Assembly: GCA_002269645.1 (NCBI GenBank)
Contig: NIVC01001004.1
Location: 62,001-126,000 of the forward strand
Direction: 5' to 3'
Length of the DNA stretch: 64,000 bases
From: Macrostomum lignano
Taxonomy: Eukaryota
Shown: one piece after another, positions 1-64,000 of the stretch
Layout: every line of letters begins with the position of its first letter
Numbering within the stretch: position 1 is the stretch's first letter
Position numbers and translations under genes: made by a program
Notes under the pieces: generated by a model
Databases searched by the model: none
Seen by the model: the letters and a program-made list of their open reading frames with translations, nothing else
What the model was told of the DNA's origin: nothing

Positions 1-77
1 AACAACAAGCAGCTTTATTGTTAGTATCATCATCAGAAAGCCAATCTGCTGCGTTATTAATCCTGCGTACGGTTTAG

Positions 78-416
78 AACGACCTCGCCACGCTGATGAA
101 GCCAGTCTGCCGGGCACTGCCCAGCTGCCTCCGCCGCGGCTGCCAGCTGACGCCCCTGCCCGCAGCCTCCGCAGTTGAACATTCGAGGCATCCAAGACCG
201 ATCTGCGACCGCGACCGCGACTACCGCACTCTGGGCGGGTCCGTCTTCGAGCTGCAGGACGTTCCCGGCGGCGCAGTCTCAACTGGCGTCACACAGGGGC
301 CGATGATTCTGGCCGACCCTGACAGAGGCGATGAAGACCGGCAGCAGCTGATGCAGCACAGACAGCAGAGCAGGAGAGTTGGAACTGTTTTGACACAGTT
401 TGTGACGCAGTTGTAG
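78..416 (+). CDS. Probable terminal coding exon of a gene lying upstream of the window; product unknown
   Basis: Acceptor-like GTTTAG ending at 77, then a GC-rich open frame (NDLATLMKPVCR...VTQL) in frame with ORF 96..416, stop at 414-416, followed by AT-richer sequence. No recognisable motif. Confidence 0.45.
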   Translation, partial: NDLATLMKPVCRALPSCLRRGCQLTPLPAASAVEHSRHPRPICDRDRDYRTLGGSVFELQDVPGGAVSTGVTQGPMILADPDRGDEDRQQLMQHRQQSRRVGTVLTQFVTQL

Positions 417-1439
417 TGTTCCATGCGAGTGTTTTATGCACAGTAAATTATTTTGCGAACTTGCAGCACAGTTTTGCATATGACGCATCGCTATGTAAAG
501 AAAAAGTTCAAGGCAGTGTTTTTTTTCAAACTGAAAAAAATAGTCGTCAAAGACAGCTGTTCAAAGTGAATGTACTCGTATAACTACGTAGAAGAGGCTG
601 AACACTTCTATTGGGCAGAATTCTCAGATTTAGAAAACTGAGGGCACCCTTCGGCGACATGGTCCCACAGACAGCGCTGACGACAATTCTGCCCATTCCG
701 AGCTGACTTCTGAGCAAAAACAAGAAGTTTATCTATTTGCTAACTGGTTGATTGGATTGCAATTTGAGGACCTGTAAGATAACTGTCATGTCCCTGTAGA
801 CTTGGATGCAGCAGACACAGACATCGGGTCCAGTTTCATTCCCTGCAAGTCAGCTTTGCTCTTTTTAGTTGAGCCGGGCAACTAGGGAGCTCAAGTCACA
901 AGCAAATTGAAAAAGTTGAGTAGCAAAACTGACTGAGGCTTGGAGAAATTGAAGAAATTGTAACCCAACTTGAGCTGATGAGCAAGATAAAAAATAGTTA
1001 GCCAACAGGGCGCAAGAGGGAAGGCACAGGCGTGGCGACAAAGGCAGCGGACGAAACGAGTCCTGCGATAGCGAATATATTTTAGGATTTGAGGCGATTA
1101 AAAGGGAAGTCACGAAGCAACGAAATAAAAGCATTACAAGAAAAATAATTTAAAAAAATTTTTACGAGCCAAAGCGCTCTCGCAGCGCGCACGAGAGAGC
1201 GTGAGCGCACAAATAAAAAGGGGCCGACGCCGCCCACCCCCAACCCAACACCCCCGCCTGCCGGCCGGCACACAGCACCCCACCTTGCGGCAGGGGTGCA
1301 CACGCGCGGGCCGCACGCACAGACGGGCGGAGGGGCGGCCCCGTCGGCTAAACACGATTACAGAGCCAGTTAAAACCGGCCCCTGAAATCGCAACCTCGC
1401 AACGCAAGAAGAAAATAGACTCTGTTATAGAGACGCGCG

Positions 1440-3191
<1,752 letters not shown>

Positions 3192-4352
3192 TAGACTCAG
3201 ACATTGAACTTAGCGGTCTAATTGGCATTAAAGTTGCAAGTTAATGTCAACCACTCGGAAGTACTTTTATTTGTTATAAACAGCAGAGCTACGAGTGTTC
3301 GCCGCACTCGAACTGCAGCCCCTTGGTTATCAAGCAGTCCCTTCAGCCAAATCATTCTTTCCAATCCTAATATCCTCGCTGCCTCTGTCTTTTCTTTGTC
3401 AGGCATATAAAATCTGGGATTAAGAATAATGATGCGCTCTGCTTAATCCACTGTCGCACTCAAGCTTAACAAATCAAAGTCGAGATTTTGTTGCCTGTGG
3501 GGCGAGAGGATTAACCTCTCGCTCTTTTGATGGGAACGAGATTTATGTTATGGTTTCCAGTATTTCTACATTGCCGGCAACAGCGTCCATAGCGTTCTGC
3601 ATTCCTTTTTCGACAGTCAGTAACACCAAAAAGCTAGTTGCAATGCACTGTAACTACTTTTGAATTGACCTCCGTACATGCTGCCCAATATGAATTATAT
3701 TATTGAATTTTCACGTGACACACTCGGCATCTGACTGTGTATTGTTTGGCACCTGCCCTCTCAGTTGTCCAGTCTAGTCTCAATAGCCATTACTTTAGTC
3801 CCATGCTGTATTGTGCGCGTCTTCTGCAGGACAGGCCCGAGCTACCTTGTAATTTGATAAATTAATTAATTTTCGAGCCACACAAAGCCATGGTTACGTT
3901 TTCTTGACTGCATGACTGGCTGAGTATTTCATTGAGCACAAAATTCTTTCTATAATTTCTGGAAGTGGAATTGCGTTATATTTCCTGATGGAAATTGAAA
4001 ATGAAGCAAATCAGACTGAGAATCTGCTAATGATTTAGCAGAAATAGACTGATGAAAAAATAATTCAAAGACAGTCGGAAAGACATTAAAAGATCTCTGC
4101 AGTATTAATCTTTAAATGCGTACTCGAAGCAGCGATGACTAAGAGTGCAACTTAGAATTTGTCCCTTTACTTAGAAAATGTTTCAAAGGTCACAATTTGG
4201 AAGATCCAAGCTGCACTTGAATGGTAGGGGAAGTATTCAACACTTCAAAATATGGAAATTTATTTGAAGGGCACTGGTTTTCTTTTCAAAATGCATTGAA
4301 GGCACTGCCGAGCACAGATATTTTCAGAAACCTTATAGGGGATCGATATTTG

Positions 4353-5053
4353 CTGTCTTGGTGAGCGCCCCTGTCTCTTGGGTGGGCTACCCTGTCTCTT
4401 GGTGGGCGCTCCTGTCTCTTGGGTGGGTGACCCTGTCTCTTAGTGGGCGCTCCTGTCTGATGGTGGGCGCCCCTGTCTCTTGGGTGGGTGACCCTGTCTC
4501 TTGGTGGGCGCTCCTGTCTCTTGGGTGGGCGCCCCCGTCTCTTGGGTGGGTGACCCTGTCTTTTGGTGGGCGCTCCTCTCTGATGGTGGGCGCCCCTGTC
4601 TCTTGGGTGGGTGACCCTGTCTCTTGGTGGGCGCTCCTCTCTGATGGTGGGCGCCCCTGTCTCTTGGTGGGCGACCCTGTCTCTTGTGTGGGCGCCCCTG
4701 TCTCTTGGGTGGGCGCCCCCGTCTCTTGGGTGGGTGACCCTGTGTCTTGGTGGGCGCTCCTGTCTGATGGTGGGCGCCCCTGTCTCTTGGTGGGCGCCCC
4801 TGTCTCTTGGGTGGGCGACCCTGTCTCTTGGTGGGCGCCCCTGTCTCTTGGTGGGCGCCCCCGTCTCTTGGGTGGGTGATCCTGTGTCTTGGTGGGCGCT
4901 CCTGTCTGATGGTGGGCGCCCCTGTCTCTTGGTGGGCGCCCCTGTCTCTTGGTGGGCGCCCCTGTCTCTTGGGTGGGCGACCCTGTCTCTTGGTGGGCGC
5001 CCCTGTCTCTTGGTGGGCGCCCCTGTCTCTTGGTGGGCGTACCTGTCTCTTGG
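4353..5053. repeat. GGCGCC-core minisatellite type B (TGGGCGCCCCTGTCTCTTGG variants, ~19-23 bp)
   Basis: Tandem copies; reverse complement of the array at 48879-49122. Confidence 0.95.
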
Positions 5054-5633
5054 GCCCGTGAGTTAAACGTCCAAGACGAGGCAAAAGTTGAGCTCTTGCG
5101 CCACTTATTGATGAGGCATGAATTTTTCTGTTCTGCAGACTGCATCACTCAAATCCGGCGCATAAAAGATTTCGGAATTCAGTTTAAGGACTGGCAGCCT
5201 CGTCCAAAACAATTCTTTTGAAGAGCTGCAAAATTTCGCATATTGCATCTTGTTCTCATCTGCAGAGGATTTCAAGCTTAATCTACAATCGACGCTATAA
5301 AGATAAATCTTTATTAATCATTTCTCAAAGCTTTTCGAATATCCAAAAAGCAGAAAAATAAAAGAAAATAGATTCAAAAGAAACAAAGCAGAAAGGAGAC
5401 GAAATCTTGAATGCTGTTAATGGTGTTTCATTCTGTGGGATCGCCTTTTGTGACACTTGACTCCCTTGCTTTTGCGCTTAGTCTGATGGCGCTGAGCTGC
5501 TTACTGATCCAGGGGCACCTCTGATATCCTTGTTGGCCAGATTGAAGGACTGCGATAGGCGACACTTTCCTAGAGACAAAACAGTGACAAGAAAGGTAAA
5601 ATAGGCGCGCTTTACAGTGATAGATGGAGGATG

Positions 5634-6348
<715 letters not shown>

Positions 6349-6849
6349 ATAGAGGTGGGTAGGTAGGTATGTAGGTAAGTAGATAGATCACTCAGGTAGA
6401 TAGACGGATAGAAGCAGTGCAGGCCCATTTCACTACTTCCGCACTGCATTGCAAGCCGGTTTGCTCACGCAGGTATGCAGAGTGAGCAAGTCGAGAAAGG
6501 AAAAAACAGTGGAAATTCATCTCCCCAGGTAAATATTTCCCGAATCTCGATCTGCCTCCGCTGCGGGGGCCGGCCAAAGTAAATGGAAATTTTTCCCATT
6601 CTTGGCCAGCCCCTATGCATTTGTCTCAGTAAAGCTGCAAATCGCTGCAGACACCTGCCGTTAATTAATCTTTCTTTTGACTGCCGGCCCTTCTGCAAAA
6701 GTCTGCAAAAGTGTCGTTGTAATCGAGTTTCCGTTTTTTGGGCTATTTATTATATTTACTGTTGCCAACAGGTCTGTTTATTCACTGTTGGCATTCCATA
6801 TTTGGTCAAATGAAAATGGGCTCGAAAACTGCACAGCTCATCTACAGCG

Positions 6850-7037
6850 CCTCATCAACACCCACAACACCTCAGTAACACCCACAACACCTCAGTAACA
6901 CCCACAGCACCCCAACAACACCCCACAGCACCTCAACAACACCCCACAGCACCTCAACAACACCCCAGAGTACCTCAGTAACACCCACAACACTTCAACA
7001 ACACCCACAGCACCTCAGCAACACCCACAGCACCCAC
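6850..7037. repeat. ~20-bp degenerate minisatellite (ACACCCACAACACCTCAGTA-like)
   Basis: About 9 imperfect tandem copies. Confidence 0.85.
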
Positions 7038-7912
7038 GCCATTGTACGTGTATACAAACCTTTGTGTACAAATGTACAATGTACTCGTATTTCAGGGAAC
7101 AGCAAAGTGCTCGAATACTCATACAAGTACTTGGCTTCAGACAACGCTGCATGGACAGCTGTCTGTCTTTTAAATATGCCAGAGATATACCAGAGCCTTC
7201 TTAATCTTCATCTGCATAACATTTACTACGACCATCTCATTACAGCTGAAGTGCTTCGCTGCATCACAACCCTGTTAATGCAGCTAATTTCCACTGGTCA
7301 TCCAGCTTCCTCTTCGACGTTTATATGGTTTGACTTCTATGACCTTACATAACAGGGCAGCAATTAATTAAGCATTAAAGCATAGCCTTATTTATAATTT
7401 AGCATAGGCCCCTGCATGAAGTGTCGGCTAAGCTTCCATGATTAAAACGATAAAATTACACTTTTCTCTCAAAATAGACTGTAATTTTAGCAGACGCAAT
7501 TGAAGCGGGCGCTGCTTTTATGTTTGTCACATCAGCGAGGCTTTGGTAGCTGCTACGAATGGGAACCTCGATCGATTGTCATGAAATGCGTGCGATTTTT
7601 TCCGGATTTCGCGCGCACATTGCTGTAAAAAATATATTAGGAAGACCCCAGCGGTTAACAATAAATTCTGAATTGGACTAATTTATTAGATGAAAATCCT
7701 GACACTTATAATTTAATTAGCTCTTCTGAATTACCCTGACTGCTTTTTTACTTCTGTAGGTCCTTTAGCTTGTAAGATAGCTATAAATCCTTGGAAACTT
7801 CTTGATATATAGATCTCGCAGCATCATCTGTAAATATGAATCTTACAAAATTCTTAAAAGATTTCAGTAGTTGGCCAAGCCCAGTCAGCTTTGAAATCTT
7901 AGCAATCTACGC

Positions 7913-10900
7913 CAGCAAGCATCAGCAAGCATCCCCCAGACAGCAAGCATCCCCCAGACAGCAAGCATCCCCCAGACAGCAAGCATCCCCCAGACAGCAA
8001 GCATCCCCCAGACAGCAAGCATCCCCCAGACAGCAAGCATCCCCCAGACAGCAAGCATCCCCCAGACAGCAAGCATCCCCCAGACAGCAAGCATCGCCCA
8101 GACAGCAAGCATCCCCAGACAGCAAGCATCCCCCAGACAGCAAGCATCCCCCAGACAGCAAGCATCGCCCAGACAGCAAGCATCGCCCAGACAGCAAGCA
8201 TCGCCCAGACAGCAAGCATCGCCCAGACAGCAAGCATCCCCCAGACAGCAAGCAGCCCATAGCAAGCATCCCCAGATAGCAAGCATCCCCCAGACAGCAA
8301 GCATCGCCCAGACAGCAAGCATCCCCCAGACAGCAAGCAGCCCATAGCAAGCATTCCCCAGATAGCAAGCATCCCCCAGACAGCAAGCATCCCCTAGATA
8401 GCAAGCATTCCCCAGACAGCAAGCAAGCATCCCCCAGACAGCAAGCAAGCATCCCCCAGACAGCAAGCAAGCATCCCCCAGACAGCAAGCATCCCTCAGA
8501 CAGCAAGCATTCCCCAGACAGCAAGCATCGCCCAGACAGCAAGCATCCCCCAGACAGCAAGCAGCCCACAGCAAGCATCCCCAGATAGCAAGCATCCCCC
8601 AGACAGCAAGCATCCCCCAGACAGCAAGCATCCCCCAGACAGCAAGCATCCCCCAGACAGCAAGCATCCCCCAGACAGCAAGCATCCCCAGACAGCAAGC
8701 AGCCCACAGCAAGCATCCCCCAGATAGCAAGCATCCCCCAGACAGCAAGCATCCCCAGACAGCAAGCATCCCCCAGATAGCAAGCATCCCCCAGACAGCA
8801 AGCATCCCCAAGACAGCAAGCATCCCCCAGACAGCAAGCAGCCCACAGCAAGCATCCCCCAGATAGCAAGCATCCCCAGACAGCAAGCATCCCCAGACAG
8901 CAAGCATCCCCCAGATAGCAAGCATCCCCCAGACAGCAAGCATCCCCAAGACAGCAAGCATCCCCAAGACAGCAAGCATCCCCAAGACAGCAAGCAGCCC
9001 ATAGCAAGCATCCCCCAGACAGCAAGCATCCCCCAGACAGCAAGCATCGCCCAGACAGCAAGCATCCCCCAGACAGCAAGCAGCCCATAGCAAGCATTCC
9101 CCAGATAGCAAGCATCCCCCAGACAGCAAGCATCCCCTAGATAGCAAGCATTCCCCAGACAGCAAGCAAGCATCCCCCAGACAGCAAGCAAGCATCCCCA
9201 GACAGCAAGCAAGCATCCCCCAGATAGCAAGCATCCCCAGACAGCAAGCATCCCCCAGACAGCAAGCATCGCCCAGACAGCAAGCATCCCCCAGACAGCA
9301 AGCAGCCCACAGCAAGCATCCCCAGATAGCAAGCATCCCCCAGACAGCAAGCATCCCCCAGACAGCAAGCATCCCCAGACAGCAAGCATCCCCAGACAGC
9401 AAGCATCCCCCAGACAGCAAGCATCCCCCAGACAGCAAGCAGCCCACAGCAAGCATCCCCCAGATAGCAAGCATCCCCCAGACAGCAAGCATCCCCCAGA
9501 CAGCAAGCATCCCCCAGATAGCAAGCATCCCCAGACAGCAAGCATCCCCAAGACAGCAAGCATCCCCAGACAGCAAGCAGCCCACAGCAAGCATCCCCCA
9601 GATAGCAAGCATCCCCAGACAGCAAGCATCCCCCAGACAGCAAGCATCCCCCAGATAGCAAGCATCCCCCAGACAGCAAGCATCCCCCAGACAGCAAGCA
9701 TCCCCAGATAGCAAGCATCCCCCAGACAGCAAGCATCCCCCAGACAGCAAGCATCCCCAGACAGCAAGCATCCCCAGACAGCAAGCATCCCCAAGACAGC
9801 AAGCATCCCCCAGACAGCAAGCATCCCCAAGACAGCAAGCATCCCCCAGACAGCAAGCATCCCCAGACAGCAAGCATCCCCCAGACAGCAAGCATCCCCC
9901 AGACAGCAAGCATCCCCCAGACAGCAAGCATCCCCAATACAGCAAGCATCCCCCAGACAGCAAGCATCCCCAAGACAGCAAGCATCCCCAAGACAGCAAG
10001 CATCCCCAAGACAGCAAGCATCCCCAAGACAGCAAGCATCCCCCAGACAGCAAGCATCCCCCAGACAGCAAGCATCCCCAGACAGCAAGCATCCCCCAGA
10101 CAGCAAGCATCCCCCAGACAGCAAGCATCCCCCAGACAGCAAGCATCCCCCAGACAGCAAGCATCCCCCAGACAGCAAGCATCGCCCAGACAGCAAGCAT
10201 CCCCAGACAGCAAGCATCCCCAGACAGCAAGCATCCCCCAGACAGCAAGCATCGCCCAGACAGCAAGCATCGCCCAGACAGCAAGCATCGCCCAGACAGC
10301 AAGCATCCCCCAGACAGCAAGCATCCCCCAGACAGCAAGCAGCCCATAGCAAGCATCCCCCAGACAGCAAGCATCCCCCAGACAGCAAGCAGCCCATAGC
10401 AAGCATCCCCCAGACAGCAAGCAGCCCATAGCAAGCATTCCCTAGATAGAAAGCATCCCCCAGACAGCAAGCATCCCCTAGATAGCAAGCATTCCCCAGA
10501 CAGCAAGCAAGCATCCCCCAGACAGCAAGCAAGCATCCCCCAGACAGCAAGCAAGCATCCCCCAGACAGCAAGCATCGCCCAGACAGCAAGCATCCCCAG
10601 ACAGCAAGCATCGCCCAGACAGCAAGCATCCCCCAGACAGCAAGCATCCCCCAGACAGCAAGCATCCCCAAGACAGCAAGCATCGCCCAGACAGCAAGCA
10701 TCCCCCAGACAGCAAGCATCCCCCAGACAGCAAGCATCCCCCAGACAGCAAGCATCGCCCAGACAGCAAGCATCGCCCAGACAGCAAGCATCGCCCAGAC
10801 AGCAAGCATCCCCCAGACAGCAAGCATCCCCCAGACAGCAAGCAGCCCATAGCAAGCATCCCCCAGACAGCAAGCATCCCCCAGACAGCAAGCATTGCCC

Positions 10901-13900
10901 AGACAGCAAGCATCCCCCAGACAGCAAGCAGCCCATAGCAAGCATTCCCCAGATAGCAAGCATCCCCCAGACAGCAAGCATCCCCTAGATAGCAAGCATT
11001 CCCCAGACAGCAAGCAAGCATCCCCCAGACAGCAAGCAAGCATCCCCAGACAGCAAGCAAGCATCCCCCAGACAGCAAGCATCCCTCAGACAGCAAGCAT
11101 CGCCCAGACAGCAAGCATCGCCCAGACAGCAAGCATCCCCCAGACAGCAAGCAGCCCACAGCAAGCATCCCCAGATAGCAAGCATCCCCCAGACAGCAAG
11201 CATCCCCTAGACAGCAAGCATCCCCCAGACAGCAAGCATCCCCCAGACAGCAAGCATCCCCCAGACAGCAAGCATCCCCCAGACAGCAAGCATCCCCCAG
11301 ACAGCAAGCAGCCCACAGCAAGCATCCCCCAGATAGCAAGCATCCCCCAGACAGCAAGCATCCCCAGACAGCAAGCATCCCCCAGATAGCAAGCATCCCC
11401 CAGACAGCAAGCATCCCCAAGACAGCAAGCATCCCCAGACAGCAAGCAGCCCACAGCAAGCATCCCCCAGATAGCAAGCATCCCCAGACAGCAAGCATCC
11501 CCCAGACAGCAAGCATCCCCCAGATAGCAAGCATCCCCCAGACAGCAAGCATCCCCCAGACAGCAAGCATCCCCAGATAGCAAGCATCCCCCAGACAGCA
11601 AGCATCCCCAAGACAGCAAGCATCCCCAAGACAGCAAGCATCCCCAAGACAGCAAGCAGCCCATAGCAAGCATCCCCCAGACAGCAAGCATCCCCCAGAC
11701 AGCAAGCATCGCCCAGACAGCAAGCATCCCCCAGACAGCAAGCATCCCCCAGACAGCAAGCATCCCCAGACAGCAAGCATCGCCCAGACAGCAAGCATCG
11801 CCCAGACAGCAAGCATCGCCCAGACAGCAAGCATCCCCCAGACAGCAAGCATCCCCCAGACAGCAAGCAGCCCATAGCAAGCATCCCCCAGACAGCAAGC
11901 ATCCCCCAGACAGCAAGCATCGCCCAGACAGCAAGCATCCCCCAGACAGCAAGCAGCCCATAGCAAGCATTCCCCAGATAGCAAGCATCCCCCAGACAGC
12001 AAGCATCCCCTAGATAGCAAGCATTCCCCAGACAGCAAGCAAGCATCCCCCAGACAGCAAGCAAGCATCCCCCAGACAGCAAGCAAGCATCCCCCAGACA
12101 GCAAGCATCCCTCAGACAGCAAGCATCCCCCAGACAGCAAGCATCGCCCAGACAGCAAGCATCCCCCAGACAGCAAGCAGCCCACAGCAAGCATCCCCAG
12201 ATAGCAAGCATCCCCCAGACAGCAAGCATCCCCCAGACAGCAAGCATCCCCCAGACAGCAAGCATCCCCCAGACAGCAAGCATCCCCCAGACAGCAAGCA
12301 TCCCCCAGACAGCAAGCAGCCCACAGCAAGCATCCCCCAGATAGCAAGCATCCCCCAGACAGCAAGCATCCCCCAGACAGCAAGCATCCCCCAGATAGCA
12401 AGCATCCCCCAGACAGCAAGCATCCCCAAGACAGCAAGCATCCCCCAGACAGCAAGCAGCCCACAGCAAGCATCCCCAGATAGCAAGCATCCCCCAGACA
12501 GCAAGCATCCCCCAGACAGCAAGCATCCCCCAGATAGCAAGCATCCCCCAGACAGCAAGCATCCCCAAGACAGCAAGCATCCCCAAGACAGCAAGCATCC
12601 CCAAGACAGCAAGCAGCCCATAGCAAGCATCCCCCAGACAGCAAGCATCCCCCAGACAGCAAGCATCGCCCAGACAGCAAGCATCCCCCAGACAGCAAGC
12701 AGCCCATAGCAAGCATTCCCCAGATAGCAAGCATCCCCCAGACAGCAAGCATCCCCTAGATAGCAAGCATTCCCCAGACAGCAAGCAAGCATCCCCCAGA
12801 CAGCAAGCAAGCATCCCCAGACAGCAAGCAAGCATCCCCCAGATAGCAAGCATCCCCAGACAGCAAGCATCCCCCAGACAGCAAGCATCGCCCAGACAGC
12901 AAGCATCCCCCAGACAGCAAGCAGCCCACAGCAAGCATCCCCAGATAGCAAGCATCCCCCAGACAGCAAGCATCCCCCAGACAGCAAGCATCCCCCAGAC
13001 AGCAAGCATCCCCCAGACAGCAAGCATCCCCCAGACAGCAAGCATCCCCCAGACAGCAAGCAGCCCACAGCAAGCATCCCCCAGATAGCAAGCATCCCCC
13101 AGACAGCAAGCATCCCCCAGACAGCAAGCATCCCCAGATAGCAAGCATCCCCAGACAGCAAGCATCCCCAAGACAGCAAGCATCCCCCAGACAGCAAGCA
13201 GCCCACAGCAAGCATCCCCCAGATAGCAAGCATCCCCCAGACAGCAAGCATCCCCCAGACAGCAAGCATCCCCCAGATAGCAAGCATCCCCCAGACAGCA
13301 AGCATCCCCCAGACAGCAAGCATCCCCCAGATAGCAAGCATCCCCAGACAGCAAGCATCCCCCAGACAGCAAGCATCCCCAAGACAGCAAGCATCCCCAA
13401 GACAGCAAGCATCCCCAAGACAGCAAGCATCCCCCAGACAGCAAGCATCCCCAAGACAGCAAGCATCCCCCAGACAGCAAGCATCCCCCAGACAGCAAGC
13501 ATCCCCCAGACAGCAAGCATCCCCAGACAGCAAGCATCCCCCAGACAGCAAGCATCCCCAATACAGCAAGCATCCCCCAGACAGCAAGCATCCCCAAGAC
13601 AGCAAGCATCCCCAAGACAGCAAGCATCCCCAAGACAGCAAGCATCCCCAAGACAGCAAGCATCCCCCAGACAGCAAGCATCCCCCAGACAGCAAGCATC
13701 CCCAGACAGCAAGCATCCCCCAGACAGCAAGCATCCCCAGACAGCAAGCATCCCCCAGACAGCAAGCATCCCCCAGACAGCAAGCATCCCCCAGACAGCA
13801 AGCATCGCCCAGACAGCAAGCATCCCCCAGACAGCAAGCATCCCCCAGACAGCAAGCATCCCCCAGACAGCAAGCATCGCCCAGACAGCAAGCATCGCCC

Positions 13901-16645
13901 AGACAGCAAGCATCGCCCAGACAGCAAGCATCCCCCAGACAGCAAGCATCCCCCAGACAGCAAGCAGCCCATAGCAAGCATCCCCCAGACAGCAAGCATC
14001 CCCCAGACAGCAAGCAGCCCATAGCAAGCATCCCCCAGACAGCAAGCAGCCCATAGCAAGCATTCCCTAGATAGAAAGCATCCCCCAGACAGCAAGCATC
14101 CCCTAGATAGCAAGCATTCCCCAGACAGCAAGCAAGCATCCCCCAGACAGCAAGCAAGCATCCCCCAGACAGCAAGCAAGCATCCCCCAGACAGCAAGCA
14201 TCGCCCAGACAGCAAGCATCCCCCAGACAGCAAGCATCGCCCAGACAGCAAGCATCCCCCAGACAGCAAGCATCCCCCAGACAGCAAGCATCCCCAAGAC
14301 AGCAAGCATCGCCCAGACAGCAAGCATCCCCCAGACAGCAAGCATCCCCCAGACAGCAAGCATCCCCCAGACAGCAAGCATCGCCCAGACAGCAAGCATC
14401 GCCCAGACAGCAAGCATCGCCCAGACAGCAAGCATCCCCCAGACAGCAAGCATCCCCCAGACAGCAAGCAGCCCATAGCAAGCATCCCCCAGACAGCAAG
14501 CATCCCCCAGACAGCAAGCATTGCCCAGACAGCAAGCATCCCCCAGACAGCAAGCAGCCCATAGCAAGCATTCCCCAGATAGCAAGCATCCCCCAGACAG
14601 CAAGCATCCCCTAGATAGCAAGCATTCCCCAGACAGCAAGCAAGCATCCCCCAGACAGCAAGCAAGCATCCCCAGACAGCAAGCAAGCATCCCCCAGACA
14701 GCAAGCATCCCTCAGACAGCAAGCATCCCCAGACAGCAAGCATCGCCCAGACAGCAAGCATCCCCCAGACAGCAAGCAGCCCACAGCAAGCATCCCCAGA
14801 TAGCAAGCATCCCCCAGACAGCAAGCATCCCCCAGACAGCAAGCATCCCCCAGACAGCAAGCATCCCCCAGACAGCAAGCATCCCCCAGACAGCAAGCAT
14901 CCCCCAGACAGCAAGCATCCCCAGACAGCAAGCAGCCCACAGCAAGCATCCCCCAGATAGCAAGCATCCCCCAGACAGCAAGCATCCCCCAGACAGCAAG
15001 CATCCCCCAGATAGCAAGCATCCCCCAGACAGCAAGCATCCCCAAGACAGCAAGCATCCCCCAGACAGCAAGCAGCCCACAGCAAGCATCCCCAGATAGC
15101 AAGCATCCCCCAGACAGCAAGCATCCCCAGACAGCAAGCATCCCCCAGATAGCAAGCATCCCCCAGACAGCAAGCATCCCCCAGACAGCAAGCATCCCCC
15201 AGATAGCAAGCATCCCCCAGACAGCAAGCATCCCCAAGACAGCAAGCATCCCCAAGACAGCAAGCATCCCCAAGACAGCAAGCAGCCCATAGCAAGCATC
15301 CCCCAGACAGCAAGCATCCCCCAGACAGCAAGCATCGCCCAGACAGCAAGCATCCCCCAGACAGCAAGCAGCCCATAGCAAGCATTCCCCAGATAGCAAG
15401 CATCCCCCAGACAGCAAGCATCCCCTAGATAGCAAGCATTCCCCAGACAGCAAGCAAGCATCCCCCAGACAGCAAGCAAGCATCCCCCAGACAGCAAGCA
15501 AGCATCCCCCAGATAGCAAGCATCCCCCAGACAGCAAGCATCCCCCAGACAGCAAGCATCGCCCAGACAGCAAGCATCCCCCAGACAGCAAGCAGCCCAC
15601 AGCAAGCATCCCCAGATAGCAAGCATCCCCCAGACAGCAAGCATCCCCCAGACAGCAAGCATCCCCCAGACAGCAAGCATCCCCCAGACAGCAAGCATCC
15701 CCCAGACAGCAAGCATCCCCCAGACAGCAAGCAGCCCACAGCAAGCATCCCCCAGATAGCAAGCATCCCCCAGACAGCAAGCATCCCCCAGACAGCAAGC
15801 ATCCCCCAGATAGCAAGCATCCCCCAGACAGCAAGCATCCCCAAGACAGCAAGCATCCCCCAGACAGCAAGCAGCCCACAGCAAGCATCCCCCAGATAGC
15901 AAGCATCCCCCAGACAGCAAGCATCCCCAGACAGCAAGCATCCCCCAGATAGCAAGCATCCCCCAGACAGCAAGCATCCCCCAGACAGCAAGCATCCCCC
16001 AGATAGCAAGCATCCCCCAGACAGCAAGCATCCCCAAGACAGCAAGCATCCCCAAGACAGCAAGCATCCCCCAGACAGCAAGCATCCCCAAGACAGCAAG
16101 CATCCCCCAGACAGCAAGCATCCCCCAGATAGCAAGCATCCCCCAGACAGCAAGCATCCCCCAGACAGCAAGCATCCCCCAGACAGCAAGCAGCCCACAG
16201 CAAGCATCCCCCAGATAGCAAGCATCCCCCAGACAGCAAGCATCCCCCAGACAGCAAGCATCCCCAGATAGCAAGCATCCCCAGACAGCAAGCATCCCCA
16301 AGACAGCAAGCATCCCCAAGACAGCAAGCATCCCCAAGACAGCAAGCAGCCCATAGCAAGCATCCCCCAGACAGCAAGCATCCCCCAGACAGCAAGCATC
16401 GCCCAGACAGCAAGCATCCCCCAGACAGCAAGCAGCCCATAGCAAGCATTCCCCAGATAGCAAGCATCCCCCAGACAGCAAGCATCCCCTAGATAGCAAG
16501 CATTCCCCAGACAGCAAGCAAGCATCCCCCAGACAGCAAGCAAGCATCCCCCAGACAGCAAGCAAGCATCCCCCAGATAGCAAGCATCCCCCAGACAGCA
16601 AGCATCCCCCAGACAGCAAGCATCGCCCAGACAGCAAGCATCCCC
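7913..16645. repeat. 18-bp minisatellite AGACAGCAAGCATCCCCC, left part (~8.7 kb) with higher-order structure
   Basis: Roughly 490 tandem units; variants GATAG, CATCGCCC, GCAGCCCAC/CCCAT, CAAGCAAG. Source of the QQASPR / GDACCL / WGMLAV ORFs. Confidence 0.98.
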
Positions 16646-17190
16646 TATGTTATCAGTGATGACCCAAAACAAAGAAATGACGCACATCGTAGGGGATACC
16701 CGACAGGCCACATCACAGATATGACACTCCAAAAAATATATCCGACCAGAATATTTCGAAATATGACACATAAAAGTTTCGCAAAAAACTATAAATTTTG
16801 CATTACATGCTACTAATAGTAGAAATGCGAAAATAATTCGATCGCAGCTCCAAAGGGTTTCAAATAAATCGCATTAGACACAAGTCCAGCTATTTTAGTT
16901 ATATATATTATTTACTTGCAAATTTTATAATTATATTTTATGTGCATACGAATTTTAGTTATAATTAATAAGTTTTCAAATATTATATTATCTTTACATG
17001 TTTCACATGTTAGAAAATAGTTATATTAGCATGTTGAAATAGTGCATTGGTAGGCAGTCACCGAATGGGCAAATGTACTCCTGCCGGCATGCGACTTGGG
17101 CCGCTCAGCTGGGCCGGGCGGCTGCTGGGCTGCGGTGGGCGGCTGCTCAGCTGATCCGGGCTGTGACGCATCGGTCTGAGTAGAGAAATT

Positions 17191-18163
17191 GCAGTTATTG
17201 GTAGAGACAGGGCAGAATGGTAGAGACAGGGCAGTTATTGGTAGAGACAGGGCAGTTATTGGTAGAGACAGGGCAGAATGGTAGAGACAGGGCAGTTATT
17301 GGTAGAGAAAGGGCAGAATGGTAGAGACAGGGCAGAATGGTAGAGACAGGGCAGAATGGTAGAGACAGGGCAGAATGGTAGAGATAGGGCAGAATGGTAG
17401 AGACAGGGCAGTTATTGGTAGAGACAGGGCAGAATGGTAGAGACAGGGCAGAATGGTAGAGACAGGGCAGAATGGTAGAGACAGGGCAGAATGGTAGAGA
17501 AAGGGCAGAATGGTAGAGACAGGGCAGTATGGTAGAGACAGGGCAGAATGGTAGAGACAGGGCAGAATGGTAGAGACAGGGCAGAATGGTAGAGACAGGG
17601 CAGAATGGTAGAGACAGGGCAGAATGGTAGAGACAGGGCAGAATGGTAGAGACAGGGCAGAATGGTAGAGAAAGGGCAGAATGGTAGAGACAGGGCAGTA
17701 TGGTAGAGACAGGGCAGAATGGTAGAGACAGGGCAGAATGGTAGAGACAGGGCAGAATGGTAGAGACAGGGCAGAATGGTAGAGACAGGGCAGAATGGTA
17801 GAGAAAGGGCAGAATGGTAGAGACAGGGCAGAATGGTAGAGACAGGGTAGAATGGTAGAGACAGGGCAGAATGGTAGAGACAGGGTAGAATGGTAGAGAC
17901 AGGGCAGAATGGTAGAGACAGGGTAGAATGGTAGAGACAGGGCAGAATGGTAGAGAAAGGGTAGAATGGTAGAGACAGGGCAGAATGGTAGAGACAGGGC
18001 AGAATGGTAGAGAAAGGGTAGAATGGTAGAGACAGGGCAGAATGGTAGAGAAAGGGCAGAATGGTAGAGACAGGGCAGAATGGTAGAGACAGGGTAGAAT
18101 GGTAGAGACAGGGCAGAATGGTAGAGACAGGGTAGAATGGTAGAGACAGGGCAGTTATTGGTA
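17191..18163. repeat. 19-bp minisatellite GGGCAGAATGGTAGAGACA (~51 copies; 21-bp GTTATT variant mainly at the edges)
   Basis: Read directly; the 19-aa periodicity of ORF 17296..18186 equals 3 x 19 bp. Confidence 0.96.
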
Positions 18164-19436
18164 AAAATATTGCTCTTCACCTTCACTTACCATTAACTGG
18201 AATCGATCAGACGCGGCGAGCTCTTTCTCAAACGACTTTTGCCGCTTAGCGACGTCATAGCATTTGCCTTTGCGGCTTATCAGCTGTTTTATGAACTCCA
18301 ATTGTTTGGACATTTGGGTTAATTTATTGAAAAAATGAAATTAATTGACAAATAGAAATCTGGCTTTTTGAAAGGCCAACTGAAGTCCCATTTTATATGA
18401 AGCGGCAGTTTGACATCAACAAGTTCACTCTAATTTTCATTGGTTCGGAATGGGGTGGTCAAAATATTTCACGTTCATAGTACGTGTCAAATCCACTATG
18501 CTTTTAGACTCGAAGGGGTGGACTGCTTCATTTCAGTAGTGACTCATTTTGACACCAAATTACTTTGATTCAAAATGAAACATGCGCATTAACCAGCATG
18601 AAACATACATTAGGTACAATATGCCCCACTCACATTCACAGCCTCATTCACAGCCTCATTCACTGCCTCATTCACAGCCTCACAGCCAGACTCACTGATC
18701 GACCCTAATCCAGTTTGGGTTTCGAATACTCAGTTATTTCTGCATTTTCAATTCATTGAGTAGCTCTGTGAGATCCGCTGCTGTCAATATACAGTGGGCA
18801 GTGGATAACAAATAAATGACACACAATGAATTGGATAGGAATTAAATGAATGATGCAAAATAGAAATTCGAGAAATAGATTAAATATGCAAGAAAAAGAC
18901 GTATATGCTCAAAAATTAGGATGAAGTCAGTCATCAACAAATCAAAGAGTAGATAAAATTTCTCTTTGGTGACTAAATAAAGTTTACAATTTTACATATT
19001 TGGAACTGCTTGACACTATTCTTTACGATAATGGCGCAATCATAAGTTTGGTGCAACAAATTTGCTTAGATAGGTGTCTTCCACCATGAACCACCCATCA
19101 CTGTCACCGAGCATTGCGCAATCTTGAGCATACCCAGAGCACGTATTTGCTTTTAAGCAATCGTGAGAACTGCGATTCTTATCTTTACTCAAAATCCAGC
19201 TACAGTGGAAAGATCGAGAAAAGCGCGAAACACACCTCCAAACAAACCGCTGTGCATAATACAAAACAATATATAGATAAAAAGTGGAACGCTCACAGCA
19301 GGTGACCAAACCAAAAGTAAAAGCAAAGCCCAATTGTATTTTGATAAAAAGCCATTACTAAAGAAGCTGGCGAAATATTTCTGAGCTAACCTGTCAATAT
19401 CAAGTATAAGTTAAACATGTAGCGCGCTGTCTATAG

Positions 19437-22400
19437 TTAGAAATGACACTCAATGGGGCTGATATACACAGGTGCAAAGATGACGCAGAGCCCGCTACTC
19501 TCAGCATCTCTAACTAGCCCTGTCGCTGTCAATATATAGAATTAAATGGAGAGCTTAGAAATGACACTCAATGGGGCTGATATACACAGGTGCAAAGATG
19601 ACGCAGAGCCCGCTACTCTCAGCATCTCTAACTAGCCCTGTCGCTGTCAATATATAGAATTAAATGGAGAGCTTAGAAATGACACTCAATGGGGCTGATA
19701 TACACAGGTGCAAAGATGACGCAGAGCCCGCTACTCTCAGCATCTCTAACTAGCCCTGTCGCTGTCAATATATAGAATTAAATGGAGAGCTTAGAAATGA
19801 CACTCAATGGGGCTGATATACACAGGTGCAAAGATGACGCAGAGCCCGCTACTCTCAGCATCTCTAACTAGCCCTGTCGCTGTCAATATATAGAATTAAA
19901 TGGAGAGCTTAGAAATGACACTCAATGGGGCTGATATACACAGGTGCAAAGATGACGCAGAGCCCGCTACTCTCAGCATCTCTAACTAGCCCTGTCGCTG
20001 TCAATATATAGAATTAAATGGAGAGCTTAGAAATGACACTCAATGGGGCTGATATACACAGGTGCAAAGATGACGCAGAGCCCGCTACTCTCAGCATCTC
20101 TAACTAGCCCTGTCGCTGTCAATATATAGAATTAAATGGAGAGCTTAGAAATGACACTCAATGGGGCTGATATACACAGGTGCAAAGATGACGCAGAGCC
20201 CGCTACTCTCAGCATCTCTAACTAGCCCTGTCGCTGTCAATATATAGAATTAAATGGAGAGCTTAGAAATGACACTCAATGGGGCTGATATACACAGGTG
20301 CAAAGATGACGCAGAGCCCGCTACTCTCAGCATCTCTAACTAGCCCTGTCGCTGTCAATATATAGAATTAAATGGAGAGCTTAGAAATGACACTCAATGG
20401 GGCTGATATACACAGGTGCAAAGATGACGCAGAGCCCGCTACTCTCAGCATCTCTAACTAGCCCTGTCGCTGTCAATATATAGAATTAAATGGAGAGCTT
20501 AGAAATGACACTCAATGGGGCTGATATACACAGGTGCAAAGATGACGCAGAGCCCGCTACTCTCAGCATCTCTAACTAGCCCTGTCGCTGTCAATATATA
20601 GAATTAAATGGAGAGCTTAGAAATGACACTCAATGGGGCTGATATACACAGGTGCAAAGATGACGCAGAGCCCGCTACTCTCAGCATCTCTAACTAGCCC
20701 TGTCGCTGTCAATATATAGAATTAAATGGAGAGCTTAGAAATGACACTCAATGGGGCTGATATACACAGGTGCAAAGATGACGCAGAGCCCGCTACTCTC
20801 AGCATCTCTAACTAGCCCTGTCGCTGTCAATATATAGAATTAAATGGAGAGCTTAGAAATGACACTCAATGGGGCTGATATACACAGGTGCAAAGATGAC
20901 GCAGAGCCCGCTACTCTCAGCATCTCTAACTAGCCCTGTCGCTGTCAATATATAGAATTAAATGGAGAGCTTAGAAATGACACTCAATGGGGCTGATATA
21001 CACAGGTGCAAAGATGACGCAGAGCCCGCTACTCTCAGCATCTCTAACTAGCCCTGTCGCTGTCAATATATAGAATTAAATGGAGAGCTTAGAAATGACA
21101 CTCAATGGGGCTGATATACACAGGTGCAAAGATGACGCAGAGCCCGCTACTCTCAGCATCTCTAACTAGCCCTGTCGCTGTCAATATATAGAATTAAATG
21201 GAGAGCTTAGAAATGACACTCAATGGGGCTGATATACACAGGTGCAAAGATGACGCAGAGCCCGCTACTCTCAGCATCTCTAACTAGCCCTGTCGCTGTC
21301 AATATATAGAATTAAATGGAGAGCTTAGAAATGACACTCAATGGGGCTGATATACACAGGTGCAAAGATGACGCAGAGCCCGCTACTCTCAGCATCTCTA
21401 ACTAGCCCTGTCGCTGTCAATATATAGAATTAAATGGAGAGCTTAGAAATGACACTCAATGGGGCTGATATACACAGGTGCAAAGATGACGCAGAGCCCG
21501 CTACTCTCAGCATCTCTAACTAGCCCTGTCGCTGTCAATATATAGAATTAAATGGAGAGCTTAGAAATGACACTCAATGGGGCTGATATACACAGGTGCA
21601 AAGATGACGCAGAGCCCGCTACTCTCAGCATCTCTAACTAGCCCTGTCGCTGTCAATATATAGAATTAAATGGAGAGCTTAGAAATGACACTCAATGGGG
21701 CTGATATACACAGGTGCAAAGATGACGCAGAGCCCGCTACTCTCAGCATCTCTAACTAGCCCTGTCGCTGTCAATATATAGAATTAAATGGAGAGCTTAG
21801 AAATGACACTCAATGGGGCTGATATACACAGGTGCAAAGATGACGCAGAGCCCGCTACTCTCAGCATCTCTAACTAGCCCTGTCGCTGTCAATATATAGA
21901 ATTAAATGGAGAGCTTAGAAATGACACTCAATGGGGCTGATATACACAGGTGCAAAGATGACGCAGAGCCCGCTACTCTCAGCATCTCTAACTAGCCCTG
22001 TCGCTGTCAATATATAGAATTAAATGGAGAGCTTAGAAATGACACTCAATGGGGCTGATATACACAGGTGCAAAGATGACGCAGAGCCCGCTACTCTCAG
22101 CATCTCTAACTAGCCCTGTCGCTGTCAATATATAGAATTAAATGGAGAGCTTAGAAATGACACTCAATGGGGCTGATATACACAGGTGCAAAGATGACGC
22201 AGAGCCCGCTACTCTCAGCATCTCTAACTAGCCCTGTCGCTGTCAATATATAGAATTAAATGGAGAGCTTAGAAATGACACTCAATGGGGCTGATATACA
22301 CAGGTGCAAAGATGACGCAGAGCCCGCTACTCTCAGCATCTCTAACTAGCCCTGTCGCTGTCAATATATAGAATTAAATGGAGAGCTTAGAAATGACACT

Positions 22401-25400
22401 CAATGGGGCTGATATACACAGGTGCAAAGATGACGCAGAGCCCGCTACTCTCAGCATCTCTAACTAGCCCTGTCGCTGTCAATATATAGAATTAAATGGA
22501 GAGCTTAGAAATGACACTCAATGGGGCTGATATACACAGGTGCAAAGATGACGCAGAGCCCGCTACTCTCAGCATCTCTAACTAGCCCTGTCGCTGTCAA
22601 TATATAGAATTAAATGGAGAGCTTAGAAATGACACTCAATGGGGCTGATATACACAGGTGCAAAGATGACGCAGAGCCCGCTACTCTCAGCATCTCTAAC
22701 TAGCCCTGTCGCTGTCAATATATAGAATTAAATGGAGAGCTTAGAAATGACACTCAATGGGGCTGATATACACAGGTGCAAAGATGACGCAGAGCCCGCT
22801 ACTCTCAGCATCTCTAACTAGCCCTGTCGCTGTCAATATATAGAATTAAATGGAGAGCTTAGAAATGACACTCAATGGGGCTGATATACACAGGTGCAAA
22901 GATGACGCAGAGCCCGCTACTCTCAGCATCTCTAACTAGCCCTGTCGCTGTCAATATATAGAATTAAATGGAGAGCTTAGAAATGACACTCAATGGGGCT
23001 GATATACACAGGTGCAAAGATGACGCAGAGCCCGCTACTCTCAGCATCTCTAACTAGCCCTGTCGCTGTCAATATATAGAATTAAATGGAGAGCTTAGAA
23101 ATGACACTCAATGGGGCTGATATACACAGGTGCAAAGATGACGCAGAGCCCGCTACTCTCAGCATCTCTAACTAGCCCTGTCGCTGTCAATATATAGAAT
23201 TAAATGGAGAGCTTAGAAATGACACTCAATGGGGCTGATATACACAGGTGCAAAGATGACGCAGAGCCCGCTACTCTCAGCATCTCTAACTAGCCCTGTC
23301 GCTGTCAATATATAGAATTAAATGGAGAGCTTAGAAATGACACTCAATGGGGCTGATATACACAGGTGCAAAGATGACGCAGAGCCCGCTACTCTCAGCA
23401 TCTCTAACTAGCCCTGTCGCTGTCAATATATAGAATTAAATGGAGAGCTTAGAAATGACACTCAATGGGGCTGATATACACAGGTGCAAAGATGACGCAG
23501 AGCCCGCTACTCTCAGCATCTCTAACTAGCCCTGTCGCTGTCAATATATAGAATTAAATGGAGAGCTTAGAAATGACACTCAATGGGGCTGATATACACA
23601 GGTGCAAAGATGACGCAGAGCCCGCTACTCTCAGCATCTCTAACTAGCCCTGTCGCTGTCAATATATAGAATTAAATGGAGAGCTTAGAAATGACACTCA
23701 ATGGGGCTGATATACACAGGTGCAAAGATGACGCAGAGCCCGCTACTCTCAGCATCTCTAACTAGCCCTGTCGCTGTCAATATATAGAATTAAATGGAGA
23801 GCTTAGAAATGACACTCAATGGGGCTGATATACACAGGTGCAAAGATGACGCAGAGCCCGCTACTCTCAGCATCTCTAACTAGCCCTGTCGCTGTCAATA
23901 TATAGAATTAAATGGAGAGCTTAGAAATGACACTCAATGGGGCTGATATACACAGGTGCAAAGATGACGCAGAGCCCGCTACTCTCAGCATCTCTAACTA
24001 GCCCTGTCGCTGTCAATATATAGAATTAAATGGAGAGCTTAGAAATGACACTCAATGGGGCTGATATACACAGGTGCAAAGATGACGCAGAGCCCGCTAC
24101 TCTCAGCATCTCTAACTAGCCCTGTCGCTGTCAATATATAGAATTAAATGGAGAGCTTAGAAATGACACTCAATGGGGCTGATATACACAGGTGCAAAGA
24201 TGACGCAGAGCCCGCTACTCTCAGCATCTCTAACTAGCCCTGTCGCTGTCAATATATAGAATTAAATGGAGAGCTTAGAAATGACACTCAATGGGGCTGA
24301 TATACACAGGTGCAAAGATGACGCAGAGCCCGCTACTCTCAGCATCTCTAACTAGCCCTGTCGCTGTCAATATATAGAATTAAATGGAGAGCTTAGAAAT
24401 GACACTCAATGGGGCTGATATACACAGGTGCAAAGATGACGCAGAGCCCGCTACTCTCAGCATCTCTAACTAGCCCTGTCGCTGTCAATATATAGAATTA
24501 AATGGAGAGCTTAGAAATGACACTCAATGGGGCTGATATACACAGGTGCAAAGATGACGCAGAGCCCGCTACTCTCAGCATCTCTAACTAGCCCTGTCGC
24601 TGTCAATATATAGAATTAAATGGAGAGCTTAGAAATGACACTCAATGGGGCTGATATACACAGGTGCAAAGATGACGCAGAGCCCGCTACTCTCAGCATC
24701 TCTAACTAGCCCTGTCGCTGTCAATATATAGAATTAAATGGAGAGCTTAGAAATGACACTCAATGGGGCTGATATACACAGGTGCAAAGATGACGCAGAG
24801 CCCGCTACTCTCAGCATCTCTAACTAGCCCTGTCGCTGTCAATATATAGAATTAAATGGAGAGCTTAGAAATGACACTCAATGGGGCTGATATACACAGG
24901 TGCAAAGATGACGCAGAGCCCGCTACTCTCAGCATCTCTAACTAGCCCTGTCGCTGTCAATATATAGAATTAAATGGAGAGCTTAGAAATGACACTCAAT
25001 GGGGCTGATATACACAGGTGCAAAGATGACGCAGAGCCCGCTACTCTCAGCATCTCTAACTAGCCCTGTCGCTGTCAATATATAGAATTAAATGGAGAGC
25101 TTAGAAATGACACTCAATGGGGCTGATATACACAGGTGCAAAGATGACGCAGAGCCCGCTACTCTCAGCATCTCTAACTAGCCCTGTCGCTGTCAATATA
25201 TAGAATTAAATGGAGAGCTTAGAAATGACACTCAATGGGGCTGATATACACAGGTGCAAAGATGACGCAGAGCCCGCTACTCTCAGCATCTCTAACTAGC
25301 CCTGTCGCTGTCAATATATAGAATTAAATGGAGAGCTTAGAAATGACACTCAATGGGGCTGATATACACAGGTGCAAAGATGACGCAGAGCCCGCTACTC

Positions 25401-28400
25401 TCAGCATCTCTAACTAGCCCTGTCGCTGTCAATATATAGAATTAAATGGAGAGCTTAGAAATGACACTCAATGGGGCTGATATACACAGGTGCAAAGATG
25501 ACGCAGAGCCCGCTACTCTCAGCATCTCTAACTAGCCCTGTCGCTGTCAATATATAGAATTAAATGGAGAGCTTAGAAATGACACTCAATGGGGCTGATA
25601 TACACAGGTGCAAAGATGACGCAGAGCCCGCTACTCTCAGCATCTCTAACTAGCCCTGTCGCTGTCAATATATAGAATTAAATGGAGAGCTTAGAAATGA
25701 CACTCAATGGGGCTGATATACACAGGTGCAAAGATGACGCAGAGCCCGCTACTCTCAGCATCTCTAACTAGCCCTGTCGCTGTCAATATATAGAATTAAA
25801 TGGAGAGCTTAGAAATGACACTCAATGGGGCTGATATACACAGGTGCAAAGATGACGCAGAGCCCGCTACTCTCAGCATCTCTAACTAGCCCTGTCGCTG
25901 TCAATATATAGAATTAAATGGAGAGCTTAGAAATGACACTCAATGGGGCTGATATACACAGGTGCAAAGATGACGCAGAGCCCGCTACTCTCAGCATCTC
26001 TAACTAGCCCTGTCGCTGTCAATATATAGAATTAAATGGAGAGCTTAGAAATGACACTCAATGGGGCTGATATACACAGGTGCAAAGATGACGCAGAGCC
26101 CGCTACTCTCAGCATCTCTAACTAGCCCTGTCGCTGTCAATATATAGAATTAAATGGAGAGCTTAGAAATGACACTCAATGGGGCTGATATACACAGGTG
26201 CAAAGATGACGCAGAGCCCGCTACTCTCAGCATCTCTAACTAGCCCTGTCGCTGTCAATATATAGAATTAAATGGAGAGCTTAGAAATGACACTCAATGG
26301 GGCTGATATACACAGGTGCAAAGATGACGCAGAGCCCGCTACTCTCAGCATCTCTAACTAGCCCTGTCGCTGTCAATATATAGAATTAAATGGAGAGCTT
26401 AGAAATGACACTCAATGGGGCTGATATACACAGGTGCAAAGATGACGCAGAGCCCGCTACTCTCAGCATCTCTAACTAGCCCTGTCGCTGTCAATATATA
26501 GAATTAAATGGAGAGCTTAGAAATGACACTCAATGGGGCTGATATACACAGGTGCAAAGATGACGCAGAGCCCGCTACTCTCAGCATCTCTAACTAGCCC
26601 TGTCGCTGTCAATATATAGAATTAAATGGAGAGCTTAGAAATGACACTCAATGGGGCTGATATACACAGGTGCAAAGATGACGCAGAGCCCGCTACTCTC
26701 AGCATCTCTAACTAGCCCTGTCGCTGTCAATATATAGAATTAAATGGAGAGCTTAGAAATGACACTCAATGGGGCTGATATACACAGGTGCAAAGATGAC
26801 GCAGAGCCCGCTACTCTCAGCATCTCTAACTAGCCCTGTCGCTGTCAATATATAGAATTAAATGGAGAGCTTAGAAATGACACTCAATGGGGCTGATATA
26901 CACAGGTGCAAAGATGACGCAGAGCCCGCTACTCTCAGCATCTCTAACTAGCCCTGTCGCTGTCAATATATAGAATTAAATGGAGAGCTTAGAAATGACA
27001 CTCAATGGGGCTGATATACACAGGTGCAAAGATGACGCAGAGCCCGCTACTCTCAGCATCTCTAACTAGCCCTGTCGCTGTCAATATATAGAATTAAATG
27101 GAGAGCTTAGAAATGACACTCAATGGGGCTGATATACACAGGTGCAAAGATGACGCAGAGCCCGCTACTCTCAGCATCTCTAACTAGCCCTGTCGCTGTC
27201 AATATATAGAATTAAATGGAGAGCTTAGAAATGACACTCAATGGGGCTGATATACACAGGTGCAAAGATGACGCAGAGCCCGCTACTCTCAGCATCTCTA
27301 ACTAGCCCTGTCGCTGTCAATATATAGAATTAAATGGAGAGCTTAGAAATGACACTCAATGGGGCTGATATACACAGGTGCAAAGATGACGCAGAGCCCG
27401 CTACTCTCAGCATCTCTAACTAGCCCTGTCGCTGTCAATATATAGAATTAAATGGAGAGCTTAGAAATGACACTCAATGGGGCTGATATACACAGGTGCA
27501 AAGATGACGCAGAGCCCGCTACTCTCAGCATCTCTAACTAGCCCTGTCGCTGTCAATATATAGAATTAAATGGAGAGCTTAGAAATGACACTCAATGGGG
27601 CTGATATACACAGGTGCAAAGATGACGCAGAGCCCGCTACTCTCAGCATCTCTAACTAGCCCTGTCGCTGTCAATATATAGAATTAAATGGAGAGCTTAG
27701 AAATGACACTCAATGGGGCTGATATACACAGGTGCAAAGATGACGCAGAGCCCGCTACTCTCAGCATCTCTAACTAGCCCTGTCGCTGTCAATATATAGA
27801 ATTAAATGGAGAGCTTAGAAATGACACTCAATGGGGCTGATATACACAGGTGCAAAGATGACGCAGAGCCCGCTACTCTCAGCATCTCTAACTAGCCCTG
27901 TCGCTGTCAATATATAGAATTAAATGGAGAGCTTAGAAATGACACTCAATGGGGCTGATATACACAGGTGCAAAGATGACGCAGAGCCCGCTACTCTCAG
28001 CATCTCTAACTAGCCCTGTCGCTGTCAATATATAGAATTAAATGGAGAGCTTAGAAATGACACTCAATGGGGCTGATATACACAGGTGCAAAGATGACGC
28101 AGAGCCCGCTACTCTCAGCATCTCTAACTAGCCCTGTCGCTGTCAATATATAGAATTAAATGGAGAGCTTAGAAATGACACTCAATGGGGCTGATATACA
28201 CAGGTGCAAAGATGACGCAGAGCCCGCTACTCTCAGCATCTCTAACTAGCCCTGTCGCTGTCAATATATAGAATTAAATGGAGAGCTTAGAAATGACACT
28301 CAATGGGGCTGATATACACAGGTGCAAAGATGACGCAGAGCCCGCTACTCTCAGCATCTCTAACTAGCCCTGTCGCTGTCAATATATAGAATTAAATGGA

Positions 28401-31396
28401 GAGCTTAGAAATGACACTCAATGGGGCTGATATACACAGGTGCAAAGATGACGCAGAGCCCGCTACTCTCAGCATCTCTAACTAGCCCTGTCGCTGTCAA
28501 TATATAGAATTAAATGGAGAGCTTAGAAATGACACTCAATGGGGCTGATATACACAGGTGCAAAGATGACGCAGAGCCCGCTACTCTCAGCATCTCTAAC
28601 TAGCCCTGTCGCTGTCAATATATAGAATTAAATGGAGAGCTTAGAAATGACACTCAATGGGGCTGATATACACAGGTGCAAAGATGACGCAGAGCCCGCT
28701 ACTCTCAGCATCTCTAACTAGCCCTGTCGCTGTCAATATATAGAATTAAATGGAGAGCTTAGAAATGACACTCAATGGGGCTGATATACACAGGTGCAAA
28801 GATGACGCAGAGCCCGCTACTCTCAGCATCTCTAACTAGCCCTGTCGCTGTCAATATATAGAATTAAATGGAGAGCTTAGAAATGACACTCAATGGGGCT
28901 GATATACACAGGTGCAAAGATGACGCAGAGCCCGCTACTCTCAGCATCTCTAACTAGCCCTGTCGCTGTCAATATATAGAATTAAATGGAGAGCTTAGAA
29001 ATGACACTCAATGGGGCTGATATACACAGGTGCAAAGATGACGCAGAGCCCGCTACTCTCAGCATCTCTAACTAGCCCTGTCGCTGTCAATATATAGAAT
29101 TAAATGGAGAGCTTAGAAATGACACTCAATGGGGCTGATATACACAGGTGCAAAGATGACGCAGAGCCCGCTACTCTCAGCATCTCTAACTAGCCCTGTC
29201 GCTGTCAATATATAGAATTAAATGGAGAGCTTAGAAATGACACTCAATGGGGCTGATATACACAGGTGCAAAGATGACGCAGAGCCCGCTACTCTCAGCA
29301 TCTCTAACTAGCCCTGTCGCTGTCAATATATAGAATTAAATGGAGAGCTTAGAAATGACACTCAATGGGGCTGATATACACAGGTGCAAAGATGACGCAG
29401 AGCCCGCTACTCTCAGCATCTCTAACTAGCCCTGTCGCTGTCAATATATAGAATTAAATGGAGAGCTTAGAAATGACACTCAATGGGGCTGATATACACA
29501 GGTGCAAAGATGACGCAGAGCCCGCTACTCTCAGCATCTCTAACTAGCCCTGTCGCTGTCAATATATAGAATTAAATGGAGAGCTTAGAAATGACACTCA
29601 ATGGGGCTGATATACACAGGTGCAAAGATGACGCAGAGCCCGCTACTCTCAGCATCTCTAACTAGCCCTGTCGCTGTCAATATATAGAATTAAATGGAGA
29701 GCTTAGAAATGACACTCAATGGGGCTGATATACACAGGTGCAAAGATGACGCAGAGCCCGCTACTCTCAGCATCTCTAACTAGCCCTGTCGCTGTCAATA
29801 TATAGAATTAAATGGAGAGCTTAGAAATGACACTCAATGGGGCTGATATACACAGGTGCAAAGATGACGCAGAGCCCGCTACTCTCAGCATCTCTAACTA
29901 GCCCTGTCGCTGTCAATATATAGAATTAAATGGAGAGCTTAGAAATGACACTCAATGGGGCTGATATACACAGGTGCAAAGATGACGCAGAGCCCGCTAC
30001 TCTCAGCATCTCTAACTAGCCCTGTCGCTGTCAATATATAGAATTAAATGGAGAGCTTAGAAATGACACTCAATGGGGCTGATATACACAGGTGCAAAGA
30101 TGACGCAGAGCCCGCTACTCTCAGCATCTCTAACTAGCCCTGTCGCTGTCAATATATAGAATTAAATGGAGAGCTTAGAAATGACACTCAATGGGGCTGA
30201 TATACACAGGTGCAAAGATGACGCAGAGCCCGCTACTCTCAGCATCTCTAACTAGCCCTGTCGCTGTCAATATATAGAATTAAATGGAGAGCTTAGAAAT
30301 GACACTCAATGGGGCTGATATACACAGGTGCAAAGATGACGCAGAGCCCGCTACTCTCAGCATCTCTAACTAGCCCTGTCGCTGTCAATATATAGAATTA
30401 AATGGAGAGCTTAGAAATGACACTCAATGGGGCTGATATACACAGGTGCAAAGATGACGCAGAGCCCGCTACTCTCAGCATCTCTAACTAGCCCTGTCGC
30501 TGTCAATATATAGAATTAAATGGAGAGCTTAGAAATGACACTCAATGGGGCTGATATACACAGGTGCAAAGATGACGCAGAGCCCGCTACTCTCAGCATC
30601 TCTAACTAGCCCTGTCGCTGTCAATATATAGAATTAAATGGAGAGCTTAGAAATGACACTCAATGGGGCTGATATACACAGGTGCAAAGATGACGCAGAG
30701 CCCGCTACTCTCAGCATCTCTAACTAGCCCTGTCGCTGTCAATATATAGAATTAAATGGAGAGCTTAGAAATGACACTCAATGGGGCTGATATACACAGG
30801 TGCAAAGATGACGCAGAGCCCGCTACTCTCAGCATCTCTAACTAGCCCTGTCGCTGTCAATATATAGAATTAAATGGAGAGCTTAGAAATGACACTCAAT
30901 GGGGCTGATATACACAGGTGCAAAGATGACGCAGAGCCCGCTACTCTCAGCATCTCTAACTAGCCCTGTCGCTGTCAATATATAGAATTAAATGGAGAGC
31001 TTAGAAATGACACTCAATGGGGCTGATATACACAGGTGCAAAGATGACGCAGAGCCCGCTACTCTCAGCATCTCTAACTAGCCCTGTCGCTGTCAATATA
31101 TAGAATTAAATGGAGAGCTTAGAAATGACACTCAATGGGGCTGATATACACAGGTGCAAAGATGACGCAGAGCCCGCTACTCTCAGCATCTCTAACTAGC
31201 CCTGTCGCTGTCAATATATAGAATTAAATGGAGAGCTTAGAAATGACACTCAATGGGGCTGATATACACAGGTGCAAAGATGACGCAGAGCCCGCTACTC
31301 TCAGCATCTCTAACTAGCCCTGTCGCTGTCAATATATAGAATTAAATGGAGAGCTTAGAAATGACACTCAATGGGGCTGATATACGCAGGTGCAAA
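19437..31396. repeat. 118-bp satellite, 101 full copies plus a 42-bp partial copy, apparently identical
   Basis: Unit TTAGAAATGACACTCAATGGGGCTGATATACACAGGTGCAAAGATGACGCAGAGCCCGCTACTCTCAGCATCTCTAACTAGCCCTGTCGCTGTCAATATATAGAATTAAATGGAGAGC. TGCAAA ends at 19478 and 31396, a difference of 11918 = 101 x 118 exactly. Confidence 0.98.
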
Positions 31397-31707
31397 TATT
31401 GTTATTTACATAGTTATTTGAATAACTATAACTTCAAATAGTTTTTCGAAGGATTGTAGTTTTGTCTCTTGAAGTCTAATATGTGTCTTTGTTTTTCTCC
31501 TTAAAGTAGTGTATCTGATTTTAGCTTTATTTTTGTTGGGATAGGGAAAATCTTGTGTTGTTTTATTGGTTTAAGTTTCGTCATTTTTTATATGGGGTAT
31601 ATTTAGAATATATCCTTTTTTGAAACGGTAATTTTTTGCGCGTCATTTTTAGTTACTTAGAGGATATATTCGATTGTGTCATTTCTACATTCTGCGTCAT
31701 CCAAACG

Positions 31708-34700
31708 CCCCCAGACAGCAAGCAGCCCACAGCAAGCATCCCCAGATAGCAAGCATCCCCCAGACAGCAAGCATCCCCCAGACAGCAAGCATCCCCCAGA
31801 CAGCAAGCATCCCCCAGACAGCAAGCATCCCCCAGACAGCAAGCATCCCCCAGACAGCAAGCAGCCCACAGCAAGCATCCCCCAGATAGCAAGCATCCCC
31901 CAGACAGCAAGCATCCCCAGACAGCAAGCATCCCCCAGATAGCAAGCATCCCCCAGACAGCAAGCATCCCCCAGACAGCAAGCAGCCCACAGCAAGCATC
32001 CCCCAGATAGCAAGCATCCCCCAGACAGCAAGCATCCCCAGACAGCAAGCATCCCCAGATAGCAAGCATCCCCAGACAGCAAGCATCCCCAAGACAGCAA
32101 GCATCCCCCAGACAGCAAGCAGCCCACAGCAAGCATCCCCCAGATAGCAAGCATCCCCCAGACAGCAAGCATCCCCCAGACAGCAAGCATCCCCCAGATA
32201 GCAAGCATCCCCCAGACAGCAAGCATCCCCCAGACAGCAAGCATCCCCCAGATAGCAAGCATCCCCCAGACAGCAAGCATCCCCAAGACAGCAAGCATCC
32301 CCAAGACAGCAAGCATCCCCAAGACAGCAAGCATCCCCAAGACAGCAAGCATCCCCAAGACAGCAAGCATCCCCAAGACAGCAAGCATCCCCAGACAGCA
32401 AGCATCGCCCAGACAGCAAGCATCCCCAGACAGCAAGCATCCCCAAGACAGCAAGCATCCCCAAGACAGCAAGCATCCCCAAGACAGCAAGCATCCCCAA
32501 GACAGCAAGCATCCCCAAGACAGCAAGCATCCCCAAGACAGCAAGCATCCCCAAGACAGCAAGCATCCCCAAGACAGCAAGCATCCCCAAGACAGCAAGC
32601 ATCCCCAAGACAGCAAGCATCCCCAAGACAGCAAGCATCCCCCAGACAGCAAGCATCCCCCAGATAGCAAGCATCCCCCAGACAGCAAGCATCCCCCAGA
32701 CAGCAAGCATCCCCCAGACAGCAAGCATCCCCCAGATAGCAAGCATCCCCCAGACAGCAAGCATCCCCAAGACAGCAAGCATCCCCAGACAGCAAGCAGC
32801 CCACAGCAAGCATCCCCAGATAGCAAGCATCCCCCAGACAGCAAGCATCCCCCAGACAGCAAGCATCCCCAGATAGCAAGCATCCCCCAGACAGCAAGCA
32901 TCCCCCAGACAGCAAGCATCCCCCAGATAGCAAGCATCCCCCAGACAGCAAGCATCCCCAAGACAGCAAGCATCCCCAAGACAGCAAGCATCCCCAAGAC
33001 AGCAAGCAGCCCATAGCAAGCATCCCCCAGACAGCAAGCATCCCCCAGACAGCAAGCATCGCCCAGACAGCAAGCATCCCCCAGACAGCAAGCAGCCCAT
33101 AGCAAGCATTCCCCAGATAGCAAGCATCCCCCAGACAGCAAGCATCCCCTAGATAGCAAGCATTCCCCAGACAGCAAGCAAGCATCCCCCAGACAGCAAG
33201 CAAGCATCCCCCAGACAGCAAGCAAGCATCCCCCAGATAGCAAGCATCCCCCAGACAGCAAGCATCCCCAGACAGCAAGCATCGCCCAGACAGCAAGCAT
33301 CCCCCAGACAGCAAGCAGCCCACAGCAAGCATCCCCAGATAGCAAGCATCCCCCAGACAGCAAGCATCCCCAGACAGCAAGCATCCCCCAGACAGCAAGC
33401 ATCCCCCAGACAGCAAGCATCCCCAAGACAGCAAGCATCCCCCAGACAGCAAGCATCCCCCAGACAGCAAGCATCCCCACACAGCAAGCATCCCCCAGAC
33501 AGCAAGCATCCCCCAGACAGCAAGCATCCCCAAGACAGCAAGCATCCCCAAGACAGCAAGCATCCCCAAGACAGCAAGCATCCCCAGACAGCAAGCATCC
33601 CCCAGACAGCAAGCATCCCCAGACAGCAAGCATCCGCCAGACAGCAAGCATCCCCAGACAGCAAGCATCCCCAGACAGCAAGCATCCCCAAGACAGCAAG
33701 CACCCCAAGACAGCAAGCATCCCCAAGACAGCAAGCATCCCCAGACAGCAAGCATCCCCCAGACAGCAAGCATCCCCAGACAGCAAGCATCCCCCAGACA
33801 GCAAGCATCCCCCAGACAGCAAGCATCCCCCAGACAGCAAGCATCCCCCAGACAGCAAGCATCCCCCAGACAGCAAGCATCCCCAAGACAGCAAGCATCC
33901 CCCAGACAGCAAGCATCCCCCAGACAGCAAGCATCCCCAAGACAGCAAGCATCCCCAAGACAGCAAGCATCCCCCAGACAGCAAGCATCCCCCAGACAGC
34001 AAGCATCCCCAGACAGCAAGCATCCCCCAGACAGCAAGCATCCCCAAGACAGCAAGCATCCCCAGACAGCAAGCATCCCCCAGACAGCAAGCATCCCCCA
34101 GACAGCAAGCATCCCCCAGACAGCAAGCATCCCCCAGACAGCAAGCATCCCCCAGACAGCAAGCATCCCCAAGACAGCAAGCATCCCCAAGACAGCAAGC
34201 ATCCCCAAGACAGCAAGCATCCCCCAGACAGCAAGCATCCCCCAGACAGCAAGCATCCCCAGACAGCAAGCATCCCCCAGACAGCAAGCATCCCCCAGAC
34301 AGCAAGCATCCCCCAGACAGCAAGCATCCCCAGACAGCAAGCATCCCCAAGACAGCAAGCATCCCCAAGACAGCAAGCATCCCCCAGACAGCAAGCATCC
34401 CCCAGACAGCAAGCATCCCCCAGACAGCAAGCATCCCCAGACAGCAAGCATCCCCAAGACAGCAAGCATCCCCAGACAGCAAGCATCCCCAGACAGCAAG
34501 CATCCCCAAGACAGCAAGCATCCCCAAGACAGCAAGCATCCCCAATACAGCAAGCATCCCCAGACAGCAAGCATCCCCCAGACAGCAAGCATCCCCCAGA
34601 CAGCAAGCATCCCCAAGACAGCAAGCATCCCCCAGACAGCAAGCATCCCCCAGACAGCAAGCATCCCCCAGACAGCAAGCATCCCCCAGACAGCAAGCAT

Positions 34701-36906
34701 CCCCAGACAGCAAGCATCCCCAGACAGCAAGCATCCCCAAGACAGCAAGCATCCCCAAGACAGCAAGCATCCCCAGACAGCAAGCATCCCCCAGACAGCA
34801 AGCATCCCCCAGACAGCAAGCATCCCCCAGACAGCAAGCATCCCCCAGACAGCAAGCATCCCCCAGACAGCAAGCATCCCCAAGACAGCAAGCATCCCCA
34901 AGACAGCAAGCATCCCCAAGACAGCAAGCATCCCCAGACAGCAAGCATCCCCCAGACAGCAAGCATCCCCCAGACAGCAAGCATCCCCCAGACAGCAAGC
35001 ATCCCCCAGACAGCAAGCATCCCCCAGACAGCAAGCATCCCCCAGACAGCAAGCATCCCCCAGACAGCAAGCATCCCCAAGACAGCAAGCATCCCCCAGA
35101 CAGCAAGCATCCCCCAGACAGCAAGCATCCCCCAGACAGCAAGCATCCCCCAGACAGCAAGCATCCCCCAGACAGCAAGCATCCCCAAGACAGCAAGCAT
35201 CCCCAGACAGCAAGCATCCCCAGACAGCAAGCATCCCCAAGACAGCAAGCATCCCCAAGACAGCAAGCATCCCCAATACAGCAAGCATCCCCCAGACAGC
35301 AAGCATCCCCCAGACAGCAAGCATCCCCAGACAGCAAGCATCCCCCAGACAGCAAGCATCCCCCAGACAGCAAGCATCCCCAGACAGCAAGCATCCCCAG
35401 ACAGCAAGCATCCCCCAGACAGCAAGCATCCCCAATACAGCAAGCATCCCCAGACAGCAAGCATCCCCCAGACAGCAAGCATCCCCAAGACAGCAAGCAT
35501 CCCCCAGACAGCAAGCATCCCCCAGACAGCAAGCATCCCCAAGACAGCAAGCATCCCCAGACAGCAAGCATCCCCCAGACAGCAAGCATCCCCAAGACAG
35601 CAAGCATCCCCCAGACAGCAAGCATCCCCCAGACAGCAAGCATCCCCCACACAGCAAGCATCCCCCAGACAGCAAGCATCCCCCAGACAGCAAGCATCCC
35701 CAAGACAGCAAGCATCCCCCAGACAGCAAGCATCCCCCAGACAGCAAGCATCCCCCACACAGCAAGCATCCCCCAGACAGCAAGCATCCCCCAGACAGCA
35801 AGCATCCCCAGACAGCAAGCATCCCCCAGACAGCAAGCATCCCCCAGACAGCAAGCATCCCCCAGACAGCAAGCATCCCCCAGACAGCAAGCATCCCCAA
35901 GACAGCAAGCATCCCCCAGACAGCAAGCATCCCCAAGACAGCAAGCATCCCCAAGACAGCAAGCATCCCCAAGACAGCAAGCATCCCCAGACAGCAAGCA
36001 TCCCCAAGACAGCAAGCATCCCCCAGACAGCAAGCATCCCCCAGACAGCAAGCATCCCCCAGACAGCAAGCATCCCCCAGACAGCAAGCATCCCCCAGAC
36101 AGCAAGCATCCCCCAGACAGCAAGCATCCCCAAGACAGCAAGCATCCCCAGACAGCAAGCATCCCCAGACAGCAAGCATCCCCCAGACAGCAAGCATCCC
36201 CCAGACAGCAAGCATCCCCCAGACAGCAAGCATCCCCAAGACAGCAAGCATCCCCCAGACAGCAAGCATCCCCCAGACAGCAAGCATCCCCAAGACAGCA
36301 AGCATCCCCAAGACAGCAAGCATCCCCAATACAGCAAGCATCCCCCAGACAGCAAGCATCCCCCAGACAGCAAGCATCCCCAAGACAGCAAGCATCCCCC
36401 AGACAGCAAGCATCCCCCAGACAGCAAGCATCCCCAGACAGCAAGCATCCCCAGACAGCAAGCATCCCCAAGACAGCAAGCATCCCCAATACAGCAAGCA
36501 TCCCCCAGACAGCAAGCATCCCCCAGACAGCAAGCATCCCCAAGACAGCAAGCATCCCCCAGACAGCAAGCATCCCCCAGACAGCAAGCATCCCCCACAC
36601 AGCAAGCATCCCCCAGACAGCAAGCATCCCCCAGACAGCAAGCATCCCCAAGACAGCAAGCATCCCCCAGACAGCAAGCATCCCCCAGACAGCAAGCATC
36701 CCCACACAGCAAGCATCCCCCAGACAGCAAGCATCCCCAGACAGCAAGCATCCCCAAGACAGCAAGCATCCCCAGACAGCAAGCATCCCCAGACAGCAAG
36801 CATCCCCCACACAGCAAGCATCCCCCAGACAGCAAGCATCCCCCAGACAGCAAGCATCCCCAAGACAGCAAGCATCCCCCAGACAGCAAGCATCCCCCAG
36901 ACAGCA
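31708..36906. repeat. 18-bp minisatellite AGACAGCAAGCATCCCCC, right part (~5.2 kb)
   Basis: Same unit and orientation as 7913-16645. Confidence 0.98.
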
Positions 36907-38856
36907 TTTGCCCGCCGGTTCGACTTTCGTTACGTCGTTGTTGCTTCGCAAGTCTACTATTCTGTGATTTAGGTTAATTCAACGGATGAATTGTTCGTAT
37001 AGTCGTATAGATTTATTCTTATTCTATCATTATTCGTATAGATTTAATATATTACGAATACGAATATAAAGAAACGAAGGATCAAACAAATATGTTTTTA
37101 GTCTATGGCCCTGAGTCATAGTTGGCTCTGACTGCCAGCAAAAATGCACTGAAAGCATTAGAAAAAAGCAGGTTTTCTCAAATTTAAAGGGCCATCTTTG
37201 TGAATATCAAGAATCAAAATAGTCATGCATAGTCCCGTAAAAACTTCCAATCAAAATGGTGCAAGTTTGATAAATTTTGGTCCAACAGTCTAGGAGGAGT
37301 ATTGAAATACCTACAATATGGTTTTCATCTTTAGTATTAAGAAGATTGTTGTGTAAAGACTGCATGAAATATTCATTTAGTTAAAACGGTAAAATGTATT
37401 CGACAGATATTTATTGATTATTTTCTTAGCGTATTTTCCTCGTATTTCTACTGCCAGTAGGATATTAAATTAAAGTAGTGTAATAAGTTAGAATAGGTAT
37501 TTTTTAATTAGTGTACGTTGTATTTTACTTTCTCGGTCACTTAGTTTTATACAAGGACTACTAGACTACTATACTAGGAAGTGTTCCTATAGTGGTCCTT
37601 GGTTTTATATACGATAATTCGTGGCGTGTGGCGGGTCCAGCCAAGTCGTGTACGTATCATTCATTATACGAGCGCAAATTGGAGCTCTCTCTATAGCTCA
37701 CTTACCCTAGCTTTTATTTTATCAATTGCAGCTACAATACACAAACATACATATGTATCTAAGAATCTCTTTGTTAAATTTTACGATTACATGTACATGT
37801 ACTTTAGTGAGTTACCTATACATGTAGCTGTTTGAATTAAAACCAGTACAATATTATTGAGATATTGTACTGGTTGAGATCGGCTTTTGCACTAGCCCTA
37901 AAATCTGAATCCTTTTCGGCGCAGAGCTGCTGTTAATTATTGCGTTTGTTTTGTGGAAAAGCAATTGTCTAATTTGGCCTAAGCGTATGAAAATGTCTAA
38001 TTGCACACCTGTGTATTGCATATATATACAAGGTATCATCCTGGCACTTATGGCAATTAGTTAACACATACTACGTCGGATTGCTGCAACGCTTAATTAC
38101 ATGTACAGTACCTACGGATCTGTATTAACTTAATTTATTCCAGCAATCACTCCCCGCAACGTACATTTGGCATTTGCTCCATGTGTTAATTTCATCACGT
38201 GACTGCCTTGCCTCGTTTATTACCCGCATCTATCCACCGCTCCTTATCTTCTTTGCTGAAAATGTATAGATCGAATGATATACATGTACATGTACGTCCG
38301 TATAACTAAGCAAAATACAGCTACAGTATAATGAGCTATATATGCCCCAGCCACGAATGGGTATTCAAGACGCCCCTTCACAGCATGCATGGCGCTTCCT
38401 CTAAGGTATAATATCATATGCCCCTATTTACAGTCTTTGCTGTGTCCCGATAAGGCAATAACTAAAACTAAACGAAAAGTAATCATGATTATATGCATGA
38501 TTTTATTTGTAGAGCAATAAATGGTCGAAAAAGGAATTCAAAGTAATATAAATATCATAGTTCGCTTTGAAAATACAGTACTTAATTGCGAATGTTTTAA
38601 GAAAGCGTAATACTGAGCAAGAGAATTTAGGATATTTGTTTTTCTAGTCTAATCTATATTTCTAGGAAAACGTGAGTAGTGCGACGTCCTACCCCCGCCC
38701 GCCCCCCCCCCCCCCGCCTGAACAACTCAAACTTGATTTTTCGAGTTGTTTTGTGCTTTGTGCTAGCTAAAGAACAAACAATACTCATTTAAAATAAAGG
38801 TTGGAGATTTATACAAACAAATTAATTTTAATTCTTCAAAACCTGAAGAGTCAAAA

Positions 38857-38921
38857 ATGAAATCCGAAGAAATTGAAGAAGCAAGGGAAAACATTGCAAC
38901 CCTGTTACGTGGAATTGATAG
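38857..38921 (+). CDS. eIF3K: eIF3 subunit K, exon 1 (MKSEEIEEARENIATLLRGID-R)
   Basis: ATG at 38857 in AAAAATG context; LLRGIDR matches the conserved LLKGIDRYNP N-terminus; GTAGGC donor at 38922 (phase 2). Confidence 0.9.
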
Positions 38922-39247
38922 GTAGGCCTAGTACTTGCTATTATTTCATATTTTGTGAGCAAAATGTTTCTGATAATCTTTTACTGCGTGTGTCACTGTC
39001 ACCCTGTGCTGAAAATTTCTGCTAGACCTTCGCTGTGTGCACCAATTTGTAGGCCCTATACTGGCTATACACCTTACTGTTTTTATGTACCAGAATTTTC
39101 CACCATAATGTAATGTACAAGTACACCTTTCTGAGTGTGGCTTATAGCAGAGGCCTGCCTACCCTATACATTGTCTAGATCATGGTATGCATATGGTAGA
39201 ATTAAAAATCTAATTTTTGATTCTATGCAAACAATAAAAGGTAGCAC

Positions 39248-40581
39248 TGCTCATTTAGCTAGCATAAGTTTGCTACTTTTTAGCCAGCACTGGTCAAATA
39301 ATAAACCCATCAATATTTAGCTGGTAGTCCTGAGCCATTGCCAGTCCAATAAACCTGTCACTATTTAGCCAGCAATCAAGTCCTACCAATTGCTGATCAA
39401 ATAAACCTGTCACTATTTAGCCATTAGTATTGCCCTACTGCCAGTCAAATAATTAAACCCATCAATATTTAGAAGCAGTCTTGCCTCATTGCCAGTCAAT
39501 TTTAGTCAAATAGGCTCGTCAAAAATAAGCTTAAATTATAAAATTTTCATATTGGATATTAAAAATATATTTTGAGGTTTTCTTGATACAGGTATATTAT
39601 TACAATGACTATTGTATAAACTTTATATACAGTAGTCCTTGTTAAGGTGTTGAGCAAAGGCCATAGTTTTTTTGCTTTAATAAATAATTTCAAATAATAA
39701 TAAATTGAAAATATAATGCATCAATTTTGAATTTATTTCTCTGTATCTAGATGCTACAAATTATTTATTATCTAGAATATTTAAGGCCACTCTGAAAAGA
39801 ATTAAACAAAAAGGCAAGTAATAAAATTAGACTAATTGTATCTTTTATGACTATCAGCTGCTACAATGTACTTAATAATTTGTTAGCAGTGGGCATATGT
39901 CTAAGCCATAATTGAAGGCAGTAGAATTCACCAAATTTATTGGTGCAAATTAGCCATTTGTCCGGCATACTCTGCACATTTGGTACAAAAAAATGACAGC
40001 TTGCAACTTGGCGCAGTTGGTGCATGGGATAGATTCCTTTGATCAATAAATAATAATATAATCAAGTAGCCTTCACTATAGGCTTGTATATTTTTTGTAT
40101 TTTCGAATATTTTGTTGTTAAAATTATAGTAACTGTAACAATAATCATTTATTTACCTAAAACAATTTTATGGAACATTTACAAAAATTGTTATTTTTTT
40201 ATGAACATTAAAGACTGCTCAAAGTTCAAAGTCAAATTTCCATTTATTATTTGATGTTTGCCATTTGCTATCTTATTGCTAAATCATCATTGTTATAATA
40301 TTATAAACAACATTTTTAACTATTCCAAGCACTGGCGCATGGTGCAAGGAAAAAAATTGCTTTGGCGCATGGTGCATTAGAAAAAAAATAGGAGAAATTC
40401 ATTCTGGCACACATGGTGCACCTTCTTGACTATGGAGCATAAGTAGGACTACCGGATAAATAGTGATAGGTTTATTTGACCAGCAGTGGTCGGGACTGCT
40501 AGCTAGATAGTGATAGGTTTATTTGACCAGTGCTAGCTAAATAGTAACAAACTTATTTGACCAATGCTGGCAAAATAAGCA
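39248..40581. mobile_element. Foldback/MITE-like element with ~140-bp modular inverted arms in eIF3K intron 1
   Basis: 39248-~39390 aligns colinearly (roughly 80% by eye) with the reverse complement of 40443-40581; arms built from a CAAATAAACCTRTCACTATTTAGC subrepeat; no clear TSD. Confidence 0.55.
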
Positions 40582-40999
40582 TTGCCATAAAAATTGTTAA
40601 TAAAAAGTTGCTTGTATGTCTTTGTTAACTTTTTTTACTACAATATAATCTTTTAAAAATAATATAATAACAAAATGAATCATAAATTCAGTGTTCAGCA
40701 ATTTTTTGTTTTATTCTGTCTCTATATGTTATATACTGTTTAAATTTTAGTTTAGGCCCAATTTCTGTTGATTTACAAAAATATCTTTTTGGTCAAAATT
40801 TGGCTATATATAGGCTATATTAAACTTCAATATGGTCATTTTTATGGCCTATGCCAATATTATATAGGCCCTACAAAGTTTAGACCTAAAAATTAATATA
40901 TGCCAAGACTCAAGAGTCATTAAAAGGCCATAGTTCAGAAGGCAACATATATGCCATGATTTCCCAGCATACAAGGGTCTTACCATTTTTTAGTATATA

Positions 41000-42318
41000 C
41001 GAGGGGTGATCAAAAAGTTCTGCAAGTGACCTCACAACTCTGTGCTACAGCAGCCGAGGCGTCTAATCAGTGTCACATTCCCTCAAAGTACTTTCCACCA
41101 CTATCTATGCACCGTCGCATCCGTGTGCACCATGTCTGAAAGCAGTCCTGGTACTCCGAAGTTGGTATACCCTGTAGAGCTGAATGTACCACTTGGGCAA
41201 GGTCTTGCATGCGTGAAAACGGCCTCCCAGAAATGACGGATTTGATCCTCGGGAACAGCCAAAAGTCGCAAGGTGCTAGGTCTAGAGAGTAGGGTGGATG
41301 GGGCAGCAGCCGGACCCCCTGCTGCTCCAGGTACGCCATGGTTGATGCCGCTCTGTGCGGTGCCACATTGTCATGGTGCAGCAGGAGTCGAGGTCCATGC
41401 CTGGTTCGCGCACGTTCCTGCCGCTCCTGCAGCACGCCTAGCAGAACAGTGTCTGTGTAGTACCTGGCAGTCACTGTGGCACCCGCTGGAAGGATGTTCA
41501 CCGATACAACACCCTGAGAGTTGAAAAAATGGTGAACATCCGCTTCTGACTGCGGAATCCGGTCTTCAGCACCTCAGGCCTTGGCTCATCTTCTGCCAGC
41601 CAGACCATGTTGGACTGTTTATCCTTCATGGTAAAAGAAGGAGATCCAACATTCGTCTCTTGTGATGACATCCGACAGTTGTCGTGGGCCGTGGGGCTCA
41701 AACATTTGTAGCCACAAGCGACAGATGCGCCCCCTCTCTGCTTGCTGCTCCGGAGTGAGAAGATGGGGTACCCACCGAGCGCAGGTCTTTGTGCGGCTTA
41801 GTTGCCCATGCATGATGTTATGAGCACTTCCATAGCTTGACACCAAGCTCATAGGCAATGAATCTTAGCATAATGCTCCAATCCTCACGAATTATTGCAT
41901 CGGCATGGGCCACGACATCTTCGGTCACAGATGTCCGGGGTCGGCCAGACCTCGGTTCATAGTTGAAGCTGTCCCAGCCTTCCAAGAAATGGCGCAGCCA
42001 GCGGGCAACCGTGTCAAATGATGGAGCAGAGTCAGCTAAAACATTCACCAGATTGGTGTGAATCTCAGTCACTTTGCAACCAAGTTGCATGCACATAAAG
42101 ATATAGAAGCGAACACTGTCTTTTGATGTTTCCATCAGCTACTGAAAACACATGGAAAATATATGGCTGTGAAATTTTACTGGAGCACATTTGGAAGCCA
42201 AAAATGCATATAAATATAGCAAACAGATACAGCCGCATATGTGTAAGTTTTTGGCTTTTGCCGATTCTATAACTAAAAGCTATAACAAAAGGTTGCAGAA
42301 CTTTTTGATCACCCCTCG
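41000..42318 (-). mobile_element. Mariner (Tc1/mariner, DD34D) transposon, full length 1319 bp, antisense in eIF3K intron 1
   Basis: Perfect 26-bp TIRs CGAGGGGTGATCAAAAAGTTCTGCAA (41000-41025) and its reverse complement (42293-42318); TA duplicated at 40998-40999 and 42319-42320. Confidence 0.97.
41073..42135 (-). pseudogene. Mariner transposase broken by three frameshifts
   Basis: Spread over ORFs 41818..42135 (HTH region, PRSGRP), 41619..41858 (WVPHLL, RDECW), 41498..41701 and 41073..41501 (HHDNVAPH...YSLDLAPCDFWLFP). 34 residues lie between the second and third catalytic Asp. Confidence 0.93.
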
Positions 42319-43186
42319 TATTAGAGTATGTCCTGGCATACATGACACAGCAGATACATTGTGTCAAATGACAATTTTTTGTATTGGCTCATAAACCTGG
42401 CATACAAGTGAGGTCTCGTCATTTTTTTGACATTAAACCTAGTGTACACTAATACACAATCCAAACTATGGTTAAAAGGCAAAAATATGCTAGAATTTCT
42501 GGCATGAAAACCATATTTTAGATTATGGCTTGTATTTAAGTACTTAGTACCTAGCTTAATAAGATATAAATATAATGCTTAGTATAACTTAATGATATTT
42601 TGATATAAGAGGCCTAGCTTAGTACTTTCAATTCAAGTTATGTTTATCCTTTACTATTTTTAGACTTAGATAGCTTAGCTTGTATAAAAGCTTCTTCCCT
42701 TCTAGCCTTTAAAAACATTGACATTTATTATGATGCTTTTAGGCTCTATAAAGTCCTATATAGGCAAATAGCCAGTTAAATGATGAATATTAAATAATAG
42801 TTGTCTATGTTGTATGAAATTATAGTTAAGTTTATTTGAATATCTATAGACAATCCTAAACAGTTGAAATGAATTGTTCATAATATTTGTATAGGGCCTA
42901 GGGCCTATATAAAAGTAAAATAGGATCTTGATCCTAATAAACTTGATTTCTTAGTTTATAATTGTAAGTATTTCTAGTTTAGTTTGGTATCTTTAATATT
43001 TATTATAGCCAACCTAGCCATTCAGTTGCTCAAGAAATTTCTATTTCATACTCTTCCTTGTGAGTTTTCATTTAAAAAGCAGTGCAAACTGTGATCTCAT
43101 TAAGTTATTCAAGCTGATTTTACCAAAGTTTATTTAAATATGAAAAATTATTTAAAAAAACATTTACCATATATATACAACTCTAG

Positions 43187-43285
43187 GTATAATCCTGGCA
43201 ATATAGAACATCTGGAGAAGTACATTGAACTGCAAGTAACCGAGAATGTCTACGACTGCGAGGCCAACCTGGCTGTGCTGAAGCT
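43187..43285 (+). CDS. eIF3K: eIF3K exon 2 ([33 protein letters not shown])
   Basis: CTCTAG acceptor, GTGAGT donor, phases consistent with both neighbours; matches the conserved YNP...[12 protein letters not shown] segment. Confidence 0.93.
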
Positions 43286-43740
43286 GTGAGTTATTTTTGC
43301 ACACAAGCCCCAAATTAATTTTGTCATGTGCTTACTTTTATGTACTCATGTACTTAGGAGTGTTCAAATAAAAAATCGCCAATTGTAACAGTCCCATAGT
43401 GGCGAACTTAATGTAAATTTCAAAAAGCACACTTTAAGTGACATTGTCACACAACTGGGCGAGAGGCATAACTGCCTATTCCGCCGACTCCCCTGAGCAG
43501 GCACACAAGCGCGCGGATACGTACGCAGGCACACACTCACACAGGAGTGTACAGCGGCCCTAACTTTTTTTATCGTTAGGCATGTACACTTCACTGTGCC
43601 TTGGAGGTTGGCCCTCAATGGCGTTAATTGCACGAGCAGAGCCAAGCCGAGATTCCAATTTAGCCCCAAATATTAATGTGACTGCACTTGGAATCGAGCC
43701 TGGGCCGCTGGCACATCGGAGCGCCGCACTAGACAGAGAT

Positions 43741-44217
43741 AGGGCGCCAGCTAGAGGGGGCGCCAGCTACAGAAGAGGCGCCAGCTATAGAGGGAGTGCT
43801 GGCTACAGTGTGGGGACGCCAGCTACATAGGGGGGCGCCAGCTACAGAAGAGGCGCCAGCTATAGAGGGAGTGCCGGCTACAGTGGGGACGCCAGCTACA
43901 TAGGGAGGCGCCAGCTACAGAGAGGGCGCCAGCTACAGAGTGGGCGCCAGCTACAGTGGGGACGCCAGCTACATAGGGAGGCGCCAGCTACAGAGAGGGC
44001 GCCAGCTACAGAGTGGGCGCCAGCTACAGTGGGGGCGCCAGCTACAGAGAGGGCGCCAGATACAGAGTGGGCGCCAGCTACAGAGGGGGCGCCAGCTACA
44101 GAGTGGGCGCCAGCTACAGTGGGGGCGCCAGCTACAGAGGGGGCGCCAGCTACAGAGTGGGCGCCAGCTACAGTGGGGGCGCCAGCTACAGAGAGGGCGC
44201 CAGATACAGAGGGCGCC
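43741..44217. repeat. GGCGCC-core minisatellite type A (GGGCGCCAGCTACAGAG variants) in eIF3K intron 2
   Basis: Tandem ~18-20-bp units. Confidence 0.95.
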
Positions 44218-44356
44218 TTTGTAGCTAGAGCACAAATGTAACAACTCGTGCACATTATTCCATTCGGTATTTAATAGCCTACTATAAGTAGAGTAGATAA
44301 AGTTTTTTGTTTGTGAAAGTCTTAATTTCAGTCTCGAACTGTCTATTTCTTTGCAG

Positions 44357-44900
44357 CTACCAGTTCAACCCGTCTCACTACCAGACCAACGTGACCATCA
44401 AGATCCTGTTGAAGGCCATCGCCAACCTGCCGCACCCGGACTTCTCGCTGTGCAAGTACCTCATCGAGCCAGACAAACTGCGTGAGGAGCCGCTAAGCAG
44501 CGTCGTCGCCCTTGGCAACCAGCTGGAGACGTGCGATTTCGAAGAATTCTGGCAAAATCTGGCCTCTACTAAAAGTAGCATACCAGCAATCGGCTCAGTG
44601 ATGGGATTCACCGATTCTGTGCGCAAATTCATCTGTCACGTGGTAGGCATCAGCTATCAGAAGATTAAAACGGATCAGCTGTGCCGGATTCTCGACATCA
44701 AGCGCGACCAGCTGGCCGTGTACCTGGAAGAGTACGGCTGGAAGCTGGTCCCAGACGACCCCAGTCACGTGTTCGTGTTTAACTATGAGGAGACGATCAA
44801 GACTAGGAATATTAGCGAGAAGATCGGCTTTCCGCAGGTGAAGCAGTTGGCTCCGGTGCTGCAGAATGCCGCCAGCGACTGTCACAAGAGAGCCAAGTGA
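44357..44900 (+). CDS. eIF3K: eIF3K exon 3, terminal (YQFNP...KIGFPQVKQLAPVLQNAASDCHKRAK*)
   Basis: TTTCTTTGCAG acceptor; YQFNP, LPHPDFSLCKYLI, LETCDFEEFW and GFTDSVRKFICHVVGISYQ motifs of eIF3K. Spliced CDS 65+99+544 = 708 nt, 235 aa. Confidence 0.95.
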
Positions 44901-45127
44901 GCGAGGATTGACTGCTAGATTGAGACACTCTTCTGTTCATGTATTTGTTCTTGTTGAAATGGGGAAATACATGGCATTCGCTTTAGCTGCTTAGTTAATT
45001 GGTAAATCTGTGACAGTTGAAGAAGTGCTTGTTTTTCATGCTGACTTGCTTATTTGGTGGCTTAGCGTTTGCTATGCACTACTGAAAGTAGCTAAAAAGG
45101 TCGACTAAATTCAACAGGTTTCATTGA

Positions 45128-45133
45128 AATAAA
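45128..45133 (+). terminator. Candidate eIF3K polyadenylation signal AATAAA
   Basis: First AATAAA seen after the stop codon, ~230 nt downstream. Confidence 0.45.
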
Positions 45134-45159
45134 TTGGCGGTTGCTAAGCTCTAAAAATT

Positions 45160-45846
45160 CAGATTGTATAATTAATTTTTATCAAAGACTCAAATTATTC
45201 AGATTGTATAATTAGCTAAGACTCCAAATCATTCAGATTGTATAATTTGCTAAGACTCCAAATCATTCAGATTGTATAATTAGCTAAGACTCCAAATCAT
45301 TCAGATTGTATAATTAGCTAAGACTCCAAATCATTCAGATTGTATAATTAGCTAAGACTCCAAATCATTCAGATTGTTTAATTAGCTAAGACCCCCATCA
45401 TTCAGATGTATAATTAGCCAAGACTCCAATCATTCAGATTGTTTAATTAGCTAAGACCCCCATCATTCAGATGTATAATTAGCCAAGACTCCAATCATTC
45501 AGATTGTTTAATTAGCTAAGACCCCCATCATTCAGATGTATAATTAGCCAAGACTCCAATCATTCAGATGTATAATTAGCTAAGACTCCAAATCATTCAG
45601 ATTGTTTAATTAGCTAAGACCCCCATCATTCAGATGTATAATTAGCCAAGACTCCAATCATTCAGATTGTTTAATTAGCTAAGACCCCCATCATTCAGAT
45701 GTATAATTAGCCAAGACTCCAATCATTCAGATTGTTTAATTAGCTAAGACCCCCATCATTCAGATGTATAATTAGCCAAGACTCCAATCATTCAGATTGT
45801 TTAATTAGCTAAGACCCCCATCATTCAGATGTATAATTAGCTAAGT
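45160..45846. repeat. 32-34-bp AT-rich minisatellite (CAGATTGTATAATTAGCTAAGACTCCAAATCATT), later an alternating dimer
   Basis: Period 34 (45200 to 45234); alternating ACTCC/ACCCCC variants downstream. Confidence 0.93.
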
Positions 45847-46410
45847 ACAATATTTTTCTGTTTGAATTTAAAGTACCTACAGGTAAAGTCTGCAGTAGTT
45901 TAAGTACGCTCAAATTAGAATGCTCAACAAGCGCGTGCGTCATGACTGGTTGGAAAGAAAAGTTTATTTAAACAAAAAGTGCGAGCAGTGTGGAACTAGC
46001 ATGGCGCGACAAACTCCATCTGTCGGACCATTTTGCTTGCCTATTGAGAGCAGTGCTCATGCTTTGTAAAGGGTTTTATATTCCGACGAGTAACCTGCAC
46101 TGCTCTCTTTTGTTGGGGTCTTTTGATATTTCTTTCAAAGTATTATCTTACTCGCGCAAAACCAAAATTAAGAGCGTATTTCTCAGCCATTGCTATTCTT
46201 GAAGGAATATGATGAGAAGCGATGGCGTGCAGTCCACACTGTCTTTATAGGTGTGTAGCTGTCTTATCACCTGACTGCCCAGGCATCAAAGTAACGGTAT
46301 AAACTAGTATGAGCTGAAATTTTTTAGTACAGCTCTACCGCTGCAGATGCTGTTTTTCATGTCCACCTCATCATCATTCCAAGCTAAGATTGTGTAGCTG
46401 GATTGTCTAG

Positions 46411-47171
46411 CCTCTCTGTAGCTGGCGCCCCCTCTGTAGCTGGCGCACCCTTGTAGCTGGTGCACCCTCTGTAGCTGGCGCCCCCTCTGTAGCTGGCGCA
46501 CCCTTGTAGCTGGTGCACCCTCTGTAGCTGGCGCCCCCTCTGTAGCTGGCGCACCCTTGTAGCTGGTGCACCCTCTGTAGCTGGCGCCCCCTCTGTAGCT
46601 GGCGCACCCTCTGTAGCTGGCGCCCCCTTTGTAGCTGGCGCCTTCTCTCTGTAGCTGGCGCACCCTCTGTAGCTGGCGCACCCTTTGTAGCTGGCGCCTT
46701 CTCTCTGTAGCTGGCGCACCCTCTGTAGCTGGCGCCCCCTCTGTAGCTGGCGCACCCTCTGTAGCTGGCGCCCCCTCTGTAGCTGGCGCTCCCTCTGTAG
46801 CTGGCGCCCCCTCTGTAGCTGGCGCCTTCTCTCTGTAGCTGGCGCCCTCTCTGTAGCTGGCGCCCCCTCTCTGTAGCTGGCGCCCCCTCTGTAGCTGGCG
46901 CCCCCTCTGTAGCTGGCGCCCTCTCTGTAGCTGGCGCCCCCTCTCTGTAGCTGGCGCCCCCTCTGTAGCTGGCGCCTTCTCTCTGTAGCTGGCGCACCCT
47001 CTGTAGATGGCGCACCCTTTGTAGCTGGCGCCCCCTCTGTAGCTGGCGCCCCCTCTGTAGCTGGCGCCTTCTCTCTGTAGCTGGCGCACCCTCTGTAGAT
47101 GGCGCACCCTTTGTAGCTGGCGCCCCCTTTGTAGCTGGCGCCCACTCTGTAGCTGGCGCCCTCTCTGTAGC
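46411..47171. repeat. GGCGCC-core minisatellite type A, reverse orientation (CTCTGTAGCTGGCGCCCC)
   Basis: Reverse complement of the 43741-44217 unit. Confidence 0.95.
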
Positions 47172-47752
47172 AAGTGTAAACAAGTCTCAGTGTTATTAGC
47201 TCACTCATTATTGTGATTTGGTTTACTGAACTTTCGGGCCACAAGATCTTGCATTGTCCAATAATAAGGTTTTTTTAAAAAGCAAGCTGCTTTTTCTATT
47301 CCCAGGCTTCGAAAGCAACGAAAAACCGTACATTCCTATTCATACATTCATAAATGAGACTGTACACGAGACTCGTGAAAAAACACGCTGCTATAGACAG
47401 GTGCAGATAAAGAAACACAGACAGACCGATAGACAGCCATGCAAAGATAAGGAAACTTCGTGTCGGATTGTCGGTCACTATACTCTGCAACAAGTTGAAG
47501 GTTCCTTCTCAAGTCGTTTCACTCTTATCGGATTAAACAATTTTATATATTCTGTAGTAATTTTCTAGGTAATTTTCTATTATTCGATAACTGGACAGAG
47601 AATTAATGGAGCTGCAAAGTGTTCAAAGTCTAAATTCTGACATGGAACTGTACTCAAAACCAAATGGAGTTGCTATGACTAATAGAGGTGCCGCGGTAAG
47701 CATTATAATTATTGCATCTTGCGTGCGCTTCAGTGCTTTGGCGGCATGATGT

Positions 47753-48160
47753 AAATATCTGTGCCATAGATGGTTCATAAATGTCTGCCATAGATGGTTC
47801 ATAAATATCTGTGCCATAGATGGTTCATAAATATCTGTGCCATAGATGGTTCATAAATATCTGTGCCATAGATGGTTCATAAATATCTGTGCCATAGATG
47901 GTTCATAAATATCTGTGCCATAGATGGTTTATAAATATCTGTGCCATAGACGGTTCATAAATATCTGTGCCATAGACGGTTCATAAATATCTGTGCCATA
48001 GATGGTTCATAAATGTCTGCCATAGACGGTTCATAAATATCTGTGCCATAGATGGTTTATAAATGTCTGCCATAGATGGTTCATAAATGTCTGCCATAGA
48101 TGGTTCATAAATGTCTGCCATAGATGGTTCATAAATGTCTGCCATAGATGGTTCATAAAT
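47753..48160. repeat. 26/24-bp minisatellite AAATATCTGTGCCATAGATGGTTCAT
   Basis: About 16 tandem copies, decaying towards 48240. Confidence 0.93.
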
Positions 48161-48563
48161 ATCAATGCCATAAACGGATCATAAATATCATTGCCATATA
48201 GATAGTTAATAAATATCATTGCCATAATTGGGTCATAAATATCAACGCCAACTAATACGACGTACAAACGTAGTTAAGGGTGCAAAAACCCGTGCAAGAT
48301 TCGACAAGCTTTTATAAAGTACACGTGTAGTTTCTACGCTAGACAGACAGCCAATAAATTGCATTGCTGGCACAACATTTGGAGCAAGTCAAATAAACGT
48401 GATATGCATTAAAATCGATAAACATTTTAGCTCGCATTCGGGAGTCAGTGGACTCAACAGGTGGTTCGTTTTTATCGAATTTTTGTAGAGCACGAGCTTT
48501 GCTGGCATTCTCCCACCAGAGCGATAGCTTCTGATGTTGGCAAGCTTAGTAGCAGCCATGTAC

Positions 48564-48868
48564 GGCTGGCGCCCCCTCTGTAGCTGGCGCCCCCTCTGTA
48601 GCTGGCGCCCCCTCTGTAGCTGGCGCTCCCTCTAGCTGGCGCCCCTTCTGTAGCTGGCGCCCCCTCTGTAGCTGGCGCCCCCTCTGTAGCTGGCGCCCCT
48701 TTTGTAGCTGGCGCCCCCTCTGTAGCTGGCGCTCCCTCTAGCTGGCGCCCCTTCTGTAGCTGGCGCCCCCTCTGTAGCTGGCGCCCCCTCTGTAGCTGGC
48801 GCCCCTTTTGTAGCTGGCGCCCCCTCTGTAGCTGGCGCTCCCTCCAGCTGGCGCCCCTTCTGTAGCTG
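48564..48868. repeat. GGCGCC-core minisatellite type A, reverse orientation
   Basis: CTCTGTAGCTGGCGCCCC units. Confidence 0.93.
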
Positions 48869-48878
48869 GTAAGACAGT

Positions 48879-49122
48879 AGCGCCCACCAAGAGACAGGGC
48901 TAGGGGCGCCCACCAAAAGACAGGGGCGCCCACCAAAAGAGACAGGGGCGCCCACCAAGAGACGGGGGCGCCCACCAAGAGAGACGGGGGCGCCCACCAA
49001 AAGAGACAGGGGCGCCCACCAGGAGACAGAGGGCGCCCACCAAAAGAGACAGGGGCGCCCACCAAGAGACAGGGGCGCCCACCAAGAGACAGGGGCGCCC
49101 ACCAAGAGACAGGGGCGCCCAC
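48879..49122. repeat. GGCGCC-core minisatellite type B (GGGGCGCCCACCAAGAGACA)
   Basis: Reverse complement of the 4353-5053 unit. Confidence 0.93.
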
Positions 49123-49201
49123 CAATCTCCATGATTGCCTGTGATCTTCCTGCCACTATAAAAGCCATTTGAACACAAGCGCTCATGGCTCAACCTCTCA
49201 G

Positions 49202-49636
49202 ACTGGGTCAGCCGCAGATGCCTCCTGGGAACCAGCGACTCCTCAGCAGGAGCAGCGGGAGCAGAAGAGGCAGCTCAGCCTGTGCCGCATTGCTCTGTTC
49301 GGTCTGGCTGGGCCGCCACTGCAGATGACGGGCAACGTGGCAGCATTCTACTTCAGCATCTACCTGCTAGAGGTGGCCCGACTTAGCCCGGCCTACGTGT
49401 CCATCATCAGCTTCTCCGGACGGGCGTGGGACGCCGTAACGGACCCGCTGATCGGGCTGCTGCTGTCCTGCACCAACACGAGATTCGGCAAAACCCGGCC
49501 GTGGATCCTGGGCTCGAGTCTTTGCGGCAGCTGCCTATTTCTGTTCATGTGGTGGCCGGTTGCGGCAGCTGAAACGCAGGCTGGCAAGTTTGCCTACTAC
49601 CTGCTGATGCACCTGGTGTACTGCACCCTCGTCACG
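49202..49636 (+). CDS. MFSD2: MFSD2-family MFS transporter, first identifiable coding exon (5' boundary uncertain)
   Basis: FGLAGPPLQMTG...IYLLEVA...GRAWDAVTDPLIG...FGKTRPW resembles the MFSD2A N-terminal half (GRAWDAITDPLVG). GTGAGT donor at 49637. Start set at the phase-0 acceptor CTCTCAG (AG at 49200-49201); no in-frame ATG upstream in the ORF. Confidence 0.8.
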
Positions 49637-49696
49637 GTGAGTCAGTTTCAGTCTGTCTACTGTTGACTAATCATTCCGGTGCACCATTCCGGTCTG

Positions 49697-49741
49697 ACTC
49701 TCTCTCTCTCCAGCCGTCTGACACACACACACACACACACA

Positions 49742-49821
<80 letters not shown>

Positions 49822-49861
49822 AGCCGTCTGACTCTCTCTTCTCTGTCTCTCTACCTCTCTT

Positions 49862-49945
<84 letters not shown>

Positions 49946-49960
49946 TCCGTCTGACTCTCT
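49697..49960. repeat. (CT)n/(CA)n compound microsatellite with CGTCTGAC anchors, MFSD2 intron 1
   Basis: Read directly. Confidence 0.95.
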
Positions 49961-50083
49961 CCAGCTTTCTAACTCCGTGATTTTCCCAACCTGTTGCGTG
50001 AATTGCGCCATATATTTTCATTCCAAACTTACATGCATCGAAACTCATAACTTATCAACAAGTCAAACAAATCCACACCACAG

Positions 50084-50302
50084 TGCTACCACATCCCGTA
50101 CACCTCCGCCACGGTGCTGCTGTCGCCGCATTCGGCCGACCGCGACGCAGCCACCGCCGCCCGCATCGCCTGCGAGCTGCTGTTCACCATCGTTGGCAGC
50201 GCCGCCTTTGGCGCCGTGATCGGCTCAAAGAGAATCGCCACCGAGTGCGGCAATTTTTCCACGAATGGCACCGCCGATATGCTGCTGAGGGCTTCTGAGG
50301 AG
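50084..50302 (+). CDS. MFSD2: MFSD2-family exon 2 (CYHIPYTSATVLLSPHSADRDAATAAR...ASEE)
   Basis: CACAG acceptor, GTGGGC donor, 219 nt, phase 0-0; matches CFHVPYSALTM...ERDSATAYR of MFSD2A. Confidence 0.88.
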
Positions 50303-50329
50303 GTGGGCTGAGTCTTTGTTAGTTCCGTG

Positions 50330-50745
50330 TAGGGTGCCTGGGTAGCCTACAGGTTACCTGGGTAGGTTACAGAGTACCTTCGTAGGATAAAAGATACCTT
50401 GGTAGTTTGCAGGGTACCTGGGTAGGTGACAGGGTACCCGGGTAGGTGACAGGGTACCTGGGTAGGCGACAGGGTTCTCAGGTAGGTTAGAGGGTACCTA
50501 GGTAGGTTACAGGGTACTTAGGTAGGTTAGAGGGTACCTAGATAGGTGACAGGGTTCTCAGGTAGGTTAGAGGGTTTGAACGACAAAAGAGAAATTCGAA
50601 AATTGCTATGCCGAAGTACGAGACCTAGGTAGGTTACAGGGTACTTAGGTAGGTTAGAGGGTACCTAGGTAGGTTACAGGGTACTTAGGTAGGTTAGAGG
50701 GTACCTAGGTACAGGGTATCTGTGTAGGTTGCAGGGTTTCTGAGT
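50330..50745. repeat. 20-bp minisatellite GGGTACCTGGGTAGGTTACA, MFSD2 intron 2
   Basis: Imperfect tandem copies, interrupted at 50576-50622. Confidence 0.88.
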
Positions 50746-51242
50746 AGTGTCTATTCGCTGTGCTCAAGGGTACCTAGGTATTTTAGCTATAACGAGGTTG
50801 CTAAGGTGCAAGTTTCGACCGGCTATTGATAAAACATTCAGCCTTTAAGCCTCTATCAGCTCTTTTATCTGTCCGATTTCGCAATTTCGTCTGTTATAAA
50901 ATACGAATACAATTTAGTTTAAAAGTGCAGAAAAACCGCGTGCACCCCTGCAGGCAGCCAGTCCAGAGTTGTGATTTGCACACAGCTGGGGTAATTTAGC
51001 TTATCTATAAAATTATTATTCAAAGTTTCAACAGACTACAAGTAAGATTTTTGCAGACTAAAAACCCGCGTTGGGTGATCATATTTACCGATAAAACTGG
51101 CTTTTTACTTTTATAGTTCAATGCATGATTACTAATAGCAGGTCCTTTAGTCGATTGAATTGAGTGACAGCCGATTGACAGATACTGGGAAACGAGGAGT
51201 GACAACCGAGTAAAAGATATTGTAAAACGAGGAGTGACAGCC

Positions 51243-51668
51243 GAGTGACAGATACTGGAGGGTAGAGTGACAGATGCTGGGGGGTAGAGTGACAAATACT
51301 GGAGAGAGAGTGACAGATACTGGAGGGTAGAGTGACAGATACTGGAGGGTGGAGTGACAGATACTGGAGGGTAGAGTGACAGATGCTGGGGGGTAGAGTG
51401 ACAAATACTGGAGAGAGAGTGACAGATACTGGAGGGTAGAGTGACAGATACTGGAGGGTGGAGTGACAGATACTGGAGGGTAGAGTGACAGATACTGGAG
51501 GGTGGAGTGACAGATACTGGAGGGTAGAGTGACAGATACTGGAGGGTGGAGTGACAGATACTGGAGGGTAGAGTGACAGATACTGGAGGGTGGAGTGACA
51601 GATACTGGAGGGTAGAGTGACAGATACTGGAGGGTGGAGTGACAGATACTGGAGGGTAGAGTGACAGA
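51243..51668. repeat. 22-bp minisatellite GAGTGACAGATACTGGAGGGTA, MFSD2 intron 2
   Basis: Period 22 (51483 to 51505); degenerate copies from ~51160. Confidence 0.93.
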
Positions 51669-51713
51669 CAAGAGGGCATAGACAAAGATTTCAAACTATT
51701 TGAACCCCCGCAG

Positions 51714-51926
51714 AGAGACAGCTACAAGCTGGCGGCAGGAATCATCTCCCTGATTTATCTGAGCTGCGGCATTGTCGGCTTCTTGGGAATCAAAGAGCGA
51801 GTGGCTTCAGTTCGGGACAGTTCCGAGAGCTTTGCCAGCACGCTTCGGCGAATCGGCGAAGTCATCACCTTCAAGCCATACGTAGCCCTCATGATGGCCT
51901 TCCTGTTCATGTCTCTGGGCATTCAG
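51714..51926 (+). CDS. MFSD2: MFSD2-family exon 3 (RDSYKLAAGIISLIYL...PYVALMMAFLFMSLGIQ)
   Basis: Not in the ORF track; translated by hand. CCCCCGCAG acceptor, GTGAGT donor, 213 nt, phase 0-0; resembles AYLLAAGVI...PYIKLITGFLFTSL of MFSD2A. Confidence 0.88.
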
Positions 51927-51942
51927 GTGAGTAGTTCTCAAA

Positions 51943-54900
51943 GGTAGTTGAGACGATTCTCATCGGTAGTTAGAAGCGATTCTCATTGGTAGTTAGAAGC
52001 GATTCTCATTGGTAGTTAGAGGCGATTCTCATTGGTAGTTAGAGGCGATTCTCATTGGTAGTTAGAAGCGATTCTCATCGGTAGTTAGAAGCGATTCTCA
52101 TTGGTAGTTAGAAGCGATTCTCATTGGTAGTTAGAGGCGATTCTCATTGGTAGTTAGAAGCGATTCTCATCGGTAGTTAGAAGCGATTCTCATTGGTAGT
52201 TAGAAGCGATTCTCATTGGTAGTTAGAGGCGATTCTCATTGGTAGTTAGAAGCGATTCTCATCGGTAGTTAGAAGCGATTCTCATCGGTAGTTAGAAGCG
52301 ATTCTCATCGGTAGTTAGAAGCGATTTTCATCGGTAGTTAGAGGCGATTCTCATTGGTAGTTAGAGGCGATTCTCATCGGTAGTTAGAAGCGATTCTCAT
52401 GGTAGTTAGAGCGATTCTCATCGGTAGTTAGAGGCGATTCTCATGGTAGTTAGAGGCGATTCTCATCGGTAGTTAGAAGCGATTCTCATTGGTAGTTAGA
52501 GGCGATTCTCATTGGTAGTTAGAGGCGATTCTCATGGTAGTTAGAGCGATTCTCATTGGTAGTTAAGCGATTCTCATTGGTAGTTAGAGGCGATTCTCAT
52601 TGGTAGTTAGAGGCGATTCTCATTGGTAGTTAGAAGCGATTCTCATTGGTAGTTACAGCCGATTTTAATCGGTAGTTAAGGCGATTCTCATTGGTAGTTA
52701 GAAGGCGATTCTCATTGGTAGTTAGAAGCGATTCTCATTGGTAGTTAGAAGCGATTTCTCATTGGTAGTTAAAGGCGATTCTCATTGGTAGTTAGAAGCG
52801 ATTCTCATTGGTAGTTAGAAGCGATTCTCATTGGTAGTTAGAGCGATTCTCATTGGTAGTTAGAGGCGATTCTCATTGGTAGTTAGAAGCGATTCTCATT
52901 GGTAGTTACAGCCGATTTTAATGGTAGTTAGAGGCGATTCTCATTGGTAGTTAGAAGCGATTCTCATTGGTAGTTACAGCCGATTTTAATCGGTAGTTAG
53001 AGGCGATTCTCATTGGTAGTTAGAGGCGATTTCATTGGTAGTTAGAAGCGATTCTCATTGGTAGTTACAGCCGATTTTAATCGGTAGTTAGAGGCGATTC
53101 TCATTGGTAGTTACAGCCGATTTTCATCGGTAGTTAGAGGCGATTTTAATCGGTAGTTAGAGGCGATTCTCATTGGTAGTTAGAGGCGATTCTCATTGGT
53201 AGTTAGAAGCGATTCTCATTGGTAGTTACAGCCGATTTCATCGGTAGTTAGAGGCGATTCTCATTGGTAGTTACAGCCGATTTTCATCGGTAGTTAGAGG
53301 CGATTCTCATTGGTAGTTAGAGGCGATTTCATGGTAGTTAGAGGCGATTCTCATTGGTAGTTACAGCCGATTTTAATCGGTAGTTAGAGGCGATTCTCAT
53401 TGGTAGTTACAGCGATTTTAATCGGTAGTTAGAGGCGATTCTCATTGGTAGTTAGAGGCGATTCTCATTGGTAGTTAGAGGCGATTCTCATTGGTAGTTA
53501 GAGGCGATTCTCATCGGTAGTTAGAAGCGATTCTCATTGGTAGTTAGAGGCGATTCTTTGGTAGTTAGAAGCGATTCTCATTGGTAGTTAGAGCGATTCT
53601 CATTGGTAGTTAGAAGCGATTCTCATTGGTAGTTACAGCCGATTTTAATCGGTAGTTAGAGGCGATTCTCATTGGTAGTTAGAGGCGATTCTCATTGGTA
53701 GTTAGAAGCGATTCTCATTGGTAGTTACAGCCGATTTTAATCGGTAGTTAGAGGCGATTCTCATTGGTAGTTAGAAGCGATTCTCATTGGTAGTTAGAAG
53801 CGATTCTCATTGGTAGTTAGAAGCGATTCTCATTGGTAGTTAGAGGCGATTCTCATTGGTAGTTAGAAGCGATTCTCATTGGTAGTTACAGCCGATTTTA
53901 ATCGGTAGTTAGAGGCGATTCTCATTGGTAGTTAGAAGCGATTCTCATTGGTAGTTACAGCCGATTTTAATCGGTAGTTAGAGGCGATTCTCATTGGTAG
54001 TTAGAGGCGATTCTCATTGGTAGTTAGAAGCGATTCTCATTGGTAGTTACAGCCGATTTTAATCGGTAGTTAGAGGCGATTCTCATTGGTAGTTAGAAGC
54101 GATTCTCATTGGTAGTTAGAAGCGATTCTCATTGGTAGTTAGAAGCGATTCTCATTGGTAGTTAGAGGCGATTCTCATTGGTAGTTAGAAGCGATTCTCA
54201 TTGGTAGTTACAGCCGATTTTAATCGGTAGTTAGAGGCGATTCTCATTGGTAGTTAGAAGCGATTCTCATTGGTAGTTACAGCCGATTTTAATCGGTAGT
54301 TAGAGGCGATTCTCATTGGTAGTTAGAGGCGATTCTCATTGGTAGTTAGAAGCGATTCTCATTGGTAGTTAGAGGCGATTCTCATTGGTAGTTAGAGGCG
54401 ATTCTCATCGGTAGTTAGAGGCGATTCTCATCGGTAGTTAGAAGCGATTCTCATTGGTAGTTAGAGGCGATTCTCATTGGTAGTTAGAGGCGATTCTCAT
54501 TGGTAGTTAGAAGCGATTCTCATTGGTAGTTACAGCCGATTTTAATCGGTAGTTAGAGGCGATTCTCATTGGTAGTTAGAAGCGATTCTCATTGGTAGTT
54601 ACAGCCGATTTTAATCGGTAGTTAGAGGCGATTCTCATTGGTAGTTAGAAGCGATTCTCATTGGTAGTTACAGCCGATTTTAATCGGTAGTTAGAGGCGA
54701 TTCTCATTGGTAGTTAGAAGCGATTCTCATTGGTAGTTAGAAGCGATTCTCATTGGTAGTTAGAAGCGATTCTCATTGGTAGTTAGAAGCGATTCTCATT
54801 GGTAGTTACAGCGATTTTAATCGGTAGTTAGAGGCGATTCTCATTGGTAGTTAGAAGCGATTCTCATTGGTAGTTAGAAGCGATTCTCATTGGTAGTTAG

Positions 54901-57436
54901 AAGCGATTCTCATTGGTAGTTAGAGGCGATTCTCATTGGTAGTTAGAAGCGATTCTCATTGGTAGTTACAGCCGATTTTAATCGGTAGTTAGAGGCGATT
55001 CTCATTGGTAGTTAGAGGCGATTCTCATTGGTAGTTAGAAGCGATTCTCATTGGTAGTTACAGCCGATTTTAATCGGTAGTTAGAGGCGATTCTCATTGG
55101 TAGTTAGAAGCGATTCTCATTGGTAGTTAGAAGCGATTCTCATTGGTAGTTAGAAGCGATTCTCATTGGTAGTTAGAGGCGATTCTCATTGGTAGTTAGA
55201 AGCGATTCTCATTGGTAGTTACAGCCGATTTTAATCGGTAGTTAGAGGCGATTCTCATTGGTAGTTAGAAGCGATTCTCATTGGTAGTTACAGCCGATTT
55301 TAATCGGTAGTTAGAGGCGATTCTCATTGGTAGTTAGAGGCGATTCTCATTGGTAGTTAGAAGCGATTCTCATTGGTAGTTAGAGGCGATTCTCATTGGT
55401 AGTTAGAGGCGATTCTCATCGGTAGTTAGAGGCGATTCTCATCGGTAGTTAGAAGCGATTCTCATTGGTAGTTAGAGGCGATTCTCATTGGTAGTTAGAG
55501 GCGATTCTCATTGGTAGTTAGAAGCGATTCTCATTGGTAGTTACAGCCGATTTTAATCGGTAGTTAGAGGCGATTCTCATTGGTAGTTAGAAGCGATTCT
55601 CATTGGTAGTTACAGCCGATTTTAATCGGTAGTTAGAGGCGATTCTCATTGGTAGTTAGAAGCGATTCTCATTGGTAGTTACAGCCGATTTTAATCGGTA
55701 GTTAGAGGCGATTCTCATTGGTAGTTAGAAGCGATTCTCATTGGTAGTTAGAAGCGATTCTCATTGGTAGTTAGAAGCGATTCTCATTGGTAGTTAGAAG
55801 CGATTCTCATTGGTAGTTACAGCCGATTTTAATCGGTAGTTAGAGGCGATTCTCATTGGTAGTTAGAAGCGATTCTCATTGGTAGTTAGAAGCGATTCTC
55901 ATTGGTAGTTACAGCCGATTTTAATCGGTAGTTAGAGGCGATTCTCATTGGTAGTTAGAAGCGATTCTCATTGGTAGTTACAGCCGATTTTAATCGGTAG
56001 TTAGAGGCGATTCTCATTGGTAGTTAGAGGCGATTCTCATTGGTAGTTAGAAGCGATTCTCATTGGTAGTTACAGCCGATTTTAATCGGTAGTTAGAGGC
56101 GATTCTCATTGGTAGTTACAGCCGATTTTCATCGGTAGTTAGAGGCGATTCTCATTGGTAGTTAGAGGCGATTCTCATTGGTAGTTAGAAGCGATTCTCA
56201 TTGGTAGTTACAGCCGATTTTAATCGGTAGTTAGAGGCGATTCTCATTGGTAGTTACAGCCGATTTTCATCGGTAGTTAGAGGCGATTCTCATTGGTAGT
56301 TAGAGGCGATTCTCATTGGTAGTTAGAGGCGATTCTCATTGGTAGTTAGAGGCGATTCTCATCGGTAGTTAGAAGCGATTCTCATTGGTAGTTAGAGGCG
56401 ATTCTCATTGGTAGTTAGAGGCGATTCTCATTGGTAGTTAGAAGCGATTCTCATTGGTAGTTAGAGGCGATTCTCATTGGTAGTTAGAAGCGATTCTCAT
56501 TGGTAGTTAGAAGCGATTCTCATTGGTAGTTAGAAGCGATTCTCATTGGTAGTTAGAGGCGATTCTCATTGGTAGTTAGAAGCGATTCTCATTGGTAGTT
56601 ACAGCCGATTTTAATCGGTAGTTAGAGGCGATTCTCATTGGTAGTTAGAAGCGATTCTCATTGGTAGTTAGAAGCGATTCTCATTGGTAGTTAGAAGCGA
56701 TTCTCATTGGTAGTTAGAGGCGATTCTCATTGGTAGTTAGAAGCGATTCTCATTGGTAGTTACAGCCGATTTTAATCGGTAGTTAGAGGCGATTCTCATT
56801 GGTAGTTAGAAGCGATTCTCATTGGTAGTTACAGCCGATTTTAATCGGTAGTTAGAGGCGATTCTCATTGGTAGTTACAGCCGATTTTCATCGGTAGTTA
56901 GAGGCGATTCTCATTGGTAGTTACAGCCGATTTTCATCGGTAGTTAGAGGCGATTCTCATTGGTAGTTAGAGGCGATTCTCATTGGTAGTTAGAGGCGAT
57001 TCTCATTGGTAGTTAGAGGCGATTCTCATCGGTAGTTAGAAGCGATTCTCATTGGTAGTTAGAGGCGATTCTCATTGGTAGTTAGAGGCGATTCTCATTG
57101 GTAGTTAGAAGCGATTCTCATTGGTAGTTAGAAGCGATTCTCATTGGTAGTTAGAAGCGATTCTCATTGGTAGTTAGAAGCGATTCTCATTGGTAGTTAG
57201 AGGCGATTCTCATTGGTAGTTAGAAGCGATTCTCATTGGTAGTTAGAGGCGATTCTCATTGGTAGTTAGAGGCGATTCTCATTGGTAGTTAGAAGCGATT
57301 CTCATTGGTAGTTAGAGGCGATTCTCATTGGTAGTTAGAGGCGATTCTCATTGGTAGTTAGAAGCGATTCTCATTGGTAGTTAGAGGCGATTCTCATTGG
57401 TAGTTAGACAATTATCATCGGTAGTTAGAAGCGATT
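51943..57436. repeat. 23-bp minisatellite GGTAGTTAGAGGCGATTCTCATT (~240 copies) filling MFSD2 intron 3
   Basis: Period 23 (52021 to 52044); variants AGAAG and ACAGCCGATTTTAATC. Confidence 0.97.
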
Positions 57437-57496
57437 CAGTAATTAGATGGAAATTTTAAGGGTAGTTGGTCTCTGTGACTCGCCTCCACTTTGCAG

Positions 57497-57664
57497 ACAA
57501 TCCAAGCCAACTTAGGCCTATTCACTACACACCGTTTGAAAATTGGCTGGCACATGACTTTCGGTTTCATGTGCGTCCTTGTGGTAGCCACCCTGTGCGT
57601 GCCTTTGATGCACCTGCTGAATCAGCGAATCGGAAAGAAGAAAGTCTTCATTATTGGAGTGATG
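57497..57664 (+). CDS. MFSD2: MFSD2-family exon 4 (TIQANLGLFTTHRL...RIGKKKVFIIGVM)
   Basis: CTTTGCAG acceptor, GTGAGT donor, 168 nt, phase 0-0; matches the GNFVLF...RFGKK region. Confidence 0.88.
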
Positions 57665-57699
57665 GTGAGTTCCTGCTGAATGGGAATTTCTGGGGCAGC

Positions 57700-60026
57700 A
57701 AGTGGGGTGGCTGACTGGGTGAGGGGGGTTATTAAGAGAGGCAGGGAGTGGGGTGGCTGACTGAGTGAGGGGAGGTTATTAAGAGAGGCAGGGAGTGGGA
57801 TGGCCGACTGAGTGAGGGGAGGTTATTAAGAGAGGCAGGGAGTGGGGTGGCTGACTGGGTGAGGGGAGGTTATTAGGAGGCAGAGAGTGGGGTGGCTGAC
57901 TGAGTGAGGGGAGTTTATTAAGAGAGGCAGGGAGTGGGGTGGCCGACTGAGTGAGGGGAGGTTATTAAGAGAGGCAGGGAGTGGGATGGCCGACTGAGTG
58001 AGGGGAGGTTATTAAGAGAGGCAGGGAGTGGGGTGGCTGACTGGGTGAGGGGAGGTTATTAGGAGGCAGAGAGTGGGGTGGCTGACTGAGTGAGGGGAGT
58101 TTATTAAGAGAGGCAGGGAGTGGGGTGGCTGACTGGGTGAGGGGAGGTTATTAGGAGGCAGAGAGTGGGGTGGCTGACTGAGTGAGGGGAGTTTATTAAG
58201 AGAGGCAGGGAGTGGGGTGGCTGACTGGGTGAGGGGAGGTTATTAAGAGGCAGAGAGTGGGGTGGCTGACTGGGTGAGGGGAGGTTATTAAGAGGCAGAG
58301 AGTGGGGTGGCTGACTGAGTGAGGGGAGTTTATTAAGAGAGGCAGGGAGTGGGATGGCCGACTGAGTGAGGGGAGGTTATTAATAGAGGCAGGGAGTGGG
58401 GTGGCTGACTGAGTGACGGGAGGTTATTAATAGAGGCAGGGAGTGGGGTGGCTGACTGAGTGAGGGGAGGTTATTAAGAGAGGCAGGGAGGGGGATGGCC
58501 GACTGAGTGAGGGGAGGTTATTAGGAGGCAGGGAGTGGGGTGGCTGATTGGGTGAGGGGAGGTTATTAATAGAGGAAGGGAGTGGGGTGGCTGACTGGGT
58601 GAGGGGAGGTTATTAATAGAGGCAGGGAGTGGGGTGGCTGACTGGGTGAGGGGAGATTATTAATAGAGGCAGGGAGTGGGGTGGCTGACTGGGTGAGGGG
58701 AGTTTATTAAGAGAGGCAGGGAGTGGGGTGGCTGACTGGGTGAGGGGAGGTTATTAAGAGGCAGAGAGTGGGGTGGCTGACTGGGTGAGGGGAGGTTATT
58801 AGGAGGCAGAGAGTGGGGTGGCTGACTGAGTGAGGGGAGTTTATTAAGAGAGGCAGGGAGTGGGGTGGCTGACTGGGTGAGGGGAGGTTATTAAGAGGCA
58901 GAGAGTGGGGTGGCTGACTGAGTGAGGGTAGTTTATTAAGAGAGGCAGGGAGTGGGATGGCCGACTGAGTGAGGGGAGGTTATTAAGAGGCAGAGAGTGG
59001 GGGGTGGCTGACTGGGTGAGGGGAGGTTATTAGGAGGCAGAGAGTGGGGTGGCTGACTGAGTGAGGGGAGTTTATTAAGAGAGGCAGGGAGTGGGGTGGC
59101 TGACTGGGTGAGGGGAGGTTATTAGGAGGCAGAGAGTGGGGTGGCTGACTGAGTGAGGGGAGTTTATTAAGAGAGGCAGGGAGTGGGGTGGCTGACTGGG
59201 TGAGGGGAGGTTATTAAGAGGCAGAGAGTGGGGTGGCTGACTGAGTGAGGGGAGTTTATTAAGAGAGGCAGGGAGTGGGATGGCCGACTGAGTGAGGGGA
59301 GGTTATTAAGAGGCAGAGAGTGGGGTGGCTGACTGAGTGAGAGGCAGAGATTGGGGTGGCTGACTGGGTGAGGGGAGGTTATTAAGAGGCAGAGAGTGGG
59401 GTGGCCGACTGGGTGAGGGGAGGTTATTAAGAGAGGCAGAGAGTGGGGTGGCTGATTGGGTGAGGGGAGGTTATTAAGAGGCAGGGAGTGGGGTGGCTGA
59501 CTGGGTGAGGGGAGGTTATTAATAGAGGAAGGGAGTGGGGTGGCTGACTGGGTGAGGGGAGGTTATTAATAGAGGCAGGGAGTGGGGTGGCTGACTGAGT
59601 GACGGGAGGTTATTAATAGAGGCAGGGAGTGGGGTGGCTGACTGAGTGAGGGGAGGTTATTAAGAGAGGCAGGGAGGGGGATGGCCGACTGAGTGAGGGG
59701 AGGTTATTAGGAGGCAGGGAGTGGGGTGGCTGATTGGGTGAGGGGAGGTTATTAATAGAGGAAGGGAGTGGGGTGGCTGACTGGGTGAGGGGAGGTTATT
59801 AATAGAGGCAGGGAGTGGGGTGGCTGACTGGGTGGGGAGATTATTAATAGAGGCAGGGAGTGGGGTGGCTGACTGGGTGAGGGGAGATTATTAATAGAGG
59901 CAGGGAGTGGGGTGGCTGACTGGGTGAGGGGAGGTTATTAGGAGGCAGAGAGTGGGGTGGCTGATTGGGTGAGGGGGGGGGGGTTATTAATAGAGGCAGG
60001 GAGTGGGGTGGCTGACTGGGTGAGGG
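57700..60026. repeat. 45-47-bp G-rich minisatellite (~50 copies) filling MFSD2 intron 4
   Basis: Unit GGGAGTGGGGTGGCTGACTGGGTGAGGGGAGGTTATTAAGAGAGGCA; period 47 (57781 to 57828). Confidence 0.96.
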
Positions 60027-60148
60027 TTTATTGATAGCGCAGGGGGTCAGTAGTGAGTGCGTTGAGACAAGTATGAACTACAATGTAAATAAACAATTGA
60101 AATGGCCAAATGCGGGCTTTACACTAACATCTACGCAACTCCTACCAG

Positions 60149-60565
60149 ATCGTGTTCCCCTGTCTACTGCTCACCCAACTGATGGAGCCAAAGACCCTGT
60201 TCTTGTACTATTTAGTCACCAGCCTGTCCGGCGTTACAATCTCGGTAGCCATGCTGCAGCCGTGGTCGATGCTGCCAGACGTTATTGAAGTGTTCTACAA
60301 ACGTCACGGTGACAGAATGGAGGCTACCTTCTATTCTCTGTACGCCTTCTTCACCAAATTTGCCGCGGGCATCAGCCTGGCAGTCTCCCAGCTGGCCCTG
60401 TGGCTCAGTAACTACGATAGCAACGCGTGCGAGCAGCCCGAGTCGGTGTCGAACACGCTGCGACTGCTGATGGGCCCCGGCCCGATCGCGTGCCTGCTGG
60501 TGTCAATGCTCATTATCATTTGCTTTTATCGGGTTCGACCAGTGGACAATGCGAGAGAAGAGTGA
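60149..60565 (+). CDS. MFSD2: MFSD2-family exon 5 (IVFPC...QPWSMLPDVIE...FFTKFAAGISL...QPESV...NAREE*)
   Basis: CCTACCAG acceptor, phase 0; PWSMLPDVI and FFTKFA are hallmark MFSD2 motifs. The TGA stop overlaps a GTGAGT donor (see findings). Confidence 0.9.
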   Translation: MVFPCLLLTQLMEPKTLFLYYLVTSLSGVTISVAMLQPWSMLPDVIEVFYKRHGDRMEATFYSLYAFFTKFAAGISLAVSQLALWLSNYDSNACEQPESVSNTLRLLMGPGPIACLLVSMLIIICFYRVRPVDNAREE

Positions 60566-61145
60566 GTGAGGGAGGGAAGGAGGCAGTGGCGGCGCAGGGG
60601 GGGCAGCTGGGGTGACCACAGGTCACTGCCTCAAGGGGGTGGCCACCCCACCATCCCCACGGCCCTCAAAAAGACCCTAGGAAGGGAGGGAAGATGGTCA
60701 CCCCCTGCTATGCAACTTGCATCAATGGTTAAAATGCATTTTTATAAGAATTTTCGTGCTGTACATTCGTTTTGTAAGAAGTGTGTCATAATTTGTTCGT
60801 AATTTTTTACTTTCTTAGAAAATTTGTGTTCTAATTCAAATGATTTTATTTGTTTAATTACGATTGGTAGGGGAAAGGGGGTGACCACCTAACTACTGCC
60901 CCCCCCCCCCGGGAAGAAGAGAGAAGAAAAAGAAGAAAAGGAGGAGAGGGGAAAAGAGGAGAGGAGGGAAGGAGGGAGGAGAGAAGGAGAGAGGAGAGGA
61001 GAGCAGGGAAGGTCCTGCAGAGGCCAAGGACCACTTAAAGATACCTAATTCGTCCCTGACAAAAGCATCAGCAGAATTTTGAAGGACACAGCTCAGTTTC
61101 CATTAATCAGCCTCACCTCACTGCTACGCTCAAAATGTTTTCCAG

Positions 61146-61266
61146 ACCGAACACTCAGTCAGCCAACGAAACCAACATCCACGTGTCTCGAAGGGTCAGT
61201 GAACTTCAACGGCACCCACCATGCCGGGCGTTACTGCCCTCGGCAGACACCGAGCTCGGGTCCTAA
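61146..61266 (+). CDS. Candidate alternative terminal exon 6 of the MFSD2-family gene
   Basis: GTTTTCCAG acceptor ending at 61145. Joined to a donor at 60562 (phase 2) it reads E-PNTQSANETNIHVSRRVSELQRHPPCRALLPSADTELGS*. Confidence 0.4.
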
Positions 61267-61320
61267 TGGCTGCTTGAATGCTCCCCTGAAGAGGGACAAA
61301 AGCTACTCTTAACGACTAAA

Positions 61321-61699
61321 ACTTAGCAGAATTGTCACACAGATGAATCCCATAATATGCTTTTTATAAAAATCATTCCTTTACTTAGCAGAATTGTCAC
61401 ACAGATGAATCCCATAATATGCTTTTTATAAAAAATCATTCCTTTACTTAGCAGAATTGTCACACAGATGAATCCCATAATATGCTTTTTATAAAAATCA
61501 TTCCTTTACTTAGCAGAATTGTCACACAGATGAATCCCATAATATGCTTTTTATAAAAATCATTCCTTTACTTAGCAGAATTGTCACACAGATGAATCCC
61601 ATAATATGCTTTTTATAAAAAATCATTCCTTTACTTAGCAGAATTGTCACACAGATGAATCCCATAATATGCTTTTTATAAAAAATCATTCCTTTACTT
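61321..61699. repeat. 62/63-bp AT-rich tandem repeat, 6 copies
   Basis: Units start at 61321, 61383, 61446, 61508, 61570 and 61633. Confidence 0.95.
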
Positions 61700-61960
61700 C
61701 ACGACTTTATGCCATCTAAACTATTCTTTCGCTGCAAAAATGGTTATCAATGATGTGGTAAAAATTTAATGATATCAATAAATGACTTAAAAGAAATTAT
61801 TTCAATTCAATTTATTAAAAGTTTAAGGTTTTTATTAACGAATCGTGCTATTAATATTTATTGATAGTTTAAAAAATCAAATTTCGCATTACCGTTTTAT
61901 ACTACTTAATGAGTCATCTCTAAAAATTCAATACCAAAAACAAGTAAAACTCTATTCGTA

Positions 61961-62422
61961 CTACTCGGCTAGCTGGGCAGCCAGTAGTCTGGTCAGCTCG
62001 TCGCGCTGATTTCGCAAAGATTCCCGACCGGCGCAGTGGAACAGCGGGCGGGCCCCTGTTGCGCAGTCCGCATCGAGCAAGGACTCCAAGGTGGCCCGAT
62101 CGGCGAAGTGGCTGGCCAAGCTGCAGACGGCCTCGCAGTCTGATTGGCTACCGTCTGCCGCCTGAATCAGCGCCAGCCAATCGGCGCTCTGCAATCCTAG
62201 GCAGCCAATCAGGCGTCGACGCGTGTCCGCGGATGCGCCGTCCAATCGGATTAGCGGAAGGAGGCGGCGGGCTCGAAGCTCCGGATTGGTCAGCTCTCGA
62301 CAGCCAATCAGAAGCGGCGCCTGAGAAATGCACAGAGCCAGGCTGGGGTGCGCGGAGCCGAGGCTGCGGCACAGGGCGTCAAAGCCAGATGGCGGAGGCT
62401 GACCTGGCTGCAGCCACAGCAG
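61961..62422 (-). CDS. Terminal exon of an unidentified gene (LLWLQPGQ...LLAAQLAE*)
   Basis: The frame of ORF 61961..62245 stays open to 62464. Acceptor TTCTCAACTCAATTCTGCAG ends at 62423 in phase 0, with an alternative acceptor ending at 62321. Minus-strand AATAAA at 61811-61816. Confidence 0.65.
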   Translation of the reverse strand: MLWLQPGQPPPSGFDALCRSLGSAHPSLALCISQAPLLIGCRELTNPELRARRLLPLIRLDGASADTRRRLIGCLGLQSADWLALIQAADGSQSDCEAVCSLASHFADRATLESLLDADCATGARPLFHCAGRESLRNQRDELTRLLAAQLAE

Positions 62423-62521
62423 CTGCAGAATTGAGTTGAGAAGGGCTTTAAGAAACTCGAATTCTTAGAAAAACTGATGCTGATACTAGTGCTAAAGGCC
62501 CTGGTGCTAAAGCCTCTGCCC

Positions 62522-62932
62522 TCTGGTGCTGGCGCCCCGGGTGCTGGCGCCCCGGGTGCTGGCGCCCCGGGTGCTGGCGCCCGGGTGCTGGCGCCCCGGG
62601 TGCTGGCGCCCCAGGTGCTGGCGCCCCTGGTGCTGGCGCCCCGGGTGCTGGCGCCCCGGGTGCTGGCGCCTCTGTTGCTGGCGCCCCTGGTGCTGGCGCC
62701 CCTGGTGCTGGCGCCCCTGGTGCTGGCGCCTCTGGTGCTGGCGCCCCTGGTGCTGGCGCCCCTGGTGCTGGCGCCCCTGGTGCTGGCGCCCCTGGTGCTG
62801 GCGCCCCTGGTGCTGGCGCCTCTGGTGCTGGCGCCCCTGGTGCTGGCGCCCCTGGTGCTGGCGCCCCTGGTGCTGGCGCCCCTGGTGCTGGCGCCCCTGG
62901 TGCTGGCGCCCCTGGTGCTGGCGCCCCTGGTG
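62522..62932. repeat. 15-bp GGCGCC-core minisatellite type C (CTGGTGCTGGCGCCC) in an intron of the minus-strand gene
   Basis: About 27 copies; explains the APGAP / VLAPL ORFs. Confidence 0.95.
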
Positions 62933-63014
62933 TCACGCCTCAGTTCAAGTGGCGCCCCTCATAAAAGAACGGCGTCCCCAATGAAAGCTCCTGGCTACAG
63001 CAGCATCTGCTCAC

Positions 63015-63134
63015 CAGAAGAACTCGCTGAGCTACAAAAGCCAGACAGCAGCACTGCCGACTCTCCATGCCTGGTAGATTGTACAGCAGAGACAGCAGCC
63101 GCTTGAGCAGGCCCTCCGGGGTGGACAAGCTCAC
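63015..63134 (-). CDS. Penultimate exon of the unidentified minus-strand gene (VSLSTPEGLLKRLL...VAQRVLL)
   Basis: On the minus strand: CTAAC branch-like motif plus TGCCAG acceptor, GTGAGC donor, 120 nt, phase 0-0, in frame with the terminal exon. Confidence 0.65.
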
Positions 63135-64000
63135 CTGGCAGTTAGGCGGACAATTAATAACTTTTTAACAACCATGTAAAGATATTTAGTTACTACTTTC
63201 ATTTTGAAGTTTTTTCTTAAGGTTTTCAGAAATTTGTCACACTTTTAATCGACGAAAAAGGTACCCAGGCCAAGAAACATCCCAAGGTCAATCGCGTCGC
63301 CCCAGGGTCGTTGCACGACGCATGTAACACAGGTAAAATAGGAAAGAAGTGACTCTGGACGACTATAAAATGAGTCGTTCAAAAGACGTCAGAGTCGCCT
63401 AAGAGTCAATTCTTATTAGAGTCAGATCTGAGGCGTGCTGGAGTCGCTGCAGAATCAGTGAGTTGCGTCTAAAGCGCACCTGCGGCACTTTATGAATCAG
63501 AATCGCATTTTCGCATTTTAAACTCTATTTAGTCTACTCGAGTCAGTAGAAAGTTAAGCGTTAAATGTTAACACAACGACTTTTACGACTGTTTTACGAT
63601 TCTGCAACTTCAGATTCACTATAGTAAGTTGTTTGCAGTGGCTCTTTAGCGATTCTTGTCACAGGTAACGTTTTCAACGGGTAACAGCTTTCATGTCATT
63701 TTAAATTGGTACATTTTTGCTTTCTGATAAATTCAATCTTGCCTAAAAAGCGTTAGTTAAAAATTTTCTGATCTAGTATGGGTATGACCCGAAAATTTGA
63801 GTCGGCAAATGAGATTAAAAGAGTCGAACTTTTCGGACAACCTCTAGTGTAACTCAAAACTGCACTTCAACCAAACACTCGGCCTATTCACATTTCCGGG
63901 AAGAAATGCTTCTCTGTAAAAACAAACTTCGTTTTTTAAGTTCCAATACAGAGTAAAACAACTTAGTCTAAAACAGGGGTCGGGCAGATTTTTTACCTCA

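What the first reader, a model, noticed from the sequence alone, without database searches (positions are those of the whole stretch)
16646..31707. 15-kb segment inserted in register into a higher-order minisatellite
The left array ends ...CATCGCCCAGACAGCAAGCATCCCC (16645). The right array begins CCCCCAGACAGCAAGCAGCCCACAGCAAGCATCCCCAGATAG (31708). This is exactly what follows the same rare-variant string in the intact copy at ~15365-15960. The two arrays therefore read as one ~14-kb array cut inside a C5 run, with 4 extra C (possible CCCC TSD or short crossover core). The insert has imperfect inverted ends, no coding capacity I can find, and carries two satellites (19 bp and 118 bp). Its termini (TATG...AACG) fit no TIR superfamily I recognise. 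Inference: a large non-autonomous element of unclear class that transports satellites.
Basis: partly seen in the sequence, partly recalled or inferred. Interest (0 to 1): 0.85.

Follow-up and report, generated by a model that had tools for sequence, protein, structure and literature searches.

The report
Mobile satellite-carrying element in a flatworm
The 15-kb block is a real insertion of a recently mobile, multi-copy DNA element of the flatworm Macrostomum lignano that moves long satellite arrays and a tiny spliced gene to new places, but the enzyme that moves it is still unknown.

Summary
Window 16646-31707 interrupts an 18-bp higher-order array in register, with exactly four extra C. The ends are significant imperfect inverted repeats. 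Between them lie a 19-bp array (50 units) and a 118-bp array (101 units).

One sub-claim is wrong. The insert does code: a two-exon, 90-aa gene on the minus strand is 100% identical to an annotated Macrostomum lignano protein. The 19-bp array sits in its intron.

The same element occurs on two other contigs of assembly GCA_002269645.1. Its unique parts are 99.6-99.8% identical there. Its left terminus (...TGATAACATA in gene orientation) is identical to the base, and the flanks are unrelated. CCC(C) abuts that terminus in all three copies. The order of 19-bp unit variants is shared, so the array travelled with the element.

It is therefore a recently active, non-autonomous mobile element that carries satellites. 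Its class is unresolved. Asymmetric tips and an oriented, non-palindromic CCC(C) junction make me lean towards integration of a circle by a site-specific recombinase (about 0.4) over DDE cut-and-paste (about 0.3). A Crypton-like tyrosine-recombinase element lies 354 bp from one copy, but it shares no end sequence with this element. The right end was seen only in the window.

The parts
7923..16645 (+). Left part of the host 18-bp higher-order minisatellite (consensus CAGCAAGCATCCCCCAGA)
   Evidence: TRF; variant-pattern analysis; lag peaks at 3415 and 3626 bp
16642..16645 (+). Left copy of the CCCC tetranucleotide (duplicated target or crossover core)
   Evidence: CCCC or CCC also abuts this terminus in L001 and L002
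16646..31707 (.). The inserted mobile element (15,062 bp)
   Evidence: In-register flanks. Left boundary reproduced in L001 and L002
16646..16790 (+). Left end. 12-nt tip TATGTTATCAGT, then four WATGACNC motifs at 16658, 16676, 16720 and 16762. Imperfect inverted repeat of the right end
17026..17175 (-). Exon 2 (49 codons plus stop) of the 90-aa gene
17176..18190 (-). Intron (1015 nt, GTAAGT...CTCAG) that holds the 19-bp satellite
17199..18154 (+). 19-bp satellite TGGTAGAGACAGGGCAGAA, about 50 units. The order of unit variants is shared with the other two copies
18191..18313 (-). Exon 1 (41 codons, MSKQLEFIKQ...FQLM), identical in all annotated paralogues
18314..19436 (.). Unique internal segment. 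Contains a degenerate 118-bp-monomer-like stretch at about 18780-18828 with an AATGACAC motif at 18815
19437..31396 (+). 118-bp satellite: 101 base-for-base identical monomers. Each carries AATGACAC and GATGACGC in the same orientation as the left end
31397..31707 (+). Right end. Motifs GCGTCATT (31640), GTGTCATT (31676) and GCGTCATC (31694) on the opposite strand. 6-nt tip CAAACG
31708..31711 (+). Right copy of the CCCC tetranucleotide
31708..36906 (+). Right part of the host 18-bp array

Best explanation
The block is one copy of a recently active, non-autonomous mobile DNA element of Macrostomum lignano.

Anatomy: about 3 kb of unique sequence, a 90-aa two-exon gene, a roughly 1-kb 19-bp array inside that gene's intron, and a 9-12-kb 118-bp array.

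Shown:
- It sits in three unrelated genomic contexts with the same left terminus.
- The copies are nearly identical.
- The 19-bp array was inherited as an array.
- In the window it split a C5 run, leaving CCCC on both sides.

Inferred:
- It moves as DNA. The intron and both arrays are retained.
- It is moved by a protein supplied in trans that binds the WATGACNC motifs. These occur four times at each end in inverted orientation, and twice in every 118-bp monomer.

My preferred mechanism is that the element is excised as a circle with the junction ...GCGTCATCCAAACG-CCC(C)-TATGTTATCAGTGATGACCC... A site-specific recombinase (tyrosine type, Crypton-like in action) then integrates it by crossover between that CCC(C) core and a C-run in the target. 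Both junctions would then carry the core in a fixed orientation.

The 118-bp array would have arisen by internal amplification of a segment bearing two binding motifs. It now changes in copy number after insertion (101, 75 and at least 62 units).

Probability that the block is a mobile-element insertion of this kind: about 0.9. Probability that the mechanism is recombinase/circle integration: about 0.4.
For: Multi-copy with a defined terminus:
- L001 (NIVC01003287.1) and L002 (NIVC01001458.1) carry the same element. It ends at ...CACTGATAACATA and is followed by GGGGCGCAGAAAG... and GGGAGAATTCGG... The window has GGGGATGCTTGC....
- Unique parts are 99.6-99.8% identical.
- At least six protein variants of the gene are annotated.

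Array carried along: shared order of 19-bp unit variants.

Real insertion: register, the 4 extra C, and no other C-run of 6 or more.

Binding-site-like motifs: AATGACRC and GATGACSC occur in the 64-kb window only inside the element. They are forward at the left end, reversed at the right end, and forward in every monomer.

Evidence for an asymmetric mechanism rather than a symmetric one:
- The tips are not inverted repeats (12 nt against 6 nt before the first motif).
- The junction tetranucleotide is non-palindromic and has the same orientation relative to the element in 3 of 3 copies.
- No terminal hairpins stand out.

An active tyrosine-recombinase element family exists in this genome: P0010, a 449-aa intact ORF, with a 98% identical second copy. 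It has inverted-repeat ends. One copy lies 354 bp from the element in L002.
Against: - The right end and the second CCCC were seen in only one copy. L001 stops 255 nt short and L002 is cut by the contig end.
- Three flanks cannot separate 'CCC is target' from 'CCC is element'.
- The element has about 120-bp inverted ends with repeated subterminal motifs. This is the usual look of DDE transposons, and published animal Cryptons have no terminal repeats (PMC3212892).
- The 22-bp gap between the innermost motifs of the putative circle junction is longer than the 6-8-bp overlap of classical tyrosine-recombinase sites.
- The only tyrosine-recombinase element whose DNA I could read shares no end sequence with this element. 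It also uses a different junction (AAT/ATAAT).
- No autonomous partner was found.
Confidence: 0.4

Rival explanations
1. It is the same mobile, non-autonomous element, but moved by a DDE cut-and-paste transposase. The enzyme binds the subterminal WATGACNC repeats, prefers C-runs, and makes a 4-bp staggered cut, so CCCC is a true target-site duplication. The superfamily is either undescribed or has atypical tips.
For: - Significant inverted ends of about 120 bp, with four motif copies each.
- Exactly 4 extra bases at the insertion.
- DDE elements are by far the commonest DNA transposons with this architecture (own knowledge).
- A mariner-like remnant in the same window shows that DDE elements are present in this genome.
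Against: - The terminal 6-12 nt of the two ends are not inverted repeats.
- The target is non-palindromic and has the same orientation in 3 of 3 copies. This would happen by chance 1 time in 4.
- The signatures of hAT (8-bp TSD), piggyBac and Kolobok (TTAA), Tc1/mariner (TA) and PIF (TWA) are not met.
- No transposase remnant is present in the element.
- No annotated protein shares exon 1 with a longer transposase.
Confidence: 0.3
2. It is the same element, but moved by a single-strand HUH (Rep-type) enzyme. This would resemble IS200/IS605, Helitrons or Replitrons: orientation-specific insertion 3' of a short target (YCCC) with little or no true duplication.
For: - Oriented CCC at the left flank in 3 of 3 copies, and asymmetric tips.
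- Replitrons insert orientation-specifically next to a dinucleotide and can give variable duplications (PMC10288648).
- The perfect homogeneity of the 118-bp array would fit replicative amplification.
Against: - No significant terminal hairpins (z-scores -0.5 to -1.6).
- Helitron signatures (5'-TC, 3'-CTRR, A|T or T|T insertion) are absent.
- Replitrons are described from plants, algae and protists, not animals (PMC10288648).
- No Rep gene was seen.
Confidence: 0.1
3. It is not a transposon. A 15-kb chromosomal segment or extrachromosomal circle was captured at a double-strand break by end joining or microhomology. The other two loci are segmental duplicates.
For: - Satellite-rich extrachromosomal circles are common (own knowledge).
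- A 4-nt C overlap could be microhomology.
Against: - Three copies end at the identical base with unrelated sequence beyond it.
- CCC adjoins the end in all three. Chance is about 2e-4 for the two additional copies.
- The ends are inverted repeats with ordered motifs.
- The flanking genes differ.
Confidence: 0.05
4. It is an assembly artefact: a misjoin of a satellite-rich contig into the 18-bp array.
For: The region is extremely repetitive. The 118-bp array is suspiciously perfect.
Against: - Two independent misjoins would have to restore the array's local variant register and leave exactly 4 extra C.
- The same left terminus is found in an independent assembly on two contigs.
Confidence: 0.02

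Closest known systems
Crypton DNA transposons and their non-autonomous derivatives (tyrosine recombinase; Goodwin 2003; Kojima & Jurka 2011, PMC3212892)
   Same: - Short (4-6 bp) direct repeats at both junctions, regarded as recombination substrates.
- No fixed palindromic target.
- Non-autonomous derivatives exist.
- Large cargo is mechanistically easy.
- Crypton-like recombinase elements are present and recently active in this genome.
   Different: - No recombinase gene in the element.
- Published animal Cryptons lack terminal repeats, whereas this element has inverted ends of about 120 bp.
- No end-sequence similarity to the one M. lignano recombinase element I could read.
- That element uses an AAT/ATAAT junction, not CCCC.
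Tetris / Foldback-type transposons that seed satellites (Drosophila virilis, PMC4079207)
   Same: A DNA transposon whose internal tandem repeats are related to its terminal repeat motifs and act as the building blocks of a satellite.
   Different: - Tetris and Foldback elements have long TIRs that are themselves made of tandem repeats on both sides.
- Here one array, in one orientation, lies next to one end only.
- Here the array is 9-12 kb inside a unit that is still mobile.
Helentron / DINE-1 / bivalve 'pearl'-type rolling-circle elements carrying tandem repeats (own knowledge)
   Same: Non-autonomous elements with asymmetric ends and subterminal inverted repeats that carry and spread tandem repeats.
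   Different: - Those elements insert between T and T and have characteristic termini and a 3' hairpin. None of this is seen here.
- Their arrays are usually a few monomers long.
hAT / CACTA / P-type class II elements with subterminal repeated binding motifs (own knowledge)
   Same: Several copies of an 8-12-nt motif in inverted orientation in the terminal 100-150 bp of both ends. Non-autonomous derivatives with unrelated internal content.
   Different: - TSD length and sequence do not fit (8 bp for hAT, 2-3 bp for CACTA, 7-8 bp for P).
- The tips are not inverted repeats and lack the CACTA or YARNG signatures.
Replitrons (Rep HUH, PMC10288648)
   Same: Orientation-specific insertion next to a short target. 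Variable short duplications that include the target. Asymmetric ends.
   Different: - Replitron ends carry a short direct repeat of the element terminus and a right-end palindrome.
- They are not known from animals.
- No such features were found here.

Membership tests
Mobile element (any class) | Two or more copies with the same termini in unrelated flanks | tested here: met
   Met for the left terminus. It is identical to the base in the window, L001 and L002, with unrelated flanks. The right terminus was seen only in the window.
Mobile element (any class) | Empty site that matches the flanks | tested here: met
   Intact array copies serve as a proxy. The reconstructed site aligns over 1000/1000 nt, best with 4 bases removed. 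No true empty allele was available.
Class II TIR (DDE) transposons | Terminal inverted repeats that include the tips | tested here: inconclusive
   Subterminal inverted similarity is significant (62 against 29 +/- 5). The outermost 12 nt (left) and 6 nt (right) are not inverted repeats.
Class II TIR (DDE) transposons | Target-site duplication of fixed length in all copies | tested here: inconclusive
   4 extra C in the window. Only the left flanks of the other copies are known: CCCC and CCC.
Class II TIR (DDE) transposons | DDE transposase in an autonomous relative with the same ends | not testable with these tools
   The M. lignano genome could not be searched by DNA. No annotated protein shares exon 1 with a longer product.
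hAT | 8-bp TSD and YARNG tips | tested here: not met
   The flanks GCATCCCC and CCCCCAGA are not an 8-bp repeat. The tips are TATG and CGTT.
piggyBac / Kolobok / Tc1-mariner / PIF-Harbinger | TTAA, TA or TWA target duplication | tested here: not met
   The junctions are CCCC and CCCCC.
Helitron / Helentron | 5'-TC...CTRR-3' termini, insertion between A|T or T|T, 3' hairpin | tested here: not met
   The termini are TATG...AACG on one strand and CGTT...CATA on the other. Insertion is within a C-run. No significant hairpin.
Crypton | Encodes a tyrosine recombinase, or shares both termini with an element that does | tested here: not met
   No recombinase gene in the insert. No similarity to the ends of the recombinase element in L002/L005 or to L006/L007. 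Other recombinase families of this genome (P0013-P0015) could not be read as DNA.
Crypton | Short (4-6 bp) direct repeats at both termini as recombination substrate | tested here: inconclusive
   CCCC lies on both sides in the window. CCCC and CCC lie at the left of the other two copies. The right sides of those copies were not seen.
Foldback / Tetris | Long TIRs composed of tandem repeats at both ends | tested here: not met
   The 118-bp array is in one orientation, 311 bp from the right end only.
Non-LTR retroelement or retrocopy | RNA intermediate: intron loss, 3' tail, variable 5' truncation | tested here: not met
   The 1-kb intron is retained in all three copies. There is no A-tail or microsatellite tail at either end.
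Replitron | Rep (Y1 HUH) gene, terminal short direct repeat of the element end, right-end palindrome | tested here: not met
   No Rep ORF. No direct repeat of 8 nt or more shared by the two tips. No significant hairpin.

The most novel reading that the evidence does not exclude
The element may represent an undescribed way in which animal genomes spread satellites. A recombinase-driven or otherwise asymmetric mobile element integrates at C-runs and carries kilobase-scale arrays as cargo. The arrays are themselves made of the enzyme's binding motifs, about 200 extra sites per copy. Whole satellite arrays would then be seeded at new loci in a single step. This could help explain why about 15% of the M. 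lignano genome is simple and tandem repeats. The element's ends fit no described eukaryotic superfamily, so it could define a new one.
Probability: 0.2. Interest if true: 0.85.

Novelty: new variant of a known kind. Interest (0 to 1): 0.6.

Why it matters
How satellite arrays reach new chromosomal sites is an old open question. Most documented links between transposons and satellites involve a few monomers inside an element, followed by local expansion.

Here a unit that is about 85% satellite appears to have moved recently and intact at least three times. The 19-bp array is demonstrably inherited as an array.

The host is a laboratory flatworm with transgenesis, inbred lines and long-read assemblies. 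De novo insertions, circle junctions and the mobilising enzyme could therefore be looked for directly.

The work also corrects an annotation. The 'hypothetical protein' genes BOX15_Mlig001263g3 and BOX15_Mlig018228g1 are transposon-borne.

Tried and rejected
1. Other copies or fragments of the insert's unique parts inside the window: none found.
2. Rfam scan of the window: nothing.
3. Exact look-up of the 52-aa exon-1 ORF and of paralogues P0002 and P0004: not on record.
4. Empty site for the L002 copy through homeologues of the flanking zinc-finger gene (L003, L004). Homology starts only 2.07 kb beyond the element. The interval turned out to be other inserted DNA, namely a foldback plus a truncated tyrosine-recombinase element. 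No clean empty site could be obtained.
5. Test of whether that recombinase element is the autonomous partner. There is no DNA similarity by BLAST. Alignment of the putative circle junction to the ends of L005, L006 and L007 is not significant (14 tests, p = 0.03-0.98). L002:10327-10420 against the L005 5' region is not significant either.
6. Similarity of the L001 flank to the element: none.
7. Terminal hairpins: not significant.
8. Metagenome scan with the 20-nt left tip gave 5 hits. All are chance matches inside unrelated coding sequence, and homology does not extend beyond the 20-mer.
9. Function of the 90-aa protein. No Pfam or PDB match. The AlphaFold model has low confidence (pLDDT 57) and shows one long helix plus disorder.
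10. Monomer-variant comparison of the 118-bp arrays between copies was uninformative, because the monomers are identical.
11. Wasik et al. 2015 could not be read because it is not held.

Full report
**What is in the window.**
The window is extremely rich in tandem repeats. An 18-bp minisatellite occupies 7923-16645 and 31708-36906. The 15,062 bp in between have a different composition. They consist of:
- 553 bp of unique sequence (16646-17198);
- a 19-bp array of about 50 units (17199-18154);
- 1282 bp of unique sequence (18155-19436);
- a 118-bp array of 101 units (19437-31396);
- 311 bp of unique sequence (31397-31707).

**Check of the observation.**
The left array ends in ...CATCGCCCAGACAGCAAGCATCCCC. 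That string recurs in pairs about 224 bp apart along the array. After the second member of each pair the array always continues CAGACAGCAAGCAGCCCACAGCAAGCATCCCCAGATAG. This is exactly the sequence that follows the insert once four C are set aside.

Joining 500 bp from each side gives a 1000-nt sequence that aligns end to end with the intact array at 12412-13433. The score peaks when exactly 4 bases are removed. Among 145 alternative joins in unit phase, the real one ranks third. None of the 783 C-runs in the array exceeds five C, so the 4+5 C at the two junctions is unique. A super-period of about 3.4-3.6 kb confirms the higher-order structure.

The two ends of the insert align as imperfect inverted repeats over about 120 bp. 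The score is 62, against 29 +/- 5 for shuffles, with 0 of 1000 shuffles reaching it. Control segments from elsewhere reach at most 34.

The insert does have coding capacity.

**The gene and the organism.**
On the minus strand, an ATG at 18313 opens 41 codons that end at a GTAAGT donor (exon 1, 18313-18191). After a 1015-nt intron that contains the whole 19-bp array, a CTCAG acceptor leads into 49 codons and a stop (exon 2, 17175-17026). The spliced 90-aa product is 100% identical over its full length to NCBI protein BOX15_Mlig001263g3 of the flatworm Macrostomum lignano.

Five further annotated variants exist. Exon 1 is invariant in all of them, and exon 2 differs by substitutions and frameshifts. 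The protein has no Pfam or PDB relatives. Its model is one long helix followed by disorder, at low confidence. I cannot say what it does. The frameshifted exon 2 variants argue against strong constraint on that part.

**Other copies.**
The identical protein is annotated on two contigs of assembly GCA_002269645.1. Both loci carry the same element:
- the 118-bp array (74.6 units in L001; at least 61.6 in L002, where the contig starts inside the array);
- the unique segment;
- the gene with its 19-bp array (64 and 62 units);
- the left unique segment.

The unique parts are 99.6-99.8% identical to the window copy. In all three copies homology stops at the same base...CACTGATAACATA in gene orientation. 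What follows is unrelated:
- the 18-bp array in the window;
- GGGGCGCAGAAAGCGCG... in L001;
- GGGAGAATTCGGTAAC... in L002.

The neighbouring genes also differ. This is the signature of a mobile element with a defined terminus. CCC(C) directly abuts that terminus in all three copies.

The right terminus could be read only in the window. L001 begins 56 nt inside the right unique segment, and the remaining 1255 nt of that contig could not be fetched.

**Do the satellites travel with the element?**
I coded the 19-bp units by sequence variant. The three arrays show the same order, with prefix ABBABCAAA... and suffix ...AAAAAACEAAAAACAFGAFGAFGAHGAAHGACAFGAFG. They differ only by block insertions and deletions. 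An array of at least about 50 units was therefore present in the common ancestor and was copied with the element.

The 118-bp monomers are base-for-base identical: 101 of 101 in the window. No such test is possible for them. This homogeneity means either very recent amplification or over-polishing by the assembler.

**Anatomy of the ends.**
The octamers AATGACRC and GATGACSC occur in the 64-kb window only inside the element:
- forward at the left end (16658, 16676, plus TATGACAC at 16720 and 16762);
- reversed at the right end (31694, 31676, 31640);
- once internally (18815);
- twice, forward, in every 118-bp monomer.

The 12-mers TAGAAATGACAC and GATGACGCAGA of the right end recur exactly in the monomer. 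The large satellite therefore looks like an amplified piece of end-type sequence that carries two putative protein-binding sites.

The very tips are not inverted repeats. There are 12 nt (TATGTTATCAGT) before the first motif on the left and 6 nt (CAAACG) after the last motif on the right. Neither end folds into a significant hairpin.

**Mechanism.**
An RNA intermediate is unlikely because the intron and both arrays are retained. The known signatures of hAT, piggyBac/Kolobok, Tc1/mariner, PIF, Helitron/Helentron, Foldback/Tetris and Replitron are not met (see the membership table).

Two readings remain serious.
- (a) A DDE transposase that binds the subterminal motifs and makes a 4-bp staggered cut in C-runs. 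This fits the inverted ends and the four extra bases. It does not easily explain the asymmetric tips or a non-palindromic target that has the same orientation in all three copies.
- (b) Integration of a circular form by a site-specific recombinase. Crossover would occur between a CCC(C) core at the circle junction (...GCGTCATCCAAACG-CCCC-TATGTTATCAGTGATGACCC..., a dyad of motifs around the core) and a C-run in the target.

Reading (b) explains the asymmetric tips, the oriented core on both sides and the ease of carrying 15 kb. It is how Cryptons are thought to move, using 4-6-bp terminal direct repeats as recombination substrates (PMC3212892).

I lean to (b) at about 0.4, against about 0.3 for (a). 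An HUH-type mechanism gets about 0.1. Non-transposon capture or an assembly artefact together get less than 0.1.

**A candidate enzyme family, not linked.**
In L002 the 2.07 kb between the element's left end and sequence shared with two homeologous loci (L003, L004) is itself inserted DNA. It contains a foldback and a 5'-truncated, frameshifted copy of an element of about 1.85 kb. An intact copy of that element lies at L005:9723-11569. The intact copy has 23-nt terminal inverted repeats and a 449-aa ORF (P0010).

Evidence that this ORF is a tyrosine recombinase:
- UniRef names it a Tyr-recombinase-domain protein.
- Pfam gives consistent but sub-threshold matches to the catalytic end of Phage_integrase and to the QRICH1 domain across five family members.
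- The HxxR and GQRSE...Y motifs are visible in the sequence.

Crypton-like elements are therefore recently active in this genome, and one sits 354 bp from a copy of the satellite element. However, I found no sequence similarity between their ends. The recombinase element also uses an AAT/ATAAT junction rather than CCCC. The partnership is a lead, not a finding.

**Comparison with what is known, and novelty.**
Transposons that carry or seed tandem repeats are known. Examples are Tetris (PMC4079207), Helentron/DINE-1-type elements and many MITE-derived satellites. The kind is therefore not new.

What is unusual here:
- the scale, with 10-13 kb of arrays inside a unit that still moves;
- arrays built from the element's own end motifs;
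- a spliced gene whose intron is a satellite;
- ends and a target that match no superfamily I could test.

I file it as a new variant of a known kind. There is a roughly 0.2 chance that it represents an undescribed class or an undescribed recombinase-driven route for spreading satellites.

**Limits.**
No DNA search of the M. lignano genome was possible with these tools. Copy number, right-end boundaries in other copies, the target logo, an autonomous partner, empty alleles and read support remain to be established. A metagenome scan with the left tip returned only chance matches.

Noticed in passing
L005:9723-11569 (NIVC01002014.1); L002:10681-12400: A Crypton-like tyrosine-recombinase element of about 1.85 kb, with 23-nt terminal inverted repeats and an intact 449-aa ORF (P0010). 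A second copy is 98% identical but 5'-truncated and frameshifted. Homeologous loci L003 (about 7761) and L004 (about 7603) are empty at the L002 site, with AAT shared at the junction.
   Followed up: partly
L005:9617-9720: A 104-bp foldback (36-nt arms, 86% complementary) lies directly against the left end of the recombinase element. It contains GTCTATGG-type motifs that resemble that element's termini. It may be a miniature relative inserted in tandem.
   Followed up: no
window 19437-31396: All 101 monomers of the 118-bp array are base-for-base identical. Only the truncated last unit differs. This means either extremely recent amplification or homogenisation by assembly polishing.
   Followed up: partly
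window 49169-49666 and 60152-60565: Two ORFs match the start and the end of Pfam MFS_2 (E about 1e-23 each). They look like exons of one transporter gene. The roughly 10 kb between them is filled with 22/23-bp (51243-57437) and 47-bp (57694-60026) satellites.
   Followed up: no
window 44307-44900: A single long ORF matches the CSN8/PSMD8/EIF3K family (Pfam E = 3e-27). It is flanked on both sides by arrays of the same 18-bp unit in opposite orientations (43742-44213 against 46414-47171 and 48565-48869).
   Followed up: no
window 41073-42135 (minus strand): Two adjacent ORFs look like remnants of a Tc1/mariner-type transposase. There is a weak DDE_3 match (E = 0.012) and an N-terminal helix-turn-helix-like part.
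   Followed up: no
window 4356-5053 and 48872-49125: The same 20-bp unit (TCTTGGTGGGCGCCCCTGTC and its reverse complement) forms arrays in opposite orientation 44 kb apart.
   Followed up: no
proteins P0002-P0005, P0009: Annotated paralogues of the 90-aa gene keep exon 1 identical. Exon 2 differs by indels and frameshifts, and UniRef gives them unrelated automatic names (Caprin-1_dimer, MamL-1, Peroxin-14, DM domain). The gene models are transposon-borne and probably weakly constrained.
   Followed up: partly
window 1440-3196 and 5634-6353: Long (GACA)n and (GACA)n/(AGAT)n microsatellites of 1.7 kb and 0.7 kb.
   Followed up: no
L001:11938-12640: The flank of the L001 copy is a repeat rich in AGGTG in its first part and CACCTTT in its second part, as if it were another element's inverted subterminal regions. 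All three recovered insertions lie in other repeats.
   Followed up: no
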